Shown here: one piece after another, positions 1 through 58,795 of the stretch
Position numbering within the stretch: position 1 is the stretch's first letter
How the letters are laid out: every line of letters starts with the position of its first letter
Assembly (NCBI GenBank): GCA_947628145.1
Contig: CANQYU010000002.1
Span: forward strand, 1 to 58,795
Reading direction: 5' to 3'
Length of the DNA: 58,795 bases
Source of the DNA: an uncultured Bacilli bacterium
GTDB taxonomy: Bacteria > Bacillota_I > Bacilli_A > RF39 > UBA660
Position numbers and translations under genes: made by a program
The notes under the pieces: model-generated
What the model saw: the letters and a program-made list of their open reading frames with translations, nothing else
Databases searched by the model: none
Told to the model about the DNA's origin: nothing

Positions 1-72
<72 letters not shown>

Positions 73-94
73 ATGTATTAATTAACAAAATAAG

Positions 95-187
95 TGGCGG
101 AGGAAAAGGGATTCGAACCCCTGCGCCGATTGCTCGACCTCCCGGTTTTCAAGACCGGTCCCTTCAACCAGACTTGGGTATTCCTCC
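95..187 (-). tRNA. tRNA-Ser (anticodon UGA), class II with long variable arm, CCA encoded
   Basis: Reverse complement reads GGAGGAATACCCAAGTCTGGTTGAAGGGACCGGTCTTGAAAACCGG...GGGGTTCGAATCCCTTTTCCTCCGCCA. The acceptor stem is GGAGGAA/TTCCTCC and the anticodon loop is CTTGAAA. Confidence 0.9.
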
Positions 188-351
188 AGTCATTTTTTGT
201 CAACAAACAAATTATATCATAATCTTTTTTAGTGTGTCAATAAAATTTATGATTTAATGTTAAAAAATAACCTTTTTTGGCTCCTTTTATATTATATTCC
301 CCTTTTTAGTTAATATTCCCAAAACAGATATAAATTAATTTTTTTAAATAT

Positions 352-384
352 AGCAAGAAAAAAGTAGCTATTTAAAACTACTTT
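352..384 (-). terminator. Putative rho-independent terminator downstream of htpG
   Basis: The minus strand reads AAGTAG-N10-CTACTT followed by TTTTTTCTT, immediately after the htpG stop. Confidence 0.45.
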
Positions 385-386
385 CA

Positions 387-2228
387 TTATTTTACTAGGA
401 TATCACAAATTAAATTAGTTATTTCCGTTGGATTATCAATAGGTAAGCCTTCAATTAAGCGAGCTTCAGCATAAAGTATTTTACTATATTTTTTTAATTC
501 TTCTTGGTCATTTTGATATAAGTCTTGAAGCTTTTTAGCTAAAGGATGATGAGAATTAATTTCTAAGATTTTTTCGGCATTAACTGTTTCATTAGTAGGC
601 ATGGCATTCATAACTTTTTCCATTTCAACAGATATTTCGCCCGCGGTAGATAAACAAACGGGATGATTTTTAAGTTTACTAGTAAATTTAACTTCTTTTA
701 CGTCAATTTCATTTTTCATTAAAGATAACATATCCTTAGAATTTTCATTTAAAGTTTTAAGTTCTTCTTGCTCTTCGGTTTGAGTTAAATCAACGTTATC
801 TGAACAAACATTTTTAAATTCTTTTTCGGCATATTTATTCATAACTTTAAAGACAAATTCATCTAAATAGCTAGGACATAATAGAACATCTTGATTATTA
901 GCAGCCATCGCCTCAACTTGAGGTAAAGTTTTTATTTGCTCAATTGAAGAACCACAAGCATAATAAATATCTTTAGTGTCTTTATTACTGTCAAGATACT
1001 CTTTTAAAGTAACTAATTTTTCTGATTTAGAAGAGTAAAACATTAGTAAATCTTGAAGCTTTTCTTTATCCATGCCATAACTGTTATATATTCCAGCTTT
1101 TATTTGTAAACCAAAGGCATCCCAAAATTTTAAATAATCTTCTCTTCTTTCATTTTGCATGCTTATTAATTCATTTTTAATATGGGTTTCAATATTTTTG
1201 GCAATTGTTTTTAATACTCTATTTTGTTGAAGCATTTCTCTAGAAATATTAAGAGATAAATCAGAAGAATCAACAACACCCTTAACAAAACTAAAATAAT
1301 CAGGAAGTAAATCAGCGCATTTTTCCATGATTAAAACGCCATTAGAATATAATTGTAAACCTTTTTCATATTCCTTAGAATAATAATCATAACTAGCATG
1401 AGATGGAATATAAATTAAAGAATTATATTCAAGAGTACCCTCAGCTTTAGTATGAATATGGCTTAAAGGTTTTTCATAATCAAAGAATTTATCAGAATAA
1501 AAAGTATTATATTCTTCTTCGGTTATATTTTTTTTATTACGTTTCCATAAAGGAACTAAACTATTGATAGTTTCTAATTTAGTTTCTTGGTTTTCATTTT
1601 CGGAAGATATAGTCTCTTCCATTTTGATTGGATAAGTTATGTAATCAGAATATTTTTTAATAAGTCTTTTAAGTTCGTAACTTTCTAAATAATGATTACA
1701 TTCTTCGTCATCTTTAATTGTTAAAATGATATCTGTTCCATAGCTTTCTTTATTACTTTTTTTGATAGTATAACCTTCAATTCCAGAAGAAACCCAAGAA
1801 TAAGCTTCCTCGGAACCATAAGCTTTAGATATTACCTCAACTTGGGATGCGACCATAAAGGCCGAATAAAATCCTACTCCAAATTGGCCAATAATGTCAA
1901 TATTTTGTTTCTTTTTATTTTGTTCTTTGAAATCAAATGAACCACTTTTGGCAATAGTTCCTAAATTAGTTTCTAATTCTTCTTTAGTCATACCAATACC
2001 ATTATCAGATATTGTTAAAGTTCGAGCATCTTTGTCAGCTTTAATAATTATTGCAAAAGCTTTCTTGTCAACTTTAATATTTTGATTAGTTAATGATTGA
2101 TAATGCAGTTTATCAATAGCATCCGAAGCATTAGAAATAAGTTCTCGTAAAAATATTTCTTTATTGGTATAAATTGAATTAATCATTAATTCCATTAATC
2201 TTTTAGATTCAGCTTTAAATTCTTTCAT
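387..2228 (-). CDS. htpG: Molecular chaperone HtpG (Hsp90 family)
   Basis: 613-aa ORF. The N-terminus ...MELMINSIYTNKEIFLRELISNASDAIDKL... and GIGMT, GQFGVGFYS match the GHKL ATPase motifs of HtpG. An RBS AGGAGAGAC lies upstream. Confidence 0.95.
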   Translation of the reverse strand: MKEFKAESKRLMELMINSIYTNKEIFLRELISNASDAIDKLHYQSLTNQNIKVDKKAFAIIIKADKDARTLTISDNGIGMTKEELETNLGTIAKSGSFDFKEQNKKKQNIDIIGQFGVGFYSAFMVASQVEVISKAYGSEEAYSWVSSGIEGYTIKKSNKESYGTDIILTIKDDEECNHYLESYELKRLIKKYSDYITYPIKMEETISSENENQETKLETINSLVPLWKRNKKNITEEEYNTFYSDKFFDYEKPLSHIHTKAEGTLEYNSLIYIPSHASYDYYSKEYEKGLQLYSNGVLIMEKCADLLPDYFSFVKGVVDSSDLSLNISREMLQQNRVLKTIAKNIETHIKNELISMQNERREDYLKFWDAFGLQIKAGIYNSYGMDKEKLQDLLMFYSSKSEKLVTLKEYLDSNKDTKDIYYACGSSIEQIKTLPQVEAMAANNQDVLLCPSYLDEFVFKVMNKYAEKEFKNVCSDNVDLTQTEEQEELKTLNENSKDMLSLMKNEIDVKEVKFTSKLKNHPVCLSTAGEISVEMEKVMNAMPTNETVNAEKILEINSHHPLAKKLQDLYQNDQEELKKYSKILYAEARLIEGLPIDNPTEITNLICDILVK

Positions 2229-2241
2229 ATTGTCTCTCCTT

Positions 2242-2268
2242 TTAGCACTCTAAACTATTAATTGCTAA
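2242..2268 (-). promoter_or_regulatory. Degenerate CIRCE-like inverted repeat (HrcA operator candidate) between htpG promoter and RBS
   Basis: TTAGCACTC-N9-AATTGCTAA compared with the consensus TTAGCACTC-N9-GAGTGCTAA. One half is perfect and the other matches 6/9. Confidence 0.5.
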
Positions 2269-2272
2269 TTTG

Positions 2273-2301
2273 ATTATATGCTTTTTTTAAATAATTGTCA
2301 A
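2273..2301 (-). promoter_or_regulatory. Sigma-A-type promoter of htpG
   Basis: The minus strand reads TTGACA-17 nt-TATAAT, both hexamers at consensus, about 45 nt upstream of the htpG ATG. Confidence 0.7.
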
Positions 2302-2386
2302 TATAAATTTAAAGCAATATTAAACTCTTAAAAGAAATAAATAATGGTATGAAAAAACTCTCTAAATTAGAGAGTTTGATTTCTAA

Positions 2387-2749
2387 TGGTGCCCAAGGCC
2401 GGACTTGAACCGGCACGAGCTTTAACACCCGCAGGATTTTCTTACTACTATAACTTTCGTTACCAAACAATTATGTTTGTAGTCTGGACTTTCTCTTTAC
2501 CATATCTTACGACTTAGGTATTGCCCATTAAGTCTCTACACCTTATTTACGATTTTTAATTTTGAATATTTTAGTTTCAAAACTACTCCGTAAATCTTGG
2601 CTCGGGATTGCCATCAGCGTTATCTGTAAGGTTTCCCCGAATTTGAGCAAATTCACATAATTTATTTCTAAATTAGTGCTCAAGGCCTTCCTCTAAAATT
2701 AAGTAAGAGGCCATAAGTCCTGTGCGTCTACCTATTCCGCCACTTGGGC
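2387..2749 (-). tRNA. trnL: tRNA-Leu (anticodon UAA) interrupted by a group I intron; exons 2715-2749 and 2387-2440
   Basis: The 5' exon is GCCCAAGTGGCGGAATAGGTAGACGCACAGGACTT. The 3' exon is AAAATCCTGCGGGTGTTAAAGCTCGTGCCGGTTCAAGTCCGGCCTTGGGCACCA. Joined, they give an 89-nt class II tRNA with a 7-bp acceptor stem, a CAGGA/TCCTG anticodon stem and loop CTTAAAA. Confidence 0.9.
2441..2714 (-). ncRNA. Group I intron (trnL-UAA type) inserted between U34 and A35
   Basis: The 274-nt insert follows a U and ends in G. The internal guide AGGCCTTGAG pairs with CTT|ATGGCCT and places a G.U pair at the splice site. Core blocks are CTCAAATTCGGGGAAACC, GGCAATCCCGAGCCAAG, GGTGTAGAGACTTAATGGG and AAGAGAAAGTCC, as in cyanobacterial/plastid trnL introns. 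Confidence 0.85.
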
Positions 2750-2780
2750 AGGCACTTGTCTTAATTAATAAGACTATTTA

Positions 2781-2809
2781 AGTATAATATGTTTTTAAAA
2801 GTTTTGCAA
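2781..2809 (-). promoter_or_regulatory. Putative promoter of the intron-containing tRNA-Leu gene
   Basis: The minus strand reads TTGCAA-17 nt-TATACT, about 30 nt upstream of tRNA position 1. Confidence 0.5.
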
Positions 2810-2844
2810 GCTTTTTTGTATATTTTTTAATAAAAAAGCGGAAC

Positions 2845-4692
2845 TTATTCAGATATATTAGTTATTTTACTTAAATTATAAGTGACAGATAGAATATTTT
2901 CATTTAAAATAAAGTCTTCATCAGCAATTGTGATTTCAGTTTGGAAATAATTATTTAAAGCAGCAATGATTTCTTGCATTTCATTTTTTATTTCAAGCAT
3001 AGCCATTTCATCACTTGGATTTTCTAATTCTTTAGTTAGATTAATTGTTAAATGAGCTTCAATATTAGTAAAACTAATAGTAATATTATTAGAAATTGGA
3101 GTTGCTAGTAAGTTGGTTAAAATATTTAACTTTAAGTTACTTTCCCCTTCTAAATTACTTAGATTTAATATTAAATAATAATTTTTTTCAGGTTCATATA
3201 GAATATAATAATCATTAAAAGTTAGGGGTTCTTCTTTAGAAATATTTGCAATATAAGGTTTAAATAAAGTATCCTCACTTAGTGTTTTAGCATAATTTTC
3301 AGATAAAATATCTTGATAATTTGTAATTAGGTAATTATATATTTTTTCAGAATAATTTATAGTTGGCTCTTCTATTGGAGGCTCGCTTGGGTTAGTTGGC
3401 TTTTCATCGCCTGATTCTTCAGGAGTAGGAGTTTTTTCCTCTTCTTTTGGTTCGGTTAAAGATGGACTTTCTAGGGACGGGCCACTTATTATTGGAGGTT
3501 CATTTTGAGAATTTTTATAGGTTAAGGCATTATTTTTTATAGTTTCAATGTCTACTAAAAATTGATAATAAGGAGCGATTGAATCCCTAGTTTTTACAAA
3601 TCCGTCTAATTCATTATTATTTAATACAAAATAAGAAATACCTTGATTTTCAGATTTGGCATTAATATAATCCAACACATCTTGTTTATCTTGACCTTCT
3701 AGGCCATAATATTCCGTTAAATAATAATCAAAGGCGTCATTAATATCTTTTGATTTTTCAGATGAAAAATATACAAACATATTATTATTAAGATAATTAG
3801 TTCTGGCATAGCCAACAAAATTATCGGTAACTTTGATTATATAATAATCAAGATTAGAAGCATCAATATCTAAACCTTTTAATTTTTCAATATTAATCGT
3901 AGATTCATTAATATAATTGCTTAAATATTTATTTATTTCATTATAATATTCTGTATATGGATAATAGTGAGCATCAAACCAATTTAGAATTTCTTCATAT
4001 AAGTTGCGTAATTCTCCTTCTTTTATTTTATTTATTTCAAAGGTTAAGTCTTCATCTCTCATTGGATGTTCAGCTATATATTTACTAAGAATTTCTTCAT
4101 AGCCACCTTTTAAATAAGTAAAGGAACCTTCCCCGACTATTTCTTCTTTTATTTCAATATTTGGCAAATTAATATATTTTTCATTTCCTTTTATAATGGT
4201 AATATCGTTAACTTTACATTTAATGAAAGCTTCAATACGAGTTGTACTCTCTTCATTATAAGATGGGGAGCTAGGGGTATCATATGTAATAGTATTCCCG
4301 GCAATTTTCCCTATATTAACTGGTGTACCTGTTGAATAATCTTTTGATGTAATGCTAGTTATTTCACAAATATTTTTAACACTTTCTGCTAATTTGATTG
4401 TATAAATTTCTTTTGTGTTATCAAAAATTACATTATTACGTTTAAAACTAAGATTGGCTATAAAGTCTTCATAATTACTTTCACTTCCTAAACTAAATTG
4501 TTCAGGGGTAAAAGCTGTATTTTCATGAAGATTAATAAGATTATTTTCAAAAGCTAAAACATAATCTTGGGGTTCTTTAATATATCTAGCAGAAGATTTT
4601 GGAAAAGCATTAAAACATGTTATACCTAAAATTATTAAGGTATAAAGCATAATTTTTAATACTTTAGAATTAGTAAATGATTTTTTTAACAT
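2845..4692 (-). CDS. Secreted protein of unknown function with a SipW-substrate-like N-terminus and a Pro/Glu-rich linker; last gene of the SipW/TasA-like operon
   Basis: 615-aa ORF with RBS GAGGTGG. A hydrophobic N-terminus is followed by SSARYIKEPQDYVLAFEN, which resembles the N-terminal motif of the neighbouring TasA-like proteins. It carries the linker EPPIISGPSLESPSLTEPKEEEKTPTPEESGDEKPTNPSEPPIEEP. Confidence 0.75.
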   Translation of the reverse strand: MLKKSFTNSKVLKIMLYTLIILGITCFNAFPKSSARYIKEPQDYVLAFENNLINLHENTAFTPEQFSLGSESNYEDFIANLSFKRNNVIFDNTKEIYTIKLAESVKNICEITSITSKDYSTGTPVNIGKIAGNTITYDTPSSPSYNEESTTRIEAFIKCKVNDITIIKGNEKYINLPNIEIKEEIVGEGSFTYLKGGYEEILSKYIAEHPMRDEDLTFEINKIKEGELRNLYEEILNWFDAHYYPYTEYYNEINKYLSNYINESTINIEKLKGLDIDASNLDYYIIKVTDNFVGYARTNYLNNNMFVYFSSEKSKDINDAFDYYLTEYYGLEGQDKQDVLDYINAKSENQGISYFVLNNNELDGFVKTRDSIAPYYQFLVDIETIKNNALTYKNSQNEPPIISGPSLESPSLTEPKEEEKTPTPEESGDEKPTNPSEPPIEEPTINYSEKIYNYLITNYQDILSENYAKTLSEDTLFKPYIANISKEEPLTFNDYYILYEPEKNYYLILNLSNLEGESNLKLNILTNLLATPISNNITISFTNIEAHLTINLTKELENPSDEMAMLEIKNEMQEIIAALNNYFQTEITIADEDFILNENILSVTYNLSKITNISE

Positions 4693-4703
4693 ATGACCAC
4701 CTC

Positions 4704-5252
4704 TTATTGTACTTGTTTAGCAGAATAATTTACTTTAACTATATTATATGGTTCATTAGTAATATTTTTATCTGCATCATATTTATATTTAACTCTAATT
4801 TTATATTTACTAGTCTTTCTTGAACCTATGGTTACGGGCATTTTAAAGCTTCCACAATAATAACTATCATTACTTTTTTCAGTATTTTTAGTTACAGTAA
4901 TTTTTTCGTTATTTTCATCAAATATTTCAAAATCAAATTTATTATTAATTAAAACCGTTAAAAATACATCGGTTTTAACATCAAACATATAATCAACAGT
5001 AAAATAATATTCAATATAACTAGTTGGTCTATAATATCCGGTGTTACAATTATTACTTGAAATACATTGATTATCTAAATAATTAATATTTATATCAAAA
5101 GCAGCGACTTTGGCTTCACTACTACCCATCATGGTAGTCATATATTTAGAATAAGTTATAATAGTGGTAAAAAGAGCTATTACTCCTATATACATAACTA
5201 ACCATTTTTTTAAATTTTTCTTAAAAACTTTATTTTGTAATAACTCTTTCAT
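4704..5252 (-). CDS. Small TasA/BsaA-like secreted protein (minor subunit candidate)
   Basis: 182-aa ORF with RBS AGGTGA. A TM/signal segment is followed by ITYSKYMTTMMGSSEAKVAAFDI. The C-terminal ...YNIVKVNYSAKQVQ parallels ...YILNVTVTATQ of the 8889-9575 protein. Confidence 0.75.
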   Translation of the reverse strand: MKELLQNKVFKKNLKKWLVMYIGVIALFTTIITYSKYMTTMMGSSEAKVAAFDININYLDNQCISSNNCNTGYYRPTSYIEYYFTVDYMFDVKTDVFLTVLINNKFDFEIFDENNEKITVTKNTEKSNDSYYCGSFKMPVTIGSRKTSKYKIRVKYKYDADKNITNEPYNIVKVNYSAKQVQ

Positions 5253-5260
5253 ATTCTCAC

Positions 5261-5950
5261 CTACTTCTTTTTATTTTTCTTCTTTCTTTTTTTATTTTTC
5301 TTGGGTTTAGTTTTTTTAACTCTTTTGGTTTTCTTTTTCTTCTTTTTTTGCTTTTTTTCTTTTTTAAATTTATTTTTTATTTTTAATATTAATTCTTTTA
5401 CTTTAGAAAGTTTTGGTTCTTCTTTGGAGGCAATGAATTCTTCTTTTTCTTCTAAAGGCTCTCCAAATCGATTAGTACTAATTAAATAACATATGAGAAT
5501 ACCAATAATTAAAATCATAATACTAACCAGAGGATTACGTAAAGAAGCAAGAATTATACCAACACCACTTAATTTAAAGAGATACTTACCAACAATATTT
5601 TCTTTAGGTAAAGGTTCATCTTCAGTATTATTAGCATCACCTTTAGTAATTATATTTTCTTGATTTAAAGATACTAAACGATGAGTTACAAAGGAGCCAT
5701 TAATATCATAAAAAGTAATTATATCATTTACTTTATAATTTTTTTCTTTAGTATTAATGATTATTAAATCGCCTTCTTTTAAAGTTGGTCGCATAGAACC
5801 AGTGGCAACTTCTAAAATAGCATATCCATTTATGGTTGGTAGAGCTTTTTTAAATATTTTTAAACTGATAAAATTATATAAATTAAATAATAATATTAAA
5901 CTTAAAATAATTGTTATAATAGTTGTTAATAGTTTCTTAAGCTTTTTCAT
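5261..5950 (-). CDS. sipW: Signal peptidase I, archaeal/ER (SipW) type, paralog 2, with a poly-lysine C-terminal tail
   Basis: 229 aa with an N-terminal TM, the ATGSMRPTL Ser box, THRLV His box, KGDANN box and a second TM. The tail is KKEKKQKKKKKKTKRVKKTKPKKNKKRKKKNKKK. The ATGA start overlaps the upstream stop. Confidence 0.85.
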   Translation of the reverse strand: MKKLKKLLTTIITIILSLILLFNLYNFISLKIFKKALPTINGYAILEVATGSMRPTLKEGDLIIINTKEKNYKVNDIITFYDINGSFVTHRLVSLNQENIITKGDANNTEDEPLPKENIVGKYLFKLSGVGIILASLRNPLVSIMILIIGILICYLISTNRFGEPLEEKEEFIASKEEPKLSKVKELILKIKNKFKKEKKQKKKKKKTKRVKKTKPKKNKKRKKKNKKK

Positions 5951-8706
5951 GGTGTTTCCTCACAAGTGTTATCGATTGTTTCAAAATCTAATCTTACGGT
6001 TAATTCATAAATGGTATTACCTTGCTCAGCAGCCATAATGCCAATTTTAGTATCGGCTATGTCATCTTTTTCTATCCATTTCCAAAAAAGGATTATTTCT
6101 ATAGCTTCCCCATTACTAACGGAAATAAATGGGTCATTATCGGTTACTAATGGAACATCAGCGACATGGTTATCTTCATTTAAAATTTTATAATTATCTT
6201 GATTTGATTTATATTCGCCATAATAGTAGTAGGTTTTAGCTTCTATTTTAGGACTATACTTAAAGATATATCCCATATTTAAACATTTATTATTAACACA
6301 TACTTCATTTTCAGTTAAATTAATATTGGTTAAATTAATGGTTTTTCCACTATTATTATTGATAACCATGGTATATGAACCTTTAGCACCAGGATAAATA
6401 ACTTTATCTTGACCATATTTTTGTTCATATTCCTCATTATGGAATAAATCTACTTCAGTTAAATATAAAGATTTAGAATTAAAGTTTTTTTCGAACGTCT
6501 CTTTTTCATTATAGATAGCATATAAATATAAATTGCTATCTATTTCTATTTCTTCTAAACTATAAGTTTTTCCTTTTCCATCAGTTTCAGTATTATAACT
6601 TGCAATTTCATAATATTTACAATTATCGGTTGCTTTATAAGCAAGTTCATTAGCTAAATTTAAAGTACTTCCTTTAGCTAAAGTGTATTCTTTAATGGTA
6701 GTAAATTCATCATAAAAGCCTCCATTAGCATTTAAAGTAACAAGATATTTTTCATTAACATTAATTGTAATATCTAATTCTTTTACATAATTAGGAGCTA
6801 TACCTTCAATATGAATTTGATACTTGCCTTCTTGTTTAGCTCTAACTTTAAAACTTAAAGAAGTATTACCATTATCATTATTAAAAGTAATTTCTAAAGC
6901 TTCACGATTATAGGAAATATTTATACAAATATTAGGTTCTAATTCCGAACATATTTTTAAATTACCATCAATTTCTTCAACTTTGACTTTACCTAGGAAA
7001 AAGTTAGTATTTAAAACTATATTTTTTTCACCAGTTTCATTTAATAGAGATAAATCATATGTATCACTATAAGTTGTTAGATAATAATTATGACTTAAGA
7101 ACTGTAAGTTAGTAGAAGAACTCGTAGAAGCATCTTCATAATTTAAAGTTAAAGTAGTTTTTTTATCAGCAAAATTAGCTTGAGGGGTAACTTTTATTTC
7201 GCCTTTGGTTAATTCTATATTATTTTGATATAAACTTTCGATTTCCATCTTAATATCATTTAAATCATAATCTGTAATAGGTGTTCCCTCTTCGTCAATA
7301 CTATATTTTATAATAATTGAACCATCTTCTAAATAAATGATATATTCTTCTTTTTCAAAAATAATATTTCTAATTTTACGATGAACTGTTACGGTATAAG
7401 TAGTAGAACTAGTACCATTAGAAACTTCAATTTCAATTTGATTATCTCCTGGTTGTAATTGAAAGTCTTTTAAATTACTAGAGGTTTTACCATTATAGTG
7501 ATATTTTATTTCATTATTTCTATTTTCGGGTGTACCACTTAAAGTTAATTCATTTTGATTAAAAGGAACATCAACCGTATAATTAAAGCGATTTTTATTA
7601 AATTCTTCGTTAAATTTAAAATCCTCAGTTATTTCGAGATTTTCTAAATATGGTTTTTGAACTGAACCTGAAGAACCAGAAGATGGAGAATTTTTGCGTT
7701 CAATAGTTACTTCATATGTAGAACTTGTTCCATCCTCCGCGGTGACAGTTATTTCTAATTTATTGTTACCTACTTGTAATTCTAAATTTTTTAAATCCGA
7801 AACCTCTTTTCCATTAAATTTGTAGGTTAAAGTAGATTTAGAACTTGATGGGAAAGCTTCAAAACTAACTTTGTCTTGAGAATTAGAAACGCCTAAATAA
7901 TACTTATAAACATTACTTTTAAAATCTAAAGAACCAACCGAACTAGTTAAAGCTTTTAAATTATGATTACTTTCTAAATTATTTTTACTATCTGTAATAT
8001 ATACTTTATAAGTAGTGGTGTATTCTTTACCCTCATAAATTACTTTTAAAGTAATAGTTGTATTACCTTTTTTTAAACCAGTTATTTTTAAAATACCATT
8101 TTTAGCACTAGCACTCACAATATTTTTGTCATTTATAATTACTTTAACATCACCAATTAAATTTATTAAATTATAAGTAACATTTTTAATTTTATTTTCA
8201 TTTAAATATATAGTTCCTTTAGGACTTGATAATAAAATATAGCGATTACTTTCTTTAATATTTATTTCGGTTTTAGCTTGATATTTTTCACCATTAGCTT
8301 TAGTTTCTAAGATAATATTTACTTTACCTACTTGTTTAGGATTTACAACTACATATCCATCTTTTACATAACAAGTGGCAATATCAGCATTAGATGTAAT
8401 ACAAGTAAATTCTTTAGGATTAATATTTTTATAAGTATAAGTGATTTTTAAATTAGTATCGCTTAAATACATATTTACGTTTGACGTATCAAAACGTAAA
8501 TATGTATTTATATTAATTTTTTCTTCGTTAGTATCACTATTTATATCAAACTCGCCTTTATTTTCAAAAATATTACCTATTCTACCCCATAACTTAGAGG
8601 TACAACTGCAACTGGTAATTAGAGAAATAATTATAATGATAATAATAATTAATATCATTATTCGTCTTTTAGTTTTGTTACTATCTCTTTTATTATCATT
8701 ATCCAT
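5947..8706 (-). CDS. Large multidomain surface protein: N-terminal TM/possible lipobox, Ig-like repeats, two cadherin-like beta-sandwich repeats, a Listeria-Bacteroides-type repeat and a C-terminal TasA-like domain
   Basis: 919-aa ORF with RBS AAAGGAGAAA. Repeats ending ...LQVGNNKLEITVTAEDGTSSTYEVTIERK and ...LQPGDNQIEIEVSNGTSSTTYTVTVHRK are present, as is YLVTLNANGG...NLYLYAIY. The C-terminal VIYPGAKGSYTMVINN...ILFWKWIEKDDIADTKIGI...YELTVRLDF parallels the protein at 8889-9575. Confidence 0.85.
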   Translation of the reverse strand: MDNDNKRDSNKTKRRIMILIIIIIIIISLITSCSCTSKLWGRIGNIFENKGEFDINSDTNEEKININTYLRFDTSNVNMYLSDTNLKITYTYKNINPKEFTCITSNADIATCYVKDGYVVVNPKQVGKVNIILETKANGEKYQAKTEINIKESNRYILLSSPKGTIYLNENKIKNVTYNLINLIGDVKVIINDKNIVSASAKNGILKITGLKKGNTTITLKVIYEGKEYTTTYKVYITDSKNNLESNHNLKALTSSVGSLDFKSNVYKYYLGVSNSQDKVSFEAFPSSSKSTLTYKFNGKEVSDLKNLELQVGNNKLEITVTAEDGTSSTYEVTIERKNSPSSGSSGSVQKPYLENLEITEDFKFNEEFNKNRFNYTVDVPFNQNELTLSGTPENRNNEIKYHYNGKTSSNLKDFQLQPGDNQIEIEVSNGTSSTTYTVTVHRKIRNIIFEKEEYIIYLEDGSIIIKYSIDEEGTPITDYDLNDIKMEIESLYQNNIELTKGEIKVTPQANFADKKTTLTLNYEDASTSSSTNLQFLSHNYYLTTYSDTYDLSLLNETGEKNIVLNTNFFLGKVKVEEIDGNLKICSELEPNICINISYNREALEITFNNDNGNTSLSFKVRAKQEGKYQIHIEGIAPNYVKELDITINVNEKYLVTLNANGGFYDEFTTIKEYTLAKGSTLNLANELAYKATDNCKYYEIASYNTETDGKGKTYSLEEIEIDSNLYLYAIYNEKETFEKNFNSKSLYLTEVDLFHNEEYEQKYGQDKVIYPGAKGSYTMVINNNSGKTINLTNINLTENEVCVNNKCLNMGYIFKYSPKIEAKTYYYYGEYKSNQDNYKILNEDNHVADVPLVTDNDPFISVSNGEAIEIILFWKWIEKDDIADTKIGIMAAEQGNTIYELTVRLDFETIDNTCEETP

Positions 8707-8770
8707 AGTATTTCTCCTTTCTTTATTTTAAGTATTAAACTCTCAAATAAAGATATACTATAAATAAGCT

Positions 8771-8854
8771 AATAATAAGTACTTATTATTAATAAAGATG
8801 TATATCTTTATTAATAATAAGTACTTATTATTAATAAAGATGTATATCTTTATT
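8771..8854. repeat. Perfect tandem duplication of a 42-bp unit, each unit holding two palindromes
   Basis: AATAATAAGTACTTATTATTAATAAAGATGTATATCTTTATT occurs twice (8771-8812 and 8813-8854). It contains the palindrome AATAATAAGTACTTATTATT and the stem AATAAAGAT/ATCTTTATT. It sits between the TasA-like gene and the 919-aa gene. Confidence 0.9.
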
Positions 8855-8855
8855 T

Positions 8856-8874
8856 GGAAGTTTAATTAACTTCC
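8856..8874 (-). other. 7-bp stem-loop directly after the TasA-like stop codon
   Basis: GGAAGTT-TAATT-AACTTCC. There is no U-tract on the minus strand, so it is not a canonical terminator. Confidence 0.5.
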
Positions 8875-8888
8875 TTTTGTGAATAGCT

Positions 8889-9575
8889 TTATTCAGCAGT
8901 AGCAGGTGCTTGAGTAGCTGTTACAGTTACATTAAGAATATAATCTGTTCTGTTAGCGTTGGCAGATGCAATTCCTAAAGCAGTATCTGTTTTACCATCT
9001 TGGCCATCTTCATACGGCCATTCCCAAACTATAAATAATTTTTTTTCTTCTGCGCCAAAATTTTGTAATAAAGTATCCTCAGAAATTTTAGCTTCTTCAG
9101 CTAAAGTATAAGTATGGCCTGAACCACCAATTGTTTTTCCTTCAAATGACTCTGTTGGTGGCGTTTTAGTTCCTGAATCTTCTAAAATAAGGGTATATTT
9201 TAGAGGAACAGTTGATGCAGTTCCTGTTGCTTTTAAGGCTAATGAAATATTAGCTTTTACATCAGACTCATTTTTTAATGAAATAACTGCCCATCCTTTA
9301 GAACCAGGAGCAATAATTTCACTATCATTATCAGTATCACTTATAAGACTGTTATTTTTTTCATTTTGAGCATTTTTAAATATTTCAAAATCAAATGATG
9401 CTTCCTCCACAGTTCCTTCTGTTTCGTCTACAGTAAATTTCCATTTTGCTATTTTAGCTGTATCTGATGTACCTGTAAAAGTGCTTGTATATTTAGCATA
9501 TGTACCTGCAACTGAATAACCAGTAACTAATACAGCTGCTAATAATACAGCTAAAACGATTAATTTCTTTTTCAT
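8889..9575 (-). CDS. TasA/BsaA-like secreted matrix/fibre protein (major subunit candidate) with a SipW-type signal peptide
   Basis: The start is taken at the ATG preceded by AAAGGAGGTGAAACA; the upstream part of the ORF encodes that RBS. The sequence is MKKKLIVLAVLLAAVLVTGYSVAGTYAKYTSTF..., then IIAPGSKGWAVISLKN and ...FIVWEWPYEDG...DTALGI...YILNVTVTATQ. GC content looks locally higher than in the neighbours. Confidence 0.85.
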   Translation of the reverse strand: MKKKLIVLAVLLAAVLVTGYSVAGTYAKYTSTFTGTSDTAKIAKWKFTVDETEGTVEEASFDFEIFKNAQNEKNNSLISDTDNDSEIIAPGSKGWAVISLKNESDVKANISLALKATGTASTVPLKYTLILEDSGTKTPPTESFEGKTIGGSGHTYTLAEEAKISEDTLLQNFGAEEKKLFIVWEWPYEDGQDGKTDTALGIASANANRTDYILNVTVTATQAPATAE

Positions 9576-9688
9576 TGTTTCACCTCCTTTATATTTATAT
9601 TTTTGCATAAATTTTTAGTATAGGAATTTATGCTTATTCCTAATCTATGTAAACGTCATAAGACTGTTTACCTAATTTAATTTTAAGA

Positions 9689-10309
9689 CTATTTAGTCTT
9701 TTTTTCAATGGAAGAATTTGTCTCTTCTTCTTTCATACGTTTATATTCTAAATATTCTTGATGTTCTAAATCTCTTTGTTTTTTAGTAGAAATTGTAAAA
9801 CCAAGAATAAAGATAATTGTTATACCTAATAATAATATTATAATAGTTGTAGGTTCAGATAAACTTTTCATTAAAGAACCTATTCCTGGTATTCTTAAAA
9901 CATATATACCTTCAACATCTTCATATTCAACTAAGTTTTGGTCTTGAGTATTGTTATTATCTCCTTTAGTAATAAAATAATTAATGCCCTCATCTTCTAC
10001 AATATCAATTATTCTATGGGTAGTAACTGTTTCTTCACTATCTTTAAAAGCAATTATATCATTTACTTTTAAAGTTTCGGGTTTAACTATTTTAGTTATA
10101 ATTAAATCACCAGTGTAAATTTCTGTTTCCATAGAACCTGATAAAACAATAAATGGTTTATAACCAAAAATACTTGGTACTTTATCAGGATTATGATGGG
10201 ATTGATAAATTATATAAATATTAATTAATAATATGGGAATTAATATTATACATATTGCGATAATTAACCAATTACTAAATTTTTGATACCACTTTTTTTC
10301 TTTTTTCAT
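9689..10309 (-). CDS. sipW: Signal peptidase I, archaeal/ER (SipW) type, paralog 1
   Basis: 206 aa with an N-terminal TM, LSGSMETEI Ser box, THRII His box, KGDNNN box and a C-terminal TM. Its ATG overlaps the upstream stop as TAATG. Confidence 0.9.
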   Translation of the reverse strand: MKKEKKWYQKFSNWLIIAICIILIPILLINIYIIYQSHHNPDKVPSIFGYKPFIVLSGSMETEIYTGDLIITKIVKPETLKVNDIIAFKDSEETVTTHRIIDIVEDEGINYFITKGDNNNTQDQNLVEYEDVEGIYVLRIPGIGSLMKSLSEPTTIIILLLGITIIFILGFTISTKKQRDLEHQEYLEYKRMKEEETNSSIEKKTK

Positions 10310-12318
10310 TACTTCATACCTCTTTCATTTTTCTTTGTTAAAACTAACATTACCGGTTTATTTTCGTCGGGTAAATAATTTATTTGTTGTGGTTTTTCTT
10401 CAGGTTCAGAGTTTACTAAAGGTCTAGAATAACCACATGTCATACATATTTCTTCATTTTTATAAACCATAAAATTATGAGTTGTATTATATTTGATATT
10501 AACCCAGCCACAGTCTTTACAAGCATTGGTTACTGTCTCACAAATTTCAGCAGTACCTATAATTTCTCTATTATCTCTTAAGGTGTGAACGTGAGTTTGA
10601 ACTCTTTCATAAGCACAACCATCATTAGTACATTTATAAGTTATGGCGCCTTCTGCAGATAATAAAGTTTCAAGATTATGGGCACGATTTGTGGTTTTTC
10701 CACATTCACAACTTAAAGTTTCTTGTGTTTCATTATAACTCTGAACTTGCCAATTATGAGTGTGATATTCGGTTTTTTGATATCCACATTCTGGATGAAT
10801 ACATTTATAAGTCATTGAATAATCATCTGGATTTCTTGTACCACTATCTAAAGAATGAGGAATGGTTGTAGTTTCATTACAGCTACAAGCCCAATACTCA
10901 TAATTATCGTCATATTTCTCAAAAATATTAAATTTATGAACATGAGGTGGCTCAGTAGTTTTTTGATAGCCACATCCTGGATTAATACATTCATAAGTGG
11001 TAGAACCATCAGCATTAAGAGTTGATTTAAGATTATGAGAAGCTTTTTTGGTTATGCCACAAGAACATTCTAAATATTCATAATCAGCATCAAAATTTGT
11101 AATTACAAAACTATGCGTATGAGTTGGTTTTACTATTTTTTCATAATTGCAACCTTTATTCTCACAGCTATAAACTATAGAGCCATCGCTTCTCGGACTG
11201 CCGGGCGATAGTTTATGCATAACCTTATTTAACTGGCCACAACTGCAAGCCCAATATTCATAATTATCGTCATAATTTTGAAGCTTAGTATAATCATGGG
11301 TATGTTTTAGAGTATTTTTATAATCACACTCGGGGTTGGTACATTTATAAGTGATTGAGCCATCTTGGCCAACTATTTCTTCTAAATTATGAGGTATTTC
11401 GGTAGTTTTACCACATACACAAGCTTTAGTTTCGCCATTTTCATTATAAGACTTTAAAAGATTATAATTATGATTATGTTCTTTAGTTTCTATATAATTA
11501 AATTCTAAACATCTTCGTTCATCTTCATTAGTCTTAGGATTATATGTCCAATCAGTAAAAGTTAATTTTTTAGATTCTTCTAAAATAATTAATTCATTAC
11601 CACAATTTTCACAAACTTTAGTAGTAATAATTTTATAAGTTCCATTTTCATAATCAGGTATTTTATTACTAATTTCTTTATATAAATGTTCTCTTGTTTC
11701 GATTTCCTCACATACACATTGGCGAATTTCTTGAGCATTATTAAAGTTTTCCCATTCACCAAATTGATGGGTATGAGGACGCGTTTCAATGTAATCTAAT
11801 TCGTGACATTTTCGTTCGTCTTGTTTAGTCTCAGGATTATATGTCCAATCAGTAAAAGTTAACTCAATATTAGAAGACGAAACTAAAATTTCGTGATGAC
11901 AAGTAGAACAAACTTTTTTAATAATAGCTGTCAGAGTGTCGTCTTCATAACTAGGTAATTCCAAGATTTCTTCTTCATAATTATGAGTTCGCGTTTTTGT
12001 GGCACCACATGAACAGGTTTGAATTTCTTCTTTGTCATTTAAAGCTTCCCAAGCTCCATATTCATGGTTATGAGTTTCAGGTTCTAACGGCTGATTAACT
12101 TGAGGAGGCTCAGGTTTGACCTCGGGCTCTTTAGGTTTATTAGTGTCTTCAGGTTTACTAGGTTCTAAGGAAGGATTTAAATCGTCTTCATAAGAAATAC
12201 TAGGTTCGGTTGGTTCTTCCTCTTCTTTTTTAGAACATCCTCCCACGCCTAAAGTGATGGCTGTAGCTAAAAGAAAAGCAGCACCTCTTTTTAAAATATA
12301 TTTGGATTTTTTTTCCAT
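10309..12318 (-). CDS. Lipoprotein with a Pro/Glu-rich tether and about 8 His/Cys-rich repeat modules (putative metal-binding); first gene of the operon
   Basis: 669 aa. The signal peptide and lipobox are LATAITLGVGGC. Modules follow the pattern HxH-x(12-18)-CxC-x(7-9)-H-x(10-16)-Y.C-x(3-4)-C.Y. Two are about 99 aa and the others about 58 aa. Confidence 0.85.
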   Translation of the reverse strand: MEKKSKYILKRGAAFLLATAITLGVGGCSKKEEEEPTEPSISYEDDLNPSLEPSKPEDTNKPKEPEVKPEPPQVNQPLEPETHNHEYGAWEALNDKEEIQTCSCGATKTRTHNYEEEILELPSYEDDTLTAIIKKVCSTCHHEILVSSSNIELTFTDWTYNPETKQDERKCHELDYIETRPHTHQFGEWENFNNAQEIRQCVCEEIETREHLYKEISNKIPDYENGTYKIITTKVCENCGNELIILEESKKLTFTDWTYNPKTNEDERRCLEFNYIETKEHNHNYNLLKSYNENGETKACVCGKTTEIPHNLEEIVGQDGSITYKCTNPECDYKNTLKHTHDYTKLQNYDDNYEYWACSCGQLNKVMHKLSPGSPRSDGSIVYSCENKGCNYEKIVKPTHTHSFVITNFDADYEYLECSCGITKKASHNLKSTLNADGSTTYECINPGCGYQKTTEPPHVHKFNIFEKYDDNYEYWACSCNETTTIPHSLDSGTRNPDDYSMTYKCIHPECGYQKTEYHTHNWQVQSYNETQETLSCECGKTTNRAHNLETLLSAEGAITYKCTNDGCAYERVQTHVHTLRDNREIIGTAEICETVTNACKDCGWVNIKYNTTHNFMVYKNEEICMTCGYSRPLVNSEPEEKPQQINYLPDENKPVMLVLTKKNERGMK

Positions 12319-12357
12319 ATAATATAACCCCTTTCTTAGGCATTAAAAAGTAATTCT

Positions 12358-12385
12358 ATTATACATGAAATTGATTTTATGTCAA
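12358..12385 (-). promoter_or_regulatory. Sigma-A-type promoter of the lipoprotein-SipW-TasA-like operon
   Basis: The minus strand reads TTGACA-16 nt-TATAAT, about 40 nt upstream of the lipoprotein ATG. Confidence 0.6.
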
Positions 12386-12392
12386 ATTAAAT

Positions 12393-12740
12393 TTAAGTAT
12401 TTTTATTTATTTCATTTATTTTTTCGTTAATCCAAATATTTAAATTTTCTTTTAAAGGAAGAAAGCCATTAGTATCGCGTTCTTCCATACTTTTACCATC
12501 AACTTTATAATTAATATTTTTAATAGATAATTTTAAATGTTTAGTTTCTTCGTCGACATCAATTATTGAGGCATAGATTGTTTCGCCAATTTCACCATAA
12601 TCATTAACATTACGAACAAAGCTTTCTGATATTTCCGAAATATGAATTAAACCATCATAATCAGGAGATACTTTAACAAATATGCCATATTCTTTAAAGC
12701 CTGTGATAGTGCATTTTATAATATCACCTTTTTTATACAT
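12393..12740 (-). CDS. S1 RNA-binding domain protein (YugI/GSP13-like)
   Basis: 115 aa. GDIIKCTITGFKEYGIFVKV...YDGLIHISEIS..FV is a typical S1 fold signature. Confidence 0.8.
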   Translation of the reverse strand: MYKKGDIIKCTITGFKEYGIFVKVSPDYDGLIHISEISESFVRNVNDYGEIGETIYASIIDVDEETKHLKLSIKNINYKVDGKSMEERDTNGFLPLKENLNIWINEKINEINKNT

Positions 12741-12820
12741 AATATTTCACCAATTAAATTATAACATATTTAGCTTTACTTTAGTATTTTTTTAAATTAT
12801 AATGGTTTTGGTGACATTTT

Positions 12821-13045
12821 ATGGACAATAAAATTAAAGAATTAATTGATGATTTAAGGCCCCTTTTACAACAAGATGGTGGAGATATAGAGTTTATTAG
12901 ATATGAAGATAATTATGTCTTTATAAAACTTAAAGGAGCTTGTGCTAATTGTGGATTTCAAGATAATACTATAAGTTTTGGAATTGAAAATTATTTAAAA
13001 GAACAAATACCAGAAATTGAAGGAGTTATAAATGTTGATTTATAA
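12821..13045 (+). CDS. NifU C-terminal-domain (Nfu/YutI-like) Fe-S cluster protein
   Basis: 74 aa with LRPLLQQDGGDIEF and the CxxC motif in LKGACANCG. Confidence 0.85.
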   Translation: MDNKIKELIDDLRPLLQQDGGDIEFIRYEDNYVFIKLKGACANCGFQDNTISFGIENYLKEQIPEIEGVINVDL

Positions 13046-13969
13046 TTCCTTTTTTAAAAGCCATTCTATTCTTTCTATGGGCGCGTATTTACTTATTTCA
13101 TAGTAAGCTTTTTTTAAAAATATTTCATAATCATTAGCTTTTTCAATAATAGGAATTAATTTTTCTTCCTCTTCTTCTTTATTCATAATTTCCTCATATA
13201 AATCAAAATAATAAGTGGGATATAAAAGACGAGCATATAATAAAGATAAACTATAAATAGAAAAAGGTTGCTCTTTTAAAGCTTCTTTTAAATAACTTAA
13301 AGCATCTTCTTCGGCAAAGAAAGAACTTTTAATATACTCAGCAATATCGCGAACTTCATAATCAAAAATAAAACTTAAAGGATTTAAATAATTTAAATAA
13401 TAATTAGGATATTTAATCCGACGATGAGATAAGACTATTTTATCTAGAGATGTTTGTTTATATTTGTTTAAAGTATTTGTAACATAACTGATGGCATTTT
13501 CACCTAAACCAATATAATAACTAAAACTATCTAAAATAATATTTTTATCTTTACCTAATTCAGAGATTTGATACTCAAAATAATCAATTTTATCACTCCA
13601 AAGTTTAGCCCAAGAAATACGATATAAATTACTTTTATTAGGGGTTAAAACTAAACTACTACTTATTTTCATTAATTCAATTAAAGATATTTCATTAGTA
13701 TTATTAGGGATAGGTCTTAATAAACAATAATTAGTATTATAAACATTAGTTATAAGCTTACCAAAAATATTAGGGATAAATTCATGAACATTTATACCTC
13801 TAGTTCGTAGTTCTTCACATACACTTAAAATATCTTTTAATTCTTTTTCATTACGATTAAAAGGAACAAAATAATATTCAATGTTATTTAAAGTAAAAGT
13901 ATAAATATAATCCCATTTTTCTAAATCAGCAATATTTAAATTATAATAGTAATTTAAGCTCTCTTTCAT
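13040..13969 (-). CDS. CotS-family spore coat protein kinase-like (YutH-like)
   Basis: 309 aa. It resembles the ORF at 16623-17519 and the CotS/YutH family, and it is convergent with a yutI-like gene, as I recall for Bacillus. The assignment is by eye only. Confidence 0.55.
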   Translation of the reverse strand: MKESLNYYYNLNIADLEKWDYIYTFTLNNIEYYFVPFNRNEKELKDILSVCEELRTRGINVHEFIPNIFGKLITNVYNTNYCLLRPIPNNTNEISLIELMKISSSLVLTPNKSNLYRISWAKLWSDKIDYFEYQISELGKDKNIILDSFSYYIGLGENAISYVTNTLNKYKQTSLDKIVLSHRRIKYPNYYLNYLNPLSFIFDYEVRDIAEYIKSSFFAEEDALSYLKEALKEQPFSIYSLSLLYARLLYPTYYFDLYEEIMNKEEEEEKLIPIIEKANDYEIFLKKAYYEISKYAPIERIEWLLKKEL

Positions 13970-14014
13970 ATAATCACTACTAAAATATATGAAAAAACTA
14001 ATGGATATATCACA

Positions 14015-14887
14015 TTAGTTATTAGGATTAACAGGTTCAGTTGGCATTATATTATTTAAATCCATAATTCTTTTAGCATTATCATGAGCAATATTGGCAA
14101 CTTGTTCTTTAGCTTCAGCATTTGCTAAATGTTCACTAGCACTTGCCATTTTGGCGGCTATTTCTTGCTCTTTTATTTTTAAAGCTTGCTCCCTTTCATT
14201 AAGACTAGCTAATTCTTTTTGATATTTAGCTATAAGAGCATCAAACATATTTTCACAGGCCTTTAAGAATGTTTCTTTATCAGTTTGAAAATCTAAAGAA
14301 GGTGTTGCAGGTGTTATAACTGGCTCATTAACCGGAGTTACAGGCTCAACAACAGGGGCACTAGGAGTTGGAATATTAGGAATAATTGGAGTGGTTGGCG
14401 CAACATTTACAACTGGCTCATTTATAACAGGAATAGGATTAACAGGAGTTCCGGCAGCTTCCACATTAGGGCTACTTGCTTCAACGGGAGTAACAACCGG
14501 AATTTCAGGAGTTATAGTTTGAGCAACATCACTATTTTGAGGAGCAGGATTATACCGATTTTTAATGGCGTTAAAAGCATCCATATTAGGTAAAGATAAT
14601 TCTTTATAATAAGCTTCATCCGCGGTTTCAGTAGGATTTATATTAACATATTCAAAATTAGTACCATTTATAATTCCTTTTAAATAATTTTTAACTGATT
14701 GCCATTCATTATCATCAGTTATTTTTTCAAAATGGGTAGTTAATTTAGTTACATATATAATTGGTAAACCCATCGAACCAGTTTTTTCACTATCTAATAC
14801 AACATAAGTATTATTTTCAATTTTAAAAGCACTTAATAAATTTAAAGTATCAACACTTCCAGTTTTTTTAGTTATAGTTAATTTCAT
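14015..14887 (-). CDS. Hypothetical protein: small N-terminal domain, Pro/Val-rich low-complexity linker, C-terminal coiled coil
   Basis: The start is taken at the ATG after RBS GAGGGTG. The linker is PEIPVVTPVEASSPNVEAAGTPVNPIPVINEPVVNVAPTTPIIPNIPTPSAPVVEPVTPVNEPVITPATPS. Confidence 0.7.
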   Translation of the reverse strand: MKLTITKKTGSVDTLNLLSAFKIENNTYVVLDSEKTGSMGLPIIYVTKLTTHFEKITDDNEWQSVKNYLKGIINGTNFEYVNINPTETADEAYYKELSLPNMDAFNAIKNRYNPAPQNSDVAQTITPEIPVVTPVEASSPNVEAAGTPVNPIPVINEPVVNVAPTTPIIPNIPTPSAPVVEPVTPVNEPVITPATPSLDFQTDKETFLKACENMFDALIAKYQKELASLNEREQALKIKEQEIAAKMASASEHLANAEAKEQVANIAHDNAKRIMDLNNIMPTEPVNPNN

Positions 14888-14938
14888 TTTTAGCACCCTC
14901 TATTCTTTTTAATATTATAACAAATTAGGAAACGATAA

Positions 14939-15220
14939 TCAATCTTTTATTTTTTTTAACATAAACCATTTGCAGCCATATGCACAACAGTTTTCGATAT
15001 ATTCTTCAACTTTAGAAACATCATTGATTTCTTTAAAATTTTTATTACTTGGAGAATTAAAACCTTTAAGTCGCAACTTATTATAGGCAATATCTCCAAC
15101 AATATAATCAAAATCATCAAAGTAATCAGTTAATTTTTCTTCTAGTTCTTCTTTATTTAGGGCTTCTTTATAATTATTTACTATTTCATATTTTTGCCCT
15201 CTTATTTCTACTATTTCCAT
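14939..15220 (-). CDS. YutD-like protein (DUF1027 family)
   Basis: 93 aa. The pattern FDYIVGDIAYNKLRLKGF...CAYGCKWFMLKK matches my memory of B. subtilis YutD. Confidence 0.65.
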   Translation of the reverse strand: MEIVEIRGQKYEIVNNYKEALNKEELEEKLTDYFDDFDYIVGDIAYNKLRLKGFNSPSNKNFKEINDVSKVEEYIENCCAYGCKWFMLKKIKD

Positions 15221-15266
15221 AAACCCATATAATCAATTTATTAAATTGATTATTCCTTTCTTTATT

Positions 15267-16103
15267 TTATAAACTAAAAATGATTATTGCAAAAACACTA
15301 AAAGATGTTACAATGACACTCATTAAAAGTAAAATATCGACAAAACCATTTCCAGTAGTAATTTTTTTAGAGCCAAAGGTTTTAAAGTAATTTACTGAAT
15401 TTTGTAATAATTCATCACGATTCGGTGAACTTTCGTCAACTTCAAAATAATTATAAGCTTTTTCTTGAGCTTTGGCTATTTGTTCATTATTCATTTCCGT
15501 AATATTAGATAAGTTAACACCTATATATTTTAAAGCTTCTAAATTTAAATTCATATTAATGGTACTACCTAAATCTTTAGTGACTTCAAGCTCATTTAAT
15601 TTTGAATAATAATATTTTTCTATAAAACCAGGGTCATCATTTTTATAATAATTTTCAGAAATGCGATAGTAATCTTGGGTATGACTAGTATAAGCTAATT
15701 CTAAAAATTTTTCTTCTTCTTCATAATTTAAACCTAAACTCTTACGTTTTTCAAGAAACATATCCGTAAGAATTTTTAAAACATTTTTAAAATAAGGATT
15801 TTTTTGTTTTAGTGCTTCTTTACTATTAGTTACAGCAAATGTATAATAATTAAATAATTCGTCTTTAAATACAGCTATATCAGATTTACTTAAACCAAAT
15901 TTACCTAAATTAGTTAAAAAAGCTAGTTCATTATTTAAATAATAAGGATTTAATAAATCAGCTTCCCCATATATAAGAACAAGTATGCGAATAACAACAA
16001 CTAAAAAAGAGTTATATTTAATACTATTTGGCATATTTTTGCTAGCAATATAGTCTTTTATAGCTTGAGTAAAAGCTATATTAATAAAGTACTCTTCCCT
16101 CAT
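15267..16103 (-). CDS. Hypothetical protein with C-terminal transmembrane anchor
   Basis: 278-aa ORF with RBS AGGTGA and the C-terminal segment FVDILLLMSVIVTSFSVFAIIIF. No family was recognised. Confidence 0.65.
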   Translation of the reverse strand: MREEYFINIAFTQAIKDYIASKNMPNSIKYNSFLVVVIRILVLIYGEADLLNPYYLNNELAFLTNLGKFGLSKSDIAVFKDELFNYYTFAVTNSKEALKQKNPYFKNVLKILTDMFLEKRKSLGLNYEEEEKFLELAYTSHTQDYYRISENYYKNDDPGFIEKYYYSKLNELEVTKDLGSTINMNLNLEALKYIGVNLSNITEMNNEQIAKAQEKAYNYFEVDESSPNRDELLQNSVNYFKTFGSKKITTGNGFVDILLLMSVIVTSFSVFAIIIFSL

Positions 16104-16227
16104 TATTATTCACCTAATTTATTATATCATATTTATAGGGGTTGCTTCAATTATCAAATTATGTAAATAGCTTGACAAAAAATTAACAAAAAAAGATAAC
16201 TTTTTTAGTTTTCTAAATTTAATAAAT

Positions 16228-16300
16228 AAAAAGAGCACTCGACCAACGAGGGCTTTTAAAGCCTAAGAGAGTTTGGATAAAGGTCAAGTGCTCTTTTTTT
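16228..16300. terminator. Long imperfect hairpin flanked by an A-run and a T-run (bidirectional terminator or small structured RNA)
   Basis: AGAGCACTcGACC ... GGTCaAGTGCTCT with the nested palindrome GGCTTTtAAAGCC. The flanks are AAAAA on the 5' side and TTTTTTT on the 3' side. Confidence 0.4.
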
Positions 16301-16459
16301 ATACAGAAATATCTCTGTACACTTTAATTTTATATTTACTCTCAGTAATAGTCAATAAATTTTAAGAGCAAAAACGTTCATTTGGCATTTTATTTGTAAT
16401 TTTAAGAAAAGATATGGCCAATAGTTTCTTTAAAACATAAAATATACTAGGTGGTAGGT

Positions 16460-16648
16460 ATGTATCCAAATAAGAATTTTGGAGGAGGTTTTTTTACGAT
16501 AATAGCTATTTTTTGTTTAGCTATTTTAATATTTTATCAAATTATTATTACATTAATTTTACCTTTAAGATTTAATATTTTTATTTTACTTATAGAATCT
16601 TTTTTATTATTTTATCTATTATTTAGGATTGTTTATCCCCGGAGGTAA
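16460..16648 (+). CDS. Possible small hydrophobic membrane protein
   Basis: An ATG follows the RBS-like AGGTGGTAGGT. The product is 62 aa, almost entirely hydrophobic, and overlaps the 3' end of the convergent gene by 26 nt. Confidence 0.3.
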   Translation: MYPNKNFGGGFFTIIAIFCLAILIFYQIIITLILPLRFNIFILLIESFLLFYLLFRIVYPRR

Positions 16649-17519
16649 GATTTTTTATTAGGCTTTCCGTTTTAAAAACATAATCTAATTTAGTGCGTAA
16701 GATTTTAGTATCTAATATTTCAGAACCAGTTAAGTTAACTAAAGGTGGTATGCTTATAACAATATAAAATAAATCTTTTTCGTTATCTTTTAATGGATAA
16801 CTTTTTAAATACTTTTTAATAAGGGGTTCAAAGTCTAAATTCATGTATTCTTTTTGATAAAAAGTAATTAAATCAAGAATGGGAGAATCGATTTTGGAAT
16901 TTTCCCAACTAATGAGATAACCTTTATCACTTCTTATAAAATGGTCGGTTTCTAAATTATTATGAATAAACGCGACTCTTTCTTTTAAATCATTTTTAGT
17001 AGTATCATACCAGTTATCTAATAAATCTTCGGCATAATCTAAACCTGAAAATATTTTATAAATATTGCGCATTAAAAGATAATGACTAGGACTAGGATAT
17101 ATTTCTTCAATATAGATATTATAAAAATTTTCATAATAGTTTCTGGTATATAAAATATTATTTTTTAAATTATCATAAATTTCTTTATATTTATCTTCGG
17201 TTATTTCTTTAAAGTAAGTAGTTTTATTATGAAGAAGAGCCACTAATTCTATTAAATCTTCAGCTTTTTGTTCTTTAGGTTCTTTAACTTCATCAATATA
17301 TTCAAAGATATTAACATCATCTCTATTATTATTAGCTAAACGAGGAAAATAATCAAAATTGCGCCCTGCTAAGTAATTATAAGCTTTACTTACTTTGTCG
17401 TTATTTTTTTCTTTGATAACATAAGAACCACTGGTAGAATCAATAATTGTTACTTTCTTTTTTTTGGTAAAGCGATAAGGTTTATAAGTACTTTTTATTT
17501 CTTCTAATGCATTATTCAT
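16623..17519 (-). CDS. CotS-family kinase-like spore coat protein (YsxE-like)
   Basis: 298 aa with the phosphotransferase-like segment FIHNNLETDHFI...ISWENS. It lies immediately downstream of, and overlaps, a SpoVID-like gene, as in the Bacillus spoVID-ysxE operon. Confidence 0.6.
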   Translation of the reverse strand: MNNALEEIKSTYKPYRFTKKKKVTIIDSTSGSYVIKEKNNDKVSKAYNYLAGRNFDYFPRLANNNRDDVNIFEYIDEVKEPKEQKAEDLIELVALLHNKTTYFKEITEDKYKEIYDNLKNNILYTRNYYENFYNIYIEEIYPSPSHYLLMRNIYKIFSGLDYAEDLLDNWYDTTKNDLKERVAFIHNNLETDHFIRSDKGYLISWENSKIDSPILDLITFYQKEYMNLDFEPLIKKYLKSYPLKDNEKDLFYIVISIPPLVNLTGSEILDTKILRTKLDYVFKTESLIKNLTSGDKQS

Positions 17520-18258
17520 TAGTATTCGGAATTATTATTTTATCCTTGGCTGATAAATTAGATAAATCATTATATTCTGATAATATGTTCATATTAGAAT
17601 TATACATTGTACAGATTGTTTCTACGGTTTCACCATCACTTACCATATGAATATGATACGTAGCATAGGAATTATCGGTAGTGTTAATATTATTAATTAT
17701 AGTATTTTCATTTAAAGTTTCCTCTTTATTGATGTTCATTTCTAATTTCTCTTCTTTAGAGTCTACTACTTTAAGTTGTTCCTCGACGGGTTCTTCAGAT
17801 TTAGGGGGAATATTCTCTTCTTTTTCTTCATTATTAGAAAAATTTAAGGAAGAGTCTAAATCGGCAAAAAGAGTACTATCGGGAGTTGTAAAAAGACTAT
17901 CTGTTTCATTAACATTACGACTTTCTTCTGATTCCTCTTTAGGGCTTGCAATAACATTAAAATCAATATTTACTCTTAAAATATTATTTTCGATTACTTC
18001 ATAAGTAAAATCTTCAATTAAAAATTCAATAGTACTCTCGTCAATATTATTAGCTAAAGTAATTTCAAAGGGTAAAATATAAGAAAATGGTTCTTTATTA
18101 ATACTTACCTCATGACTTTTATAGTCACCAGAAATAATAAAGTTTCCTTTTAAAGTACCATCTTCTACTTTAGTTTCATGCTCTAAACTAATGCTGGTGA
18201 TTTCATATAACTTATGCTCAAAATCAATATCTTTTGTAAATGGGATTTTACAATTCAT
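17512..18258 (-). CDS. spoVID: SpoVID-like sporulation protein (N-terminal SpoVID domain, acidic middle, C-terminal LysM)
   Basis: 248 aa. The N-terminus is ...LYEITSISLEHETKVEDGTLKGNFIISGDYKS.... The C-terminal LysM-like segment is YHIHMVSDGETVETICTMYNSNMNILSEYNDLSNLSAKDKIIIP. Confidence 0.65.
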   Translation of the reverse strand: MNCKIPFTKDIDFEHKLYEITSISLEHETKVEDGTLKGNFIISGDYKSHEVSINKEPFSYILPFEITLANNIDESTIEFLIEDFTYEVIENNILRVNIDFNVIASPKEESEESRNVNETDSLFTTPDSTLFADLDSSLNFSNNEEKEENIPPKSEEPVEEQLKVVDSKEEKLEMNINKEETLNENTIINNINTTDNSYATYHIHMVSDGETVETICTMYNSNMNILSEYNDLSNLSAKDKIIIPNTNE

Positions 18259-18324
18259 TTAATCATCTCCTAAAAAACTTTATGTTGTTCTTTAAGAAAT
18301 ATACCAAAAGTAGGCATAAATAAA

Positions 18325-18353
18325 TTGACTTTTCCTATATATTATAGTAAAAT
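18325..18353 (+). promoter_or_regulatory. Putative promoter of rpmB
   Basis: TTGACT-17 nt-TAAAAT lies about 35 nt upstream of the rpmB ATG. Confidence 0.55.
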
Positions 18354-18386
18354 CTTATAAGTAAAAGAAATTTTGGAGGTGGCAAT

Positions 18387-18548
18387 ATGGCAAAGAAAGT
18401 TACAACTAAAAAACCTTTAACAGGTAATAAGAGAAGTCATGCTTTAAATGCAACAAAAATGAAGCAAAAACCTAATATTCAAAAGAAAACTATTGACGGA
18501 ACTAAAGTTAGAATTAGTGCTAGAGAAGCAAGAACTTTTGAAAAATAG
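18387..18548 (+). CDS. rpmB: 50S ribosomal protein L28 (missing from the ORF track because it is under 60 aa)
   Basis: The RBS is GGAGGTGG. The product is MAKKVTTKKPLTGNKRSHALNATKMKQKPNIQKKTIDGTKVRISAREARTFEK, and GNxRSHAxNATK is the L28 signature. Confidence 0.9.
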   Translation: MAKKVTTKKPLTGNKRSHALNATKMKQKPNIQKKTIDGTKVRISAREARTFEK

Positions 18549-18601
18549 TTTTATCATAAAATTAAATTAATTGCCTATATTATTAATAGGTGATTTTTTT
18601 T

Positions 18602-19123
18602 ATGAGTTTAAAAAAATGGAAAGTGTTAAGTGTTTTTGCTATATTTGGAATTAGTGCCCTTTTACATTTTGGATATGTTTGGTTTCCTAATTTTTTTACT
18701 TCTTTATTTTTTCCCGTAAATGAAAGTATTTGGGAACATAATAAAATAATAATAGGTTCTTTTTTGATTTGGACTATTATTGAAAAAATATATTATAAAA
18801 ACTATAAAAATGTTTTATGGTCAGGTTTTATAACAAGTATTATATGTGCTATATTAGTTATGGTTATTTTTACCCCGATTTTCTCTTTAATTTTAAAAAC
18901 GCATGATAATATGATTGTAACTTTTATAGTTTTCTTACTTGCAATTGCAATTAGTCAAATAATAAGTTATAAATTATTAAATGAACCCTCATCTAAAAAT
19001 TTAGATTATATAGCAATTATTGGGTTTGGTTTAGTAATTATACTTAATGCTTTATTAACGTATATGCCTTTACATTTGGGAATATTTTTTGATTATAATA
19101 AGAAGATATTTGGCTTAGGCTAA
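18602..19123 (+). CDS. Polytopic membrane protein of unknown function
   Basis: An ATG lies 8 nt after RBS AGGTGA. The protein has about 5 hydrophobic helices. Confidence 0.7.
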   Translation: MSLKKWKVLSVFAIFGISALLHFGYVWFPNFFTSLFFPVNESIWEHNKIIIGSFLIWTIIEKIYYKNYKNVLWSGFITSIICAILVMVIFTPIFSLILKTHDNMIVTFIVFLLAIAISQIISYKLLNEPSSKNLDYIAIIGFGLVIILNALLTYMPLHLGIFFDYNKKIFGLG

Positions 19124-19133
19124 ATATTTTTAT

Positions 19134-20342
19134 TTAATTTAAATTTAAAACACAAAAAGATTCTAAATGGTATGTATAACTAAACATATCTAGAATTTTA
19201 TATTCTTTTAGTGTATAAACTTCTTCTAATAATTTTAAATCTCTTATTAAAGTATTAAGGTTACAAGATATATATATAATTTTAGTTGGTAATTTATTTT
19301 TTATAAAATTAATCGTATTTTTATCTAAACCTTTACGAGGTGGGTCTAATATTAAAGTATCGAAAGCAAAAGATAAATTACTAACTATTTTAGAAACGTC
19401 TCCTAATAAAAATTTGATATTATTTCTTTTATTAATTTTAGCATTAAATATACCATTTAAGATGGCATTTTGCACAATTTCAACACTATAAACCATTTGA
19501 GCTTTAAGACTGGCAACAATACTTAAAGTCCCTACTCCACTATAAAGGTCTAAAACTTGAGAATTGGGTTCAATATGATTTTCTATTAATTTAAATAATT
19601 CTTCTGTAATAAAATTATTTACTTGAAAAAAAGAATTATAACTTATTTTAAATAAGAAATTATGAAGGCGTTCATAATAAAAATCTTGACCATAGATAGT
19701 TTTATTGTTATAAACTATGCCAACTAATTTTACCTTTTCTTTTAATTTAGATAAATCAATATTATAGTTGGATTCGGGAGTTTCAATTATTAATAAAACC
19801 TCATTATTAGAATTGGTTCTAATTGTTAAATTACCATTTTCAAGGTTTAATAACTGATAATTTTTTAAAACCGCATTAATGGTTTTATTAGCGATTAAGC
19901 ATTCTTCTATTGCAACTAAAGAATGAGTTTTTTCTTCATAAAAACCAATTTGGGAATTTATTATTTTTAAACTAAGTTTATTGCGATAATAAAAATTAGA
20001 AAGATTAGGAATAAGATTAATGGGAGGATTATTTATCTTATTTTTAAGAAATAAATCATGAACTTTTTGGATTTTAAAATCTAAAGTATCAGAATAATTA
20101 TAAAATAATAAATGACAACCCCCACATATAGAAAAATAGGGACATGGGCTTTTTATTCTTTTAGAACTTATTTTTTGATATTTTAAAACTTCCCCCTCAC
20201 TATAACTTTTTTTATCTTGGGTTATTTTAACATCTACTATTTCACTAGGAAGAGCATTTTTAATAAAAATTACTTTATTATTTATATGTCCTACTCCTCG
20301 ACCAAAGCTATCTAAAGAAGTTATTAATACACCTTCTACCAT
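19134..20342 (-). CDS. 23S rRNA (uracil-5-)-methyltransferase, RumA/RlmCD (TrmA) family
   Basis: 402 aa with a TRAM-like N-terminus, the Fe-S Cys cluster CPYFSICGGCHL, the SAM motif VLDLYSGVGT, DPPRKG and a C-terminal catalytic Cys region. Confidence 0.85.
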   Translation of the reverse strand: MVEGVLITSLDSFGRGVGHINNKVIFIKNALPSEIVDVKITQDKKSYSEGEVLKYQKISSKRIKSPCPYFSICGGCHLLFYNYSDTLDFKIQKVHDLFLKNKINNPPINLIPNLSNFYYRNKLSLKIINSQIGFYEEKTHSLVAIEECLIANKTINAVLKNYQLLNLENGNLTIRTNSNNEVLLIIETPESNYNIDLSKLKEKVKLVGIVYNNKTIYGQDFYYERLHNFLFKISYNSFFQVNNFITEELFKLIENHIEPNSQVLDLYSGVGTLSIVASLKAQMVYSVEIVQNAILNGIFNAKINKRNNIKFLLGDVSKIVSNLSFAFDTLILDPPRKGLDKNTINFIKNKLPTKIIYISCNLNTLIRDLKLLEEVYTLKEYKILDMFSYTYHLESFCVLNLN

Positions 20343-20383
20343 ATGACCACCTGTAAAAATTATAACATGATTTAATTAATTAG

Positions 20384-20425
20384 CAAAATAAAAAGATACT
20401 ATAAATTGTTATAATATAGTATCTT
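20384..20425 (-). terminator. Rho-independent terminator of the four-gene membrane operon
   Basis: The minus strand reads AAGATACTATA-N11-TATAGTATCTT followed by TTTTATTTT. It overlaps the stop codon of the last gene. Confidence 0.6.
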
Positions 20426-21119
20426 ATCTTTTATTTAATTTAAATTGTTCTTGTTGTAATTCCAAGTTAATTTTAAGATTTTCGTATTCTCCTCTAAGTT
20501 CATCCATATTCAAAACATAGGAAATAGCATTTTGTTCCCCCGTTTGTAATAATTCGCCATTAAGACCTAAAATTGGGGTTACATTTTCATATTTTCCGAT
20601 TGCTTTAGAATATACTACATTTCTTTTTCTAATTTCATTTAATATACGACTTTTGGCAAATATTGGAAAATAGTTAGTTATTATTATATTTTTTTGAATA
20701 TTTTTAGTAACCATTACTAAAGAATAATATTTCATTAATAAATCTAATAATGCGGCTATTTCTTCATTTTGAATTTTAAAATTGCCTATTTGAATAAATT
20801 TTTCAATTAATATCTTAAATATTTTAAAATAGGAAAAACCTTTAGCTTGAAATTCTTCTAAGTTTTGTCGAAAGAAATCGGAATTAACATATTTTAAGAT
20901 TTCATCGATAAGTTGTCTATCAAAATTGTAAAAATTAATATAATATAAATTTAAATTTTTTTGACTTTCAATGTAAGTAGCATCTTTTTGCCATAAATCA
21001 GTAATGTACTCAACAGGCTCTAAGGCTTCATTTAATACCACTAAAGTACGTTCTATATTTCCCTTTGTGTCATGAGCCCAGTCATAAATGATTTTTTTAG
21101 GACTGTTGTAGTATGCCAT
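20424..21119 (-). CDS. Hypothetical cytoplasmic protein, last gene of the four-gene operon
   Basis: 231 aa with no hydrophobic segments. Its ATG overlaps the upstream stop as TAATG. Confidence 0.75.
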   Translation of the reverse strand: MAYYNSPKKIIYDWAHDTKGNIERTLVVLNEALEPVEYITDLWQKDATYIESQKNLNLYYINFYNFDRQLIDEILKYVNSDFFRQNLEEFQAKGFSYFKIFKILIEKFIQIGNFKIQNEEIAALLDLLMKYYSLVMVTKNIQKNIIITNYFPIFAKSRILNEIRKRNVVYSKAIGKYENVTPILGLNGELLQTGEQNAISYVLNMDELRGEYENLKINLELQQEQFKLNKR

Positions 21120-23395
21120 TAATGTTTTTCTCCATTTCCTTTACCACCGCTTTTAGATACTGAACTAGCACGTTGTTGTTCTTGGAATTGTTGATTGGCT
21201 TTTTCTTGACGAGCTTCTTGATTATATTTATCTAAGTAATCTATATAATCATTGGCTTCTTTAACGCCACTTCTTATGTCAGCGACTAGTCTATCATAAG
21301 CATCTTTATTACTTAAATTTCCGTATCTAGCAATAGCTTGTTCCATAGCAGCTCTTTTACTTACATCAGTTTCTCTAGCTAAAATCTTATCTTTAGCAAT
21401 TAATACATCTGAATATTGGGCAGTCGCTTGTTGAATATTTCTTGCAGCATTGGCAATTGCTTCCGCCTTTTTATTTTTTTCGGTTCTTTCAATATTATCC
21501 TTATTGATTTTAGCACGATTAAATTTATCTTGAGCTATAATTAAATTAGTGCCAAATTGTTTCATCATGTTTTCATTAGCAAGTTCTCTAGCTTTTTCCA
21601 CTTCTTTTTGATTATCTGAATGAAAATTATTGTCTTTCATAACCTTTTCAAATTCTTGATTAAAGACTGTTTGATAATGGGCTAATTCATTTTCTAATCT
21701 TTCAGTTTCAGATTTGGCATCAATAAAGCTTTGAACTTTTTTCCAGGTGTTTTCCAAAGCTGAAAAATTAGAATCAATTTTATCAGCTAATTCCGAAATA
21801 CGAGATACAGCTTTAGGGTTGTAATCACTAATTCCAGCCCATTCTCTTACTTTTTCACTATTTCGATGAGCTCGGTACATACGTTTAGCCTCTCTTGAAT
21901 CACTTTTAATTGGAGCTACATCTGTACCATATTCTTCATTACCTTTTTCTATTTCAGCATTAATACCTTCAATGTAAGCTTCTCTATCTTTAATTTTACT
22001 ATATTTTCTATTTTCACGATTAATTCTTCTATTAGTAGCATTTTCAATAGCATTATTCATATTACTATTCATGCTTTTAAAATCTTTAATATCACCTGAG
22101 TGCCACATAGAATTTGTTCCAGCAGATGCTCCTCCGGCTAATGCACTTGCAAAGCGATTCCAAATTTTTTTTTGATTACCTTCTTGGTCTTTAGCATTAA
22201 AGCCTTGAACTGCGGCGGTTGTAATACCTCCAAGAGCTGCGGCGGTCATAAGAGTACTTCCTAAAACATTATATTTACCACCATCAAGTCCAGTTATTTC
22301 TTTAATGATGTTTGGGGCTTGTTTTACAAATAAAATTATACCTATAATGATAAGAGCTTGAGCTATAGTTTTTACTAAAAAATTAGTTCCTTTTAAAGTA
22401 TAGGCAGCAAACACATTATCTATGCTTTTCCCGACTGTAGATATAATTAAAACGGCAAAATATAGAATAGCTATTCTAATAAATACCTCTGCAAAGGTCG
22501 ACAAGGTAGCTTTTAGCCAATTATTAAACATTTTATTAACTGTTTCATTTGGAATTATTCTGCCCAGAATTGGTAAAGGAGCAATAAGTTCATACACGGC
22601 TAATTTTACAAGTCTTAAAGCCATATCTAAACAATAGCTTAATAATACAAAGAGAACGAAAGCCCCAGCTATAATATCAAAAAACATTAAATAAGTTATT
22701 TTATCGTCTGCTATAAAATCAGCTGCATCTGCTACATCGAAAAATGTTGTATTTTCTTTAGCTTTTGCCCACATTTCACCATAAGTTACACCATTTTCTG
22801 ATCTCATTAATTCACAATCTGGACTATTACCAACACTAACTCCATCTTGAATTGTTTCATCCTCAACATCACAATAGCCATCTTCAACAATTAAAAATGT
22901 TTTCCAAATAGTTGAGGCCATGGTATATCCACCCATACGAATTGTATCTTGAGCATCACCAGTGGCGGAGCCTGCTATTAATTTTCCAATAACATTATTG
23001 TTCAAAAAAGAATCTTGAACTAAGAAAGCAAAGTCAAATATGGTTGGCATAAATGCAATTAATACTATAGATATAATAACATCTTTTATTATGTTAATAG
23101 GACTTTTTTTACCTTTTAATCCCTCTTCAGGATTTGCCATACTTTTGAGTAAAGAGTATGCGACTAAAAATAGAATTACAACTCCTATGACTACATATAT
23201 TCTTGATACAAAGCCATTAATTGCTGAAGATTCAAATATACTACCTCCATGTGCTAATACCAAAAATATTTGATATACTAAACTTATAAATGAATAAATA
23301 ATAGCATTTATCCATAAAAGTAATCTAAAGAAGAAAGCAGAAATTGCATCTCCTATATTACTCCAAAATCCTCCTAAAAAAATAAATCTCGTCAT
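21119..23395 (-). CDS. Polytopic membrane protein (about 7-8 TM, Cys-containing external loop) with a roughly 330-aa coiled-coil tail; VirB6/TrbL/TcpH-like architecture
   Basis: The start is taken at the ATG 5 nt after RBS AGGTGA. TM segments include IYSFISLVYQIFLVLA, RIYVVIGVVILFLVAYSLL and FDIIAGAFVLFVLLSYCLDMALRLVKLAVYELIAPLPILG. The tail is rich in K/E/N/Q/A heptads. Confidence 0.8.
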   Translation of the reverse strand: MTRFIFLGGFWSNIGDAISAFFFRLLLWINAIIYSFISLVYQIFLVLAHGGSIFESSAINGFVSRIYVVIGVVILFLVAYSLLKSMANPEEGLKGKKSPINIIKDVIISIVLIAFMPTIFDFAFLVQDSFLNNNVIGKLIAGSATGDAQDTIRMGGYTMASTIWKTFLIVEDGYCDVEDETIQDGVSVGNSPDCELMRSENGVTYGEMWAKAKENTTFFDVADAADFIADDKITYLMFFDIIAGAFVLFVLLSYCLDMALRLVKLAVYELIAPLPILGRIIPNETVNKMFNNWLKATLSTFAEVFIRIAILYFAVLIISTVGKSIDNVFAAYTLKGTNFLVKTIAQALIIIGIILFVKQAPNIIKEITGLDGGKYNVLGSTLMTAAALGGITTAAVQGFNAKDQEGNQKKIWNRFASALAGGASAGTNSMWHSGDIKDFKSMNSNMNNAIENATNRRINRENRKYSKIKDREAYIEGINAEIEKGNEEYGTDVAPIKSDSREAKRMYRAHRNSEKVREWAGISDYNPKAVSRISELADKIDSNFSALENTWKKVQSFIDAKSETERLENELAHYQTVFNQEFEKVMKDNNFHSDNQKEVEKARELANENMMKQFGTNLIIAQDKFNRAKINKDNIERTEKNKKAEAIANAARNIQQATAQYSDVLIAKDKILARETDVSKRAAMEQAIARYGNLSNKDAYDRLVADIRSGVKEANDYIDYLDKYNQEARQEKANQQFQEQQRASSVSKSGGKGNGEKH

Positions 23396-23404
23396 TTTAA
23401 TCAC

Positions 23405-24691
23405 CTAATTTATATTACAAGTTCCTGGGTCATATGCGCCAAGAATTGTTAGCAAAAATTTAATTAATATTGGTAAAAAGAATATAATAACAGCTATTAT
23501 AAGTCTCTTAATTGATTTTATTGTCGCTTTTTTGATAGCATCTTGATTATTGGAAACAATTGCTTTTACGTATTCAGAAATTGTGAAAACAAATAACATA
23601 ACTATAGAAGCATATTTCATAATATTAAAAACAAATTGTAAATAATAGGCTGGGCTTCCCGATTCCTCAGGATTTCCTAAATAACTATCACATCTGTTTG
23701 TTACTATAAAATCATCGGTCCAATCGTCAGCTATTCCTGAAAAAAATTCACCAAATACATGAGGTAAAGTATCCTCTACAGTATCCATAAAATTATTGAA
23801 ATTATCAATTAAAGTGTCAGCTTCTTCTCTTTCCATTTCTCCATTATCAACAGAATCTTCAATTTTTTGAGTTTCATCTTTTACGAATGCTTTCAATCTT
23901 TGATGAAGCTCATCTGCGATTCTATTGTTTGCTGGATGAGAAAAGAAAAACTGAGGAACTGCATTGCCATTGAAAAATTTTTGGTAATTATTAGTCATTA
24001 CTTCAGTAATTATATTATTTAATTCTTCGCTTGTAAGTTCTCCTGATTGAATATTATTTAAGTAATTAGTTTCAAGTTCATTTAAAATAGCTTCAGCTTG
24101 TCTGGAAATAAAACTATAAGCAAAATTATAGTTGTTTGTTGTAGAGATAAATTTGCTACCTTTACCAAAAACTACTCCATCATCATCAACACTTTGGCAA
24201 GTTTCTATTTCACTACTAACGCAAACTTGATTTCCAGAACTATAATAGCTTGGGAATGCCCAATTTTCGTATGTATCAATAATTATATTACTTGGACATT
24301 TAAAGTTATCGATATTCATTGATTTATATTCACCAAAATCATATACACCTTTACTATCCAAAATTTCTTGCCAATTTCCATATTTTTCAAAGCGCTCCGC
24401 TTTACCAGTAGCATCATTACTATAGATATATGGTTGATTCCAAGATAAGAGAAAATTCTTATGAGCAGTATCATAAAATATATTAGCAATGGCTGAATAT
24501 TCATTATTACCAGATTTATAATTAGTTTTATATTGGCATATTATAACGCATGTTTTATTATTATAACAATCAGGACGTTCAAAATCATTAGTGAAGATTA
24601 TTGGATTTTCATCATAGCCATCATCTGCAGCTTTAACTGGCATTATTCCTAATATAAATACTAATATAAATAGCAGTACATATTTTTTCAT
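23405..24691 (-). CDS. Secreted Cys-containing protein anchored by a C-terminal two-helix (VirB2-like) hairpin
   Basis: 428 aa with RBS GGAGGAG and signal peptide MKKYVLLFILVFILGIMPVKA. The C-terminus is ...ASIVMLFVFTISEYVKAIVSNNQDAIKKATIKSIKRLIIAVIIFFLPILIKFLLTILG. Confidence 0.8.
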   Translation of the reverse strand: MKKYVLLFILVFILGIMPVKAADDGYDENPIIFTNDFERPDCYNNKTCVIICQYKTNYKSGNNEYSAIANIFYDTAHKNFLLSWNQPYIYSNDATGKAERFEKYGNWQEILDSKGVYDFGEYKSMNIDNFKCPSNIIIDTYENWAFPSYYSSGNQVCVSSEIETCQSVDDDGVVFGKGSKFISTTNNYNFAYSFISRQAEAILNELETNYLNNIQSGELTSEELNNIITEVMTNNYQKFFNGNAVPQFFFSHPANNRIADELHQRLKAFVKDETQKIEDSVDNGEMEREEADTLIDNFNNFMDTVEDTLPHVFGEFFSGIADDWTDDFIVTNRCDSYLGNPEESGSPAYYLQFVFNIMKYASIVMLFVFTISEYVKAIVSNNQDAIKKATIKSIKRLIIAVIIFFLPILIKFLLTILGAYDPGTCNIN

Positions 24692-24693
24692 TT

Positions 24694-26328
24694 TTATTCT
24701 CCTCCCATCAAGCTACCACAACTATCATCTTGAGGATGAAGCATACAATTTGTGCATATTCCAAATTTTTCATTATATACATCCTCTCCACCAATAGTGG
24801 TAATAATAAAATCTATAATAGTTGGAATGAAGAAAACTATAATACCCGCGACAACTCTGATAATTAAATTTTTTACAGATTTTTTAATTTCGTCATCTTT
24901 ACTGGCAACTACTGCTTTTCCTAAATCTATAGCTCCAAAAATTATAATAATTAAAGGTACTGCTATTTTAACAAAAAATATTACCCAACCCAAAGCTCGA
25001 AAGGCTCCTAAAATATTTGGTTTTTCGCATAAGGTTGTTGTATTAAAATCAGTATCATTTTCTTTTCCGGTATCGTAAACAGGACTATCATTAGGGTCAT
25101 AAGTTGAATATAGTTTAAAGGTTAAGCAATTAGTATTATAAGTTCCCCAACCAGGTTGCTTATATTGATTATATGCTGATTCGCCTTTAGTACAATTACC
25201 ACTAGTTGACTTAATATCATAATAATATAAAACGTTATTGTCTCCTGTTGTAATGGTAGAGTCTTGGCTGTAAAAGCCATCAACATATAAAGTTGGAACT
25301 TTATTACAATTATAACGAGTTCCATTTATAAAATCAGATGGAGTTAAACTTGAAGCTTTAGTTCCATTTGCGGTTTTATTATAAGAGCAATTTACACTTT
25401 CTTCAGAAACATCGCAAGAAATTTCATAATCAGAGACATCAGTATTTGCTGATTCTAATTTATATTTGCAAGTTACATTTTCTGGTTTTGGGGGAGTAGC
25501 TGGAGTAGTCGGAGTAGTTCCACCTCCACCTGAACCACCAGACCCACCTGAACCTCCACTTTCCGGAGAATCAGATTCAGTTGGACTTCCAACTGGCTTT
25601 AATGCATAAATGCCAGAACCTTGGTTACTTATTTCATATTCGGTTGAACCCATAAAGGCTGCAATATCATCTTTGGCAATTTGAAAGGTATACTTTTTAG
25701 GGATATATCCTTGGCTACCTTGTTCTTCATTAACAGAAAAGGTAGCATTAGCTTGTTCTCCCTCTTTTAATGATATTACTTGAATTTCGGGCTCACTACT
25801 ATTTTCTATTTGTTCAATTTGTAAAGTATCTTTTGATGTATCAAAAGCAATAACAAAACCATTATACATACCTGGAATATCAGTGGTATTAGCATCTTCT
25901 AATAATTTAAGTTCATAACTTCTATACTCTGTGCTGGATTTTGCTAGTGTTACGCGGTAAGCAAATTTAAAATTTTTTTCAAATATTTTTGATACTTGTT
26001 CCGCGGTTATTTTGAGTTCATATTTTATTTCACGCATTCCAACAGATGTTTTAGTAATAGTGAAAAAGAAAAAATTCATTTCTACATTTTTTTTAAGTGC
26101 TCCAGTTTTAGTTGAACTGCCACTCTTGCTAGTATTTATTGTTTCTCCAGCAGGTGGATTTAGTTTGACAGTCATTTGGTTATTATTTCCATTAAATGAT
26201 ATATCAAATAAACCATTATTAGTACTAGCTTTTGCTTTAGAAGTATTATAAATAGCATCAGCGTAACAAATATTTATATTAAATAAAGTAATAATTAGTA
26301 AAAATATAACATACTTTATATTTCTCAT
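24694..26328 (-). CDS. Secreted two-domain protein (beta-rich domain, GGS/TTP linker, Cys-rich domain) anchored by the same C-terminal two-helix hairpin
   Basis: The start is taken at the ATG after RBS GGAGGAG (MRNIKYVIFLLIITLFNINICYADA). The linker is GGSGGSGGSGGGGTTPTTPATPPKP. The C-terminus is ...WVIFFVKIAVPLIIIIFGAIDLGKAVVASKDDEIKKSVKNLIIRVVAGIIVFFIPTIIDFIITTIGG. Confidence 0.8.
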   Translation of the reverse strand: MRNIKYVIFLLIITLFNINICYADAIYNTSKAKASTNNGLFDISFNGNNNQMTVKLNPPAGETINTSKSGSSTKTGALKKNVEMNFFFFTITKTSVGMREIKYELKITAEQVSKIFEKNFKFAYRVTLAKSSTEYRSYELKLLEDANTTDIPGMYNGFVIAFDTSKDTLQIEQIENSSEPEIQVISLKEGEQANATFSVNEEQGSQGYIPKKYTFQIAKDDIAAFMGSTEYEISNQGSGIYALKPVGSPTESDSPESGGSGGSGGSGGGGTTPTTPATPPKPENVTCKYKLESANTDVSDYEISCDVSEESVNCSYNKTANGTKASSLTPSDFINGTRYNCNKVPTLYVDGFYSQDSTITTGDNNVLYYYDIKSTSGNCTKGESAYNQYKQPGWGTYNTNCLTFKLYSTYDPNDSPVYDTGKENDTDFNTTTLCEKPNILGAFRALGWVIFFVKIAVPLIIIIFGAIDLGKAVVASKDDEIKKSVKNLIIRVVAGIIVFFIPTIIDFIITTIGGEDVYNEKFGICTNCMLHPQDDSCGSLMGGE

Positions 26329-26548
26329 AAACTCCTCCATATATATCACAAAAAAATCTTTTTAAAATTAACCATAATAATTATAACAAACTTTATATAA
26401 AAATACTAGTTTATAAATTAAAAAAAAGCATTTTTAATTAGCTTTTTTATTCTAGGATATAAATGCTTGGGGAATTAGTAAAAATTTTTTATTATTGATT
26501 ATTATTTATTTTTGAGTATATAATATATTAGTGTTAGGAGGAAGAGCC

Positions 26549-27931
26549 TTGAAAAAAGATATTAAAGATTACAAAACAATTCATTTTATTGGAATTGGTG
26601 GAGCCAGTATGTATGCCATGGCAGCTCAACTTAAAAGTGATGGTTTAAATATTACAGGTAGTGATATACAAAAGTCAAATAATACCGAATATTTAAAAAG
26701 CATTGGGGTTTCCCTTAGTATTGGTCATAATACCGACTTAGTTAAAAAAGCAGATTTAGTTATTTATACGGCGGCTATTCATGATGGCGACCCTGAACTT
26801 GATTTAGCTCGAGAAATGGGTATTGAAACAATAGAAAGAGCAGCTTTTATTGGGGAATATACTAAAGCTTATGAAAATTTAATTTGTATAAGTGGAACTC
26901 ATGGAAAAAGTACGACGACTAGTATGCTTGCTTCGGTATTTTTAGACGCTGGTTTAGAACCTACTATTCAAATTGGTGGTTCCTTAAAAAAGATTAATGG
27001 TAATTATTATGTAGGTGGAAAAAAATATTTTATTTTAGAAGCGTGCGAATATGTAGATTCTTTCTTACACTTTCATCCAACCGCGGAGATAATTTTAAAT
27101 ATTGATGATGACCATTTAGATTATTTTAAAAATATTGAAAATACTAAAAAATCTTTTCGAAAATATGTTCAATTATTACCTGATAATGGTTATTTAGTAA
27201 TAAATGTTGATGATGAAAATACTAGTAATTTAGTGGCCGGTATTAAAAATGTAACAACTTATGGCATAGAAAATGAAAAAGCCATGGTAAGAGCTAAAAA
27301 TATTAAATTTAATGATATGGGATTTCCTACTTTTGATGTTTATATAAATAAAGAATTTTTTGATACTTTTAGTTTAAGTATTAGAGGAAAACATAATATT
27401 TTAAATGCTTTAGCTACTATTGGAATGGCTAAAAATTATGGAATAGATAAAGAAATTATGGAAAAAAGCTTAAAAGAATTTAAGGGAGTGGGAAGAAGAT
27501 TTGAATATTTAGGAGAATATAAAAAAGCTCATATTTTTGACGATTTTGCTCATCATCCAACTGAAATTGAAGCTACTTATAATTCGGCTAAAAGTATTAA
27601 ACATAGAGAAACATGGGCAGTTTTTCAATCGCATACTTATAGTAGAACTTATGAACATTTAGAAGAGTTTGCAAAAGTATTAGCAAAATTTCAACATGTA
27701 ATTATTTGTGATATATATGCAGCTCGGGAAGAAAATATTTGGAATGTTAAAGAAGATGATTTAGTAAATTTAATTAAAAAAACTAATAAAAATGTATGCC
27801 ATATTGCTACTTATCAAGAAATTGCTAAATATTTAGAAGAACATATTAAAGAAAATGATTTAATCTTAACTATTGGCGCGGGACCAGTTAATAAAGTGGC
27901 CGATATTCTTTTAAAAAATAAAGAAGTCTAG
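26549..27931 (+). CDS. murC: UDP-N-acetylmuramate--L-alanine ligase
   Basis: A likely TTG start lies 7 nt after AGGAGG. Motifs include HFIGIGGASM and GTHGKSTTTSM, and the C-terminal Mur ligase domain is present. Confidence 0.9.
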   Translation: MKKDIKDYKTIHFIGIGGASMYAMAAQLKSDGLNITGSDIQKSNNTEYLKSIGVSLSIGHNTDLVKKADLVIYTAAIHDGDPELDLAREMGIETIERAAFIGEYTKAYENLICISGTHGKSTTTSMLASVFLDAGLEPTIQIGGSLKKINGNYYVGGKKYFILEACEYVDSFLHFHPTAEIILNIDDDHLDYFKNIENTKKSFRKYVQLLPDNGYLVINVDDENTSNLVAGIKNVTTYGIENEKAMVRAKNIKFNDMGFPTFDVYINKEFFDTFSLSIRGKHNILNALATIGMAKNYGIDKEIMEKSLKEFKGVGRRFEYLGEYKKAHIFDDFAHHPTEIEATYNSAKSIKHRETWAVFQSHTYSRTYEHLEEFAKVLAKFQHVIICDIYAAREENIWNVKEDDLVNLIKKTNKNVCHIATYQEIAKYLEEHIKENDLILTIGAGPVNKVADILLKNKEV

Positions 27932-28914
27932 ATTTCTAGACTTTTTATATGGGTTTCATAAGTATTTAAAACATTTAAAAATTCTTCTTCGGTTTTGGTT
28001 TGACAAATTTTTTCTTTATATTTTTTGGCTTCAGGTAAGCCTTTTAAATAATATAGAGCATGGGTTCTAATTTCTAATAATGCTACTTTAGGATTTTTAT
28101 CTTTTTTTAATAATTCATAATGAGTTTTAAGCATAGCTATTTTTTCTTGATAAGTAGGGTTTGGTAATAAAATGTGATTATTTAAATATTCATTACATCT
28201 TTTAAATAACCAGGGATTACCTAAAGCACCTCTTCCAATCATGACGGCATCACATTTAGTATATTCGAGCATTTGTTTAGCTAATTCAGGAGTTGTTACA
28301 TCCCCATTTCCAATAACAGGAATATGGACATTTTCTTTAACTTTTTTAATAATATCCCAATCGGCTTTACCACTATAACCTTGGGCTCTAGTTCGAGCAT
28401 GAATAGCAATAGCTTGAGCTCCATTTTGTTCACATATTTTGGCAACCTCTAAAGCATTAATACTATTTTCATCCCAACCACTCCGAATTTTAACAGTTAC
28501 TGGAACATTTACACTATTTACAACAGCTTTAACTATTTCCCCTATTTTTTCAGGATTTTTTAATAAAGCGCTTCCGGCTTGAGCATGAATAGCTATTTTA
28601 GGAACAGGGCAACCCATATTAATATCTATAATATCCGGTTTCATCGTTTTTTCAACAATTTTAGCCGCTTCAACAAAAGTAGAAAGAGAACTACCAAAAA
28701 TTTGTTGAGCAATAGGTCTTTCTTCATTACTCATTTTTAAAAGCTCAAAGGTTTTTTCATTACCATAAATTAAAGCATTAGAACTAACCATTTCCGCATA
28801 TATTAAACCGGCGCCCATTTCTTTGATTATTTTACGAAAAGAGGTATTTGAAATACCAGCCATGGGAGCTAATACTAATTGATTTTTTATTTCAATATTT
28901 CCAATTTTCCACAT
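27928..28914 (-). CDS. dusB: tRNA-dihydrouridine synthase B
   Basis: Motifs LAPMAGISN, DINMGCP and the TIM-barrel flavin motifs are present. An ATG lies 5 nt after AGGTGA. Confidence 0.9.
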   Translation of the reverse strand: MWKIGNIEIKNQLVLAPMAGISNTSFRKIIKEMGAGLIYAEMVSSNALIYGNEKTFELLKMSNEERPIAQQIFGSSLSTFVEAAKIVEKTMKPDIIDINMGCPVPKIAIHAQAGSALLKNPEKIGEIVKAVVNSVNVPVTVKIRSGWDENSINALEVAKICEQNGAQAIAIHARTRAQGYSGKADWDIIKKVKENVHIPVIGNGDVTTPELAKQMLEYTKCDAVMIGRGALGNPWLFKRCNEYLNNHILLPNPTYQEKIAMLKTHYELLKKDKNPKVALLEIRTHALYYLKGLPEAKKYKEKICQTKTEEEFLNVLNTYETHIKSLEI

Positions 28915-28992
28915 ATAATTCACCTTTTTTTCATAAATAAAGAGAATAAATTAATATTCTCTATAATACTATAAAATTTTAATTAAAGCAAA

Positions 28993-29562
28993 TTAACGCT
29001 CAATTTCGACCTCATCACCTGTATTTAACATAAAGCAATTAGCATCATCTTTATCAATATGAATTTCATAAAAACCATTATCAGAGACTTTAACAAAAGC
29101 TTCCATTGAACCACCTTTATCATTTTCAATTTTTAATTTAACTAAATCTTCATGTTTAAGGCGTAATTCTTTAGCTTTAGCAGGGTTCATATGAATATGT
29201 CTTTCGGCTTGAATACAAGCATTTTCTAAAGTTACCTCGCCTTTTGGTCCAATTAAAGTAATAGTTTCGCTATCTTCTAAATCGCCACTTTGTCTTACAG
29301 GAGGATTTAAGCCTAAAACTATAGCATCACTCCTGGATATTTCAACTTGATTATATTTTCTTAATGGACCAATTAGGCGAACATTTTCAATTGTAGCTTT
29401 AGGACTTTTTAAAGTTACAGTTTGAAAAGATGCAAATTCCCCTATTTGATTTAAAGGTCTTTTAATAGATAAAGGTTCATCAAATAGTTGGTCATAAATT
29501 TCTTTTGTTAAATGAACATGGTGATTACTAATAGCAATAGTACCATAAATTTTTTCTCTCAT
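28993..29562 (-). CDS. pduL: Phosphate propanoyltransferase PduL
   Basis: Duplicated PduL halves carry SNHHVHL and AERHIHM. The start could instead be the GTG at 29571. Confidence 0.85.
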   Translation of the reverse strand: MREKIYGTIAISNHHVHLTKEIYDQLFDEPLSIKRPLNQIGEFASFQTVTLKSPKATIENVRLIGPLRKYNQVEISRSDAIVLGLNPPVRQSGDLEDSETITLIGPKGEVTLENACIQAERHIHMNPAKAKELRLKHEDLVKLKIENDKGGSMEAFVKVSDNGFYEIHIDKDDANCFMLNTGDEVEIER

Positions 29563-29621
29563 TTTAAACACTCTTTTCTATTATTATTTTAACAAAAAAG
29601 CTAAAAAAAAAGAAGCTTTTT

Positions 29622-31079
29622 TTATAAATTCTTCTTAATTTCATTAATTATATCTAATTCATTAAAATAAATTTTTTGGCCTTTTACTTCTTGATATTCT
29701 TCATGGCCTTTACCAACGAGAAGAATTAAATCGCCTTCTTGAGCATTTTTACAAGCATATTTAATTGCTTCTTCGCGGTCGGTTATTTCCATAAAATTAG
29801 CATTTACTTTATTTAAACCTACTTTAATATCATTATTAATAGAGCTTATTTCTTCATCACGAGGATTATCCATTGTAATAATACATAAATCACTTGCTCC
29901 CCCAATAATTTCGCCAAGATTATATCTTCGTTCTTTAGGGCGGTTTCCCCCACCTCCAAAAATACTTACTAAACGTTTAGGATTATAAGCACGAAGAGTT
30001 TTTACTAATTCTTTCATACCATCTTCGGTATGGGCATAATCAATTAAAACTTTATATTTAGGAGTTACAAGAGCGATTTCCATACGTCCACGAACACTTA
30101 CATTTAAAAGAGCTGCTTTTTCTTGATTACGATTTATGCCAATTTTTTCACAAACGGCAATAGCACTTAAAGCATTATAAACATTAAATTCTCCAGGCAT
30201 ACTTATTTTAAATTGGTCATTTACTAAACCAGTGGTCGTAAATTCCGTGCCTAAAAAGTCTTGTTCATTTAAAAATTTTAAAGATTTTACTTTTAAATCA
30301 GAAGCATTATTAATACTATATGTAGTTAAGGGAGCTTTTACCCCTTTTAAAACTTGGTTTAAATAAAGCGAGTCATTATTAATGATAATTTCTTTACTAT
30401 TTAAAAATAATTTATTTTTACAAGCAATATATTCTTCTTGGTTTTCATGTTCTCCAGGACCAATATGGTCAGTCGTTAAGTTAGTTAAAACTCCATAATC
30501 AAAAGTAATACCGGCAAGACGATTTAATTTAAAAGCTTGACTAGATGTTTCCATCACTACATGGGTAATACCAACATCTAGCATATCCCGAAAAGCTTTT
30601 TGAACTTCGTAAGATTCCGGAGTAGTATTATTGGTATGAATTACTTGATTATTATATTTAATACCAATGCTTCCAATAAGACCACATTTAATATTATTTG
30701 CTTCTAAGATAGCTTTAATAATATGAGTAGTAGTAGTTTTACCCGTTGTACCTGTGACTCCGATAGTAACTAATTTAGAAGCAGGATTATTAAAATAATT
30801 AATAGACATATAAGCAAGAGCAATTCTAGTATCTGGTACTTTAATAACTGTAACATCAGCTTCAATAGGAATATTTTTAGAAAGAACAATAACTTGGGCT
30901 TTATTTTTAATAGCACTAGCAATATAATCATGTCCATCATTATTAAAACCAACTAAAGCTATATATATATCATTATTAGTTACTTTTCGACTATCATATT
31001 TGATATCGTTAATTGAAACATCTAAAGAACCTTTAATTAAAGTATAATCAATATTTTTTAAAATTTCTGTTAATTTCAT
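29622..31079 (-). CDS. murE: UDP-N-acetylmuramoyl-L-alanyl-D-glutamate--2,6-diaminopimelate ligase
   Basis: 485 aa with GVTGTTGKTTT and the DNPR motif (MDNPRDE) that indicates meso-DAP specificity. Confidence 0.92.
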   Translation of the reverse strand: MKLTEILKNIDYTLIKGSLDVSINDIKYDSRKVTNNDIYIALVGFNNDGHDYIASAIKNKAQVIVLSKNIPIEADVTVIKVPDTRIALAYMSINYFNNPASKLVTIGVTGTTGKTTTTHIIKAILEANNIKCGLIGSIGIKYNNQVIHTNNTTPESYEVQKAFRDMLDVGITHVVMETSSQAFKLNRLAGITFDYGVLTNLTTDHIGPGEHENQEEYIACKNKLFLNSKEIIINNDSLYLNQVLKGVKAPLTTYSINNASDLKVKSLKFLNEQDFLGTEFTTTGLVNDQFKISMPGEFNVYNALSAIAVCEKIGINRNQEKAALLNVSVRGRMEIALVTPKYKVLIDYAHTEDGMKELVKTLRAYNPKRLVSIFGGGGNRPKERRYNLGEIIGGASDLCIITMDNPRDEEISSINNDIKVGLNKVNANFMEITDREEAIKYACKNAQEGDLILLVGKGHEEYQEVKGQKIYFNELDIINEIKKNL

Positions 31080-31080
31080 T

Positions 31081-31932
31081 TTATTTACCTATAATATGGG
31101 AAACATCAATTTCACTTTCAAATACTGGATAACTTGGACCTTTCATATATAATTCTTGAGTATCAGGAATATATTCTATTTCTAGAGGGCCACCTATTTG
31201 CTCCACGGTACATTTATTTGATGTTAAACCTAAACGGTAGCCAATAACGACCGCGGTAGAACAACCAGTTCCACATCCAATAGTTTCGCCTGTTCCCCTT
31301 TCCCATTCACGAATTTTTAAATAATTTTTATTGATAATTTGGGCAAAAGTTACATTAGTTCTTTTTGGAAAAAGAGTATGATTTTCAATGGCTGGACCAT
31401 ATTTATTAATATCAAAATTAGCTACATCATCAACAAAGATAACTGTATGCGGGTTACCCCAGGATAGTGAACTCATTTTAAAATTTTGATTTAAAATAGT
31501 TACATCTTCCATTATAAATTCTTTTTTAGTAGTATTTACCGGAATTAAGCTAGGAGTAAAGATTGGTTTACCAATATTGGCTTTAATATTTACTACTAAA
31601 CCATTTTCAACAGTTAATTCAATATTTTTAATACCACCTAAAGTTTCCACGGTAAAATTAGTTTTATTAGTTAATTTATGGTCATATACATAACGGCCAA
31701 CACTCCGAAGACCATTTCCACACATTTCAGCCTCGGTGCCATCTGGATTAAAAATTCGCATTTTAAAGTCGGCCACCTCACTAGGACAAATTAAAATCAT
31801 ACCATCACTGCCAATTCCAAAATGATGGTCCGAAACAAACCTGGCAAGTTCATTTAAGTTAGATAATTTTTGATTTATGGCATCAATATAAACATAATCA
31901 TTGCCATAAGCTTGCATTTTGGTAAATTTCAT
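31081..31932 (-). CDS. dapF: Diaminopimelate epimerase
   Basis: 283 aa with FNPDGTEAEMCGNG and the GETIGCGTG catalytic cysteines. Confidence 0.92.
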   Translation of the reverse strand: MKFTKMQAYGNDYVYIDAINQKLSNLNELARFVSDHHFGIGSDGMILICPSEVADFKMRIFNPDGTEAEMCGNGLRSVGRYVYDHKLTNKTNFTVETLGGIKNIELTVENGLVVNIKANIGKPIFTPSLIPVNTTKKEFIMEDVTILNQNFKMSSLSWGNPHTVIFVDDVANFDINKYGPAIENHTLFPKRTNVTFAQIINKNYLKIREWERGTGETIGCGTGCSTAVVIGYRLGLTSNKCTVEQIGGPLEIEYIPDTQELYMKGPSYPVFESEIDVSHIIGK

Positions 31933-31940
31933 AATAATTC

Positions 31941-33119
31941 CTATTCTAAGCTTTGAGCTAAATCGGCAATTATATCCTCAGGAGCCTCAATACCAACTGA
32001 TAAACGAAGCAAAGTATCAGTTATGCCTAAAGCTTCTCTAATTTCTTCTTTAATTTCGGTATGAGTACGACTTACTGGGTGAGTAATTAAAGATTCTACT
32101 CCCCCTAAACTTTCGGCAAAAGTTACAAGTTTAACTTTAGATAAAAGCTTATTAACAGTTTCTATACTATCTACTCTAAAAGAGACCATTCCTCCAAAGC
32201 CAGTAGTCTGTTTTTTAGTGGTATCATAATTAGGATGGTCAGGAAAACCAACATAATATACTTTTTCAACTTTAGGATGATTTCTTAAAAAAGTAGCAAC
32301 TTTTAGAGCATTATCACTATGTTTGTCCATTCTTAAAGCTAAAGTTTTGATACCTCTTAAAAGTAACCAAGAATCCATTGGACCTAAGCCAGCTCCATTA
32401 ATATACATTTGAATTTCTAGTTTATTACCAATTTCTTCATCTTTAACAACTACTATACCGGCAATTACATCATTATGGCCACCTAAATATTTAGTTCCAC
32501 TATGGATAACAATATCGGCACCTAAAGTTAAAGGTTTTTGATAATAAGGAGTTAAGAAAGTATTATCAACAACGACTAAAGCTCCATGTTCATGACCAAT
32601 TTTAGCAATAGCTTCAATATCGGCCACTTTCATCATAGGATTAGTAGGGGTTTCAATAAAAATCATTTTCGTATTAGGTCTAATTGTTTTCTTTAAAAGT
32701 TCTAAATCAGTTAAATCAATACTATCATTATCAATGCCTAGGGGTTGTAATACTTCGTTTACAGCCCGATAAGTTCCCCCATATACATCGTCAGAATAAA
32801 TAATATGTTCTTGGGGTTTTAAAAGAGACATAATTAAAGATACCGCGGCCATGCCAGAGTTAACAGCAAAAGCTCGCTCCCCCTCCTCTAAAATACACAT
32901 AGTTCTTTCTAATTCTTCGCGAGTAGGATTAATACATCGAGAATAATTATAAGGGTCGGTTTTTTCAAGGCCATGATGTTTAAATGTGGCAGTTTGATAA
33001 ATAGGATAACTTATAGCTCCAGTTATGGGGTCTACACCATTAGCTCCATGAACAACCTTTGATTCAAATTTTAAATTTTCTTTACGTTCACAATTTGGAT
33101 AATTATTAAATTGTTTCAT
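31941..33119 (-). CDS. Cys/Met-metabolism PLP-dependent enzyme (cystathionine beta-lyase/gamma-synthase family)
   Basis: The start follows RBS GGAGGT. The SGTKYLGGHND PLP-lysine motif is present, and family-level similarity runs throughout. Confidence 0.85.
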   Translation of the reverse strand: MKQFNNYPNCERKENLKFESKVVHGANGVDPITGAISYPIYQTATFKHHGLEKTDPYNYSRCINPTREELERTMCILEEGERAFAVNSGMAAVSLIMSLLKPQEHIIYSDDVYGGTYRAVNEVLQPLGIDNDSIDLTDLELLKKTIRPNTKMIFIETPTNPMMKVADIEAIAKIGHEHGALVVVDNTFLTPYYQKPLTLGADIVIHSGTKYLGGHNDVIAGIVVVKDEEIGNKLEIQMYINGAGLGPMDSWLLLRGIKTLALRMDKHSDNALKVATFLRNHPKVEKVYYVGFPDHPNYDTTKKQTTGFGGMVSFRVDSIETVNKLLSKVKLVTFAESLGGVESLITHPVSRTHTEIKEEIREALGITDTLLRLSVGIEAPEDIIADLAQSLE

Positions 33120-33242
33120 TTTTACCTCCGTTTTCAAGGACATTTCCTTAAATTAAGTATATCTTAGTACTGAACAAATTGTCAAGTAAATGCCTATTAA
33201 ACTTTACAATTAATTATATGAAAAAGGAGGTTTTATTTATTC

Positions 33243-33806
33243 TTAATTAGAAATATTAAATAACTCATTGATTCGCGCATAAGCTTTAGGAAAATCATCC
33301 ATGGCAAGTTCAATTACATGAGTATTAGATAATTTTTTTATTTCAGGAATAATTGCTTGATAAGTTTCTTGTTGCTTAGTACTATTTTCTAAGCTAAAAG
33401 CTTGATAATTATGATGTACTCTTTTTAATCTTTCGATATAAATATTTATATCTTCTAAATATAAAGATATATAGTATATTTCATAATTTAAATTACCTAG
33501 TTTTTTTAATAATTCTTGATAAACATCCGTATAATCATATTCTTTATAACCTAGTAAAGAATAAACATAATCAGTAAAAAAGGTGCGGTCAAATATAAGA
33601 TTAACATCACTATTTTCAATATTTTTCATATAATCAAGTAAAGCATAATACATGTTTTTACTTTTTTCTTTACCAGTTAAAGTTTTATCTTTATTACCCG
33701 TTAGACGATATAAATTAGAGGCAGGAATATTCTCTCTTAAATAATTAGTTAAGTTGGTTTTACCACATCCTTGGGGTCCTTCAACAATAATACAAATAGA
33801 TTTCAT
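33243..33806 (-). CDS. P-loop nucleoside/nucleotide-kinase-like protein, translationally coupled to folA
   Basis: 187 aa with Walker A EGPQGCGKTN and DRTFF. Its ATG overlaps the folA stop as TAATG. Confidence 0.65.
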   Translation of the reverse strand: MKSICIIVEGPQGCGKTNLTNYLRENIPASNLYRLTGNKDKTLTGKEKSKNMYYALLDYMKNIENSDVNLIFDRTFFTDYVYSLLGYKEYDYTDVYQELLKKLGNLNYEIYYISLYLEDINIYIERLKRVHHNYQAFSLENSTKQQETYQAIIPEIKKLSNTHVIELAMDDFPKAYARINELFNISN

Positions 33807-34288
33807 TATTTTTTTCTCCTTAATAATACATGTTTATATGATATTTCTTCGTTAATTTCTTTTAAAGTTATTCTTTCATAGTCATTTTCGTTAAAATTGG
33901 GAAAGTAAACATCGGCGCTCGGACATTCAGCATTAATTTCCGTAAGTAATAATTCATTTGCAAGAGGCAGAAATAACTTATATATAGTTGCTCCCCCAAT
34001 GATGTAAACATCTTCGTCAACTTCTTGTAAATATTTTACTAAATGATTAAAATCATGAAAAACTTTTATGTCAGGGTTTTCAATATTTTGATGTGTTAAA
34101 ACAAGATGTTTTCGCTTAGGTAATAATTTAGGCAAAGATAAAAAAGTATTATAACCCATCACGATGGGATGATTAAGAGTATGTTCTTTAAAAAAAGTTA
34201 AATCTTCTTTTAAATGCCATATTAATTCATTATTCTTTCCTAATTCTTTATTTTTACCTATGGCGGCAATAATAATTAATTTAGCCAT
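33806..34288 (-). CDS. folA: Dihydrofolate reductase
   Basis: 160 aa with IIAAIGKNKELGKNNELIWHLKEDLTFFKEHT and ...VYIIGGATIY. Confidence 0.9.
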   Translation of the reverse strand: MAKLIIIAAIGKNKELGKNNELIWHLKEDLTFFKEHTLNHPIVMGYNTFLSLPKLLPKRKHLVLTHQNIENPDIKVFHDFNHLVKYLQEVDEDVYIIGGATIYKLFLPLANELLLTEINAECPSADVYFPNFNENDYERITLKEINEEISYKHVLLRRKK

Positions 34289-34389
34289 ATTTTACCCTCC
34301 AATAATTATGCTACAAAAAAAGTCTAATTTTGTCAAGAAGACTTGTTTTATTTATAGCACTCATTTATACTTATAATATGGAGGTTATT

Positions 34390-35256
34390 ATGGAAGATAT
34401 TAAAGGAACTAAAGGTGACATATATGCTAAAGAAATAATTAAAAAAATATTAGATGAGGGTACTTTAGATAAGAACCCTAGACCAAAATATAGTGATGGA
34501 ACCCCAGCACATACATTAAGTGTTAATCATTTACTTTATTCATATGATTTAACTAAAGACGAAAGTCCCATTATTACTCTTAGACCCATCGCGGTAAAAA
34601 GTGCCATTGGTGAGCTTTTATGGATTTATCAAGATGCATCAAATAATTTAGATATTCTTAAAGATAAATATGGAGTTATTTGGTGGGATGATTGGGATAT
34701 TGGCGATAGAACAATTGGTGCTTGCTATGGAGAGACAGTGCGAAGACATAATTTAATGAAACAGCTTTTAGAAGGAATTAAAAATGACCCGGATGGAAGA
34801 AGACATATTATTAGCTTATGGCAAGAAGAAGATTTTTTATCTCCTCATGGTTTAAAGCCCTGCTGCTTCCAAACTATTTTTAATGTAAGACATGGTAATG
34901 ACGGAATAGATTATTTAGATATGGTCATGGTACAAAGGTCTAGTGATTTTTTAACCGCCGGTTGTATTAATCAAGTGCAATATTTAGTTTTTCAATATTT
35001 AGTCGCAAGACATACAGGATATACACCAGGTAAGTTTAGTTGGTTTGTTGATAATGTTCAAATTTATGATAGACATATTAGCCAAGCAGAAGAATTACTT
35101 GCAAGAGAGCCAATTGATTGTAGCCCGAAAATATGGCTTAATCCAGAAAAAACAAATTTTTATGATTTTAACCAAAATGATATTAAAATTGAGGGTTATC
35201 CAAGAGCTTTAATTAGAACTAAAAATCCACAAATGAAATTTGATTTAGGAATATAA
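34390..35256 (+). CDS. thyA: Thymidylate synthase (B. subtilis ThyA-like type)
   Basis: The start follows RBS GGAGGT, with a TATAAT at 34372-34377. Motifs include DGTPAHTLSV, RRHIISLW and LKPCCFQ (catalytic Cys). Confidence 0.9.
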   Translation: MEDIKGTKGDIYAKEIIKKILDEGTLDKNPRPKYSDGTPAHTLSVNHLLYSYDLTKDESPIITLRPIAVKSAIGELLWIYQDASNNLDILKDKYGVIWWDDWDIGDRTIGACYGETVRRHNLMKQLLEGIKNDPDGRRHIISLWQEEDFLSPHGLKPCCFQTIFNVRHGNDGIDYLDMVMVQRSSDFLTAGCINQVQYLVFQYLVARHTGYTPGKFSWFVDNVQIYDRHISQAEELLAREPIDCSPKIWLNPEKTNFYDFNQNDIKIEGYPRALIRTKNPQMKFDLGI

Positions 35257-35297
35257 AAAACGGGAAAATATTTCTCGTTTTTTACTTTAATGAAAGT

Positions 35298-37433
35298 TTA
35301 AATACTTACTTTTAAATTATATTTATTAATTATCCGGTTCATATATCTAAATCCATATTTTAGATAGTTAGTTTCCATTAAGATTTTTTCATAGTTAGCG
35401 TTTGGTTCAATTAAATGTTCTTTTAAATAAGTTAAAGCATCTTCTTTAGATAGAGCATTAAAATTAATAATATCGTCAAAACGACCTAAAAATTCTTCAG
35501 CAAAACTTTCAGTTAAATTATTTTTTTCTTCCCCAAAGCCAACGGCTTTATTTTGATAAGCATTAGAGGTCATAAAAATTAAAGTGTGTGAAAAATCAAT
35601 AGCTTCCCCATGAGAATCATGGATTACTCCCTCATCCATAATTTGTAAAAATAAATTTAAAACACTGGGATGAGCTTTTTCGATTTCGTCGACTAAAATA
35701 ATAGAATAAGGATTATATTTAACTTTATTAAAAATATAATCGTCTTCATAACCAACATAGCCATGGGAAACACCAATAAGTTTATTGACACTTGTTTCAA
35801 GATTATATTCGGACATATCTAAACGAATTAAATTATTTTTTAAAGTATCACTAATAATTTTAACAGAAGAGGTTTTTCCTATCCCACTGGAACCGACTAA
35901 TAATAGTTTTAAATTAGAACCTTTTTTAAAATATATATTTAAATTATCTAATAATTTATTTATAGCTGCGGGTTGATAATATATTTTAGAAGATAAATTA
36001 TTTTTTAGTTTAAGTAATAAAGAGGGAGGATTTAAAAACATAGGAATATGACTTTTAGTTTCGATAACTTTTAAAATGTCTTCTTTAGTAATACTGGTGG
36101 TGGAGTTGGTTTTAAGTTCTTCAATGTCCTTTTCTAAAGCATTTATACTAATACAGGCATCTAAAGCTTGTTTATAAGCTCCCTCTTTAACATAATTTTC
36201 TTTTTGGCTCATTAAATTTTTTAAAGCTTGTTCTTTCGGTTTTAGAGTTTCTAAAGAAATACTCTTTCTTTTTACATGAGCACAAATACTATCTAATAAA
36301 TCAATGGTTTTATCAGGATTTTTCTTAGCAAATAAATATTTATTTCCTAAATTAACTATATCTTCTATATTTTCATTAGTAATAGTTAAATGATGGTGTT
36401 CTTCATAAGTACTTTTTAAGCCTAATAATATATTTTTTGTTTCTTCTAAAGTTGGTTCTTTAACTAGAATAGTTTCAAATCTTCTTTCTAAAGCTTGAGA
36501 TTTAGCAATATATTTTTCATATTCTTGAGTGGTTGTTGCCCCAATAATTCGGATTTCCCCACGAGCTAAATAAGGTTTTAATATATCGCTAGCATTAATA
36601 GCCCCTTCTGCACCACCAGCATTAACAATGGTGTGAACCTCGTCTATAAAAAGAATTATATTTTTATTTTTAATAACCTCTTTAATAATTTTGGTAAGTC
36701 TTTCTTCAAATTCGCCACGATATTTAGTACCACTTACTAAATCACCCATTGGTAATTCAACAATAAGCATATTTTCTAAAGATAGAGGCACCTCTTTATT
36801 AACAATACGTCGGGTTAATTCCTCGACTATGGCAGTTTTACCTACCCCGGCAGGGCCAATTAGTAAAGGATTACTTTTTTTCTTCCGGAGTAAAACTTCA
36901 ATTAAATTATTAACCTCTTGGTCTCGGCCAATACATTTATCAAAAGTAGAAACTTGATTATTTAAAATATTACCGACTGTAAATAATTCTAATTTTTCTT
37001 GAATAAGAGTACTAGGTTTAATTTTTAAATCGTCATATAATTGATTTAAATCAATACCTAAGCTAAGCATAATTCTAATAGCTATACCCTCGCCTTCGTC
37101 AAGCATAGCTAATAATAAATGATTTTCGGTGACAAGTCCTTTATTATTTTCTTTGGCATCACTTAAGGCATTAGATAATATTCTCTTTAATAAAGGGGTA
37201 TATAAATTAACCTCAATATTTTTTTTAGGAATACCAACAATACTGATTAATTCTTTTTTAAAACTATCATAAGTTAAGTTATAACTACTTAATTTTTCTT
37301 TTAAAGGACTATCACTTTTCAAAATGCTTAGTAATAAATGTTCACTCCCAACATAGGGATGATGTAAATTAGCCCTTTCTTTTTCTGCTTCTTTTAAAAT
37401 AAGACTACCAATAAATCCAAAGTTATTAAACAT
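35298..37433 (-). CDS. clpC: ClpC-like Hsp100 ATPase (Clp N repeats, two AAA+ modules, VGF ClpP-docking tripeptide)
   Basis: 711 aa with [46 protein letters not shown] and AVGFG. Confidence 0.8.
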   Translation of the reverse strand: MFNNFGFIGSLILKEAEKERANLHHPYVGSEHLLLSILKSDSPLKEKLSSYNLTYDSFKKELISIVGIPKKNIEVNLYTPLLKRILSNALSDAKENNKGLVTENHLLLAMLDEGEGIAIRIMLSLGIDLNQLYDDLKIKPSTLIQEKLELFTVGNILNNQVSTFDKCIGRDQEVNNLIEVLLRKKKSNPLLIGPAGVGKTAIVEELTRRIVNKEVPLSLENMLIVELPMGDLVSGTKYRGEFEERLTKIIKEVIKNKNIILFIDEVHTIVNAGGAEGAINASDILKPYLARGEIRIIGATTTQEYEKYIAKSQALERRFETILVKEPTLEETKNILLGLKSTYEEHHHLTITNENIEDIVNLGNKYLFAKKNPDKTIDLLDSICAHVKRKSISLETLKPKEQALKNLMSQKENYVKEGAYKQALDACISINALEKDIEELKTNSTTSITKEDILKVIETKSHIPMFLNPPSLLLKLKNNLSSKIYYQPAAINKLLDNLNIYFKKGSNLKLLLVGSSGIGKTSSVKIISDTLKNNLIRLDMSEYNLETSVNKLIGVSHGYVGYEDDYIFNKVKYNPYSIILVDEIEKAHPSVLNLFLQIMDEGVIHDSHGEAIDFSHTLIFMTSNAYQNKAVGFGEEKNNLTESFAEEFLGRFDDIINFNALSKEDALTYLKEHLIEPNANYEKILMETNYLKYGFRYMNRIINKYNLKVSI

Positions 37434-37463
37434 ATGAGCCTCCTTTATAGTCTATGTTAATTA

Positions 37464-37496
37464 TGAGAAAAAAAGAAGTAGTTTATTCATCTACTC
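37464..37496 (-). terminator. Putative terminator after ylxM
   Basis: The minus strand reads GGAGTAG-N9-CTACTTC followed by TTTTTTTCTC. Confidence 0.45.
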
Positions 37497-37553
37497 CTCA
37501 TTTATAATAAATATGGGCTCATTTAAATAATTAATTAACTTAGCTATTTGGCT

Positions 37554-37853
37554 CTAACTTTCTAAAATATCCGTAATTATTTTTTTAATGGTGGAAAGAG
37601 AATCTATAGTAAGAGCGTTAGTTAGAATTTGTTTAGTTTGATATATTTTTAATTTAGTTTCATAAGTATTTAATTTAGTTTCGACTTGTTTTAATGTTTT
37701 ACTAACACTAGCTTTGGAAATTTGACGATTTTCGGCTATTTCAGTTAAAGATAAATCTTCAACATAATAATTAATGAAAGTATCTTGTTCAATGTCAGTT
37801 AGTAAAGTTTTATAAATATCAAATAAATTATTTAAGTATTCTCTATTTTCCAT
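37554..37853 (-). CDS. ylxM: YlxM (UPF0122) putative DNA-binding protein
   Basis: An HTH-like segment EDLSLTEIAENRQISKASVSKTLK is present. The gene lies immediately downstream of, and overlaps, ftsY, the usual synteny. Confidence 0.8.
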   Translation of the reverse strand: MENREYLNNLFDIYKTLLTDIEQDTFINYYVEDLSLTEIAENRQISKASVSKTLKQVETKLNTYETKLKIYQTKQILTNALTIDSLSTIKKIITDILES

Positions 37854-38841
37854 CTTTAAACATATCCTTAAATAAGCCATAAATATAAGCTTCTATATCA
37901 AACGTTTTTAAATCTTCCATGCCTTCCCCTAAACCAATAAATTTAACAGGAATATTAACATCTTCTTTAATTGCTAGAACTATTCCACCTTTGGCAGTTC
38001 CATCTAATTTAGTTAAAACTATTCCAGTTATATTAGTAATTTCTTTAAAACTTTCAGCTTGTAATATACCATTTTGACCGGTCGCCGCATCAATTACTAA
38101 TAAGGTTTCATGCGGAGCATTCGGAATATGAGTACCAATAACTTTATTGATTTTTTCAAGTTCTTTCATTAAATTAGTTTTATTTTGAAGACGACCGGCC
38201 GTATCAATTAAAACTAAAGAAACATTTTGTTTTTTAGCTTCAACTAAGCCATCATAAATTACCCCGGCAGGGTCAGTATTACTTTTACCATAAAATAAAG
38301 AATTGGTTTTGTCGGCCCATTCCTTTAATTGTTCGACAGCCCCAGCTCGGAAAGTATCCCCGGCAATAAGCATAACTTTTTTGCCTTCTTTTTGATATTT
38401 ATAAGCAAGTTTACCAATAGTTGTAGTCTTTCCTACCCCATTTACTCCGACCATTAAAATTACTGTTGGACCATCTGAATTAATATTAATTTTATCACTT
38501 AAAGATTCTCCAGATACATATATAATAAATAATTCGTCAATAATAACCTCTTGTAAATATTTAGGACTAGTTATGTTTTCATTTTTAACTCGAGTTTTTA
38601 AGCGAGCCATAAATTTCATAACAGTATTAACTCCAATATCAGCCATGATTAAAATATTTTCTAATTCGTCAAAATATTCGTCGGTTACTTTAGTAAATTT
38701 ATGACCTAATACGGATAATTCACTAACAAATTCGGTACGAGTTTTAGCTAATCCTTTCTCATAAGCCTCTCTTTCTTTAGCTTCTTCTTTATTAGTTTCT
38801 TTTTTATAAATTATACTTTTAAATTTTTCAAATAATCCCAT
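37843..38841 (-). CDS. ftsY: Signal recognition particle receptor FtsY
   Basis: 332 aa with GVNGVGKTTTIGKLA, DTAGR and TKLDG. Confidence 0.92.
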   Translation of the reverse strand: MGLFEKFKSIIYKKETNKEEAKEREAYEKGLAKTRTEFVSELSVLGHKFTKVTDEYFDELENILIMADIGVNTVMKFMARLKTRVKNENITSPKYLQEVIIDELFIIYVSGESLSDKININSDGPTVILMVGVNGVGKTTTIGKLAYKYQKEGKKVMLIAGDTFRAGAVEQLKEWADKTNSLFYGKSNTDPAGVIYDGLVEAKKQNVSLVLIDTAGRLQNKTNLMKELEKINKVIGTHIPNAPHETLLVIDAATGQNGILQAESFKEITNITGIVLTKLDGTAKGGIVLAIKEDVNIPVKFIGLGEGMEDLKTFDIEAYIYGLFKDMFKDGK

Positions 38842-38913
38842 CGTTTTTCACCTTTAAATATCATATCATATAAATAAACATTATAGCAAATATTTTTAGA
38901 AAAAATAGCGAAT

Positions 38914-38942
38914 TTGACTTTTAAGAAAGGTTGTGCTATGAT
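38914..38942 (+). promoter_or_regulatory. Putative promoter of the D1-only AAA+ gene
   Basis: TTGACT-17 nt-TATGAT lies about 30 nt upstream of the ATG. Confidence 0.5.
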
Positions 38943-38970
38943 ATAAAACAATTTAAGGGGGTAGAAAATT

Positions 38971-40416
38971 ATGCTTTATAGAGAATTAATTAATAAGTGT
39001 GATGAAGATACTAAAAATATTATTAAAAAATATTTAGTTTTTTGTCATGAATATAGTATTCATTATAATAATGATATACATAGAGATACTTATGAGATTT
39101 TAAATATTATTTATAAAGATGATTTAGCTATTGGTTATTTACTTTATATTGCTATTCTTTATGATAAAGATTTAGCTAATATTTTAAATAAAAATAAAGA
39201 TATTAAAATGCCAGATTTAATATTAGAAATTATTTCAACTTTAGATGTTTATTATTCGTTAGATAATTTAGAATGTGCAATGTTACAGGAAAGTGATGCC
39301 GCGGCAATTTTAAATGCTTATATTAATTTAAATGGTTCTATTTCTATCGAAAGAATAATTTTAAATATGGTAAATGAATTATCTCTTAATAATAGAATTA
39401 TTAAATATTTTAATATAAATGAAGAAACAATTAAAGAAATTGAAAAATTAGCTCAAAAAAAGGAAAATAGTTCAACTTTTAAAAGAAAAGAAAGTAATAT
39501 TACTCTTCCGTTTGGCGAAAACTTAACTGAAAAAGAATATGCTTATAAACCTTTAATTGGACGCGAAAAAGAATTTAGAAGAATGTGTGCCTTTTTAATG
39601 GATGAAGAAAAATCTTTAATTATTCATGGAAAACAAGGAGTGGGAAAAACAACTTTAATTAATGGATTAGCTTATGATATTCAAAATAATTTAGCTCCTA
39701 AAGCTTTAAAAAACAAAAAAATTGTAGAAGTAAGTAGTAGTGAAATTATAAGTGGTTGTCAATATGTAGGAATGGTGGAAGAAAGAGTTTTAAAATTAAT
39801 AAATTCTTTACTAGGTCAAAATGTTATTTTATTTATTGACGAATTTCATACTTTAATGGGTCTTGGGCAAGGTTCTAAAGATAATAATGATGTGGCGAAT
39901 ATTTTAAAACCTTATTTAGGAGACGGAAGAATTAAAATTGTGGGGGCAACAACTACAGAAGAATACAACACTATTTTAGAAAATGGAGCTTTTGCTAGAC
40001 GTTTTAATGGTTTAGAAATACCAGTTTTAGACGATAAAAGCGTACTAATAATTTTAAAAAATTTAATTAAAAGATATAAAGAAACTCGAAATATAGGATT
40101 TAAATATTCTTTAGAAACAGAACAAAAATTATTAGAGTTAATAATTTATTATACTAATAAACAACATCAAAATTATTTTTATACTAAGAAACTATATAAT
40201 CCCGATTTTGCTTTAACAATTTTAAGAAATGGTTATGACTTTGCTTTACTTGATGGTAAAGAACAATTAGATATTGAGGCTTTAATTGAGGGATTTGGTT
40301 CCATGGATTTTATTAGTGAAACTTATGTAGATGATTTTAAAAAAGAAGCTAAAGCAATTGTTAGAGAAAAAGATAATAAACCTATTATAAGAGAGATTAA
40401 ACTTAATAAGAATTAA
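38971..40416 (+). CDS. Clp/Hsp100-like AAA+ protein containing only a D1-type module
   Basis: 481 aa with the Clp D1 signature blocks PLIGREKEFRRM, HGKQGVGKTT, LFIDEFHTL, LKPYLGDGRIKIVGATTTEEY and ARRF. It has no second AAA+ module. Confidence 0.8.
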   Translation: MLYRELINKCDEDTKNIIKKYLVFCHEYSIHYNNDIHRDTYEILNIIYKDDLAIGYLLYIAILYDKDLANILNKNKDIKMPDLILEIISTLDVYYSLDNLECAMLQESDAAAILNAYINLNGSISIERIILNMVNELSLNNRIIKYFNINEETIKEIEKLAQKKENSSTFKRKESNITLPFGENLTEKEYAYKPLIGREKEFRRMCAFLMDEEKSLIIHGKQGVGKTTLINGLAYDIQNNLAPKALKNKKIVEVSSSEIISGCQYVGMVEERVLKLINSLLGQNVILFIDEFHTLMGLGQGSKDNNDVANILKPYLGDGRIKIVGATTTEEYNTILENGAFARRFNGLEIPVLDDKSVLIILKNLIKRYKETRNIGFKYSLETEQKLLELIIYYTNKQHQNYFYTKKLYNPDFALTILRNGYDFALLDGKEQLDIEALIEGFGSMDFISETYVDDFKKEAKAIVREKDNKPIIREIKLNKN

Positions 40417-40437
40417 AAAAAATTAATTCTTTTTTTA
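40408..40437 (+). terminator. Putative terminator after the AAA+ gene
   Basis: AAGAATTAA-N6-TTAATTCTT followed by TTTTTT. The stem is AT-rich and overlaps the stop codon. Confidence 0.45.
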
Positions 40438-40530
40438 AGCTTTTAAAGATTATGTCGAAATTAAGAGAAATTTGCTAATAACTTTTGCATTAATCATAAT
40501 TTTTTGATACAATTATAATGGTGAGTAAGT

Positions 40531-42777
40531 ATGGCAAAGAAGAAAAAAACTAGTTCTAGTGAAAAGGCTAATTTCCCTTATAGTGTAGAACTTACAGGAC
40601 TTATATTAATATTAATTGGTTTAATTGGATTTGGATTTGGCCCGGTTGGGGCTTTTATTAAGCAATTTGCAATGTTTTTAGTCGGAGGATGGGCTTGGAT
40701 ATTTTTACTTATAGCTTTTTTAGTTTTAGGGGCCTATATGCTTTTTAAAAGAAAATTACCAAAATTTTTTAATCAAAGATTAGTTGGTTTATATGTAATT
40801 ATTATGGTTATTTTATTAGCTAGTCATTTTGGTTTTATTGAAAAATGTAAAGGTGCTTCCGATATATTTCAATCAACCATAGACCAATATATGGAAAGAA
40901 TTGATACAATTGGAAGCAATACCGCTTTATTTACAAGTGGAGATGCTTCAATTGAAATTGGGGGAGGTATTGTCGGAGCGATTTTTGCGGTCGCGTTTAG
41001 TAGTTTATTTGGACTTACAGGTTCGAAAATTGTAGCTATTATTTTAACGATGTTTGGAGTAATTTTATTATTTAATATTACATTCGCGGATATCTTTAAA
41101 AAGCTAAAAGAGGTATTTAAAACTATGACTAGCGCAGAAGAAAGCGAAACGAAAGAAACTCCTCAACTAGAACATGAAAATAAATTATATGATTATGAAG
41201 AAGAAAAAGATTTTGAGACACCTAAAGACGATAAAATTGTGATTACAAGTATGGAAGAATTAAAAACCATGAAAGAACCTCAAGTTGTTAAAGAAAATTT
41301 AGAGCAACCAGAAAGTAAAGTATATGAAATTAATTCCAGTTATACTTTACCTCCTCTTTCTTTACTTGATGATGCTAAAGAACAAAAGAAAGTTAATTCC
41401 AATAATTATATTAGGAGTAATAAAGAAAATCTAGAACGGGTTTTAAAAGATTTTCAAATTAATGGTCAAGTAGTAGAAATTCATATAGGACCGGCGGTTA
41501 CTCAATTTGAGGTAAAAGTTCCTAGTGGTACTAAAGTTAGTCGAATTAGTGGAATAAATAAAGAAATTGCTTTAGCTTTAGCTGCAAAAGATGTTAGAAT
41601 TCAAGCCCCTATTCCGGGTAAAAGTACAATTGGAATTGAAATTCCTAATCCAACAATTAGTATGGTTAAATTTAAAGAGGTTTTAGCTTATGAAGGAAAA
41701 GAAGCAAATGGAAAAATAATTGTAGCTTTAGGTAAAGATATAATGGGTCAACCTAAATTAGCTGATTTATCAAAAATGCCTCACCTTTTAATTGCTGGTT
41801 CGACTGGTTCTGGTAAATCAGTTTGTACTAATACGATTATTTGTTCAATTTTAATGCGTTATAAACCGGATGAGGTTAAATTAATGTTAGTTGACCCGAA
41901 AAAAGTAGAATTATCCAATTATAATGGTATTCCTCACCTACTATGTCCTGTGGTAAGTGACCCCAAAAAAGCCAGTATGGCTTTACAAAAATTAGTTAGT
42001 GAGATGGAAAGAAGATACGATTTATTTAGTGAAAAAAATGTTAAGAATATTGCTGGTTATAATGAATTAATTGATAAAGAAAATAAAAATAAAGACGATA
42101 AAATCCCAAGAATGCATTATATAGTTGCAATTATTGACGAACTTGCAGATTTAATGCTTGTAGCTTCTAAAGAAGTAGAAGATTCTATTATGCGAATTAC
42201 CCAAATGGCAAGAGCCGCCGGTATTCATTTAATTGTTGCGACTCAAAGACCATCAACTGATGTTATTACCGGAGTTGTTAAAGCTAATATTCCATCTAGA
42301 ATTGCTTTTGCCGTTGCTAGTAATATTGATTCCCGAACTATTTTAGATTCTAGTGGCGCGGAAAAATTATTAGGTAAAGGTGATATGTTATTCTTACCAA
42401 TGGGAGAAAATGTGCCAACACGTATTCAAGGATGTTTTATTGACGATGCGGAAATTGCAAGAATAATTGATTATGTATGTAAACAACAAAATGCCCACTA
42501 CGATAGTGAAATGGAAAACTTAGATGCAACAGGAAATGGGATTCATGGTTTACCTGACGAAAAGGAAGAATATGATGACCCTCTTTATAATGAAATTGTC
42601 GAATTTGCTATTCAAACAGGTAAAGTTAGTACTTCCCTATTACAAAGAAGATTTAGACTAGGTTATAATAGAGCAGCAAGAGTGGTCGATTTACTAGAAG
42701 AAAGAGGAATTGTAGGGCCAGCAAATGGTTCTAAACCACGAGAGGTTTTAGTAAAGTTAGAAAATAAGACTGAATAA
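40531..42777 (+). CDS. ftsK: DNA translocase FtsK/SpoIIIE
   Basis: 748 aa with N-terminal TM helices, GSTGSGKSV Walker A, DELADL and a gamma-domain-like C-terminus [21 protein letters not shown]. Confidence 0.92.
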
Positions 42778-42838
42778 AAATATAAATTGCAAATAAATAT
42801 ATATTATGATAAAATAACTTATGAAAGGATATGAGAAT

Positions 42839-43369
42839 ATGGCAAATACTAAATATAAAGTTAAAAATCAAAATACAAAGAAATGGTTTATGAGATTTTT
42901 AGTTGTTGTTGGTATTATACTTGCTATATTATATATTTATGAATGGCATTTAGTTAAAGAACAAGGAAAATATATAAATAGTTATTTAATAAGTTCTAAT
43001 ACGATAAACTATGAAATGACTGATATAAATGAAATTGATAATGTTTTATCAGAGACTAGTAGTGAGTATTTTGTATATATTGGATATACAAAAGATAAAA
43101 ATGTTTATTCTTTAGAAAAAAAGTTAAAGCCTATTATAGATGATTATGACTTACATAATAGTTTCTATTTTATAAATGTAACAGATATTAAAGAAAATAA
43201 TAAAAACTATATAAAAGATATTGCTAAAAAATTAGGTATTGAAGAAGAAGAAATTAAAAAAGTACCAATTATATTATATTTTAAAGATGGTAATTTAGTA
43301 GATAAAGGTGTTTATTCAGCTAAAGAATTTAAAGAATTATTACAAGAACAAGGTTTTGATAAAATGTAA
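42839..43369 (+). CDS. Membrane-anchored thioredoxin-fold-like protein without a CxxC motif
   Basis: The start follows AAAGGA. An N-terminal TM is present, and the fold assignment is tentative (…VPIILYFKDGNLV…). Confidence 0.55.
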   Translation: MANTKYKVKNQNTKKWFMRFLVVVGIILAILYIYEWHLVKEQGKYINSYLISSNTINYEMTDINEIDNVLSETSSEYFVYIGYTKDKNVYSLEKKLKPIIDDYDLHNSFYFINVTDIKENNKNYIKDIAKKLGIEEEEIKKVPIILYFKDGNLVDKGVYSAKEFKELLQEQGFDKM

Positions 43370-43425
43370 AAAATTACTCTAAATGAGTAATTTTTTTCTT
43401 TATTGTAATTTCAACCGCACCACTT

Positions 43426-44055
43426 TTATTTAATTGTTTTTTGGTAATATTGACAATATTTTTGAAAAGGACAATCTAAACATTCGGGTTTTAGAGCTTT
43501 ACATTTATAACGACCAAATAAAACTAATTGATGGTGAAGCCTACTCCAATGTTCTTTAGGAAATTTATGCATTAACGTATCTTCTATTTGAGAAACATTA
43601 GCATTTTCATTTACAAGACCTAATCTTACTGATACTCTAGCAACATGGGTATCAACAGCAATAGCGGGGACATTATAAATATTTGATAGGACAACATTAC
43701 ATGTTTTGCGCCCTACTCCCGGTAAACTTTCTAAATATTCTCGATTATTAGGAACCTCACCGTTATAGTCATTTATGAGTTTAGTAGCGATGCTTTTTAA
43801 ATAATAAGCTTTTTTAGTATAAGAACCACAGGGTCTAATAATGGCTTCTATTTCTTTTAAAGAAGCATCTTTTAAAGTATTTAAATTATATTTAGAAAAT
43901 AAAACTTTGGTTACCTCATTAACTCTTTTATCAGTACATTGAGCACTTAAAACAGTTGCAATTAATAATTCATAGGGTTTAGTATATTCTAATTCACATT
44001 TAGGATTAGGAAATAATAGATTTAATTCTTTAATAATTATATTACTCTTCATCAT
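43426..44055 (-). CDS. nth: Endonuclease III
   Basis: 209 aa with the HhH motif LPGVGRKTCNVVL and the Fe-S cluster CKALKPECLDCPFQKYC. Confidence 0.9.
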   Translation of the reverse strand: MMKSNIIIKELNLLFPNPKCELEYTKPYELLIATVLSAQCTDKRVNEVTKVLFSKYNLNTLKDASLKEIEAIIRPCGSYTKKAYYLKSIATKLINDYNGEVPNNREYLESLPGVGRKTCNVVLSNIYNVPAIAVDTHVARVSVRLGLVNENANVSQIEDTLMHKFPKEHWSRLHHQLVLFGRYKCKALKPECLDCPFQKYCQYYQKTIK

Positions 44056-44674
44056 CTAACCAATTATAATTAAATAATTCCTTTCGTTCTTTTTTAGGTT
44101 CATTTCTATTTTCTAAATATTTATTTACTTCATTAATATTTTTAAAGCCTTTCTTTTGCCATTCATATAATATTTTATCTATGTAACGGAAATTTTGAAC
44201 ACCATTATAAACGGCTTCTTTTAAAGCTCCTTTAATTAATTCTTCAGGATATCCTTTTTCTAACCAAGCATTTATTATTTCATATTCAGTACTGGTAATG
44301 GGTCTACCAAATTCTTGTTCAAATAAAGCATATATATCTGTTTTAGTAGAGTTTTTTTGTTCATTAATTTTATTTTCTAAAATTAAATTATAAAAATTAT
44401 CTAAATTTACTTCTTCGACCATCCGTCCCTCTTGGTCTTTAGATGTTTCAATTACTAAAAGTTTTTTAGATAAAAGTTCATTAAATATTTGATAAGCTTT
44501 ATCCGGAGTTAAACCAATACTTTTACTTAAACGAGCAATATCTAAATAATGATGAACATTATCAAAATATGTTAAAACTAAAAATTCTTCTAAAGTAAGT
44601 TTTAATTCTAAAGCTTTCTTAATAAATAAGTCATTTGTAACATATTTAGTTGTTTTAAAAATAGAATTATTCAT
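44042..44674 (-). CDS. dnaD: DnaD-domain replication initiation/membrane attachment protein
   Basis: The start follows RBS AAGGTGGGGAG. The DnaD/DnaB_2 C-terminal domain reads FEQEFGRPITSTEYEIINAWL...FRYIDKILYEWQKKG. Confidence 0.8.
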   Translation of the reverse strand: MNNSIFKTTKYVTNDLFIKKALELKLTLEEFLVLTYFDNVHHYLDIARLSKSIGLTPDKAYQIFNELLSKKLLVIETSKDQEGRMVEEVNLDNFYNLILENKINEQKNSTKTDIYALFEQEFGRPITSTEYEIINAWLEKGYPEELIKGALKEAVYNGVQNFRYIDKILYEWQKKGFKNINEVNKYLENRNEPKKERKELFNYNWLDDEE

Positions 44675-45762
44675 ACTCCCCACCTTGCTTTATTATTTGT
44701 TATATATTTGATTAATTCATTCTTTTTATTTTTTATTTTACCACTTATTATGAAAAATTCAAGTTCACTTAAAACTATACTAACGGTTTTAGAATATTCA
44801 ATATTAAGAATTTTTACTATTTCTTCCGGAGTTATATTAATATCTTGAAGAGATTTAATAGGAAGATTTTTATATAATTTATTTATAGTACTTTGCGAAA
44901 TATTCATAATTGCTCCGGCTAATTTACTTAAATATAAACCATATTTATAAACTGTTAAGGCAGTAATTTCTTTGGAATTTAGAATTTCTCGAACTTGCTT
45001 AATATTATTTTTTTCAACTTTTGTAAAGGGTAATTTATAACCAATATTTATTTGAGCATACATACCTTCAATATTTTTAACGGGAATAATTGACGTATAA
45101 GAAATTGCTAATAAATTTAATATTCCTATTTCATTTAAAAGACTTAAACCATATTTAACGTTAGAAGAAATTAATATGCGGTCTAATTCTTCTTTTAGAC
45201 GAGTAGAAGATAAAGTTAAAATAGTTTCTTTATGGGTTTTTAAAGCTTGAAATAAATTGTCTTCAATTGTAAAATTTAATACTGTTGCAAGTCTTATGGC
45301 TCGCATAATTCTTAATGGGTCTTCATTTAACTTTTTTTCAAGATTACCTACCATTCGAATTTTTAAATTATTTAAATCTTCGATTCCCTTTAATAAATCA
45401 ATAATTTCCCCTCTTTTATTCATACATATAGTATTAATTGTAAAGTCACGTCTATTTAAATCACTAATTAAATTATTAACATAATTATATTCTACTGGAT
45501 GTCTTTTTTCATATTTTATTTCTTCACGATAAGTAGTTATTTCAAAATTATATTCTTTAATTTTAAAAGATATACCACCAAGATTTTTAAAACTAGCATG
45601 AGGAAAGATATTAATTAATTCTTTAGGCGTAGCATTGGTACAAATATCAATATCAAAAGATTCTTTCCCGACTAGTAAATCGCGAACATAGCCTCCGACT
45701 AGATAAGCTTCATAACCTTTTTTTTCAATGGCATTTAAAATATTTTTGATAATTTTATTCAA
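44671..45762 (-). CDS. cca: CCA-adding tRNA nucleotidyltransferase
   Basis: 363 aa with GGYVRDLLVGKESFDIDI, RRDFTINT and DPLRIMRAIR. Confidence 0.85.
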   Translation of the reverse strand: MNKIIKNILNAIEKKGYEAYLVGGYVRDLLVGKESFDIDICTNATPKELINIFPHASFKNLGGISFKIKEYNFEITTYREEIKYEKRHPVEYNYVNNLISDLNRRDFTINTICMNKRGEIIDLLKGIEDLNNLKIRMVGNLEKKLNEDPLRIMRAIRLATVLNFTIEDNLFQALKTHKETILTLSSTRLKEELDRILISSNVKYGLSLLNEIGILNLLAISYTSIIPVKNIEGMYAQINIGYKLPFTKVEKNNIKQVREILNSKEITALTVYKYGLYLSKLAGAIMNISQSTINKLYKNLPIKSLQDINITPEEIVKILNIEYSKTVSIVLSELEFFIISGKIKNKKNELIKYITNNKARWGV

Positions 45763-45818
45763 ACGTGACCACCATTTAAATTGTAACAGATTGCCTGTTC
45801 ATTGTCTAGAAAAAAAGC

Positions 45819-46679
45819 TCAAGATTTATATTCTTCTATATATTCTTGAACTTCTTCGATTGTTTGATTAAAATTAGCTAAATTAACATTAAACCATTTG
45901 GTTGGTAATTGGTGATTAAACCAAGTATATTGTCTTTTAGCATAATTTCTACTCCGTTTTTTAATTAAGTCTTTTGCTTCTTCTAAAGTTATTTCTCCTT
46001 TAAAATAAAGAAATAATTCTTTATAACCTATAGCTGTATTTAAAGCTTTACAATTAAGGTCTAAAGAATATAAATACTTAGCCTCTTCTAATAAGCCTTC
46101 TTGAAACATAGTATCTACACGACTATTTATTCTTTCATATAATACCTCGCGAGGAAGAGTTAAACCAATATAAATAGCATTATATAAAGGTATACATGGC
46201 TCATTAGTGGTGTTTTCTTTATTTAAAAATCTTAATAATCTTTGCCGGTTATGGGGATGAATATCTAAGTTGGGATTTTTTTTTAAAGCTAAATTATATA
46301 ATTCTTCATTACTGAAATGAGAATAGTCAATAGATGGTTCAGCTTCAGAAGGAAAAACATAATTATATAAAGCAGCTTTTAAATAAAGACCAGTTCCTCC
46401 GACAAAGATAATATTACGGTCTTTATATTTTTCTAATAATTGTCGAGCATCTTTTTGATAATTATAAACTGTATAATTAGTTTCTAAATCGGCAATGTCA
46501 AATAAATAATGCGGAATATTTTCTTTTTCTTCTTCTTTGATTTTGGCCGTGCCTATATTCATTTCACGATATATTTGCATAGCATCCGCATTAATAATAA
46601 TCGCATTTAATTTATGAGCTAGAGCAATACTTAATTTAGTTTTACCTACACCAGTAGGACCTACTATACATAAAATCAT
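45819..46679 (-). CDS. miaA: tRNA dimethylallyltransferase
   Basis: 286 aa with [21 protein letters not shown] and YAKRQYTWF. The ATGA start overlaps the mscL stop. Confidence 0.9.
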   Translation of the reverse strand: MILCIVGPTGVGKTKLSIALAHKLNAIIINADAMQIYREMNIGTAKIKEEEKENIPHYLFDIADLETNYTVYNYQKDARQLLEKYKDRNIIFVGGTGLYLKAALYNYVFPSEAEPSIDYSHFSNEELYNLALKKNPNLDIHPHNRQRLLRFLNKENTTNEPCIPLYNAIYIGLTLPREVLYERINSRVDTMFQEGLLEEAKYLYSLDLNCKALNTAIGYKELFLYFKGEITLEEAKDLIKKRSRNYAKRQYTWFNHQLPTKWFNVNLANFNQTIEEVQEYIEEYKS

Positions 46680-47092
46680 TTTTTAGCCTTAGCTTTAGGT
46701 TTAGTTTCTTTTAATAAATCCCGAATTTCTTCTAATAATAGAACCTCTTGAGTTTTAGCTGGGGCAGCTGGGGCTTTTTCTTCCTTTTTCTTTAAATGCA
46801 TTAATTTGTTAACAACTTTAACAATGATAAAAATACAAAAAGCAATAATTAAAAAGTCAATAACACTTTGTATAAAAGCACCATACTCTATTCTGGTATC
46901 TCTAAATGTTATAGCTAAATTAGAGAAATCTTTACCACCTAAAAGTAAACCAATTATAGGAGTTAAAATATTATTAACTAGACTAGTAACAATAGACGAG
47001 AAAGCACCTCCGACAATAACACCGACAGCTAGGTCCATAACATTTCCACGAGCAATAAATGCTTTAAATTCTTGTAAACTTTTTTTTAACAT
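46676..47092 (-). CDS. mscL: Large-conductance mechanosensitive channel
   Basis: MLKKSLQEFKAFIARGNVMDLAVGVIVGGAF... matches the canonical MscL N-terminus. The upstream ORF extension is ignored. Confidence 0.9.
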   Translation of the reverse strand: MLKKSLQEFKAFIARGNVMDLAVGVIVGGAFSSIVTSLVNNILTPIIGLLLGGKDFSNLAITFRDTRIEYGAFIQSVIDFLIIAFCIFIIVKVVNKLMHLKKKEEKAPAAPAKTQEVLLLEEIRDLLKETKPKAKAKK

Positions 47093-47147
47093 AATTACAC
47101 CTCTTGAATGTATTTTATCATATTTTAACAATTAAAAAAAGACTATT

Positions 47148-47738
47148 TTAGGTAGCCTCACTATAAACAGATATTTGGGCACTAAATTTTTTACCCATAA
47201 TACTGGTTTGACATTCATTACCATTACAAGCATTTTCATCGAGCCATAAATATAATACATGACTGGCAGATTTTTTAGTACTATCAAGATTACCCTCGGC
47301 GACTATATAAGATTCCAAAACAGTGGATGATTTTTCAATTAAAGTACTGGGTAGAGAGATAGTTTCTAATTTGGTTATATAATCACTAGTAGATTTATTA
47401 GTAGAATATTTAATATGAGGTAATAATTCTGGAGAAGAATCATTAAGAACATTTAAAACTACTTTATAACTAGTATTTACAACATCAGTACATGTATTAG
47501 TTATGGTTAAATTATAAGGTTTTAAATTTTGAAAAGCTGTTGCTTGGGACATAGGATAACCTATATAATTTATATATGAAGAATCAGAGATAGCTAAATC
47601 AAAGCAAGCAGAATTTAAAACGTTGGGCGTAGCTTGAACCGCACTAAAAGAAAGGTATGCATAAGTTATACCAGCGGTGGCAAGAACAACCGTAATTATA
47701 GATATAGAAAGTAGTATTATTGTTCTTTTATAATTCAA
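47148..47738 (-). CDS. Secreted SipW-substrate-like protein, paralog A (4 conserved Cys)
   Basis: 196 aa with a TTG start after GGTGATG. The N-terminus ...ATAGITYAYLSFSAVQ shares CF, TNTCT, LWLDENACNGNEC and KKFSAQISV with paralog B. Confidence 0.8.
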   Translation of the reverse strand: MNYKRTIILLSISIITVVLATAGITYAYLSFSAVQATPNVLNSACFDLAISDSSYINYIGYPMSQATAFQNLKPYNLTITNTCTDVVNTSYKVVLNVLNDSSPELLPHIKYSTNKSTSDYITKLETISLPSTLIEKSSTVLESYIVAEGNLDSTKKSASHVLYLWLDENACNGNECQTSIMGKKFSAQISVYSEAT

Positions 47739-47770
47739 AAGGCATCACCAACTTCTCCACTATAATATAT

Positions 47771-47803
47771 ATTATATATTATTTTTAAAGTTTTGAAAAG
47801 TCT
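47771..47803 (-). promoter_or_regulatory. Promoter of paralog A with the shared AGACTTTTCAAA box
   Basis: The minus strand reads AGACTTTTCAAA, with TTTCAA-16 nt-TATAAT. The geometry is identical to 48492-48524. Confidence 0.55.
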
Positions 47804-47828
47804 AAATAGTTACTTTTAGAGAAATTAA

Positions 47829-47848
47829 AAACTTCTTTTTAGAAGTTT
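47829..47848 (-). terminator. Putative terminator after paralog B
   Basis: The minus strand reads AAACTTCT-AAAA-AGAAGTTT followed by TTAATTT. Confidence 0.45.
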
Positions 47849-47850
47849 AT

Positions 47851-48471
47851 TTATTCCGTGGTAGCAACACCCATAGAGGTTAAGACTAAGACTTGTCCTT
47901 CAAAGCTTTTAGTCATAACATCATTTTTGCAAGCATTACCCTCACAAGCATCCGAATTTATCCATAAAAGAAGATTATAACTAGCGCTCGCGCCAGGGGC
48001 TAGAGTGCCCTGTTTTAATAAATAGCTATTAGTAGTCCCAGCCATTTTAGTATTTTCGGGAACATAGCTTTGATAAGTATAAGTACTAGTAGAAAGTTTA
48101 TTGGTAAGTCCGGTAATAGTAGTTCCCTCACTAAATTTATAACTTAAATAATTATTTAAAGTACCTTTAGTATTTAGAACTATATCATAATTTACACCAG
48201 CAGAAGCATTAGCTTCAGTACAATTATTAGTTATAGTAAATTTATAAGGGGTTAGTTTAGTTTTAGCACTATCTTCAGACATAGGATAAGTCGCAGGTAA
48301 ATTAATATAGTCCGAATCTTCTATATTCATTTTAAAACATGTGGCAACTAAATTATTATCTCCGTCTTGGACACTAGAAACAGAATAGAAAGAATAACTA
48401 GTTCCTACGGATATTGTCAATAAAATCATTATAGTTATTATACCTAGTGTTACTCTATACCCTTTTCTCAT
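47851..48471 (-). CDS. Secreted SipW-substrate-like protein, paralog B (4 conserved Cys)
   Basis: 206 aa with RBS AGGTGA. The N-terminus is ...ISVGTSYSFYSVSSVQ, followed by CF, TNNCT, LLWINSDACEGNAC and KSFEGQVLV. Confidence 0.8.
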   Translation of the reverse strand: MRKGYRVTLGIITIMILLTISVGTSYSFYSVSSVQDGDNNLVATCFKMNIEDSDYINLPATYPMSEDSAKTKLTPYKFTITNNCTEANASAGVNYDIVLNTKGTLNNYLSYKFSEGTTITGLTNKLSTSTYTYQSYVPENTKMAGTTNSYLLKQGTLAPGASASYNLLLWINSDACEGNACKNDVMTKSFEGQVLVLTSMGVATTE

Positions 48472-48491
48472 ACTATCACCTATTATTTATA

Positions 48492-48524
48492 ATTATAAGA
48501 TATTTTAGGGAATTTGAAAAGTCT
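48492..48524 (-). promoter_or_regulatory. Promoter of paralog B with the shared AGACTTTTCAAA box
   Basis: The minus strand reads AGACTTTTCAAA, with TTTCAA-16 nt-TATAAT. Confidence 0.55.
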
Positions 48525-48527
48525 TTT

Positions 48528-49946
48528 TTAGCAAATATTTTCAAATATTACTATTTCCCCATCCAGGCTGAAACTTTTAGCTTCCGTTATTTTAACATTA
48601 ACTATTTCGCCAATAGTAGAATTAGGGGCGATAACATTAACTAATTTCATAGTTTCGGTATAGCCACAAACTTTATTTTCCCCTTTTTCACTGGGACCAG
48701 TTATTAAAACTTTAACTATTTTATTTAAGTATTCTTCATTATGTTTAAGACTATGTTCATTAATAATATTATTTAAAGTTTGTAAACGCTTTTCTTTAAT
48801 TTCCAGAGGAATATTATCTTTAATTAAAGCCGCGGGGGTACCCTCACGAGGAGAATAAATAAAAGTATAAGCTCCATCAAAGACACATTTTTTTACGACA
48901 TCTAAAGTTTCGTTAAAATCCTCTTCCGTTTCATTAGGAAAACCGACAATAATATCAGTTGTAATACTACATCCTGGGATAGTTTCTTTAATTCTATTAT
49001 ATAAATCTAAATATTCTTCTTTAGTGTATCTTCGGCCCATAAGACGTAATATTTTAGTACTACCACTTTGAAGTGGTAAATGAATATAAGGCATAATATT
49101 AGGATATTTAGCAATAACATTTAACATTTCAGGTGTAAAATCCCAAGGATGAGATGTAACAAAGCGAATACGAGGAATACCGATTTTAGCTACCTCTTCT
49201 AATAAGTTTGCAAAGTCATAGCCCTCGGATAAATCTTTACCATAGGCATTAACATTTTGTCCTAATAAAGTAATTTCTTTATAACCATCTAATTTTAAAT
49301 TAGTTATTTCTTTTAAAATATCAGCCATTAAACGACTTCTTTGTTTACCTCTAGTATAAGGAACAATACAATAAGTACAGAATTTATCACAGCCATACAT
49401 AATATTTACCCAAGCACTATACTTAGAATCCCGTTTATAATCTATATTTTCGTAAACGTCACCTTCAATAGAATATACTTCAATATTTTGTTTTTCATTA
49501 ACATTTAAAAGCATTTCCCCTAGTTTATTAATATTATGGGTACCAAAAACAATATTAACAAAAGGATATTTTTCTTGTAATAGTTTAGCTACACTAGTTT
49601 GTTGAGGCATACAACCACCAACACATACAATAAGGTTAGGTTTTTCTCTTTTTAAATGTTTAATACGACCTAAAAAGCCAAAAACTTTATCATGAGCGTT
49701 CTCTCTTATAGCGCAGGTATTTAAAACAATAACATCAGCTTCATTAAGATTTAAAGTTTCAGTAAGATTTAAATTATTTAAAATTCCTTTTATCTCTTCG
49801 GAATCATGAACATTCATTTGACACCCATAAGTTTTTAAAAAGAATTTTTGACCTTTAAATTTTGAACTTTTAAGATTTAAAGCATCTTTAATAGTTGGTT
49901 TAGCATTGCTTCTTTTTTTTGCTTCTTGTAAATCTGGTAAATTCAT
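48528..49946 (-). CDS. miaB: tRNA-2-methylthio-N6-dimethylallyladenosine synthase
   Basis: 472 aa with an MTTase N-domain, the radical SAM motif CDKFCTYC and a C-terminal TRAM domain. Confidence 0.92.
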   Translation of the reverse strand: MNLPDLQEAKKRSNAKPTIKDALNLKSSKFKGQKFFLKTYGCQMNVHDSEEIKGILNNLNLTETLNLNEADVIVLNTCAIRENAHDKVFGFLGRIKHLKREKPNLIVCVGGCMPQQTSVAKLLQEKYPFVNIVFGTHNINKLGEMLLNVNEKQNIEVYSIEGDVYENIDYKRDSKYSAWVNIMYGCDKFCTYCIVPYTRGKQRSRLMADILKEITNLKLDGYKEITLLGQNVNAYGKDLSEGYDFANLLEEVAKIGIPRIRFVTSHPWDFTPEMLNVIAKYPNIMPYIHLPLQSGSTKILRLMGRRYTKEEYLDLYNRIKETIPGCSITTDIIVGFPNETEEDFNETLDVVKKCVFDGAYTFIYSPREGTPAALIKDNIPLEIKEKRLQTLNNIINEHSLKHNEEYLNKIVKVLITGPSEKGENKVCGYTETMKLVNVIAPNSTIGEIVNVKITEAKSFSLDGEIVIFENIC

Positions 49947-49983
49947 AAAATCACATCCATAACCTCTATATTATAGCAGATTT

Positions 49984-50628
49984 TTAAACATTATGGTATG
50001 ATAACTTAATAATATAATATAATTTTAAAAGTTCCGAATTAAATGGCTCTTTTAAAGCAGCTAAAATAGTTTGATAAATAAGTTCTATATCGTCAAGTTC
50101 TTCGCCTTTATATTCATAGTAAAGATATTTTAATTTTTCATGAGATTTAGTTTCATATAAGTTATTTAATTCTAAAGTAATTAAATGGATAGCTTCATTT
50201 ATTTGTCTTAAATTATAACTAGCATAAATAGGTTCTATTATTTCATAAGAGATGTCAGTTTCTTTTAAATTATAGGCAACCTCTAAAATATTTAATTCAT
50301 CATCAACTAATAGTCTACTACGACTTATAATATGTCCTTCACCGTTAAATTCTAAAGCATAAGCGTTTTTATTATCGGTAATTAGACAAGCATATTCAAT
50401 TTTTTTGACTAATTTTTTAGAACTTAAAAGAGTTTGAAATTTTATTTCTTCTAAGAAATTGAGGGATACTATAACTTTATTAGAAATAATATCTAAAAAA
50501 GTTTTATGTTTTACTTTATATAAAGGAATTTTTTTAATTAATTCTAAATAATCGGTATCATTCCATTCATAAAAATCATAAATTTTGTCGTCGTTCCAAT
50601 TTAAGATTACGTCGTAGTAATAATTCAT
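49984..50628 (-). CDS. Hypothetical cytoplasmic protein
   Basis: 214-aa ORF with a strong RBS AAAGGTGG 7 nt upstream. No family was recognised. Confidence 0.7.
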   Translation of the reverse strand: MNYYYDVILNWNDDKIYDFYEWNDTDYLELIKKIPLYKVKHKTFLDIISNKVIVSLNFLEEIKFQTLLSSKKLVKKIEYACLITDNKNAYALEFNGEGHIISRSRLLVDDELNILEVAYNLKETDISYEIIEPIYASYNLRQINEAIHLITLELNNLYETKSHEKLKYLYYEYKGEELDDIELIYQTILAALKEPFNSELLKLYYIIKLSYHNV

Positions 50629-50827
50629 TTTTAAGCCACCTTTCTAAAGAAATACCTATTAATATTAAACCTAAAGGAATAAACCAAAATTCTATTTTCC
50701 TACTAATAAAGTGGATAAATTCCCAAAAACTATACCCAATTGTTAAAAGATTAAGATAAATTATTGTAAAGAAAATGCCAAGACTTGTAAAGATTAGACC
50801 TAAAATATAAATAAATAATTTAAACAT
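50576..50827 (-). CDS. Possible small membrane protein (3 hydrophobic helices) overlapping the next gene by 53 nt
   Basis: 83-aa ORF with RBS AAAGGGAAA. The long 3' overlap with 49984-50628 lowers confidence. Confidence 0.45.
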   Translation of the reverse strand: MFKLFIYILGLIFTSLGIFFTIIYLNLLTIGYSFWEFIHFISRKIEFWFIPLGLILIGISLERWLKNELLLRRNLKLERRQNL

Positions 50828-50891
50828 TTTATTTCCCTTTTAAATTTTATTTCTTAACTTAAAAAAATATTATATAATTTAAATAGGTGAT

Positions 50892-51707
50892 ATGATGGAA
50901 ATTTTAATATATATTATTTTAGGTATAATTCAAGGTTTTACTGAACCTTTACCTATTAGTTCTAGTGGACATATTTTTTTATTTAAAAATATTTTTAATA
51001 CTAAGATGTTTAATGATTTAAACTTTGAAATTGTAGCTAATTTTGGTTCATTTTTAGCAATACTATTTATTTTTAGGAAAGATATTATAGATTTAGTTAA
51101 AGCTTTTTTTACTTATCTTTTTAATAAAGAAAAAAGAGCTCAAAATAAAGTTAAATTTAAATATTGTCTATATTTAATTGTCTCAACTATTCCTGTGGGA
51201 ATTGTCGGAATATTATTTAAAGATGTAATTGAAAGTAAACTTACTAATTTAAAGTTTTTAGGTATTGCTTTCTTATTTACCGCCCTAATGCTCTTTTTAA
51301 TTAGAAATAAAAAAGGCCAAAAAGAAGAACAAGATATTACTCTTAAAGATGCTATAATTATTGGATTATTTCAAATGATTACAATAATGCCGGGAATTAG
51401 TCGAAGCGGAACAGTTTTAGTGGCTTGTCTTTTAGTGGGGATGAAAAGAACTACGGCTTTAAAATATACTTTTATTTTATATTTTCCAATTAGTTTAGCA
51501 ACAATGCTTTTAGGAGTTAAAGATTTATTACAAGCTGGTAATTTAAATACTTTATTTATTCCTTACTTTTTAGGAATGAGTGCGGCTTTAATTGTTACTT
51601 ACTTTACTTATAAATGGTTAAGTGAGATAGTTAAAAATGGAAAGCTTTGGAAATTTGCTATATATTGTTTAGCTTTAGCTTTATTTATATTTATTTATTT
51701 TAGATAA
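50892..51707 (+). CDS. uppP: Undecaprenyl-diphosphate phosphatase
   Basis: 271 aa with GFTEPLPISSSGH and MPGISRSG. Confidence 0.9.
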   Translation: MMEILIYIILGIIQGFTEPLPISSSGHIFLFKNIFNTKMFNDLNFEIVANFGSFLAILFIFRKDIIDLVKAFFTYLFNKEKRAQNKVKFKYCLYLIVSTIPVGIVGILFKDVIESKLTNLKFLGIAFLFTALMLFLIRNKKGQKEEQDITLKDAIIIGLFQMITIMPGISRSGTVLVACLLVGMKRTTALKYTFILYFPISLATMLLGVKDLLQAGNLNTLFIPYFLGMSAALIVTYFTYKWLSEIVKNGKLWKFAIYCLALALFIFIYFR

Positions 51708-51729
51708 AAAAATAGTTCGCAAGAACTAT

Positions 51730-52275
51730 TTAATTTTTAAATAAAATTATATTAAATAATAGAAGTAAGGCAACATTAGCAACATAAGTAAATTGAAATC
51801 TTTCACATTCAATAATAGATACTAATAGGTCGGAAGCACAAATGAGCCACCCTTCTTTACTTTTAGGTTTAAATTCTTTAATACTAGCTTTTTCTTTAGG
51901 ATTAATAAAAGGAAAAAGCTTTTTTAAAAGAACTTGGTGGAACATATGAGTTTTAATAGCTTCGGCTTCAATATCACTAACATTAAAATATTTTTTAGCA
52001 TTTTCGGCCGCGGTTACAGGATGTCTTAAATAAGAATTTTCGGGTTTTTCTTTACGAGTTCCCAAAAAGAAATCATGTAATAAACCGGCTCTAGTAGTAA
52101 CTCGACTATCAGCTTTAAATATTTTACTTAATTTATAACTTAATCTAGCTACTCTTAAAGAATGTTCATATTTACTTGTGCCATGGTGTAAATCCTTTTT
52201 AGTTTCTAAAAAATGTTCATTATTTATTATATCTTCTATTAAACTATCAAATTCATTTTTATTAGTCTTAGTCAT
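51730..52275 (-). CDS. HD-domain phosphohydrolase
   Basis: The start follows RBS AGGAGTG. Motifs are HSLRVA and GLLHDFF. Confidence 0.8.
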   Translation of the reverse strand: MTKTNKNEFDSLIEDIINNEHFLETKKDLHHGTSKYEHSLRVARLSYKLSKIFKADSRVTTRAGLLHDFFLGTRKEKPENSYLRHPVTAAENAKKYFNVSDIEAEAIKTHMFHQVLLKKLFPFINPKEKASIKEFKPKSKEGWLICASDLLVSIIECERFQFTYVANVALLLLFNIILFKN

Positions 52276-52342
52276 TAAATCACTCCTAATTGTGACTATT
52301 AACATTATAATAAATTATATTATTTTTGTAAAGGTTAAATGC

Positions 52343-53188
52343 TTATTTTCGATTATGATATTTTGTTAATTCCCGTTTACATGAACGAAGATAAGCTCTT
52401 TCTTCGGGGCTTATTTCTAGCCCTAATTTAATTCGTCTACTTAATGATAAATCTTTACCCGCAAGTTCAGCACTAGTTAAATATTTAGTTGTTCCTAGAA
52501 TTTCTAAGTAAGTTTTAGTAGGATTTAAAGTTTCTTTATAACCTTTTAAAGCTATTTTAAGTAGTTTTAAAGTTTCATATGATGTTAATTTGCTTTCTTC
52601 TTGACCAAAATAAGTTAAAAGCTTAATCATTAAAGATAAAGATACTAATTCGGCAAGTCTTTCTTCTGGGGCTAGTTCATAATTAGCTAAATAAAGATGG
52701 TATTTAGCTAAGAAAAAATTTTCGTCTAGACCTTTAGCAAGGCAAGCTTGTTCCATATCTTCGTCTTGATAAGCAATTTTATAAATTAAAGAAGCAATTA
52801 AAATTTTAGTTTCTAAATTATTAGCTTTGCTTAATATTTGTTCATATTGTTTAGCATGTAAGACTTCATGAATAACGGACTGACTAACTAAAAGATAAGG
52901 ATGAAGAATTGAAGATTTTAAAGATAAATAATCTTCAATATCCCTGGCTCCTTTTTGTAATTTGCTTAAATCAATAATTATTTTTTTAGCATTATAGTTA
53001 TAACAAGCTTCTTCTTTATTTCCCATTTTTCCATCAGTAATGGTGGAAACGAAAGGTTCTAAATTTAAACTAGGAATTATAAGGGCTTCTAATTCTTTTA
53101 AAAAATTAGAGCTAATAGTCTTTCCTGTTTTTAATTCTTGTAAAATTAAATAATATAATTCTAAAGATAATTTTTCATAGTCAATCAT
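52343..53188 (-). CDS. Hypothetical protein with HExxH zinc-metallopeptidase motif
   Basis: The start follows AAGGGG. The motif is VIHEVLHAKQYE. No family was recognised. Confidence 0.65.
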   Translation of the reverse strand: MIDYEKLSLELYYLILQELKTGKTISSNFLKELEALIIPSLNLEPFVSTITDGKMGNKEEACYNYNAKKIIIDLSKLQKGARDIEDYLSLKSSILHPYLLVSQSVIHEVLHAKQYEQILSKANNLETKILIASLIYKIAYQDEDMEQACLAKGLDENFFLAKYHLYLANYELAPEERLAELVSLSLMIKLLTYFGQEESKLTSYETLKLLKIALKGYKETLNPTKTYLEILGTTKYLTSAELAGKDLSLSRRIKLGLEISPEERAYLRSCKRELTKYHNRK

Positions 53189-53289
53189 ATCAAAACCCCT
53201 TTTGATAGAGAAAATTATAGCATATTTTAAAGATTTTGTCAAAAATAGCGAACAAAAAGCAAACAAAAAAAGAAGAAGCTTAGCTTAGG

Positions 53290-55383
53290 TTAGTCTTCTT
53301 TTAATATTAATTCATTATTTGAAACATCGATTAAGATAGTAGAATTAGGTTTTAACTCTTCTTTAATGAGTTTATTAGCTAACATAGTTTCAAGATTATG
53401 AGTTACATATCTTTTAATTGGTCTTGCTCCATAAGCTTCGTCATAAGCTTCTGCGATTATAAAATCTTTAGCTTCTTTAGTAAGTTTTAAAGTAATATTA
53501 AGATTTTTTAAACGAATTTGAGTTTCATTAATTATTTTATCTAAAACATTATAAATAACATTTTTATTTAAAGAATTAAATATTACAATTTCGTCAATTC
53601 GATTAAGGAATTCTGGTTTAAAAGTATTTTTTAATGCTTCCATGACTTTTTCCTCATTATTCTCAAGAATATGTTCGCTTCCTAAGTTTGAGGTCATTAT
53701 TATAATAGTATTTTTAAAATCAATTAATTTACCAGTAGAATCAGTAATTCGACCTTCATCTAATATTTGCAATAAAATGTTGAAAATATCAGGATGAGCT
53801 TTTTCGATTTCATCAAATAAAACTATACTATAAGGGTTACGTCTTACTTTTTCGGTTAATTCTCCCCCTTCATTATAACCAACATATCCAGGAGGGGCTC
53901 CAATTAAACGGGAAACATTAAAGGCTTCCATATATTCGGAACAGTCAATTCTAATGATATGATGTTCATCATCAAATAATTCATAAGCAAGAGCTTTGGC
54001 TAATTCCGTTTTCCCTACTCCAGTTGGCCCTAAGAAAATAAAGGAGCCAATAGGTCTATTAGGGTCTTTAATACCGGAACGGGCCCTTATAATAGCGTCA
54101 CTTACTGAGGAAACGGCAGAATTTTGACCAATTACTCTTTTTTGTAAGTTATTTTTTAAGTTAAGAAGCTTTTCTTTTTCCCCACTTACAAGTTTTTCAA
54201 TAGGAATATTAGTCCATTTAGCAATAACCGCGGCGATATCTTCTTCCGTGACTACATCACTTAACATTTTAGAATTACTTTTAGCTTTTAAGTTTTCTAA
54301 TTCATTTTCTAATTTAGGAATTTCTCCATGACGAAGACGAGCGGCAGTTTCTAAGTCGTAATTATTTTCCGCCGTGGTAAGTTCAAATTTAGTACGTTCT
54401 AGTTCTTCTTTTTTCTTATTAATTTCATCATTTAAATTTTTTTCTTCAAGCCATTTAGAACGCATAATACTTTCTTCGTCTTTAAGCTCGGTTATTTCTT
54501 TATTTAATTCTTCTAAACGATTCTTAGATATTTCGTCTTTTTCTTTTTTAATAGCTTCTCTTTCAATTTCTAAGCTCATAATTTTACGAGTTAAAGTATC
54601 TAGGGAGGTAGGTACAGAGGCCATTTGCATTTTAATCGTGGCACAAGCTTCGTCAACTAAATCAATAGCTTTATCAGGTAAGAAACGGTCTGTAATATAT
54701 CTATTGGATAAGGTAGCCGCGCTTATTAAAGCATTATCTTTGATATTAACACTATGGAAAAGCTCAAATTTTTCTTTTAAACCACGTAAAATAGTGATAG
54801 TATCTTCAACATTTGGCTCATTTACAATAATTTTTTGTAAACGTCTTTCTAAAGCTCCATCTTTTTCGATATACTCTCGATACTCATTTAAAGTGGTTGC
54901 CCCGATAAGTCTTATTTCACCTCGAGCAAGCATAGGTTTTAGCATATTACCGGCATCCATGGCCCCTTCGGCCCCGGCGCCCACAATCATATGAATTTCG
55001 TCAATAAAAAGAATAATGTTACCTTCAGAAGCACTAATTTCTTTTAAAACCTTTTTTAATCTTTCTTCAAATTCACCACGATATTTAGCTCCAGCGATTA
55101 AGGAAGCTAAATCAAGAGACCAAATACGTTTATCTTTTAAAGTACTGGGAACATCGCCTTGGATAATTCTCATGGCTAAACCCTCGACAATGGCAGTTTT
55201 ACCTACCCCAGGTTCACCAATTAAAACCGGATTATTTTTAGTTTTACGTGATAAAATACGAATTATGCTTCTTATTTCTTCATCGCGCCCAATTACAGGG
55301 TCAATTTTATTTTTACGAGCTAATTCGGTAATGTCACGACCATATTTTTCTAAAACTTTTTCTTCTTCATTATTTGGTTCCAT
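53290..55383 (-). CDS. clpB: ClpB disaggregase lacking the N-terminal domain
   Basis: 697 aa from the ATG after AAGGGTGA. The protein begins at the [13 protein letters not shown] linker. It has [19 protein letters not shown], a long M-domain coiled coil, GPTGVGKTE and FDEIEKAH, and it lacks an IGF/VGF loop. Confidence 0.9.
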
Positions 55384-55408
55384 TATAATCACCCTTTTTC
55401 TAAATATG

Positions 55409-55437
55409 ATTATAAAGCAAAAATTAGCACTTGTCAA
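55409..55437 (-). promoter_or_regulatory. Sigma-A-type promoter of clpB
   Basis: The minus strand reads TTGACA-17 nt-TATAAT, both hexamers at consensus. Confidence 0.7.
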
Positions 55438-55450
55438 TAGTAAGTGCTAA
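55424..55450 (-). promoter_or_regulatory. CIRCE element (HrcA operator) overlapping the clpB -35 box
   Basis: TTAGCACTT-N9-AAGTGCTAA compared with the consensus TTAGCACTC-N9-GAGTGCTAA. It matches 16/18 positions and is a perfect inverted repeat. Confidence 0.75.
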
Positions 55451-55473
55451 TTATAATTTTAAAAGAAATTTTA

Positions 55474-56199
55474 TTATTTAATAATAGATTCTAAGGCTAG
55501 TTTAAGCATATCATTTAACTTGGTTTCCCGATCTATTGGGCTTAAAACAACATTAGAATATTTAGAATCTACCACGGTCATTAAAGTAGTCGCCGGAACA
55601 TTTAAAGAGTTGGCAACATGTATGAGGCCAAAAGCTTCCATCTCTTCCGATAATATTTCATATTCTTTAGGAATACGACCTAAAACACGTTCAAAATCAA
55701 TATAAGGACCAAAAACATCCATAGTTGTAGTGGTACCATACAAAACTTTAAGATTTAATTCATCCGCGGTTTTTAAAATCGTTTTATTTAAAGCAGAATT
55801 AGCTTCCACCACATTCCCAACATAATTATTATAGGTATAAGCAAAATTAGATTCAGAATATATATCTTTAGTTAAAATTAAAGTTCCTATCTCAGCTTTA
55901 GGATTTACTGCCCCACAGGTGCCAATTCGAATTATTTTTTGAACATGAAAATAGTGGATAAGTTCAAAAACATATATACTAGCACTAGGCATTCCCATGC
56001 CATGAGCCATGACAGTTACAGGAACATTTTTATAAGTACCGGTATAGGCATACATACCACGAATTTCATTTTCTAAGGTGGCATTTTCTAAAAAATTTTC
56101 AGCAATATATTTAGCTCGCATAGGGTCACCAGGCATTATAACTAAGGGAGCAATATTTGCATCTTTATTAATATGAATAGGATTTTCGCCAATAAACAT
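55474..56199 (-). CDS. deoD: Purine nucleoside phosphorylase, DeoD type
   Basis: 241 aa with PGDPMRAKYIAE, GMGMPS, RIGTCG and EMEA. Confidence 0.9.
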   Translation of the reverse strand: MFIGENPIHINKDANIAPLVIMPGDPMRAKYIAENFLENATLENEIRGMYAYTGTYKNVPVTVMAHGMGMPSASIYVFELIHYFHVQKIIRIGTCGAVNPKAEIGTLILTKDIYSESNFAYTYNNYVGNVVEANSALNKTILKTADELNLKVLYGTTTTMDVFGPYIDFERVLGRIPKEYEILSEEMEAFGLIHVANSLNVPATTLMTVVDSKYSNVVLSPIDRETKLNDMLKLALESIIK

Positions 56200-56253
56200 C
56201 TTTTCAACCTCTCTTCAATTATATATTATCATATATTTTTAGTTTTGGAAATA

Positions 56254-57483
56254 CTACTTTGTTAGTTCCTCTTCAATACGAATTAAACGATTATATTTAG
56301 CAATACGTTCACCTCGGGACATTGAACCTGTTTTAATAAAAGGAATAGATAAACCAATAGCAAAGTCAGAAATAAATGTATCTTCCGTTTCCCCACTACG
56401 GTGGGAAATAATTAATTTATAGTTATGACGACGAGCATAAATGATAGTTTTAAGCATTTCCGTGACTGTACCTATTTGATTAGCTTTTAAAAGAATAGCA
56501 TTACCAGCATTATATCTTATGCCCTTTTCTAAATATTTTATATTTGTAACAAAATAATCGTCTCCCACGACCATGACTTTTTCGCCAATTAATTTAGTTA
56601 AAACAGCTAAAGATTCAAAATCATTTTCTTCAAAGGGGTCTTCTATACTAATAATAGGATATTTATTTACTAAAGTTATATAATATTTAATTAATTCATC
56701 ACTAGTTAAATTATTATTATCTAAATGATATTTTTTAGTTTCTTGATTATAAAGTTGAGAAGCGGCAATATCTAAAGCAATAAATACATCTTTTCCAGGA
56801 GTATAACCAGCTTTAGTTATAGCTTCCATAATTAAGTCTAAAGCTAAATTATTATATTCTAAATTAGGGGCAAATCCTCCTTCATCACCTACTCCAGTAT
56901 TTAAATTTTGACTTTTTAAAATATTTTTTAATTCATGAAAAATTTCACTTGCCACCCTTACTCTTTCTTTAATAGTTTTTACCACGGGTACTAACATAAA
57001 TTCTTGAATATCTAAATTATTATCGGCATGAGCTCCACCATTTATTATATTAACCATAGGAATAGGAAGAGCAACTTTGCCACTTGATAAATAAGAATAA
57101 AGTTCTTTATTTTCTAATTTAGCCGCGGCTTTAAGGGAAGCAAGAGATACAGCTAGTAAAGCATTGGCTCCCAATCTACTTTTATCCTCGGTTCCGTCTA
57201 ATGCTAATAAAGTTTTATCTATACTTACTTGTTCTAATTCTTGGCCAACTAAAGCATTTTTAATGATAGTATTAACATTATTTACCGCTTTTAAAACCCC
57301 TTTTCCATGATATCTAGTTTCATTATCCCGTAATTCTAAAGCTTCTTTAGCTCCCGTTGAGGCACCTGAGGGAACACTTGCTTGAGTATGAATACCATTA
57401 TCTAGAAAAAGTTCCACCTCGACGGTAGGCTCCCCACGACTATCTAAAATTTCGCGACCAATTAAATTAACAATTTTTGCCAT
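56254..57483 (-). CDS. eno: Enolase
   Basis: 409 aa with REILDSRGEPTVEVE, SGASTG, GDEGGFAP and SHRSGETED. Confidence 0.95.
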   Translation of the reverse strand: MAKIVNLIGREILDSRGEPTVEVELFLDNGIHTQASVPSGASTGAKEALELRDNETRYHGKGVLKAVNNVNTIIKNALVGQELEQVSIDKTLLALDGTEDKSRLGANALLAVSLASLKAAAKLENKELYSYLSSGKVALPIPMVNIINGGAHADNNLDIQEFMLVPVVKTIKERVRVASEIFHELKNILKSQNLNTGVGDEGGFAPNLEYNNLALDLIMEAITKAGYTPGKDVFIALDIAASQLYNQETKKYHLDNNNLTSDELIKYYITLVNKYPIISIEDPFEENDFESLAVLTKLIGEKVMVVGDDYFVTNIKYLEKGIRYNAGNAILLKANQIGTVTEMLKTIIYARRHNYKLIISHRSGETEDTFISDFAIGLSIPFIKTGSMSRGERIAKYNRLIRIEEELTK

Positions 57484-57544
57484 TAATACATCAACTGCTT
57501 TCTATATAAAGTATACCAAAAAAATAGATTTTTAAGCAATATTT

Positions 57545-58639
57545 TTGATTTTAAAGGCATTATTTGACAAAAATTTGGAAGTTCCTAAATTATGCATAGA
57601 CTTAATAAAAAGATTTTGTTACAATTTAAGTATGGTGAAGCTCATGGAGTATATAAATTATATAGATATTAAAATTGATAATTTACAAGATAATATTGAT
57701 TATTTTAGAAATCATTATAATTATAAATATTATATTTTAGATGTAAGTAATAATGCTTTTTATCATGGAATGTATATAATTAATCAAATTAAAAATATTG
57801 ATTATTTATATGTCAATAATTTTAAAGATTTATTACTAGTAAGAAAATATAATAAAAAAATACCCACTATATATAGTGGAAATATTGATGAAAATAATAT
57901 TTATGATTTAATTATGAATAACGCTATTTTAGTAATTAGAAATTATGATTTTAAAGATTATGAAGAAATTAAAGATGATGTAGAAATAATTATAAGTATT
58001 GATATTAAAGGTTATAATGGGTTTAAAAATAAAGAAGAAATTAGAGATTTGGGGAATTTAATAAAGAATAACAAACATATCAAAGTTTTAGGTTTAATAG
58101 CGAATATTGAAGAGGAAGATTATACTTATTTTAAAGAAATTACCTTACCATTAAGAGATTTAAATCTTTTTATTCTGAATAATGAGCTGGATAAAAATAA
58201 AATTAAAGGTTCTAATGCTATAAAACTCGATAATTCAATATATGGAATTAATAAAGAAAAAAAAGAATTATTTAAAAAGGAAATTAAACCTTTTAAGCAA
58301 GCTTTTACTTTATATTCCAAAATAACTATGATTACTAAGGAAAGACAAAAGAAAAAAGAAATAATATTAGGAGTAATACCTTTAGGATTATTAAAGGGAA
58401 TGCCGGAAAATATTAAAAAAGTACGAATTAACAATAAATTTTATGAAATTTATAAAATATTAGAGGAATATTCTTTAATTATTATTGATGATGATGTTAA
58501 ATTAAAAGAAATAGTAGAAATAACTGGTAAAAATAATCCTTTAGAAAATTATATTCAAGGAAATATTTATGCTTATTTAAGTATGTTAGAAGAAATTGGA
58601 GTAATTATTTATAATGGAGAAAGGAAATTAGTATATTAA
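57545..58639 (+). CDS. Alanine-racemase-fold protein lacking the catalytic Lys and Tyr (start uncertain; ATG at 57632 or 57644 is plausible)
   Basis: It is collinear with Alr blocks. DVSNNAFYHG aligns with VVKANAYGHG, and IPLGLLKGMP aligns with IPIGYADGYP. Confidence 0.65.
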   Translation: MILKALFDKNLEVPKLCIDLIKRFCYNLSMVKLMEYINYIDIKIDNLQDNIDYFRNHYNYKYYILDVSNNAFYHGMYIINQIKNIDYLYVNNFKDLLLVRKYNKKIPTIYSGNIDENNIYDLIMNNAILVIRNYDFKDYEEIKDDVEIIISIDIKGYNGFKNKEEIRDLGNLIKNNKHIKVLGLIANIEEEDYTYFKEITLPLRDLNLFILNNELDKNKIKGSNAIKLDNSIYGINKEKKELFKKEIKPFKQAFTLYSKITMITKERQKKKEIILGVIPLGLLKGMPENIKKVRINNKFYEIYKILEEYSLIIIDDDVKLKEIVEITGKNNPLENYIQGNIYAYLSMLEEIGVIIYNGERKLVY

Positions 58640-58698
58640 TTTCTTTTTTATTGCCACCTTTTCGCCACCTTAGAGTTTTATAAAAAAATTGGTAACAA

Positions 58699-58728
58699 GA
58701 AAAAAAAGTTTATGTTTCCCCATAAACT
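58699..58728 (-). terminator. Rho-independent terminator downstream of tRNA-Lys
   Basis: The minus strand reads AGTTTATG-GGGAAA-CATAAACT followed by TTTTTTTT. Confidence 0.6.
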
Positions 58729-58741
58729 CTAGATTTCTAAA

Positions 58742-58795
58742 TGGTGGCTCGCGAGAGATTCGAACTCTCGACCCTTTGATTAAAAGTCAAATGCT
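58742..58795 (-). tRNA. tRNA-Lys (anticodon UUU), 5' part cut by window edge
   Basis: Reverse complement reads ...AGCATTTGACTTTTAATCAAAGGGTCGAGAGTTCGAATCTCTCGCGAGCCACCA, with anticodon loop CTTTTAA, a T-arm and CCA. Confidence 0.85.

Follow-up and report, generated by a model that had tools for sequence, protein, structure and literature searches.

A seven-gene operon from an uncultured Bacilli bacterium represents one instance of a Firmicutes gene cassette, widespread and unannotated, that couples two dedicated signal peptidases to TasA-like subunits. On balance we narrowly favor the reading that the operon specifies a heteropolymeric surface fibre, anchored in the membrane and independent of sortase, with distantly TasA-like subunits and a polar donor-strand mode of assembly. 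What the analysis demonstrates is gene content, homologies, motifs, synteny and the conservation of catalytic residues.

Operon layout and conservation

The operon is compact and co-oriented. Reading the minus strand of the window, the whole 58,795-nt stretch of DNA analysed, recovered all seven open reading frames at the coordinates given in the preliminary description. A sigma-70-type promoter, TTGACA-16-TATAAT, is predicted 5' of the first gene (12358..12385, minus strand); it matches the consensus at 12/12 positions, and the only other perfect match in the 10.6 kb from 2200 to 12800 precedes htpG. The lipoprotein and peptidase 1 genes overlap by 1 nt (TAATG, at 10309), the 919-aa protein and peptidase 2 genes overlap by 4 nt (ATGA, 5947-5950), and further downstream junctions are gaps of 8 and 11 nt. 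Coordinates and sequence thus bear out the initial picture of seven co-oriented genes with a consensus promoter, TAATG/ATGA overlaps and short gaps. None of the seven proteins matches the LPxTG sorting pattern [LIV]Px[TSA]G, and the subunit N-termini are Lys-rich and carry no twin-arginine (Tat) RR motif.

The operon's architecture recurs across related genomes. All 82 related loci carry at least one peptidase, and about 65 carry two. Gene order is P-M(+)-B-P-N in 61 of 79 loci, with contig ends cutting most of the exceptions: peptidase-1, one or more full subunits, a membrane-anchored body-only protein, peptidase-2 and a small divergent subunit, usually followed next by a large protein bearing a T/S-x-A/S↓K/R-Y motif (the arrow marks the proposed cleavage site). 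Full subunits match the family profile over positions 1-208, body-only proteins from a start at position 48-87, and tip-class proteins through the signal and N-strand region only, this donor-type N-terminus being fused to, or placed ahead of, adhesin-type repeats. By profile coverage, the three domain classes (full, body-only and tip) are complementary. The seven genes are conserved together in relatives, in line with the preliminary description. Its suggestion that a duplicated peptidase and an 'adhesin' with a subunit domain are peculiar to this locus does not hold, both being conserved hallmarks of the cassette.

Upstream in a syntenic relative are yutD and a gene of a YutH-like spore-coat family. 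With the database names of TasA homologs, which include 'spore coat-associated protein N' after TasA's first description, this neighborhood could suggest a sporulation-associated appendage or coat, made from an operon expressed in sporulation to decorate spores. We regard that as very improbable: the promoter matches the sigma-A-type consensus perfectly and is not of a sporulation-sigma type, the genes alongside are no more than neighbors by synteny, and among the hosts of the cassette are many small-genome Bacilli or 'Tenericutes'-labelled MAGs.

Two signal peptidases and a shared N-terminal motif

Both peptidases are of the archaeal/ER type, as first proposed, with Ser, His and Asp intact. 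Peptidase 1 (SipW-like signal peptidase I, PEP1 group, 206 aa; 9689..10309, minus strand) scores 92.4 bits on TIGR02228 and peptidase 2 (signal peptidase I, PEP2 group, 229 aa, with a poly-Lys C-terminal tail; 5261..5950, minus strand) scores 91.3 bits, against a curated cutoff of 51.85; peptidase 1 also matches SEC11A/C in the PDB (E=2e-9). Among 62 PEP1 and 62 PEP2 proteins, both window proteins included, Ser59 (SGSM), His98 and Asp123 are each retained by 60 or more in either group, and Asp117 by 54/62 and 60/62, respectively. On the Bacillus SipW equivalog model NF046067 (cutoff 190 bits) the two score 109.2 and 71 bits, below the cutoff, so they are SipW-like rather than SipW orthologs. 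By identity (42% and 35% within groups, 28% between), PEP1 and PEP2 are two old paralog groups, and the two window proteins share 39%. Peptidase paralogs with conserved catalytic residues, the fixed P-M(+)-B-P-N order and the complementary domain classes together argue for a fibre.

A common motif marks the putative substrates. T/S-x-A/S↓K/R-Y follows a hydrophobic stretch in 67/69 major, 60/61 minor and 27/30 615-type proteins from related loci, against 2 of 122 peptidases, 44 of 776 other same-strand open reading frames and 48 of 1371 on the opposite strand. The resemblance originally noticed among three products of this operon is therefore real and exceeds chance. In major subunits the T-x-A↓K-Y form (67/69) meets the -3/-1 rule. 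These counts use a broad pattern, which replaced a stricter first regular expression that had matched 117 of 249 family members. The window encodes additional proteins with similar N-termini at 47148-48471; two small proteins at 47-48.5 kb were considered for the 228-aa family and set aside, their match not being significant.

Subunits and their relation to TasA

The major subunit belongs to a large family that current databases leave unnamed. The protein (228 aa; 8889..9575, minus strand) has a signal peptide, a T-Y-A↓K-Y site, an amphipathic N-terminal strand and a jelly-roll body. A longer open reading frame from the first ATG (8889-9608) would give the 239 aa first reported. The perfect Shine-Dalgarno sequence AAAGGAGGTGA (9580..9590, minus strand) serves the second ATG, at 9575, from which it is 5 nt away, so the protein is 228 aa, not 239; the database gene call P0001 (228 aa) has the identical start. 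The ribosome binding site was thus correctly described and the length was not. An exhaustive profile search places about 7,000 clusters at 50% identity in the family, overturning the impression of rarity left by 32 matches in a word-indexed search. It is present in 417 species-representative genomes, and its 120 best-scoring database members are named only 'hypothetical protein'. Invariant positions are T25, A27, K28, Y29, A43, W45, APG, W184, W186, D197, T198 and Q222; N102 is also listed as invariant, with K28 and D197, and a bond-forming role for K28, N102 and D197 is speculation.

A structured element lies 3' of the major-subunit gene (8778..8874, minus strand). It comprises a tandemly duplicated palindrome and a small GC hairpin, has a minimum free energy of -60.3 kcal/mol (z=-12.5) and is listed as terminator-like; most related loci have a structured intergenic region at the equivalent position. 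The element may be an attenuator or a stabiliser, and it recalls the structured intergenic element that follows the major subunit gene in pilus operons. Together with the perfect ribosome binding site of the major subunit and the absence of LPxTG, it supports the fibre reading.

Sequence profiles do not join these proteins to TasA or BsaA. The TasA/camelysin models PF12389 and NF046066 gave no match among the seven operon proteins (E<=0.1) or among 50 members of the family (E<=10); as a positive control, TasA scored 513.8 bits on the TasA-family model, and TasA homologs carry PF12389. No match to the TapA model appeared among the seven proteins or the 50 members down to E<=10. The SipW-cognate signal model TIGR04088 (cutoff 19 bits; TasA control, 38 bits) matched no operon protein and, weakly, two of the 50 members (best E=0.024). 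The BsaA model TIGR04090 matched no operon protein and is absent among the 25 listed of 29 families, a listing that includes each family with two or more matching members, so at most one of the 50 members matches it. Aligning the 228-aa family with a 25-member TasA alignment in hhalign paired the signal/cleavage region only (probability 18.8%; global alignment, 0.3%), and a single TasA sequence gave a low-probability match on the C-terminal '...ATQ' strand only. The cleavage sites do align in register, GGTWA↓AF in TasA and GTYA↓KY here. Searching PDB sequences gave no match for the 239-aa open reading frame, the family profile, or the 919-aa or 615-aa proteins.

Predicted structure gives a weak pointer toward TasA. 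An AF2 monomer model of the 228-aa protein from a 50-sequence alignment is a jelly roll (pLDDT 74, pTM 0.66) with residues 25-40 disordered; an earlier model from 13 sequences was poorer (pLDDT 60) and its fold search uninformative. The best PDB match to the better model is the TasA fibre 8aur_A (E=1.2e-3, probability 0.94), a weak match at TM 0.30, and many viral jelly rolls score alike; the archaeal cannula fibre 9h8b ranks 10th. Going by this model, the subunits may be distantly TasA-like jelly rolls. The disordered N-terminal stretch and the TasA and cannula matches favor a fibre, and the lack of a significant sequence link to TasA/BsaA, with the weakness of the structural match, weakens that reading. 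The claim of TasA/BsaA-family subunits has some backing in the jelly-roll model and its top match, and none in the PF12389, NF046066 and TIGR04090 searches. The claimed SipW-cognate signal is reflected in the common motif and its register with TasA, not in a TIGR04088 match of the operon proteins. The preliminary description had named a lack of TasA/BsaA-family and SipW-type matches as an outcome that would refute it, and this came true in part: the two peptidases matched (TIGR02228) and their putative substrates did not.

The 919-aa protein (body-only class; 5947..8706, minus strand) looks like a membrane-anchored base rather than a tip. It has an N-terminal transmembrane segment, an ITSC lipobox-like site, a WGRIG motif, an Ig/cadherin-like stalk and a C-terminal domain that appears to be acceptor-only. 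That domain (about aa 751-898; 6013..6456, minus strand) matches family profile positions 70-194 (hmmsearch, E=1.9e-8), omits the N-terminal strand region and aligns with the major subunit by BLASTP (E=0.005), upholding the subunit-like C-terminus described earlier. The expected cadherin-like domains are also there, PF12733 matching two stretches (94.3 bits against a gathering score of 24.2, E=6e-27); the Listeria-Bacteroides repeat PF09479, likewise expected, gave no match at E<=0.1. The T-x-A↓K-Y motif is absent. An N-terminal transmembrane segment plus a G[KR]IG motif occurs in 34 of 63 body-only members, of which the 919-aa protein is a lineage-specific expansion. Given its transmembrane anchor and missing donor strand, we rejected the protein as a tip adhesin; an anchored base is more likely. 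The ITSC and T-S↓K-L sequences found in this lineage mean that the protein might instead be lipidated, or even cleaved, rather than held by its transmembrane segment.

Two further proteins would complete the set of subunits. The candidate adaptor, a minor subunit of 182 aa (4704..5252, minus strand), has a T-Y-S↓K-Y site, an AKVAAF strand and a short, divergent jelly-roll body, and its gene is always downstream of PEP2. Its N-terminus matches the family profile (hmmsearch, E=2.3e-5) and its class aligns with the 228-aa family over 135 columns (hhalign 99%, E=2.6e-18); the two are homologous, in keeping with their earlier description as TasA-like. The candidate tip is a secreted protein of 615 aa (2845..4692, minus strand) with an S-S-A↓R-Y site, an N-terminal strand region, a Pro/Glu-rich linker and no known domain, and it has homologs at the equivalent position in 26-32 loci. 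Its N-terminal region aligns with the Clostridial c5 class (hhalign 88%, E=3e-6) and c5 with the 228-aa family (91%, E=1e-6), the link from 615-aa protein to family running through short N-terminal alignments, at 60-91% probability. Clostridial c5 sequences are fused to, or sit ahead of, GLUG or Listeria-Bacteroides-repeat giants, and PF09479 repeats occur in Clostridial tip-class proteins.

The first gene encodes a 669-aa lipoprotein (10309..12318, minus strand) that matches nothing in Pfam or NCBIfam. It holds 36 Cys and 28 His, with seven HxH...CxC...H...Cx(2-4)C units, and by pattern reading its VGGC lipobox (...ITLGVGG-C28) fits [LVI][ASTVIG][GAS]C after a hydrophobic region. BLAST finds homologs in 16 of 82 loci and clustering in 28, in every case with the gene located upstream of that for peptidase 1. 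By this distribution it is a lineage-specific accessory: the His/Cys repeats and lipobox reported at the outset stand, and its place in the core system does not.

Could these proteins be sorted and processed without polymerising? The motif would then mark jelly-roll and adhesin proteins for two specialised peptidases, and the products would act as monomers such as lectins, adhesins or coat components. Direct demonstration extends to the signal motif and its association with the peptidases only, proteins with similar N-termini occur elsewhere in the window, and no significant homology connects the family to known fibre subunits. Yet this explanation, which we judge decidedly unlikely, leaves unaccounted for a conserved body-only domain in which precisely the N-terminal strand region is missing, the conservation of an amphipathic strand behind the cleavage site (A43 and W45 invariant), the disordered N-terminus of the monomer model, the fixed gene order and a single subunit predicted to be highly expressed.

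Proposed assembly and significance

A polar donor-strand fibre would bring these features together, and from them we infer cleavage, polymerisation, polarity, subunit roles, peptidase specificity and a role for the stem-loop. Cleavable components would leave through Sec with an N-terminal hydrophobic anchor, followed first by the T/S-x-A/S↓K/R-Y site and then by an amphipathic beta-strand, which in the major subunit reads AKIAKWKF. An archaeal-type signal peptidase would cut the site and free the strand, which would then enter the adjoining subunit on the membrane side, whose jelly roll is incomplete. Having a strand but lacking an acceptor domain, the 615-aa protein would be the first in the fibre and come to lie at its tip. 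The 182-aa subunit would join tip to shaft, and the abundantly translated 228-aa subunit would form the shaft. With its acceptor domain, uncleaved membrane anchor and no donor strand, the 919-aa protein would take the last strand, halt growth and tether the fibre through its Ig/cadherin-like stalk. The two ancient peptidase paralogs, both presumed active, may be specialised, one for major T-x-A↓K-Y and the other for minor/tip x-x-S/A↓K/R-Y sites, and the stable stem-loop after the major-subunit gene may set subunit stoichiometry.

The closest characterised systems, tapA-sipW-tasA and sipW-bsaA-bsaB-bsaC, make matrix fibres with accessory proteins (PMC9674648, PMC10151520, PMC11580942), and the present operon could do likewise: the 228-aa protein would polymerise unanchored, the others would be loose TapA-, BsaB- or BsaC-like accessories (nucleator or chaperone, minor paralog, cargo), and no tip-shaft-anchor order would be fixed. 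The TasA fibre as top structural match and the major subunit's ribosome binding site, the strongest, agree with this possibility. We nonetheless think it unlikely, because the gene for a transmembrane-anchored, acceptor-only protein keeps the same place in almost every locus and the tip class fuses a donor-type N-terminus to adhesin repeats, which together imply a defined polar architecture.

Comparison with both systems shows what is shared. TasA fibres assemble by donor-strand exchange (PMC9674648), and the accessory protein TapA supplies or accepts a strand (PMC10151520). The B. subtilis locus likewise sets a dedicated archaeal-type peptidase beside a jelly-roll subunit and shares the T-x-A↓ register, but it has one peptidase instead of two; the transmembrane-anchored acceptor-only component, K/R-Y at +1/+2 and the adhesin-repeat tip class belong to the present system. 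The C. perfringens operon (PMC7395162, PMC11580942) similarly unites SipW, several TasA-like paralogs and a large secreted protein. In the BsaA model, growth occurs at the membrane base before SipW release (PMC11580942), and BsaA oligomers are membrane-associated, as the anchored fibre proposed here would be. Unlike our operon, that system has a single peptidase, an N-E-K isopeptide triad is a BsaA feature, and BsaC secretion needs type IV pilus genes, of which the present operon has none.

The same logic of roles is found in an archaeal system. The tafi system of Haloarcula hispanica (tafA-G) is modelled as tip, adaptor, core and anchor with a dedicated signal peptidase (PMC11821415): TafD is a peptidase I, TafC a tip with an N-terminal donor strand, TafE an adaptor, TafA the core and TafF the proposed anchor. 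These are the four roles inferred here, and the tafi model is itself AlphaFold-based. Unlike the present system, tafi is archaeal and Tat-dependent, with one peptidase and a DUF5305-type partner, and no sequence relationship was detected. Archaeal AbpA/AbpX bundling pili and cannulae (PMC9245690, PMC12518558) are also jelly-roll donor-strand filaments, often beside a class I signal peptidase, but they are homopolymers without anchor, adaptor or tip genes and have no sequence similarity to the 228-aa family. Chaperone-usher and sortase pili share, by analogy only, a polar tip-adaptor-shaft-terminator/anchor organisation; they belong to another fold family and use other machinery, and our operon lacks LPxTG as well as any gene for a chaperone, usher or sortase.

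The cassette extends what is known of such fibres. TasA-type donor-strand fibres with a dedicated peptidase are known chiefly from a few model species, as biofilm matrix of homopolymeric fibres. New here is a large family with no Pfam or NCBIfam match, set in a rigidly conserved two-peptidase cassette with complementary subunit types. We suggest, tentatively and at less than even confidence, that it represents a third general class of Gram-positive pili beside sortase and type IV pili: a signal-peptidase-gated donor-strand pilus with anchor/terminator, shaft, adaptor and tip adhesin, its assembly order set by two SipW-type peptidases that diverged anciently and differ in their substrates. The cassette occurs widely among uncultured gut and anaerobic Firmicutes, where current annotation misses it. 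The motif and profile offer a practical means of annotating thousands of hypothetical proteins. If the proposed mechanism holds, the system would provide a tractable case of signal-peptide cleavage as an assembly checkpoint, and many gut and syntrophic Firmicutes would make adhesive pili that are anchored and need neither sortase nor ATPase machinery, with a bearing on colonisation, aggregation and interspecies contact.

Operon layout and RNA features

Gene calling upheld the operon layout proposed in the preliminary description. All seven co-oriented minus-strand open reading frames were present in a window of 27% G+C, and the proposed promoter (TTGACA-16-TATAAT, 12385–12358) matches the consensus at 12 of 12 positions, one of only two perfect matches in 10.6 kb; the other precedes htpG. 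The junctions were borne out as well, with a TAATG overlap at 10309 and an ATGA overlap at 5947–5950, followed further down by gaps of 8 and 11 nt. The third gene, encoding the putative major subunit, had been read as a 239-aa abundant protein with a perfect ribosome-binding site. The site stands; the length does not. Its Shine-Dalgarno sequence, AAAGGAGGTGA at 9590–9580, is placed for the second ATG, at 9575, which makes the protein 228 aa long, and the database gene call P0001 (228 aa) starts at the same codon.

A structured spacer of 182 nt follows the major-subunit gene; within it lie a palindrome duplicated in tandem and a small GC hairpin. The element at 8778–8874 (minus strand) has a minimum free energy of -60.3 kcal/mol (z=-12.5); it includes a direct tandem duplication of a palindromic unit of about 46 nt (AAAGATATACATCTTTATTAATAATAAGTACTTATTATTA...), giving an unusually long AT-rich stem. 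Most related loci carry a strongly structured spacer at the equivalent position, as judged against mononucleotide shuffles, a weaker test. The spacer may act within the operon as an attenuator, or stabilise the 3' end, and thereby increase output of the major subunit; the element at 8778–8874 may be a repeat element and not a dedicated terminator.

A tRNA-Leu(UAA) gene split by a group I intron (2391–2749, minus strand; intron about 2441–2714) follows the last gene of the operon at a distance of 95 nt. Direct ARAGORN and a whole-window Rfam scan both missed it. The intron matches RF00028 at 63.7 bits (gathering score 50), and ARAGORN calls the manually spliced sequence tRNA-Leu(taa). The intron is inserted between U34 and A35, the position at which trnL is interrupted in cyanobacteria and plastids. 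Further tRNA genes occupy both window ends (1–187 and 58745–58795, both minus strand), and the one contig on record for the 228-aa protein is as long as the window. The window is therefore probably an entire metagenomic contig broken at tRNA genes.

A large unannotated subunit family

The 228-aa protein belongs to a large unannotated family. A word-indexed search returned 32 matches and made the family look rare, a view overturned by an exhaustive profile search of 1.84 billion cluster representatives, which gave 7,011 matches at E<=1e-3, including 3,856 at E<=1e-10. Fifty diverse members compared with Pfam and NCBIfam to E<=10 matched no relevant model bar two weak TIGR04088 hits. None of the 120 best-scoring members in a 5.8-billion-protein collection has a name other than 'hypothetical', and almost all are from metagenomes or metagenome-assembled genomes (MAGs). 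Invariant residues, numbered on the 228-aa protein, are T25, A27, K28, Y29, A43, W45, A89-P90-G91, G94, W184, W186, D197, T198 and Q222.

The operon had been described as TasA/BsaA-like, a placement that does not hold in its strict form. None of the seven proteins matches PF12389, the TasA equivalog, TIGR04090, TIGR04088 or TapA; TasA itself, its sequence verified against PDB 8AUR, matches the TasA/SipW-cognate models and so serves as a positive control. Aligned by hhalign to a 25-member TasA-family alignment, the family matches only in the signal and cleavage region (19% probability), where VSGTYA-KYTS and GGTWA-AFND (TasA) are in register. A permissive, non-significant alignment makes more landmarks colinear, including a terminal ...TATQ versus ...EATQ strand. 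The AlphaFold2 model of the major subunit, built from a 50-sequence alignment, is a jelly roll (pLDDT 74, pTM 0.66) with residues 25–40, directly past the predicted cleavage site, disordered. Among PDB structures it comes closest to the TasA fibre 8aur_A (E=1.2e-3, probability 0.94, weak TM 0.30); an archaeal cannula fibre ranks tenth, and generic viral jelly rolls occupy the remaining ranks. The negative family models and signal-only alignment argue against strict TasA or BsaA membership. The family may plausibly belong to the wider TasA superfamily, whose members form donor-strand jelly-roll filaments (PMC12518558, PMC9245690).

Other operon proteins resemble this subunit in whole or in part. 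The 919-aa protein, said to end in a TasA-like domain, does have a subunit-like end (about aa 751–898, E=1.9e-8), which covers only family-profile positions 70–194 and is not a TasA-family match. For the 182-aa protein, the direct profile match is confined to the N-terminal signal and strand (E=2.3e-5); when 61 orthologs are aligned, the match to the family extends over 135 columns (99% probability, E=2.6e-18). The protein is a divergent yet complete subunit. The 615-aa protein gave no direct match to the family profile (E=4.5). Its aligned orthologs match the N-terminal part of c5, a Clostridial protein class and candidate tip (88%, E=3e-6), and c5 matches the family's signal, motif and first strands (91%, E=1e-6).

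A recurrent cassette with two peptidase positions

One genome was scanned for each GTDB species, and relatives turned up in 417 genomes. We retrieved 79 loci, the best among these genomes; counts over 82 loci add three fetched separately. The closest relatives among the retrieved loci come from uncultured Bacilli or 'Tenericutes'-labelled gut MAGs, rabbit-gut MAGs included, and more distant carriers include Pelotomaculum, Syntrophomonas, Desulfotomaculaceae, Oscillospiraceae, Lachnospiraceae, Ruminococcus and Tyzzerella. Locus L015, from a metagenome bin, belongs to Ruthenibacterium lactatiformans, a candidate cultivable carrier.

Gene maps and formal classification revealed one recurrent gene order in 61 of 79 loci, and most of the others end at contig ends. 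Peptidase 1 is followed by one to five full-length subunits, a 'body-only' protein (the class of the 919-aa protein), peptidase 2, a small divergent subunit, and either a 615-type protein or c5 with giants of 1,000–2,700 aa that come next or are fused to it and bear GLUG or Listeria-Bacteroides repeats. The window's full seven-gene order recurs in at least 12 Bacilli-type MAGs. In some Clostridia the c5 N-terminal domain is fused into a giant of about 2,670 aa; other Clostridia encode c5 (about 270 aa) and a giant (1,000–1,850 aa, GLUG or Listeria-Bacteroides repeats) in separate adjoining genes, a fusion/fission pattern that links the two, seen in loci L037, L063 and L068 (about 12430–20500, plus strand). 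Two cassettes are atypical: L047 (3851–9974, plus strand) has four peptidase genes upstream of a single subunit gene, and in L059 (80–5371, plus strand) a tandem run of five or six family paralogs precedes a single peptidase.

Both peptidases are archaeal-type signal peptidases I, as proposed, scoring 92.4 and 91.3 bits against a curated cutoff of 51.85; neither reaches the pass level of the Bacillus SipW equivalog model. Peptidase 1 matches human SEC11A/C and is 39% identical to peptidase 2. An adjacent archaeal-type peptidase is present in 82/82 loci, and about 65 have two. Sequences at the two positions fall into two old paralog groups, PEP1 and PEP2, with identities of 42% and 35% within and 28% between groups. 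The catalytic Ser, His and Asp123 are kept in 60 or more of the 62 sequences of each group, and Asp117 in 54/62 (PEP1) and 60/62 (PEP2). Peptidase 2 of the window ends, downstream of its second TM segment, in a near-pure Lys/Arg tail of about 35 residues (KKEKKQKKKKKKTKRVKKTKPKKNKKRKKKNKKK; 5261–5365, minus strand).

Peptidase duplication and an 'adhesin' with a subunit domain had been taken for novelties of this locus. Both are conserved across the widespread cassette and are among its defining features. Two elements are lineage-specific: the enlargement of the body-only protein, which measures about 200–430 aa in Clostridia and about 600–1,500 aa here, with cadherin-like domains, and the Cys/His lipoprotein encoded by the first gene. 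The lipobox of this lipoprotein reads VGGC; the protein contains 36 Cys and 28 His, with seven HxH...CxC...H...CxxC units, and has homologs in 16–28 of 82 loci.

Sorting signals and a proposed polar fibre

The shared post-hydrophobic motif noted at the operon's N-termini proved frequent in putative substrate classes and rare in control ORFs of related loci. T-x-A|K-Y follows the hydrophobic segment in 67 of 69 major subunits; the minor-type site x-x-S/A|K/R-Y/F occurs in 60 of 61 minor subunits, 27 of 30 615-type proteins and 14 of 23 c5 proteins. Controls were peptidases (2/122), other same-strand ORFs (44/776) and opposite-strand ORFs (48/1371). Small residues at -1 and -3 are invariant, in agreement with the signal peptidase rule and TasA's T-W-A|A. 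Past the site, majors (A.VAKW.F) and minors (ARVAKF.V) share an amphipathic strand. That the operon is a system for sorting and processing whose products do not polymerise is a reading we consider quite unlikely.

Two paralogous small secreted proteins of 196 and 206 aa (47148–47738 and 47851–48471, both minus strand) have conserved Cys pairs and N-termini, AGITYA-YLSF and VGTSYS-FYSV, resembling the operon's T-x-A|K-Y signal. They have no relevant Pfam/NCBIfam match (one at chance level) and no significant family-profile match. They may be extra SipW-type peptidase substrates encoded apart from the operon.

Body-only proteins have neither the cleavage site nor the amphipathic strand. Their N-terminus is charged, then forms a TM helix, with a G[KR]IG motif in 34/63, and the family domain sits at the extreme C-terminus, its profile match beginning at position 48–87. 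The putative anchor sequence in the window's lineage, LITSCSCTSKLWGRIG, is lipobox-like and weakly cleavage-motif-like. None of the seven operon proteins carries an LPxTG signal. A matrix fibre lacking any anchor strikes us as rather unlikely.

TasA-like subunits adjoining signal peptidase I, and several paralogs per operon, are already known, and models with tip, adaptor, core and anchor roles have been put forward for archaea. In the literature searched we found no account of the 228-aa family, no description of a conserved dual-SipW cassette and, for Firmicutes, none of a TM-anchored acceptor-only component.

The component types are complementary: donor plus acceptor (major and minor subunits), acceptor only with a putative permanent anchor (919 aa), and donor only with an adhesin-like body (the 615-aa protein, and c5 with its giants). 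With two predicted-active dedicated peptidases, these parts are best fitted by a polar donor-strand fibre. The tip protein would start the fibre. Adaptor, then shaft subunits would join at the membrane, each new export accepting the growing fibre's freed N-terminal strand, and peptidase cleavage would free each subunit's own strand for the following round. The uncleavable anchor protein would take the last strand, ending growth and tethering the fibre. This mechanism combines published base growth of BsaA (PMC11580942), strand complementation in TasA/TapA (PMC9674648, PMC10151520) and the tip-adaptor-core-anchor model of tafi, which have their own signal peptidase (PMC11821415). A spore-associated structure is highly improbable. 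We hold the specific polar model tentatively, and lean slightly towards the explanation as stated overall; that the operon makes a peptidase-processed polymeric fibre we consider likely.

Follow-up and report, generated by a model that had tools for sequence, protein, structure and literature searches.

Why would a gene for a lipoprotein built from repeated Cys/His modules stand directly ahead of a gene for a SipW-type signal peptidase? The question is raised by a 669-aa ORF (positions 10309 to 12318, minus strand) in the window, the 58,795-nucleotide stretch of DNA from an uncultured Bacilli bacterium that was analysed here. The source DNA is Bacilli-like, with about 27% GC. The answer that we consider probable is that the ORF encodes a stalk or anchor, variable in length, that serves a SipW-dependent surface assembly, with zinc predicted to staple the stalk and anchoring as its putative role.

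A lipoprotein of eight Cys/His modules

The gene is preceded by a ribosome-binding site, AAAGGGG, 9 nt ahead of the ATG, and by a promoter-like site, TTGACA-16-TATAAT (12358 to 12385, minus strand), which is the sole 12/12 match within positions 2500-13100. Its product contains 36 Cys (5.4%) and 28 His (4.2%). The protein begins with a signal peptide and a lipobox, LGVGGC (residues 1-28, positions 12235 to 12318; this and all following segments of the protein lie on the minus strand), and continues into a disordered Pro/Glu-rich tether (residues 29-82, 12073 to 12234). Both elements had been named in the first-pass annotation, and both hold up: the N-terminus ATAITLGVGGC fits a PROSITE-style lipobox rule with Cys28 as its cysteine, and the tether contains 12 Pro and 16 Asp/Glu. 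Many homologues carry canonical L-S/T-G-C lipoboxes, and the lipobox Cys is missing in several close homologues. From the sequence, we infer that the protein is lipidated at Cys28.

The tether is followed by eight modules. An array of eight had been proposed at positions 10429-12072, which correspond to residues 83-630, with two modules of about 99 aa, five of about 58 aa and one variant. The positions of the eight HxH motifs, which start at residues 83, 182, 281, 339, 400, 459, 519 and 576, bear this out, as does re-detection of the modules with an HMM (see below), and the measured sizes are 99 aa for each of two modules and 57-61 aa for five, plus the variant. Long module 1 (residues 83-181, 11776 to 12072) has three units (A, then B', which is long and carries CxxC, and a degenerate one) and is followed by long module 2 (residues 182-280, 11479 to 11775). 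The short modules are module 3 (residues 281-338, 11305 to 11478), module 4 (residues 339-399, 11122 to 11304), module 5 (residues 400-458, 10945 to 11121), module 6 (residues 459-518, 10765 to 10944) and module 7 (residues 519-575, 10594 to 10764). The variant, module 8, forms a cap (residues 576-636, 10411 to 10593). The protein ends in a disordered acidic tail (residues 637-669, 10312 to 10410; pLDDT 40-55, without secondary structure), within which lies the motif KPVMLVLTKK (residues 654-663, 10330 to 10359), whose family consensus is KPxxLxLxKK.

An HMM of the five short modules recovers each of them with i-E values of 1e-31 to 1e-33, and matches the first halves of both long modules with i-E values of 1e-9 and 4e-8. 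The protein repeat is therefore far beyond chance. In all regular modules, a Glu stands invariantly four residues ahead of the CxC, a feature absent from the earlier description. The repeats that had been noticed in the DNA are real as well: positions 10879-10938 and 11239-11298 are 78% identical, and positions 11486-11565 and 11783-11862 are 85% identical, with a spacing of 297 nt, or 99 aa. Across the lipoprotein, the modules share 35-50% identity as protein and 60-85% as DNA. Near-identical tandem repeats were not found; Tandem Repeats Finder returned one trivial 6-nt repeat of 3.2 copies within the ORF, so the modules are not a DNA-level tandem array.

A widespread extracellular module family

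Searched as a whole against Pfam and NCBIfam, and with phmmer against the PDB, the lipoprotein returned nothing usable, and Pfam zinc-ribbon matches to it were sub-threshold. A word-indexed homologue search, which found two relatives, under-reported the family that came to light in an exhaustive profile search. At E<=1e-3, the latter placed the module in 280 protein cluster representatives, most of them large extracellular proteins of Firmicutes in which it co-occurs with dockerin, cohesin, BspA-LRR and Big_3 domains. The first-pass annotation had called an extracellular array unusual on the grounds that Cys/His arrays are normally intracellular. These 280 representatives do not support that view, and the module was described in 2025 (PMC12237041, PMC12415215). 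A count of modules in related proteins, which had been proposed as a check, gave 3-12 among homologues of different species.

What, then, is the module related to? A profile of the family (A4) matched the Thomasclavelia ramosa IgA protease among PDB sequences (9qa6_A, E 2.2e-8). A narrower profile of the target subfamily (A2) aligns positions 1-56 of its 60 with ZBD2 of that protease at 15 bits, with all ligand columns matched, and in reverse, a search with ZBD2 recovers 69 of the 150 proteins found with A2. Because the lipoprotein alone finds nothing in the PDB with phmmer, the link to the ZBDs is profile-based and transitive. By profile comparison, the module is the ZBD1/ZBD2 (= CTD2/CTD4) domain of the IgA protease. 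The domains of the protease are putative zinc-binding domains, and the earlier view of an extracytoplasmic array is supported, one that very probably binds metal.

Two papers from 2025 describe these domains of the IgA protease as a new rod-like fold with predicted 2His+2Cys sites and a 'periscope' character (PMC12237041, PMC12415215). The ZBDs are three-stranded up-and-down sheets with 2His+2Cys sites at the subdomain interfaces; three subdomains span about 110 Å, and the zinc sites are termed 'putative ... pending experimental validation' (PMC12237041). SAXS indicated a fully extended rod, and the periscope role was put forward by the authors (PMC12415215).

The best match of the narrow profile among sequences of solved structures is the C-terminal TFIIS-type zinc ribbon of RPA12, which is borderline (E 0.005, 20 bits). 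With this ribbon as the closest solved match, 'zinc-ribbon-like', the label given to the modules on first reading, is a fair one.

Predicted fold and metal sites

A structure prediction followed by a Foldseek search had been suggested as a check on the module; it gave a confident AF2 model and no fold match in the PDB. The AF2 model of modules 3-5 has a pLDDT of 94.3 and six short strands per module. In the full-length model, residues 181-636 are predicted at pLDDT 82-94 with short strands throughout, residues 3-22 are helical, and the tether and tail are disordered; the pTM of 0.30 is as expected of an elongated chain. Module 1 has low pLDDT in the full-length run, while its paralogue, module 2, is confident. 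When the three-module model was compared with the PDB, Foldseek returned generic beta-repeats alone (propellers, TCP10, MORN) at TM 0.11-0.24, which we do not count as a match. Residues 181-636 are thus modelled with confidence as a chain of three-stranded antiparallel up-and-down sheets, and the resulting rod is presumably rigid.

To assign metal sites, we drew on strand topology, ligand covariation and the published AI models. Together, these favour two predicted junction-bridging sites per module, one formed by HxH and CxC and the other by Glu, His and CxxxxC. The resulting 16-site model takes in 33 of the 35 mature Cys and 24 of the 28 His, and uses the invariant Glu in all seven regular modules and a Cys in the cap. 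The proposed ligands are H83, H85, E98, C102, C104, H112, C137 and C140 in long module 1, and H182, H184, E197, C201, C203, H211, C236 and C239 in long module 2. For the cap they are H576, H578, C593, C600, C603, H614, C625 and C628; here C593 stands in for the Glu ligand, so that the second set becomes C593, H614, C625 and C628. Another grouping, H3/E16/C20/C22 with H30/C46/C51/H1', was dropped because residue 16 and the CxC lie at opposite ends of strand 2; a conflict with the published description of the junction sites likewise speaks against it.

Variation within the family bears on this assignment. Among 589 modules, the residue four before the first Cys is His in 393, Glu in 171 and Asp in 9. 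The first His of the HxH and a Cys or His in the preceding hairpin are mutually exclusive, both per junction (odds ratio 0.03) and per protein (odds ratio 0.04, p 3e-12). The spacing of the knuckles varies, with CxC or CxxC at the first and CxxC or CxxxxC at the second, and some homologues have Asp instead of the second Cys. We suggest that the sites in the lipoprotein would be occupied by zinc. Zinc stapling is weakened by the Glu that takes the place of one His ligand, an unusual choice at structural sites, and by the Cys4 TFIIS-type match of the narrow profile, which would imply another grouping of ligands.

This match could point to a classical zinc ribbon in each module, of the Cys4 kind known from TFIIS and RPA12, in which C20, C22, C46 and C51 bind one zinc and the His residues have a separate role, as a second labile metal site or in pH sensing. 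The alignment with RPA12 matches the knuckle-to-knuckle spacing, and subdomain I of the IgA protease has been found to resemble the TFIIS zinc domain, if distantly (PMC12237041). However, the RPA12 match is itself borderline, and AF2 splits the inter-knuckle stretch into two strands of different sheets; the second knuckle therefore adjoins His30, not the first knuckle. A Cys4 ribbon would leave the invariant HxH, His30 and Glu/His16 unexplained, along with the covariation between the hairpin Cys/His and the first His of the next module, and the published AI models put 2His+2Cys at the junctions (PMC12237041). We consider it unlikely that the module is a Cys4 ribbon.

Alternatively, the cysteines could form two disulfides per module, as the first-pass annotation had allowed, in which case the array would be a metal-free, disulfide-stabilised surface repeat. 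An extracytoplasmic location and the fixed order of four Cys in each module would be expected of such a protein. Disulfides would not account for the conservation of ligand-type His and Glu residues alongside the Cys, nor for Cys pairs spaced by 1, 2 or 4 residues, replacement of Cys by Asp, or the covariation of alternative fourth ligands. The homologous IgA protease has no disulfides despite its 24 Cys, and is monodisperse only with reducing agent (PMC12237041). Finally, the hosts of the lipoprotein family are gut MAGs (rabbit 'Lapin', mouse MGBC) and are thus presumably anaerobes. Extracytoplasmic disulfide formation is generally limited in anaerobes. Altogether, we regard disulfides as highly improbable, and favour junction-bridging metal sites.

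The sipW operon and comparison with known systems

The lipoprotein gene is the first gene of an operon, and is translationally coupled to sipW. The stop codon of the lipoprotein gene overlaps the start of the gene for the SipW-type signal peptidase (9689 to 10309, minus strand) in the sequence TAATG, and the ribosome-binding site of sipW, GAAAGAGG, is embedded in the last codons of the lipoprotein gene. Downstream, and also on the minus strand, are genes for a 239-aa secreted protein with a SipW-type signal junction, GTYAKYT (8889 to 9608; the true start is likely Met12), which we presume to be the major subunit; for a 919-aa protein with Cadherin-like domains (5947 to 8706), whose C-terminal domain is related to the 239-aa protein; for a second SipW-type signal peptidase (5261 to 5950); and for 182-aa and 615-aa proteins (2845 to 5252), the last members of a conserved cluster of seven genes. 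An AT-rich perfect palindrome of 20 bp (8778 to 8825, no strand assigned) lies between the 239-aa and 919-aa genes. The two SipW-type peptidases score 92.4 and 91.3 bits against TIGR02228 (cut-off 51.85).

The first-pass annotation had placed the lipoprotein gene at the head of a SipW/TasA fibre operon. Its position at the head of an operon with a SipW that passes TIGR02228 stands. Sequence comparison did not bear out homology of the 239-aa protein to TasA, as the SipW-type signal motif alone matches. Searches of Pfam and NCBIfam, and of the PDB with phmmer and profiles, found no match to the 239-aa protein, and in an hhalign comparison with B. subtilis TasA (for which an approximate sequence was used) the signal peptide alone aligned, GTYAKY with GTWAAF. 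With no detectable homology to TasA beyond the signal peptide, the fibre itself is something that we infer.

Is the position ahead of sipW meaningful? The seven-gene order, with the lipoprotein gene first, is complete in four further MAG loci (L004, L005, L017 and L018), and partial copies of the cluster are found in three more (L001, L002 and L016); the gene is thus present at the SipW loci of relatives, as had been anticipated. Among loci that cover the upstream DNA, the genes upstream of the cluster differ in L017, L018 and L002/L005, and those in L001 are the same as in the window. It could still be that the lipoprotein is an independent adhesin or surface spacer whose place ahead of sipW is incidental, since the module is common to many unrelated surface proteins and the gene has its own consensus promoter. 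We think this rather unlikely: at least seven loci keep the gene order, three of them with other upstream neighbours, and the stop/start overlap and the sipW ribosome-binding site inside the gene tie the two genes together. Moreover, the C-terminal motif KPxxLxLxKK, which about 29 of the 60 best-scoring representatives of the family carry, occurs mainly in the close family (among the top 60 matches), and all seven loci examined from this close family carry the operon.

Part of the C-terminal conservation (E-R-G) may reflect just the overlapping ribosome-binding site of sipW. Comparison of the motif with the mature N-termini and last strands of the secreted proteins of the operon gave no convincing resemblance beyond a generic alternating hydrophobic pattern. 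KPxxLxLxKK, which is both conserved and disordered, is probably a docking element.

A different role would be that of a surface reservoir, scavenger or sensor of zinc or another metal, with no structural stalk. A molecule could hold up to 16 metal ions if all predicted sites were filled, sites containing Glu may be more labile than those containing His, and regulation by environmental zinc has been raised as a speculation for the IgA protease (PMC12415215). Against this, the conserved cluster encodes no metal transporter or regulator, in other proteins the module spaces apart domains with enzymatic, adhesive or anchoring functions, and fully coordinated Cys/His sites typify structural zinc (PMC12415215). 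The 'metal sink' proposed in the first-pass annotation likewise found no supporting context. We judge a mainly metal-storing or metal-sensing role to be very unlikely.

We instead propose that the lipoprotein would be held by lipid at its N-terminus, outside the cytoplasm, as a stalk. The roughly 54-residue tether would lead into a string of about 18 small antiparallel beta-sheet units, each of three strands, joined end to end, with one structural Zn(II) probably stapling each inter-unit junction. At the entry to a module the ligands would be HxH and CxC, and at the junction within it Glu (His in the wider family), His and CxxxxC. The array would most likely act as a rigid spacer or anchor whose length differs from species to species, and would hold the SipW-processed assembly, or nucleate it, away from the membrane, with the KPxxLxLxKK tail probably docking. 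Anchoring and docking are our reading of the gene order and the tail motif.

A bolder version of the zinc-stapled stalk, which we offer tentatively, is that the lipoprotein functionally replaces TapA. The stalk, whose length of about 50 nm here would follow from module number, would then be long enough to cross a Gram-positive wall, and KPxxLxLxKK would dock into a SipW-processed subunit by beta-strand complementation, nucleating the fibre and tethering it at a fixed height. If so, whether the fibre is displayed would hinge on zinc outside the cell and on redox conditions in the gut lumen.

These findings matter at two levels. The module is a widespread extracellular domain of gut Firmicutes, yet it is uncurated: neither Pfam nor NCBIfam has a model of it, no structure of it has been solved, and discussion to date has been confined to a pair of accessory domains in a single IgA protease. 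As a nearly pure array of eight modules with up to 16 predicted sites, the lipoprotein is a good object for testing zinc binding, solving the fold and defining the domain family, and the family, once defined, would give an annotation to hundreds of large surface proteins (cellulosomal proteins, LRR adhesins and proteases). At the level of the operon, the conserved coupling to sipW suggests that, in uncultured Bacilli, SipW-dependent assemblies are provided with a membrane anchor of their own that is not related to TapA. This is relevant to the attachment of TasA-type matrices to cells. Should zinc staples outside the cell indeed control the stalk, zinc sequestration or oxidation by the host could directly alter surface display.

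How does the lipoprotein compare with systems that are already known? Its closest counterpart is ZBD1/ZBD2 of the IgA protease (UniProt Q9AES2), which belongs to the same domain family and is likewise modelled as a chain of three-stranded up-and-down sheets. In both proteins, Cys/His groups are predicted to lie at junctions, and an extracellular array, presumably rod-like in the lipoprotein, has a proposed spacer ('periscope') role. The protease has two or three units among the other domains of a sortase-anchored enzyme, whereas the lipoprotein consists almost wholly of about 18 units, and its anchor is an N-terminal lipobox. Its units are also shorter, at about 29 aa compared with 32-56 aa for the protease subdomains. 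Glu replaces one His ligand in every regular module, and the fourth ligand between modules is predicted to be the extra His of the HxH, rather than a Cys or His of the preceding hairpin. Unlike the protease, the lipoprotein is encoded in a SipW operon.

In this last respect it recalls TapA (YqxM), which is encoded first in the B. subtilis tapA-sipW-tasA operon (PMC10151520). Each is the product of a first gene that directly precedes and overlaps sipW, with a SipW-processed major secreted protein encoded after it, and each is a Cys-containing, membrane-associated and presumably low-abundance accessory to the major subunit. No homology to TapA was found in Pfam, NCBIfam or PDB sequences, and the lipoprotein consists entirely of ZBD modules. 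TapA has an Ig fold, is cleaved by SipW and complements TasA with its N-terminal strand; the lipoprotein, in contrast, bears a lipobox, contains no Ig domain, and has its conserved peptide motif at the C-terminus rather than the N-terminus.

With the TFIIS/RPA12/RPB9 ribbons, the module shares two Cys knuckles about 24 residues apart around a beta hairpin, and the sequences align at the level of the motif C.CG...H.L....G...Y.C..C.Y (E 0.005). Those ribbons have a single, intracellular Cys4 site, whereas the lipoprotein is an extracellular tandem array with two predicted sites per module that include His and Glu, and its knuckles are predicted to lie at different ends of the sheet. Finally, periscope proteins such as SasG/Aap (G5-E) and the SHIRT-domain protein Sgo_0707 (PMC8201768, PMC9704523) resemble the lipoprotein in their tandem single-layer beta sheets without a hydrophobic core, in a rod, presumed for the lipoprotein, that projects something from a Gram-positive surface, and in a repeat number that differs between homologues (3 to 12 modules here). 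Periscope repeats are near-identical and vary in number between strains, while the lipoprotein repeats are diverged and their variation in number is known between species. The lipoprotein also differs from periscope proteins in that its rod would be stabilised by predicted internal metal sites.

The module array and its relatives

The first-pass annotation described a lipoprotein built of Cys/His modules, and the sequence of the protein confirms this. The array occupies residues 83-630 of a 669-aa ORF (10309..12318, reverse strand) whose product contains 36 Cys and 28 His, with HxH motifs starting at residues 83, 182, 281, 339, 400, 459, 519 and 576. An HMM made from the five short modules recovered every one of them (i-E 1e-31 to 1e-33) and also matched the first half of both 99-aa modules (i-E 1e-9 and 4e-8). 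An invariant Glu lies four residues ahead of the CxC in every regular module. At the N-terminus, ATAITLGVGGC fits a lipobox rule with Cys28 as its Cys; the next 54 residues form a tether that includes 12 Pro and 16 acidic residues. The DNA-level repeats that had been named also exist: 10879-10938 matches 11239-11298 at 78%, and 11486-11565 matches 11783-11862 at 85%, with 297-nt spacing. The module array is a real, well-defined feature.

We found nothing above noise for this protein in Pfam and NCBIfam, no match in the PDB by phmmer, and two relatives only in a word-indexed homologue search. An exhaustive HMMER search with a narrow module profile of its subfamily (A2) retrieved 280 cluster representatives at E<=1e-3, 74 at <=1e-10 and 23 at <=1e-30. 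The distant matches are large proteins whose other domains are of extracellular types such as dockerin, cohesin, BspA-type LRR, Big_3, lipase and GDPD; the consensus of their modules is H..G.W...D...H...C.CG......H.W..G.VT..PT....G..TYTC..CG.TKTE. When a three-module profile was compared with PDB sequences, the single significant match was 9qa6_A ('IgA protease', from Thomasclavelia ramosa; E 2.2e-8). Because A2 aligns end to end with ZBD2 of this protease, with all ligand columns paired, and because ZBD2 as a query matches 69 of 150 proteins retrieved by A2, we regard the homology of the module to ZBD2 as solid but transitive.

ZBD1 and ZBD2 are described as three-stranded antiparallel up-and-down sheets joined in chains, three subdomains measuring about 110 A, with putative tetrahedral sites at the subdomain interfaces (2His+2Cys, in one case 3Cys+1His; PMC12237041). 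Isolated CTD2 (ZBD1) is a fully extended rod by SAXS, and CTD2/CTD4 have been proposed to be 'periscope' domains, metal-associated and uncharacterised, which hold the enzyme out from the cell surface (PMC12415215). The domain, only recently recognised, is common in gut Firmicutes and uncurated, and its metal binding is putative. That extracellular Cys/His arrays are exceptional is thus an outdated premise: these 2025 descriptions, and how widely the domain is distributed, make our array less unusual. Within the family, our protein is the purest known array, and it is distinguished by its Glu and HxH ligands (as we infer them), its predicted N-terminal lipid anchor and its conserved position at the head of a SipW operon.

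Predicted structure and candidate metal sites

An AF2 model of residues 281-465, built from a module-triplet alignment, had a mean pLDDT of 94.3, and each module in it consists of six short strands forming two three-stranded units; a Foldseek search of the PDB with this three-module model gave no real match. The full-length model contains a signal helix (residues 3-22), a disordered tether (23-82), confident beta units (181-636, pLDDT 82-94) and a disordered tail (637-669, pLDDT 40-55). Module 1 was modelled poorly, which is probably an alignment artefact, since module 2, a close paralogue, was modelled with confidence.

The up-and-down topology of a three-stranded unit brings the residue that precedes strand 1 to the same end as the knuckle that follows strand 2; at the opposite end, the beginning of strand 2 lies with the residue that follows strand 3. 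Applied to the AF2 DSSP pattern, this rule would bring HxH and CxC together at the junction entering a module, and Glu16, His30 and the CxxxxC knuckle together at the intra-module junction. These groupings agree with the published sites at the subdomain interfaces of the IgA protease ZBDs. The resulting 16-site model takes up 33 of the 35 mature Cys, 24 of the 28 His and the invariant Glu in 7/7 regular modules; with Cys593 included, the cap module would hold a 3Cys+1His site. Cys171 and Cys270 (11806-11808 and 11509-11511) are the sole Cys left in the third unit of each long module, where homologues have an extra Cys at the position of the module-initial His (C.F..W…C); the metal site in this unit seems to have decayed.

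Across 589 modules, the Glu ligand position is occupied by His (393), Glu (171) or Asp (9). The spacing of the Cys pairs varies (CxC or CxxC; CxxC or CxxxxC), and Cys2 is replaced by Asp in some homologues. Furthermore, a module rarely has the first His of HxH/HxxH when the hairpin of the unit before it carries a Cys/His; this near-exclusion is expected if the inter-module site could draw its fourth ligand from either. Counted by junction, the numbers are 13/137/152/42 (odds ratio 0.03), a statistic inflated by relatedness; per protein, where inflation is less, the odds ratio is 0.04 (p 3e-12). This evolutionary pattern supports ligand roles for the proposed residues. The choice posed initially, between metal sites and disulfides in each module, thus tilts toward metal, a reasonable reading now backed by homology as well as ligand variation, while disulfides, which fit the data less well, are opposed by the Glu position, the variable Cys spacing, the Cys2 to Asp change and the fourth-ligand exclusion. 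That the modules are Cys4 ribbons is suggested by the best solved match of A2, the TFIIS-type ribbon of RPA12 (E 0.005), but the Glu-position, Cys-spacing and exclusion patterns oppose the simple form of this idea, and it too is less consistent with the data.

The best-supported reading is that the protein is a membrane-anchored, zinc-stapled stalk; an array serving as a metal reservoir, or an unrelated adhesin, would be less consistent with the data. Scaled from 110 A per three subdomains, about 18 units would give a stalk of roughly 45-65 nm. Its length would differ between species, because homologues carry 3 to 12 modules.

A conserved SipW cluster headed by the array protein

A perfect sigma-70 consensus, TTGACA-16-TATAAT (12358-12385, reverse strand), lies 40 nt upstream of the ATG and is the sole 12/12 match in 2500-13100 (10.6 kb); AAAGGGG, the ribosome-binding site, precedes the start by 9 nt. 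The gene appears to be the first of a separate transcription unit rather than read through from the S1-domain gene. Its stop overlaps, in TAATG, the start of a gene for a SipW-type signal peptidase (sipW; 9689-10309, reverse strand), and the sipW product exceeds the TIGR02228 cut-off. On the same strand follow a 239-aa secreted protein with a conserved GTYAKYT signal junction (8889-9608), a 20-bp palindrome (8778-8825), a 919-aa Cadherin-like protein, a second SipW (5261-5950), and proteins of 182 and 615 aa. By hhalign (87%, E 4e-6), the 239-aa protein and the C-terminal domain of the 919-aa protein are related. The complete seven-gene order recurs in four other MAG loci (L004, L005, L017, L018) and part of it in three (L001, L002, L016), always headed by a module-array protein. 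Upstream, L001 has the neighbours of the window (NifU, S1-domain protein), and those of L017, L018 and L002/L005 differ.

Close homologues are anchored by a lipobox in many cases and by a plain hydrophobic segment in others, and they also have in common a conserved cap module, an acidic linker and a C-terminal motif, KPxxLxLxKK. The motif was present in about 29 of the best 60 of the 280 representatives, for example as PVMLVLTKK in our protein and PYTLVRKK, PLTLTLKK and KVLTLKLEGRC in homologues. It is disordered in the full-length model, as expected of an intermolecular docking peptide. The last codons of the array gene contain the sipW ribosome-binding site, GAAAGAGG (site and overlap at 10307-10335, reverse strand), so the terminal E-R-G that they specify may merely encode this site, and the recurring ERG/KEG-like endings of homologues may reflect a nucleotide-level constraint rather than a protein feature. 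Such a constraint cannot explain the hydrophobic core of the motif, which is too far upstream.

Several other features of the locus were observed. The perfect, AT-rich palindrome falls within the 182 nt that separate the end of the 239-aa gene (8889) from the start of the 919-aa gene (8706). It may act as an attenuator, so that more of the small subunit is made than of the products encoded downstream. Both SipW paralogues are kept in orthologous clusters, and the second ends in a long tail that is rich in Lys and highly basic (…KKEKKQKKKKKKTKRVKKTKPKKNKKRKKKNKKK). In the 919-aa protein and its orthologues, an N-terminal hydrophobic segment ends in LITSCSCTS, followed by K..G.IG.LF.N (8600-8706, reverse strand; L004 4150-4300; L005 15100-15250). 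This sequence, which may be a lipobox-like or otherwise special site of processing, is different from the small subunit's GTYAKYT junction. L004 (CAZSXH010000011.1), whose array protein is about 31% identical to ours, is labelled 'uncultured Muribaculaceae' yet carries the complete Bacilli-type cluster; the contig has probably been mis-binned. Elsewhere the window looks like ordinary chromosomal housekeeping DNA of about 27% GC, with tRNA genes at both ends (1-187 and 58745-58795). A LysM protein encoded in the window suggests that the organism has a peptidoglycan wall.

Comparison with tapA-sipW-tasA

The array had been placed at the head of a fibre operon. It does head a conserved SipW cluster; TasA homology of the 239-aa protein was not shown, as the signal peptide alone aligns. 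For the 239-aa ORF, Met12 is the probable start (MKKKLIV…; the 228-aa form is P0151). Its family, in which the motifs GTYAKY, A.VAKW, APG and W.W are invariant and which ends in ATQ, has no match in Pfam, NCBIfam or PDB sequences, and would comprise unannotated SipW substrates. The position of the array protein, its coupling to sipW and its C-terminal motif suggest that it may anchor, space or nucleate a SipW-dependent surface assembly. Although the protein is without any similarity to TapA, its cluster is like the tapA-sipW-tasA operon of B. subtilis in arrangement, including the stop/start overlap (PMC10151520).

Follow-up and report, generated by a model that had tools for sequence, protein, structure and literature searches.

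The literature describes T4SSs of Gram-positive bacteria as devoid of VirB2 pilins and as serving almost wholly for DNA transfer, and presents the essential, co-opted chromosomal T4SS of Patescibacteria such as Southlakia epibionticum as the exception (PMC12102498, PMC12857230). That system resides in a monoderm host, has no relaxase, and is presumed to have a non-conjugative role; its VirB3, VirB4, and VirB6 proteins are accompanied by arrays of highly divergent VirB2-like pilins, found with PF18895. These pilins are small, the coupling protein TrsD is retained, and the system is reported to be MPF-FATA-related. In the Mycoplasma ICE module (CDS13-CDS17; Mbov_0396/Mbov_0397), a VirB6-like gene precedes VirB4, one or more surface proteins are encoded in the same element, and VirB1 and VirB8 are absent (PMC6030558). 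Gram-positive MPF-FA systems, in which a TcpE-type VirB3 precedes VirB4, are conjugative and possess a T4CP, relaxase, hydrolase, and VirB8-like proteins. Helicobacter pylori ComB is a chromosomal DNA-uptake T4SS that has VirB2-, B3-, B4-, and B6-like parts and does without VirD4 and relaxase, but it is a diderm machine with ComB7-10, unlike the cluster described here.

We analyzed a locus of four genes (g1 to g4) in a 58.8-kb contig of an uncultured gut Bacilli bacterium; this whole stretch is hereafter called the window. Our literature search found no paper tying these Bacilli (RFN20-type names) to a T4SS and no description of the system. Our main reading, to which we give a probability of roughly 0.6, is that this uncultured lineage has a T4SS-derived machine fixed in its chromosome, of which the quartet forms the envelope module, with a pilus-like display mechanism.

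The quartet consists of four intact, tightly coupled minus-strand genes with SD sites and a terminator (20424-26328): g1 (24694-26328; 544 aa counted from the ATG after a GGAGGAG SD, the mechanical ORF reaching upstream to a GTG at 26349), g2 (23405-24691; 428 aa), g3 (21119-23395; 758 aa counted from the ATG after AGGTGA, or 761 aa from an alternative GTG at 23404), and g4 (20424-21119; 231 aa). The g1/g2 junction is a 2-nt gap, with GGGAGGAG inside the g1 3′ end; g2 and g3 are separated by 0 to 9 nt according to the start chosen; and g3 and g4 overlap at TAATG, with GGAG upstream. The ORFs and junctions thus bear out the preliminary description, made from the sequence alone, of four packed genes with strong RBSs and 0- to 2-nt gaps or TAATG overlaps.

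The clear terminator that it placed at the end of the unit also stands. An intrinsic terminator after g4 (20385..20425, minus strand) comprises an 11-bp stem (20415-20425 paired with 20393-20403) and then UUUUAUUUU. The folding energy of −10.4 to −11.7 kcal/mol (z = −3.9) was not equaled by any of 200 shuffles. The consensus terminator scan missed it because that scan demands ≥3 G-C pairs. A candidate operon promoter, read from the sequence of the murC/g1 divergent intergenic region (26374..26401, minus strand), includes an extended −10-like TGTTATAAT at 26380-26388; it is a consensus match only (TTTATA-16-TATTAT), of a kind no commoner here than in shuffled sequence. Just downstream of the terminator is a promoter-like site for rumA (20386-20359; consensus match TTGCTA-16-TATAAT). 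The flanking genes are core genes, as first described: rumA, which follows g4, has TRAM and tRNA_U5-meth_tr domains, and murC is 67 to 83% identical to the Mur-ligase genes of relatives.

The g3 product is probably an extended VirB6-type polytopic protein. Its VirB6-like membrane domain (residues 1-375; 22271..23395, minus strand), characterized with profiles, AlphaFold, and Foldseek, has the VirB6-type layout of at least five helices plus a large extracytoplasmic loop. The AlphaFold model contains six long membrane helices rather than the seven or eight first proposed; the external loop of ∼100 aa is as proposed (residues 133-236) and holds invariant Cys175 and Cys194, and the segment quoted as recalling VirB6 is present. 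The cytoplasmic end of the domain carries a conserved FDIIAG...APLPILG segment and an ITGLD motif. Across 116 homologues, 38 columns are invariant, all of which the window g3 keeps. The two NCBIfam matches fell below the curated cut-offs: NF045889 (Mbov_0396, the VirB6-like protein of the Mycoplasma ICE; E = 2.6e-9, 37 bits, cut-off 70) and NF045890 (pLS20_p028; E = 8.7e-5, 21.5 bits, cut-off 150). When the g3 model was compared by Foldseek with 350,542 PDB chains, the top four hits were TrwI/VirB6 of R388, with probabilities of 0.85 to 1.0 and target-normalized TM scores of 0.36 to 0.57, but with E values of 0.2 to 0.4 and rmsd of 7 to 10 Å. A g3 profile run against PDB sequences matched only low-complexity helical proteins such as TolA, and these matches were discarded.

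Like TcpH (pCW3), ConG (ICEBs1), and Orf15 (Tn916), which are 700 to 900 aa long, g3 joins an N-terminal polytopic domain to a large hydrophilic C-terminal region. No sequence match links g3 to these proteins: Pfam gave nothing at E ≤ 1, and tblastn of the membrane domain against plasmids gave no match. The earlier comparison of the gene 3 product with VirB6/TcpH draws support from the sub-threshold Mycoplasma ICE and pLS20_p028 matches, the TrwI/VirB6 folds, and the adjacency of VirB3/VirB4 in relatives.

Profile comparisons and hydropathy place a two-helix hairpin of the T4SS_pilin (VirB2-like) family at the C terminus of both g1 and g2. These hairpins are paralogous: hhalign aligns the g1 type with the g2 type at a probability of 99.3%. 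Among hairpin segments of the related murC-type loci discussed below, 34 of 38 match PF18895 (T4SS_pilin) at E ≤ 1, making it the commonest family by far, with CagC as a secondary match; three small orthologues (27.8 to 30.0 bits) pass the gathering cut-off of 26.6 bits. The window hairpins fall short of that cut-off: the g1 hairpin alone (24694-25029, minus strand, including the Cys-bearing tail; assigned by hydropathy and homology) matches weakly, at 12 bits (E = 0.23), versus 21 to 30 bits for orthologous hairpins, and the g2 hairpin (23405-23692, minus strand; AlphaFold and homology) scores 14.5 bits (E = 0.037). The g1 hairpin is 48 to 57% identical to g1-type hairpins of relatives. The matches across the clade support the proposed VirB2-like hairpin anchors; the 12 to 14.5 bits of the window hairpins and the position of g3 below every curated cut-off count against the T4SS reading. 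In a separate observation, hhalign of the hairpin against the second and third g3 helices gave E = 1e-4 and probabilities of 26 to 54%, versus 0.2 to 0.4 for controls, which is suggestive only. Derivation of the hairpin from VirB3 was also considered and dropped, as hhalign shows no relation.

The layouts given for both proteins in the preliminary description hold up. In g1, a signal peptide is followed by a domain that is beta-rich by eye, a GGS/TP-type linker (GGSGGSGGSGGGGTTPTTPATPPKP; 25486-25563), a Cys-rich domain, the hairpin (hydrophobic helices at ∼439-470 and ∼483-515), and a tail; we counted seven Cys between residues 287 and 434 and three further Cys in the tail. In g2 (AlphaFold pLDDT 83), the signal peptide precedes a beta domain (residues 48-189), a helical bundle (190-324), and the hairpin (347-416; hydrophobic helices at ∼351-380 and ∼389-421 by hydropathy). 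The g2 ectodomain contains Cys, and two residues invariant in the alignment, Cys334 and, in the tail, Cys425, lie on either side of the hairpin, on the outer face. Both proteins share the VirB2-like order of signal peptide and two hydrophobic helices with a short basic cytoplasmic loop between them. At 544 and 428 aa they far exceed the ∼70 to 120 aa of a mature pilin: large, fast-evolving ectodomains (∼410 and ∼310 aa) are inserted between the signal peptide and the VirB2-type hairpin. We know of no citable precedent for a 300- to 430-aa N-terminal domain on a pilin, and such a domain might block polymerization.

No relative of the g1 N-terminal ectodomain was detectable, and the sole PDB matches to g1 were artificial GGS linkers. 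A VirB5-like or VirB2-like fold for g2 was rejected: Foldseek gave no meaningful match in PDB or viral models, and none to the ectodomain. Since co-variation between the g1/g2 ectodomains and the g3 outer loop was weak (0.12 to 0.22), we dropped the idea of a type-specific contact between g2 and the loop.

Following the membrane domain, g3 continues in a K/E/N/A-rich tail of ∼380 aa (residues 376-758; 21119..22270, minus strand; characterized by AlphaFold and type co-segregation). We do not retain its earlier description as a simple coiled coil: AlphaFold predicts a disordered linker and then a confident helical domain, with pLDDT >90 over residues 470-750. The g4 product is a soluble 231-aa protein, as proposed, with no hydrophobic segment, signal peptide, or Cys. 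It has no relative in Pfam, NCBIfam, PHROG, PADLOC, or PDB. A word-indexed homology search returned g4 alone, and a full HMMER search of 1.84 billion cluster representatives recovered only 25 relatives; a g4 family profile run against PDB and a Pfam scan of 20 members gave nothing consistent. The g4 types number at least seven, and that of the window recurs in five related loci (L007, L008, L014, L018, and L039). These types co-segregate exactly with g3-tail types and are uncoupled from the g3 membrane domain (Spearman 0.57 for g4 versus the tail and 0.02 versus the membrane domain). Between otherwise identical strains, a recombination breakpoint falls at the boundary of the g3 membrane domain and tail, and the tail plus g4 are swapped as a single cassette. 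By this co-segregation, g4 is the predicted cognate partner of the polymorphic g3 tail, in keeping with the earlier suggestion that it is a cytoplasmic partner.

A conserved N-terminal part joined to a C-terminal part that varies, as does the gene downstream, swapped as a cassette, is also what might be expected if the tail and g4 were a toxin-immunity or exclusion-type lock-and-key pair acting in kin discrimination, and VirB6 homologues are indeed targeted by cognate exclusion proteins, as in ConG-YddJ (10.1101/2021.01.25.428195); in ICEBs1, a small cognate protein has ConG as its specificity partner. We consider such a recognition or antagonism locus very unlikely: topology predicts that the tail is cytoplasmic, the tail is all-helical with no enzyme-like match, neither PADLOC nor toxin families were matched, and known exclusion proteins, unlike the soluble g4, are membrane proteins or lipoproteins that act on an outer loop.

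Neighborhood conservation, suggested earlier as a check, placed the quartet in a wider setting. It is co-conserved in all related loci, 61 in uncultured gut Bacilli, mostly beside murC. All 42 murC-type loci contain the quartet, which adjoins murC in every one whose upstream sequence extends far enough, and in 26 of them (about two thirds) three genes follow g4 directly, so that the VirB6-type placement next to virB3/virB4 is absent from the window but seen in these 26 loci. The genes of this trio encode 102, 183, and 595 aa and are collinear with the 894-aa Mbov_0397 VirB4 model (positions 2-96, 103-276, and 294-891, respectively). The 595-aa product matches at E = 5e-104, and the 102-aa product also matches TcpE/PrgI (VirB3). 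From gene order and profile matches, the relatives' quartet is followed by a predicted three-way split VirB3-VirB4 ATPase, which at 349 bits falls below the curated Mbov_0397 cut-off of 590. A chromosomal, relaxase-less set of VirB2-like, VirB3, VirB4, and VirB6 genes, resembling that of Patescibacteria but with no coupling protein, is seen in relatives; the window itself has the pilin-like and VirB6-like genes only.

For the relatives' VirB4, dN/dS is 0.02 to 0.06 at dS of 0.7 to 1.3, whereas MurC in the same genome pairs gives 0.14 to 0.25 at dS of 0.5 to 1.0. Purifying selection on VirB4 stronger than that on MurC argues for vertical inheritance and domestication rather than for a decaying ICE. 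Of the two alternatives offered earlier, a domesticated derivative of a conjugative channel is the one supported. That the locus is a functionless remnant of an ICE once integrated beside murC might be argued from the lack of mobility and coupling genes and from a gene content that is a subset of the ICE-type cluster described below. We regard this as extremely improbable: the ORFs are intact in >40 loci with saturated synonymous sites, invariant residues are kept, dN/dS is 0.4 to 0.7 even for g2 and g3 and not ∼1, and the exchange of whole cassettes between near-identical strains indicates selection. More generally, we looked for outcomes that the preliminary description had listed as counting against it, and found that the proteins fall into no unrelated family, that the genes are co-conserved outside complete conjugative elements, and that the window copy is intact.

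Related genomes also contain a complete ICE-type sister cluster, with small pilins, VirB6, VirB3, VirB4, hydrolase, and VirD4, and 'Mycoplasma sp. CAG:776' carries both cluster kinds. These observations, and the Mycoplasma ICE proteins being the nearest named families, would suit a scattered but still conjugative T4SS that transfers DNA, with genes for VirD4, relaxase, hydrolase, and VirB4 at other sites, as the Rickettsia T4SS is dispersed. This seems to us quite unlikely, because the murC-type clusters show synteny and diverge in step with core genes, their VirB6 proteins group in a clade of their own apart from the ICE-type ones, and no VirD4, hydrolase, recombinase, or integrase occurs in murC-type loci, nor any VirD4, relaxase, or hydrolase within 10 kb of them, with the single exception of L035 (a VirD4 gene 6.6 kb upstream of the quartet).

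In the window, tblastn with the relatives' VirB3, TraC-like, VirB4, VirD4, hydrolase, and serine recombinase proteins found no match over the 58.8 kb, in agreement with the preliminary description as to VirB4/VirD4 ATPases and peptidoglycan hydrolase; no ATPase is encoded in the 20 kb downstream of the quartet or the 32 kb upstream. The features of a conjugative element (relaxase, VirD4, VirB4, hydrolase, integrase/att) were not found, the relaxase profiles covering the part before 26.5 kb. The suggested checks for att-like flanking direct repeats and for a compositional shift were made: no convincing repeats were found, and the GC content of the quartet genes (0.25 to 0.31) lies inside the range of neighboring core genes. 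The single tRNA of the window is at 95-187. A pair of ORFs (182 and 615 aa) at 2845-5252 was considered as TraC-like/VirB4 and rejected because it has no Pfam match and no tblastn similarity. Pfam, PHROGs, and PADLOC searches with g1 to g4 gave nothing significant; we treat weak RecU, DnaG HBD, VMAP, and Cmr1 matches as noise.

With rumA after g4 and no ATPase on the contig, the term "orphan" used in the preliminary description is true locally but not for the family. One explanation would be that the trio was lost in this lineage, leaving a stand-alone, motor-free static anchor in which two surface proteins sit on a VirB6-like scaffold. About a dozen related loci with 2 to 8 kb of downstream sequence likewise show no trio, and the quartet is bounded by a candidate promoter and a terminator of its own. 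We find loss of the trio unlikely, however, since where present it is more constrained than MurC; in addition, the L020 trio is merely displaced, 7.4 kb beyond rumA, L035 has its VirD4 gene upstream of the quartet, and quartets with and without an adjacent trio interleave in the g3 tree. A rearrangement has placed rumA after g4 in this genome. The ATPase genes are probably on another contig, and it is fairly likely that they exist somewhere in the genome.

The murC-type cluster differs from the systems with which it shares most. Compared with the Patescibacteria T4SS, it lacks a T4CP, its hairpins bear ectodomains of ∼30 to 490 aa, its VirB4 is split in three, and its extended VirB6 (700 to 850 aa) ends in a polymorphic tail and is accompanied by a partner gene; its host is a member of the Bacilli. 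The Mycoplasma ICE module supplies the best-scoring named families for g3 and the relatives' ATPase and shares the VirB6-VirB4 order, yet the scores stay below the cut-offs (37 versus 70; 349 versus 590). Unlike that module, defined by its equivalogs with CDS5, a DDE transposase, and inverted repeats, the gut Bacilli cluster has no CDS5/VirD4, DDE transposase, or inverted repeats and occupies a fixed place next to murC; its host has a wall and sporulation-type genes, and its surface proteins, instead of being lipoproteins, are anchored by hairpins.

Our best reading is a pilus-like apparatus for surface display or contact, derived from a T4SS and lacking VirD4, with cassettes that vary between strains. 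In Agrobacterium, pilus formation is independent of VirD4. VirB2, VirB3, VirB4, and VirB6 would make up the pilus-building part of a T4SS, and because such a set could build a pilus without a coupling protein, we propose motor-driven hairpin extraction. The VirB4 motor would pull the g1 and g2 hairpins out of the membrane, and a g3 oligomer would stack or hold them as a short pilus-like stalk through the wall; a VirB6 pentamer platform that recruits VirB2 has been modeled (PMC12857230). The cell would then expose the ectodomains on its surface, where they would serve in contact or adhesion, with Cys pairs beside each hairpin perhaps stapling its outer ends, and the stalk might also be a conduit. 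The g3 tail-g4 pair may dock or gate the motor, or select passing cargo. Against a pilus machine counts the absence of VirB8-like and wall-hydrolase components from the cluster. Gram-positive T4SSs normally need both. The lack of an ATPase gene on the contig, the Foldseek E values for TrwI, and the absence of clear co-variation between the g1/g2 ectodomains and the g3 outer loop weigh against it as well.

More tentatively, and with odds that we put clearly below even, in a lineage of uncultured gut Bacilli a former conjugation machine may have become a core surface organelle passed on vertically, with an ultra-conserved split VirB4 motor building a pilus-like stalk, pilins with large variable ectodomains, and specificity cassettes. 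Strain-specific cassettes (pilin ectodomains, the whole VirB6, and the VirB6 tail plus g4) would then set partner or host specificity. The locus would mean that a second, unrelated monoderm lineage keeps, at one fixed place in its chromosome, a T4SS derivative lacking relaxase and VirD4, with a motor more constrained than cell-wall synthesis genes, pilin-family proteins fused to big surface domains, and cassettes swapped between near-identical strains. If true, it would be the Firmicute counterpart to the essential T4SS of epibiotic Patescibacteria and would contradict the rule that T4SSs of Gram-positive bacteria, MPF-FA systems included, are free of VirB2 pilins. If confirmed, it would offer a tractable case for what a T4SS does once it has given up conjugation, routes to studying how an assembly of pilus type passes through the wall of Gram-positive bacteria and how a VirB6 tail communicates with a cytoplasmic partner, and a function for gut-metagenome proteins that lie below every curated family cut-off.

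All four minus-strand ORFs of the quartet at 20424-26328 (g1 and g2, surface proteins of 544 and 428 aa ending in a two-helix hairpin; g3, a 758-aa protein with a VirB6-like membrane domain and a cytoplasmic tail; and g4, a soluble 231-aa protein) are present and uninterrupted when the ORFs are read, as the preliminary description had claimed. The most likely starts of g1 and g3 are the ATGs at 26328 and 23395, which lie downstream of GGAGGAG and AGGTGA, respectively. Packing is as tight as reported: 2 nt separate g1 from g2, with GGGAGGAG inside the 3′ end of g1, and g3 and g4 overlap in TAATG. The terminator proposed to close the unit begins at the g4 stop codon and consists of an 11-bp hairpin followed by UUUUAUUUU (z = −3.9; 0 of 200 shuffles were as stable); just past it, rumA has its own promoter-like site. 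Hydropathy and cysteine counts agree with the protein layouts described earlier. For g3, however, the AlphaFold model (116 homologues in the alignment; overall pLDDT 79) has six long membrane helices instead of seven or eight, and the tail, previously called a coiled coil, is a predicted folded helical domain (pLDDT >90). The first reading of the quartet was essentially right and the finding is real; comparison with relatives supplies the motor that the window lacks, signs that the system was domesticated, and a cassette structure.

No Pfam family claims g1, g2, g3, or g4, and membership in curated families failed on score cutoffs throughout. Against NCBIfam, g3 gave sub-threshold matches to pLS20_p028 and to Mbov_0396 (E = 2.6e-9), a membrane protein whose gene, in the ICE of Mycoplasma bovis, lies beside that for VirB4; a recent review treats its counterpart in Mycoplasma ICEs, CDS16, as the VirB6-like component (PMC12857230). 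When the g3 model was searched against 350,542 PDB chains, the best four matches were all TrwI/VirB6 of plasmid R388, with probabilities of 0.85 to 1.0 and TM scores of 0.36 to 0.57 (relative to target), though with E values of only 0.2 to 0.4. More than 180 homologues of g3 were found, all unannotated and at most 49% identical.

The hairpins that end g1 and g2 are paralogous to each other (hhalign probability, 99.3%), and that of g2 weakly matches the Mbov_0396 model in its N-terminal part. This type of hairpin is found in relatives as small proteins of 110 to 140 aa, too, and these match Pfam T4SS_pilin (PF18895), three of them above the gathering score; their second match is CagC, the VirB2 of Helicobacter. 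When the hairpins of the large proteins from murC-type loci were excised and searched, 34 of 38 segments matched PF18895, by far the commonest family; the two hairpins of the window reach only 12 and 14.5 bits. Invariant cysteines lie on both sides of each hairpin, on the outer face. The predicted g2 ectodomain combines a beta domain with a helical bundle (pLDDT 83), for which PDB and viral structures yielded no meaningful match; no relative of the g1 ectodomain was detectable in Pfam or the PDB. As for g4, no library searched holds a family for it, and only 25 relatives were found among 1.84 billion cluster representatives. Hairpin genes also occur in other arrangements: one related locus (L061, 3917-9949), whose cluster is of the ICE type described below, has six consecutive pilin-hairpin genes (137 to 438 aa) before its VirB6-like gene, recalling the VirB2 arrays reported in Patescibacteria, and another (L014, 14560-15828) carries a fourth such gene (422 aa) downstream of rumA, outside the quartet, with no counterpart in the window.

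The comparison covered 61 related loci, as well as three short contigs of the window's own organism (L062 to L064); the window seems to be an entire contig of 58,795 bp. The source MAGs of the relatives are labeled uncultured Bacilli, 'Mycoplasma sp. CAG:776', 'Tenericutes UMGS', Candidatus Caccenecus, and Candidatus Coprovivens, the last two being Bacilli incertae sedis. The g3 tree separates two groups. ICE-type clusters (18 loci) encode at least one small pilin, VirB6, VirB3, a split VirB4, a SpoIID/lysozyme/M23 hydrolase, and VirD4; murC-type clusters (42 loci and the window) share the window's synteny, with dapF-murE-PTAC-dus, a divergent murC, and then g1-g2-g3-g4. The two types coexist: in 'Mycoplasma sp. 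CAG:776', two scaffolds (L059 and L055) of one genome carry, between them, a VirD4-less cluster beside murC and another VirB6-like gene, of the ICE type, with VirD4.

Just past rumA, the window has sporulation-type genes (16623-18258, minus strand), one encoding a SpoVID-N and LysM protein (Pfam matches at or just under cutoffs) and the other CotS-like by eye, without Pfam support; such genes do not fit the names 'Mycoplasma' and 'Tenericutes' under which related MAGs are recorded. A cluster of large, secreted-looking proteins at 2845-12318 (minus strand) includes two S24/S26 signal-peptidase-like genes (5261-5950 and 9689-10309), a gene (5947-8706) whose 919-aa product has cadherin-like beta-sandwich domains, and proteins of 615, 182, and 669 aa without a Pfam match; it may be a surface-fiber locus with dedicated peptidases. 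In several murC-type loci (for example, L001 16790-17692 and 18542-20029), the sequence downstream of VirB4 encodes collagen-like, GPT-repeat proteins, BclA-like from their translation. In another relative (L005, 1-4616), a 1,535-aa EssC-like protein with FtsK_SpoIIIE matches (only its last ∼590 aa fall inside the locus), two ∼100-aa proteins, and a DUF87 ATPase are encoded just upstream of PTAC-dus-murC and apparently form a type VII-like secretion locus next to the T4SS-derived cluster.

In 26 murC-type loci, g4 is followed, directly or past a PDDEXK_2 transposase-like insertion, by three genes for proteins of ∼102, 183, and 595 aa. These are collinear with the 894-aa Mycoplasma ICE VirB4 model (positions 2-96, 103-276, and 294-891, the last with E = 5e-104), and the first also matches TcpE/PrgI, the VirB3 families of Gram-positive systems. 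None of the 26 has a VirD4, hydrolase, or relaxase-like gene adjoining the cluster. The trio is absent from about a dozen loci that extend 2 to 8 kb past g4; the window, which extends 20 kb past it, counts among these trio-less loci, and in several of them rumA takes the trio's place. In one locus (L020), the VirB3-like gene turns up again 7.4 kb past rumA; in another (L035), where the quartet is followed by rumA as in the window, a VirD4 homologue (2-1700; 55% identity to the ICE-type protein) is encoded 6.6 kb upstream. A tblastn search with the relatives' proteins found no VirB3, no VirB4/VirD4-type ATPase, and no hydrolase in the window, the latter two in line with the preliminary description. 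We consider it fairly likely that the motor genes of this genome lie on another contig; were they not elsewhere in the genome, the quartet would be a static display scaffold. The window does contain a 748-aa ORF (40531-42777, plus strand) in which tblastn with an EssC fragment (E = 2e-6) marks a P-loop region of the FtsK/SpoIIIE type; its product is probably the housekeeping translocase for DNA, not a coupling protein of a T4SS.

Among the genome pairs compared, MurC shows a dS of 0.5 to 1.0 and a dN/dS of 0.14 to 0.25; the 595-aa VirB4 part has a similar dS (0.7 to 1.3) but a dN/dS of only 0.02 to 0.06, and its amino acid identity is 93 to 98%, versus 70 to 87% for MurC. The ATPase thus diverged along with the genomes rather than being recently transferred, and it is unusually constrained. 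The g2 and g3 genes evolve fast (dN/dS, 0.4 to 0.7), and within g1 and g2 conservation is confined to the hairpins. It is very unlikely that the quartet is a decaying ICE remnant, since g3 of the window retains all 38 columns that are invariant among 116 homologues; none of the mobility features tested for a conjugative element was found.

At least seven types of g4 protein can be distinguished, and the 270-aa type occurs in exactly the 12 loci that form the second g3-tail cluster. Similarity among g4 proteins follows that of the g3 tails (Spearman, 0.57) and does not follow that of the g3 membrane domains (Spearman, 0.02). In two loci with otherwise ∼100% identical DNA (L001 and L059), differences are confined to the stretch between the end of the g3 membrane domain and the end of g4, and two near-identical strains (L001 and L003) differ from the start of g2 through g4; thus, both the tail with g4 and the g2-g3-g4 block have been swapped as units within species. 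Such exchange suggests that the tail and g4 interact specifically and that the exposed parts are under diversifying or balancing selection. No covariation was found between the pilin ectodomains and the outer loop of g3. In its architecture, g3 resembles the extended VirB6 proteins that MPF-FA systems carry, among them TcpH and ConG, the latter a specificity partner of its cognate small protein (10.1101/2021.01.25.428195). L001 (12896-13714) and L003 (12870-13688) carry a PDDEXK_2 transposase-like gene that separates g4 from the VirB3-like gene and borders the variable cassette.

VirB2, VirB3, VirB4, and VirB6 are the pilus-making parts of a T4SS, and pilus formation in Agrobacterium requires VirB4, not VirD4. 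The R388 machine is modeled with a VirB6 pentamer as the platform to which VirB2 is recruited (PMC12857230). On these grounds, we propose an apparatus that lacks VirD4. A literature search found no description of such an apparatus; functionally, the nearest parallel is the T4SS of Patescibacteria, which is chromosomal and lacks a relaxase, with its variable arrays of VirB2-like pilins (PMC12102498, PMC12857230), while the closest sequence families come from Mycoplasma ICEs (PMC6030558). The split VirB4 would pull the g1 and g2 hairpins out of the membrane, and the tail-g4 pair would couple to the motor or pick cargo. More speculatively, the invariant flanking cysteines could staple the hairpin, comparable to cyclization in T-pilin. 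A g3 oligomer would build or hold the hairpins as a short, wall-spanning stalk, with the ectodomains on display.
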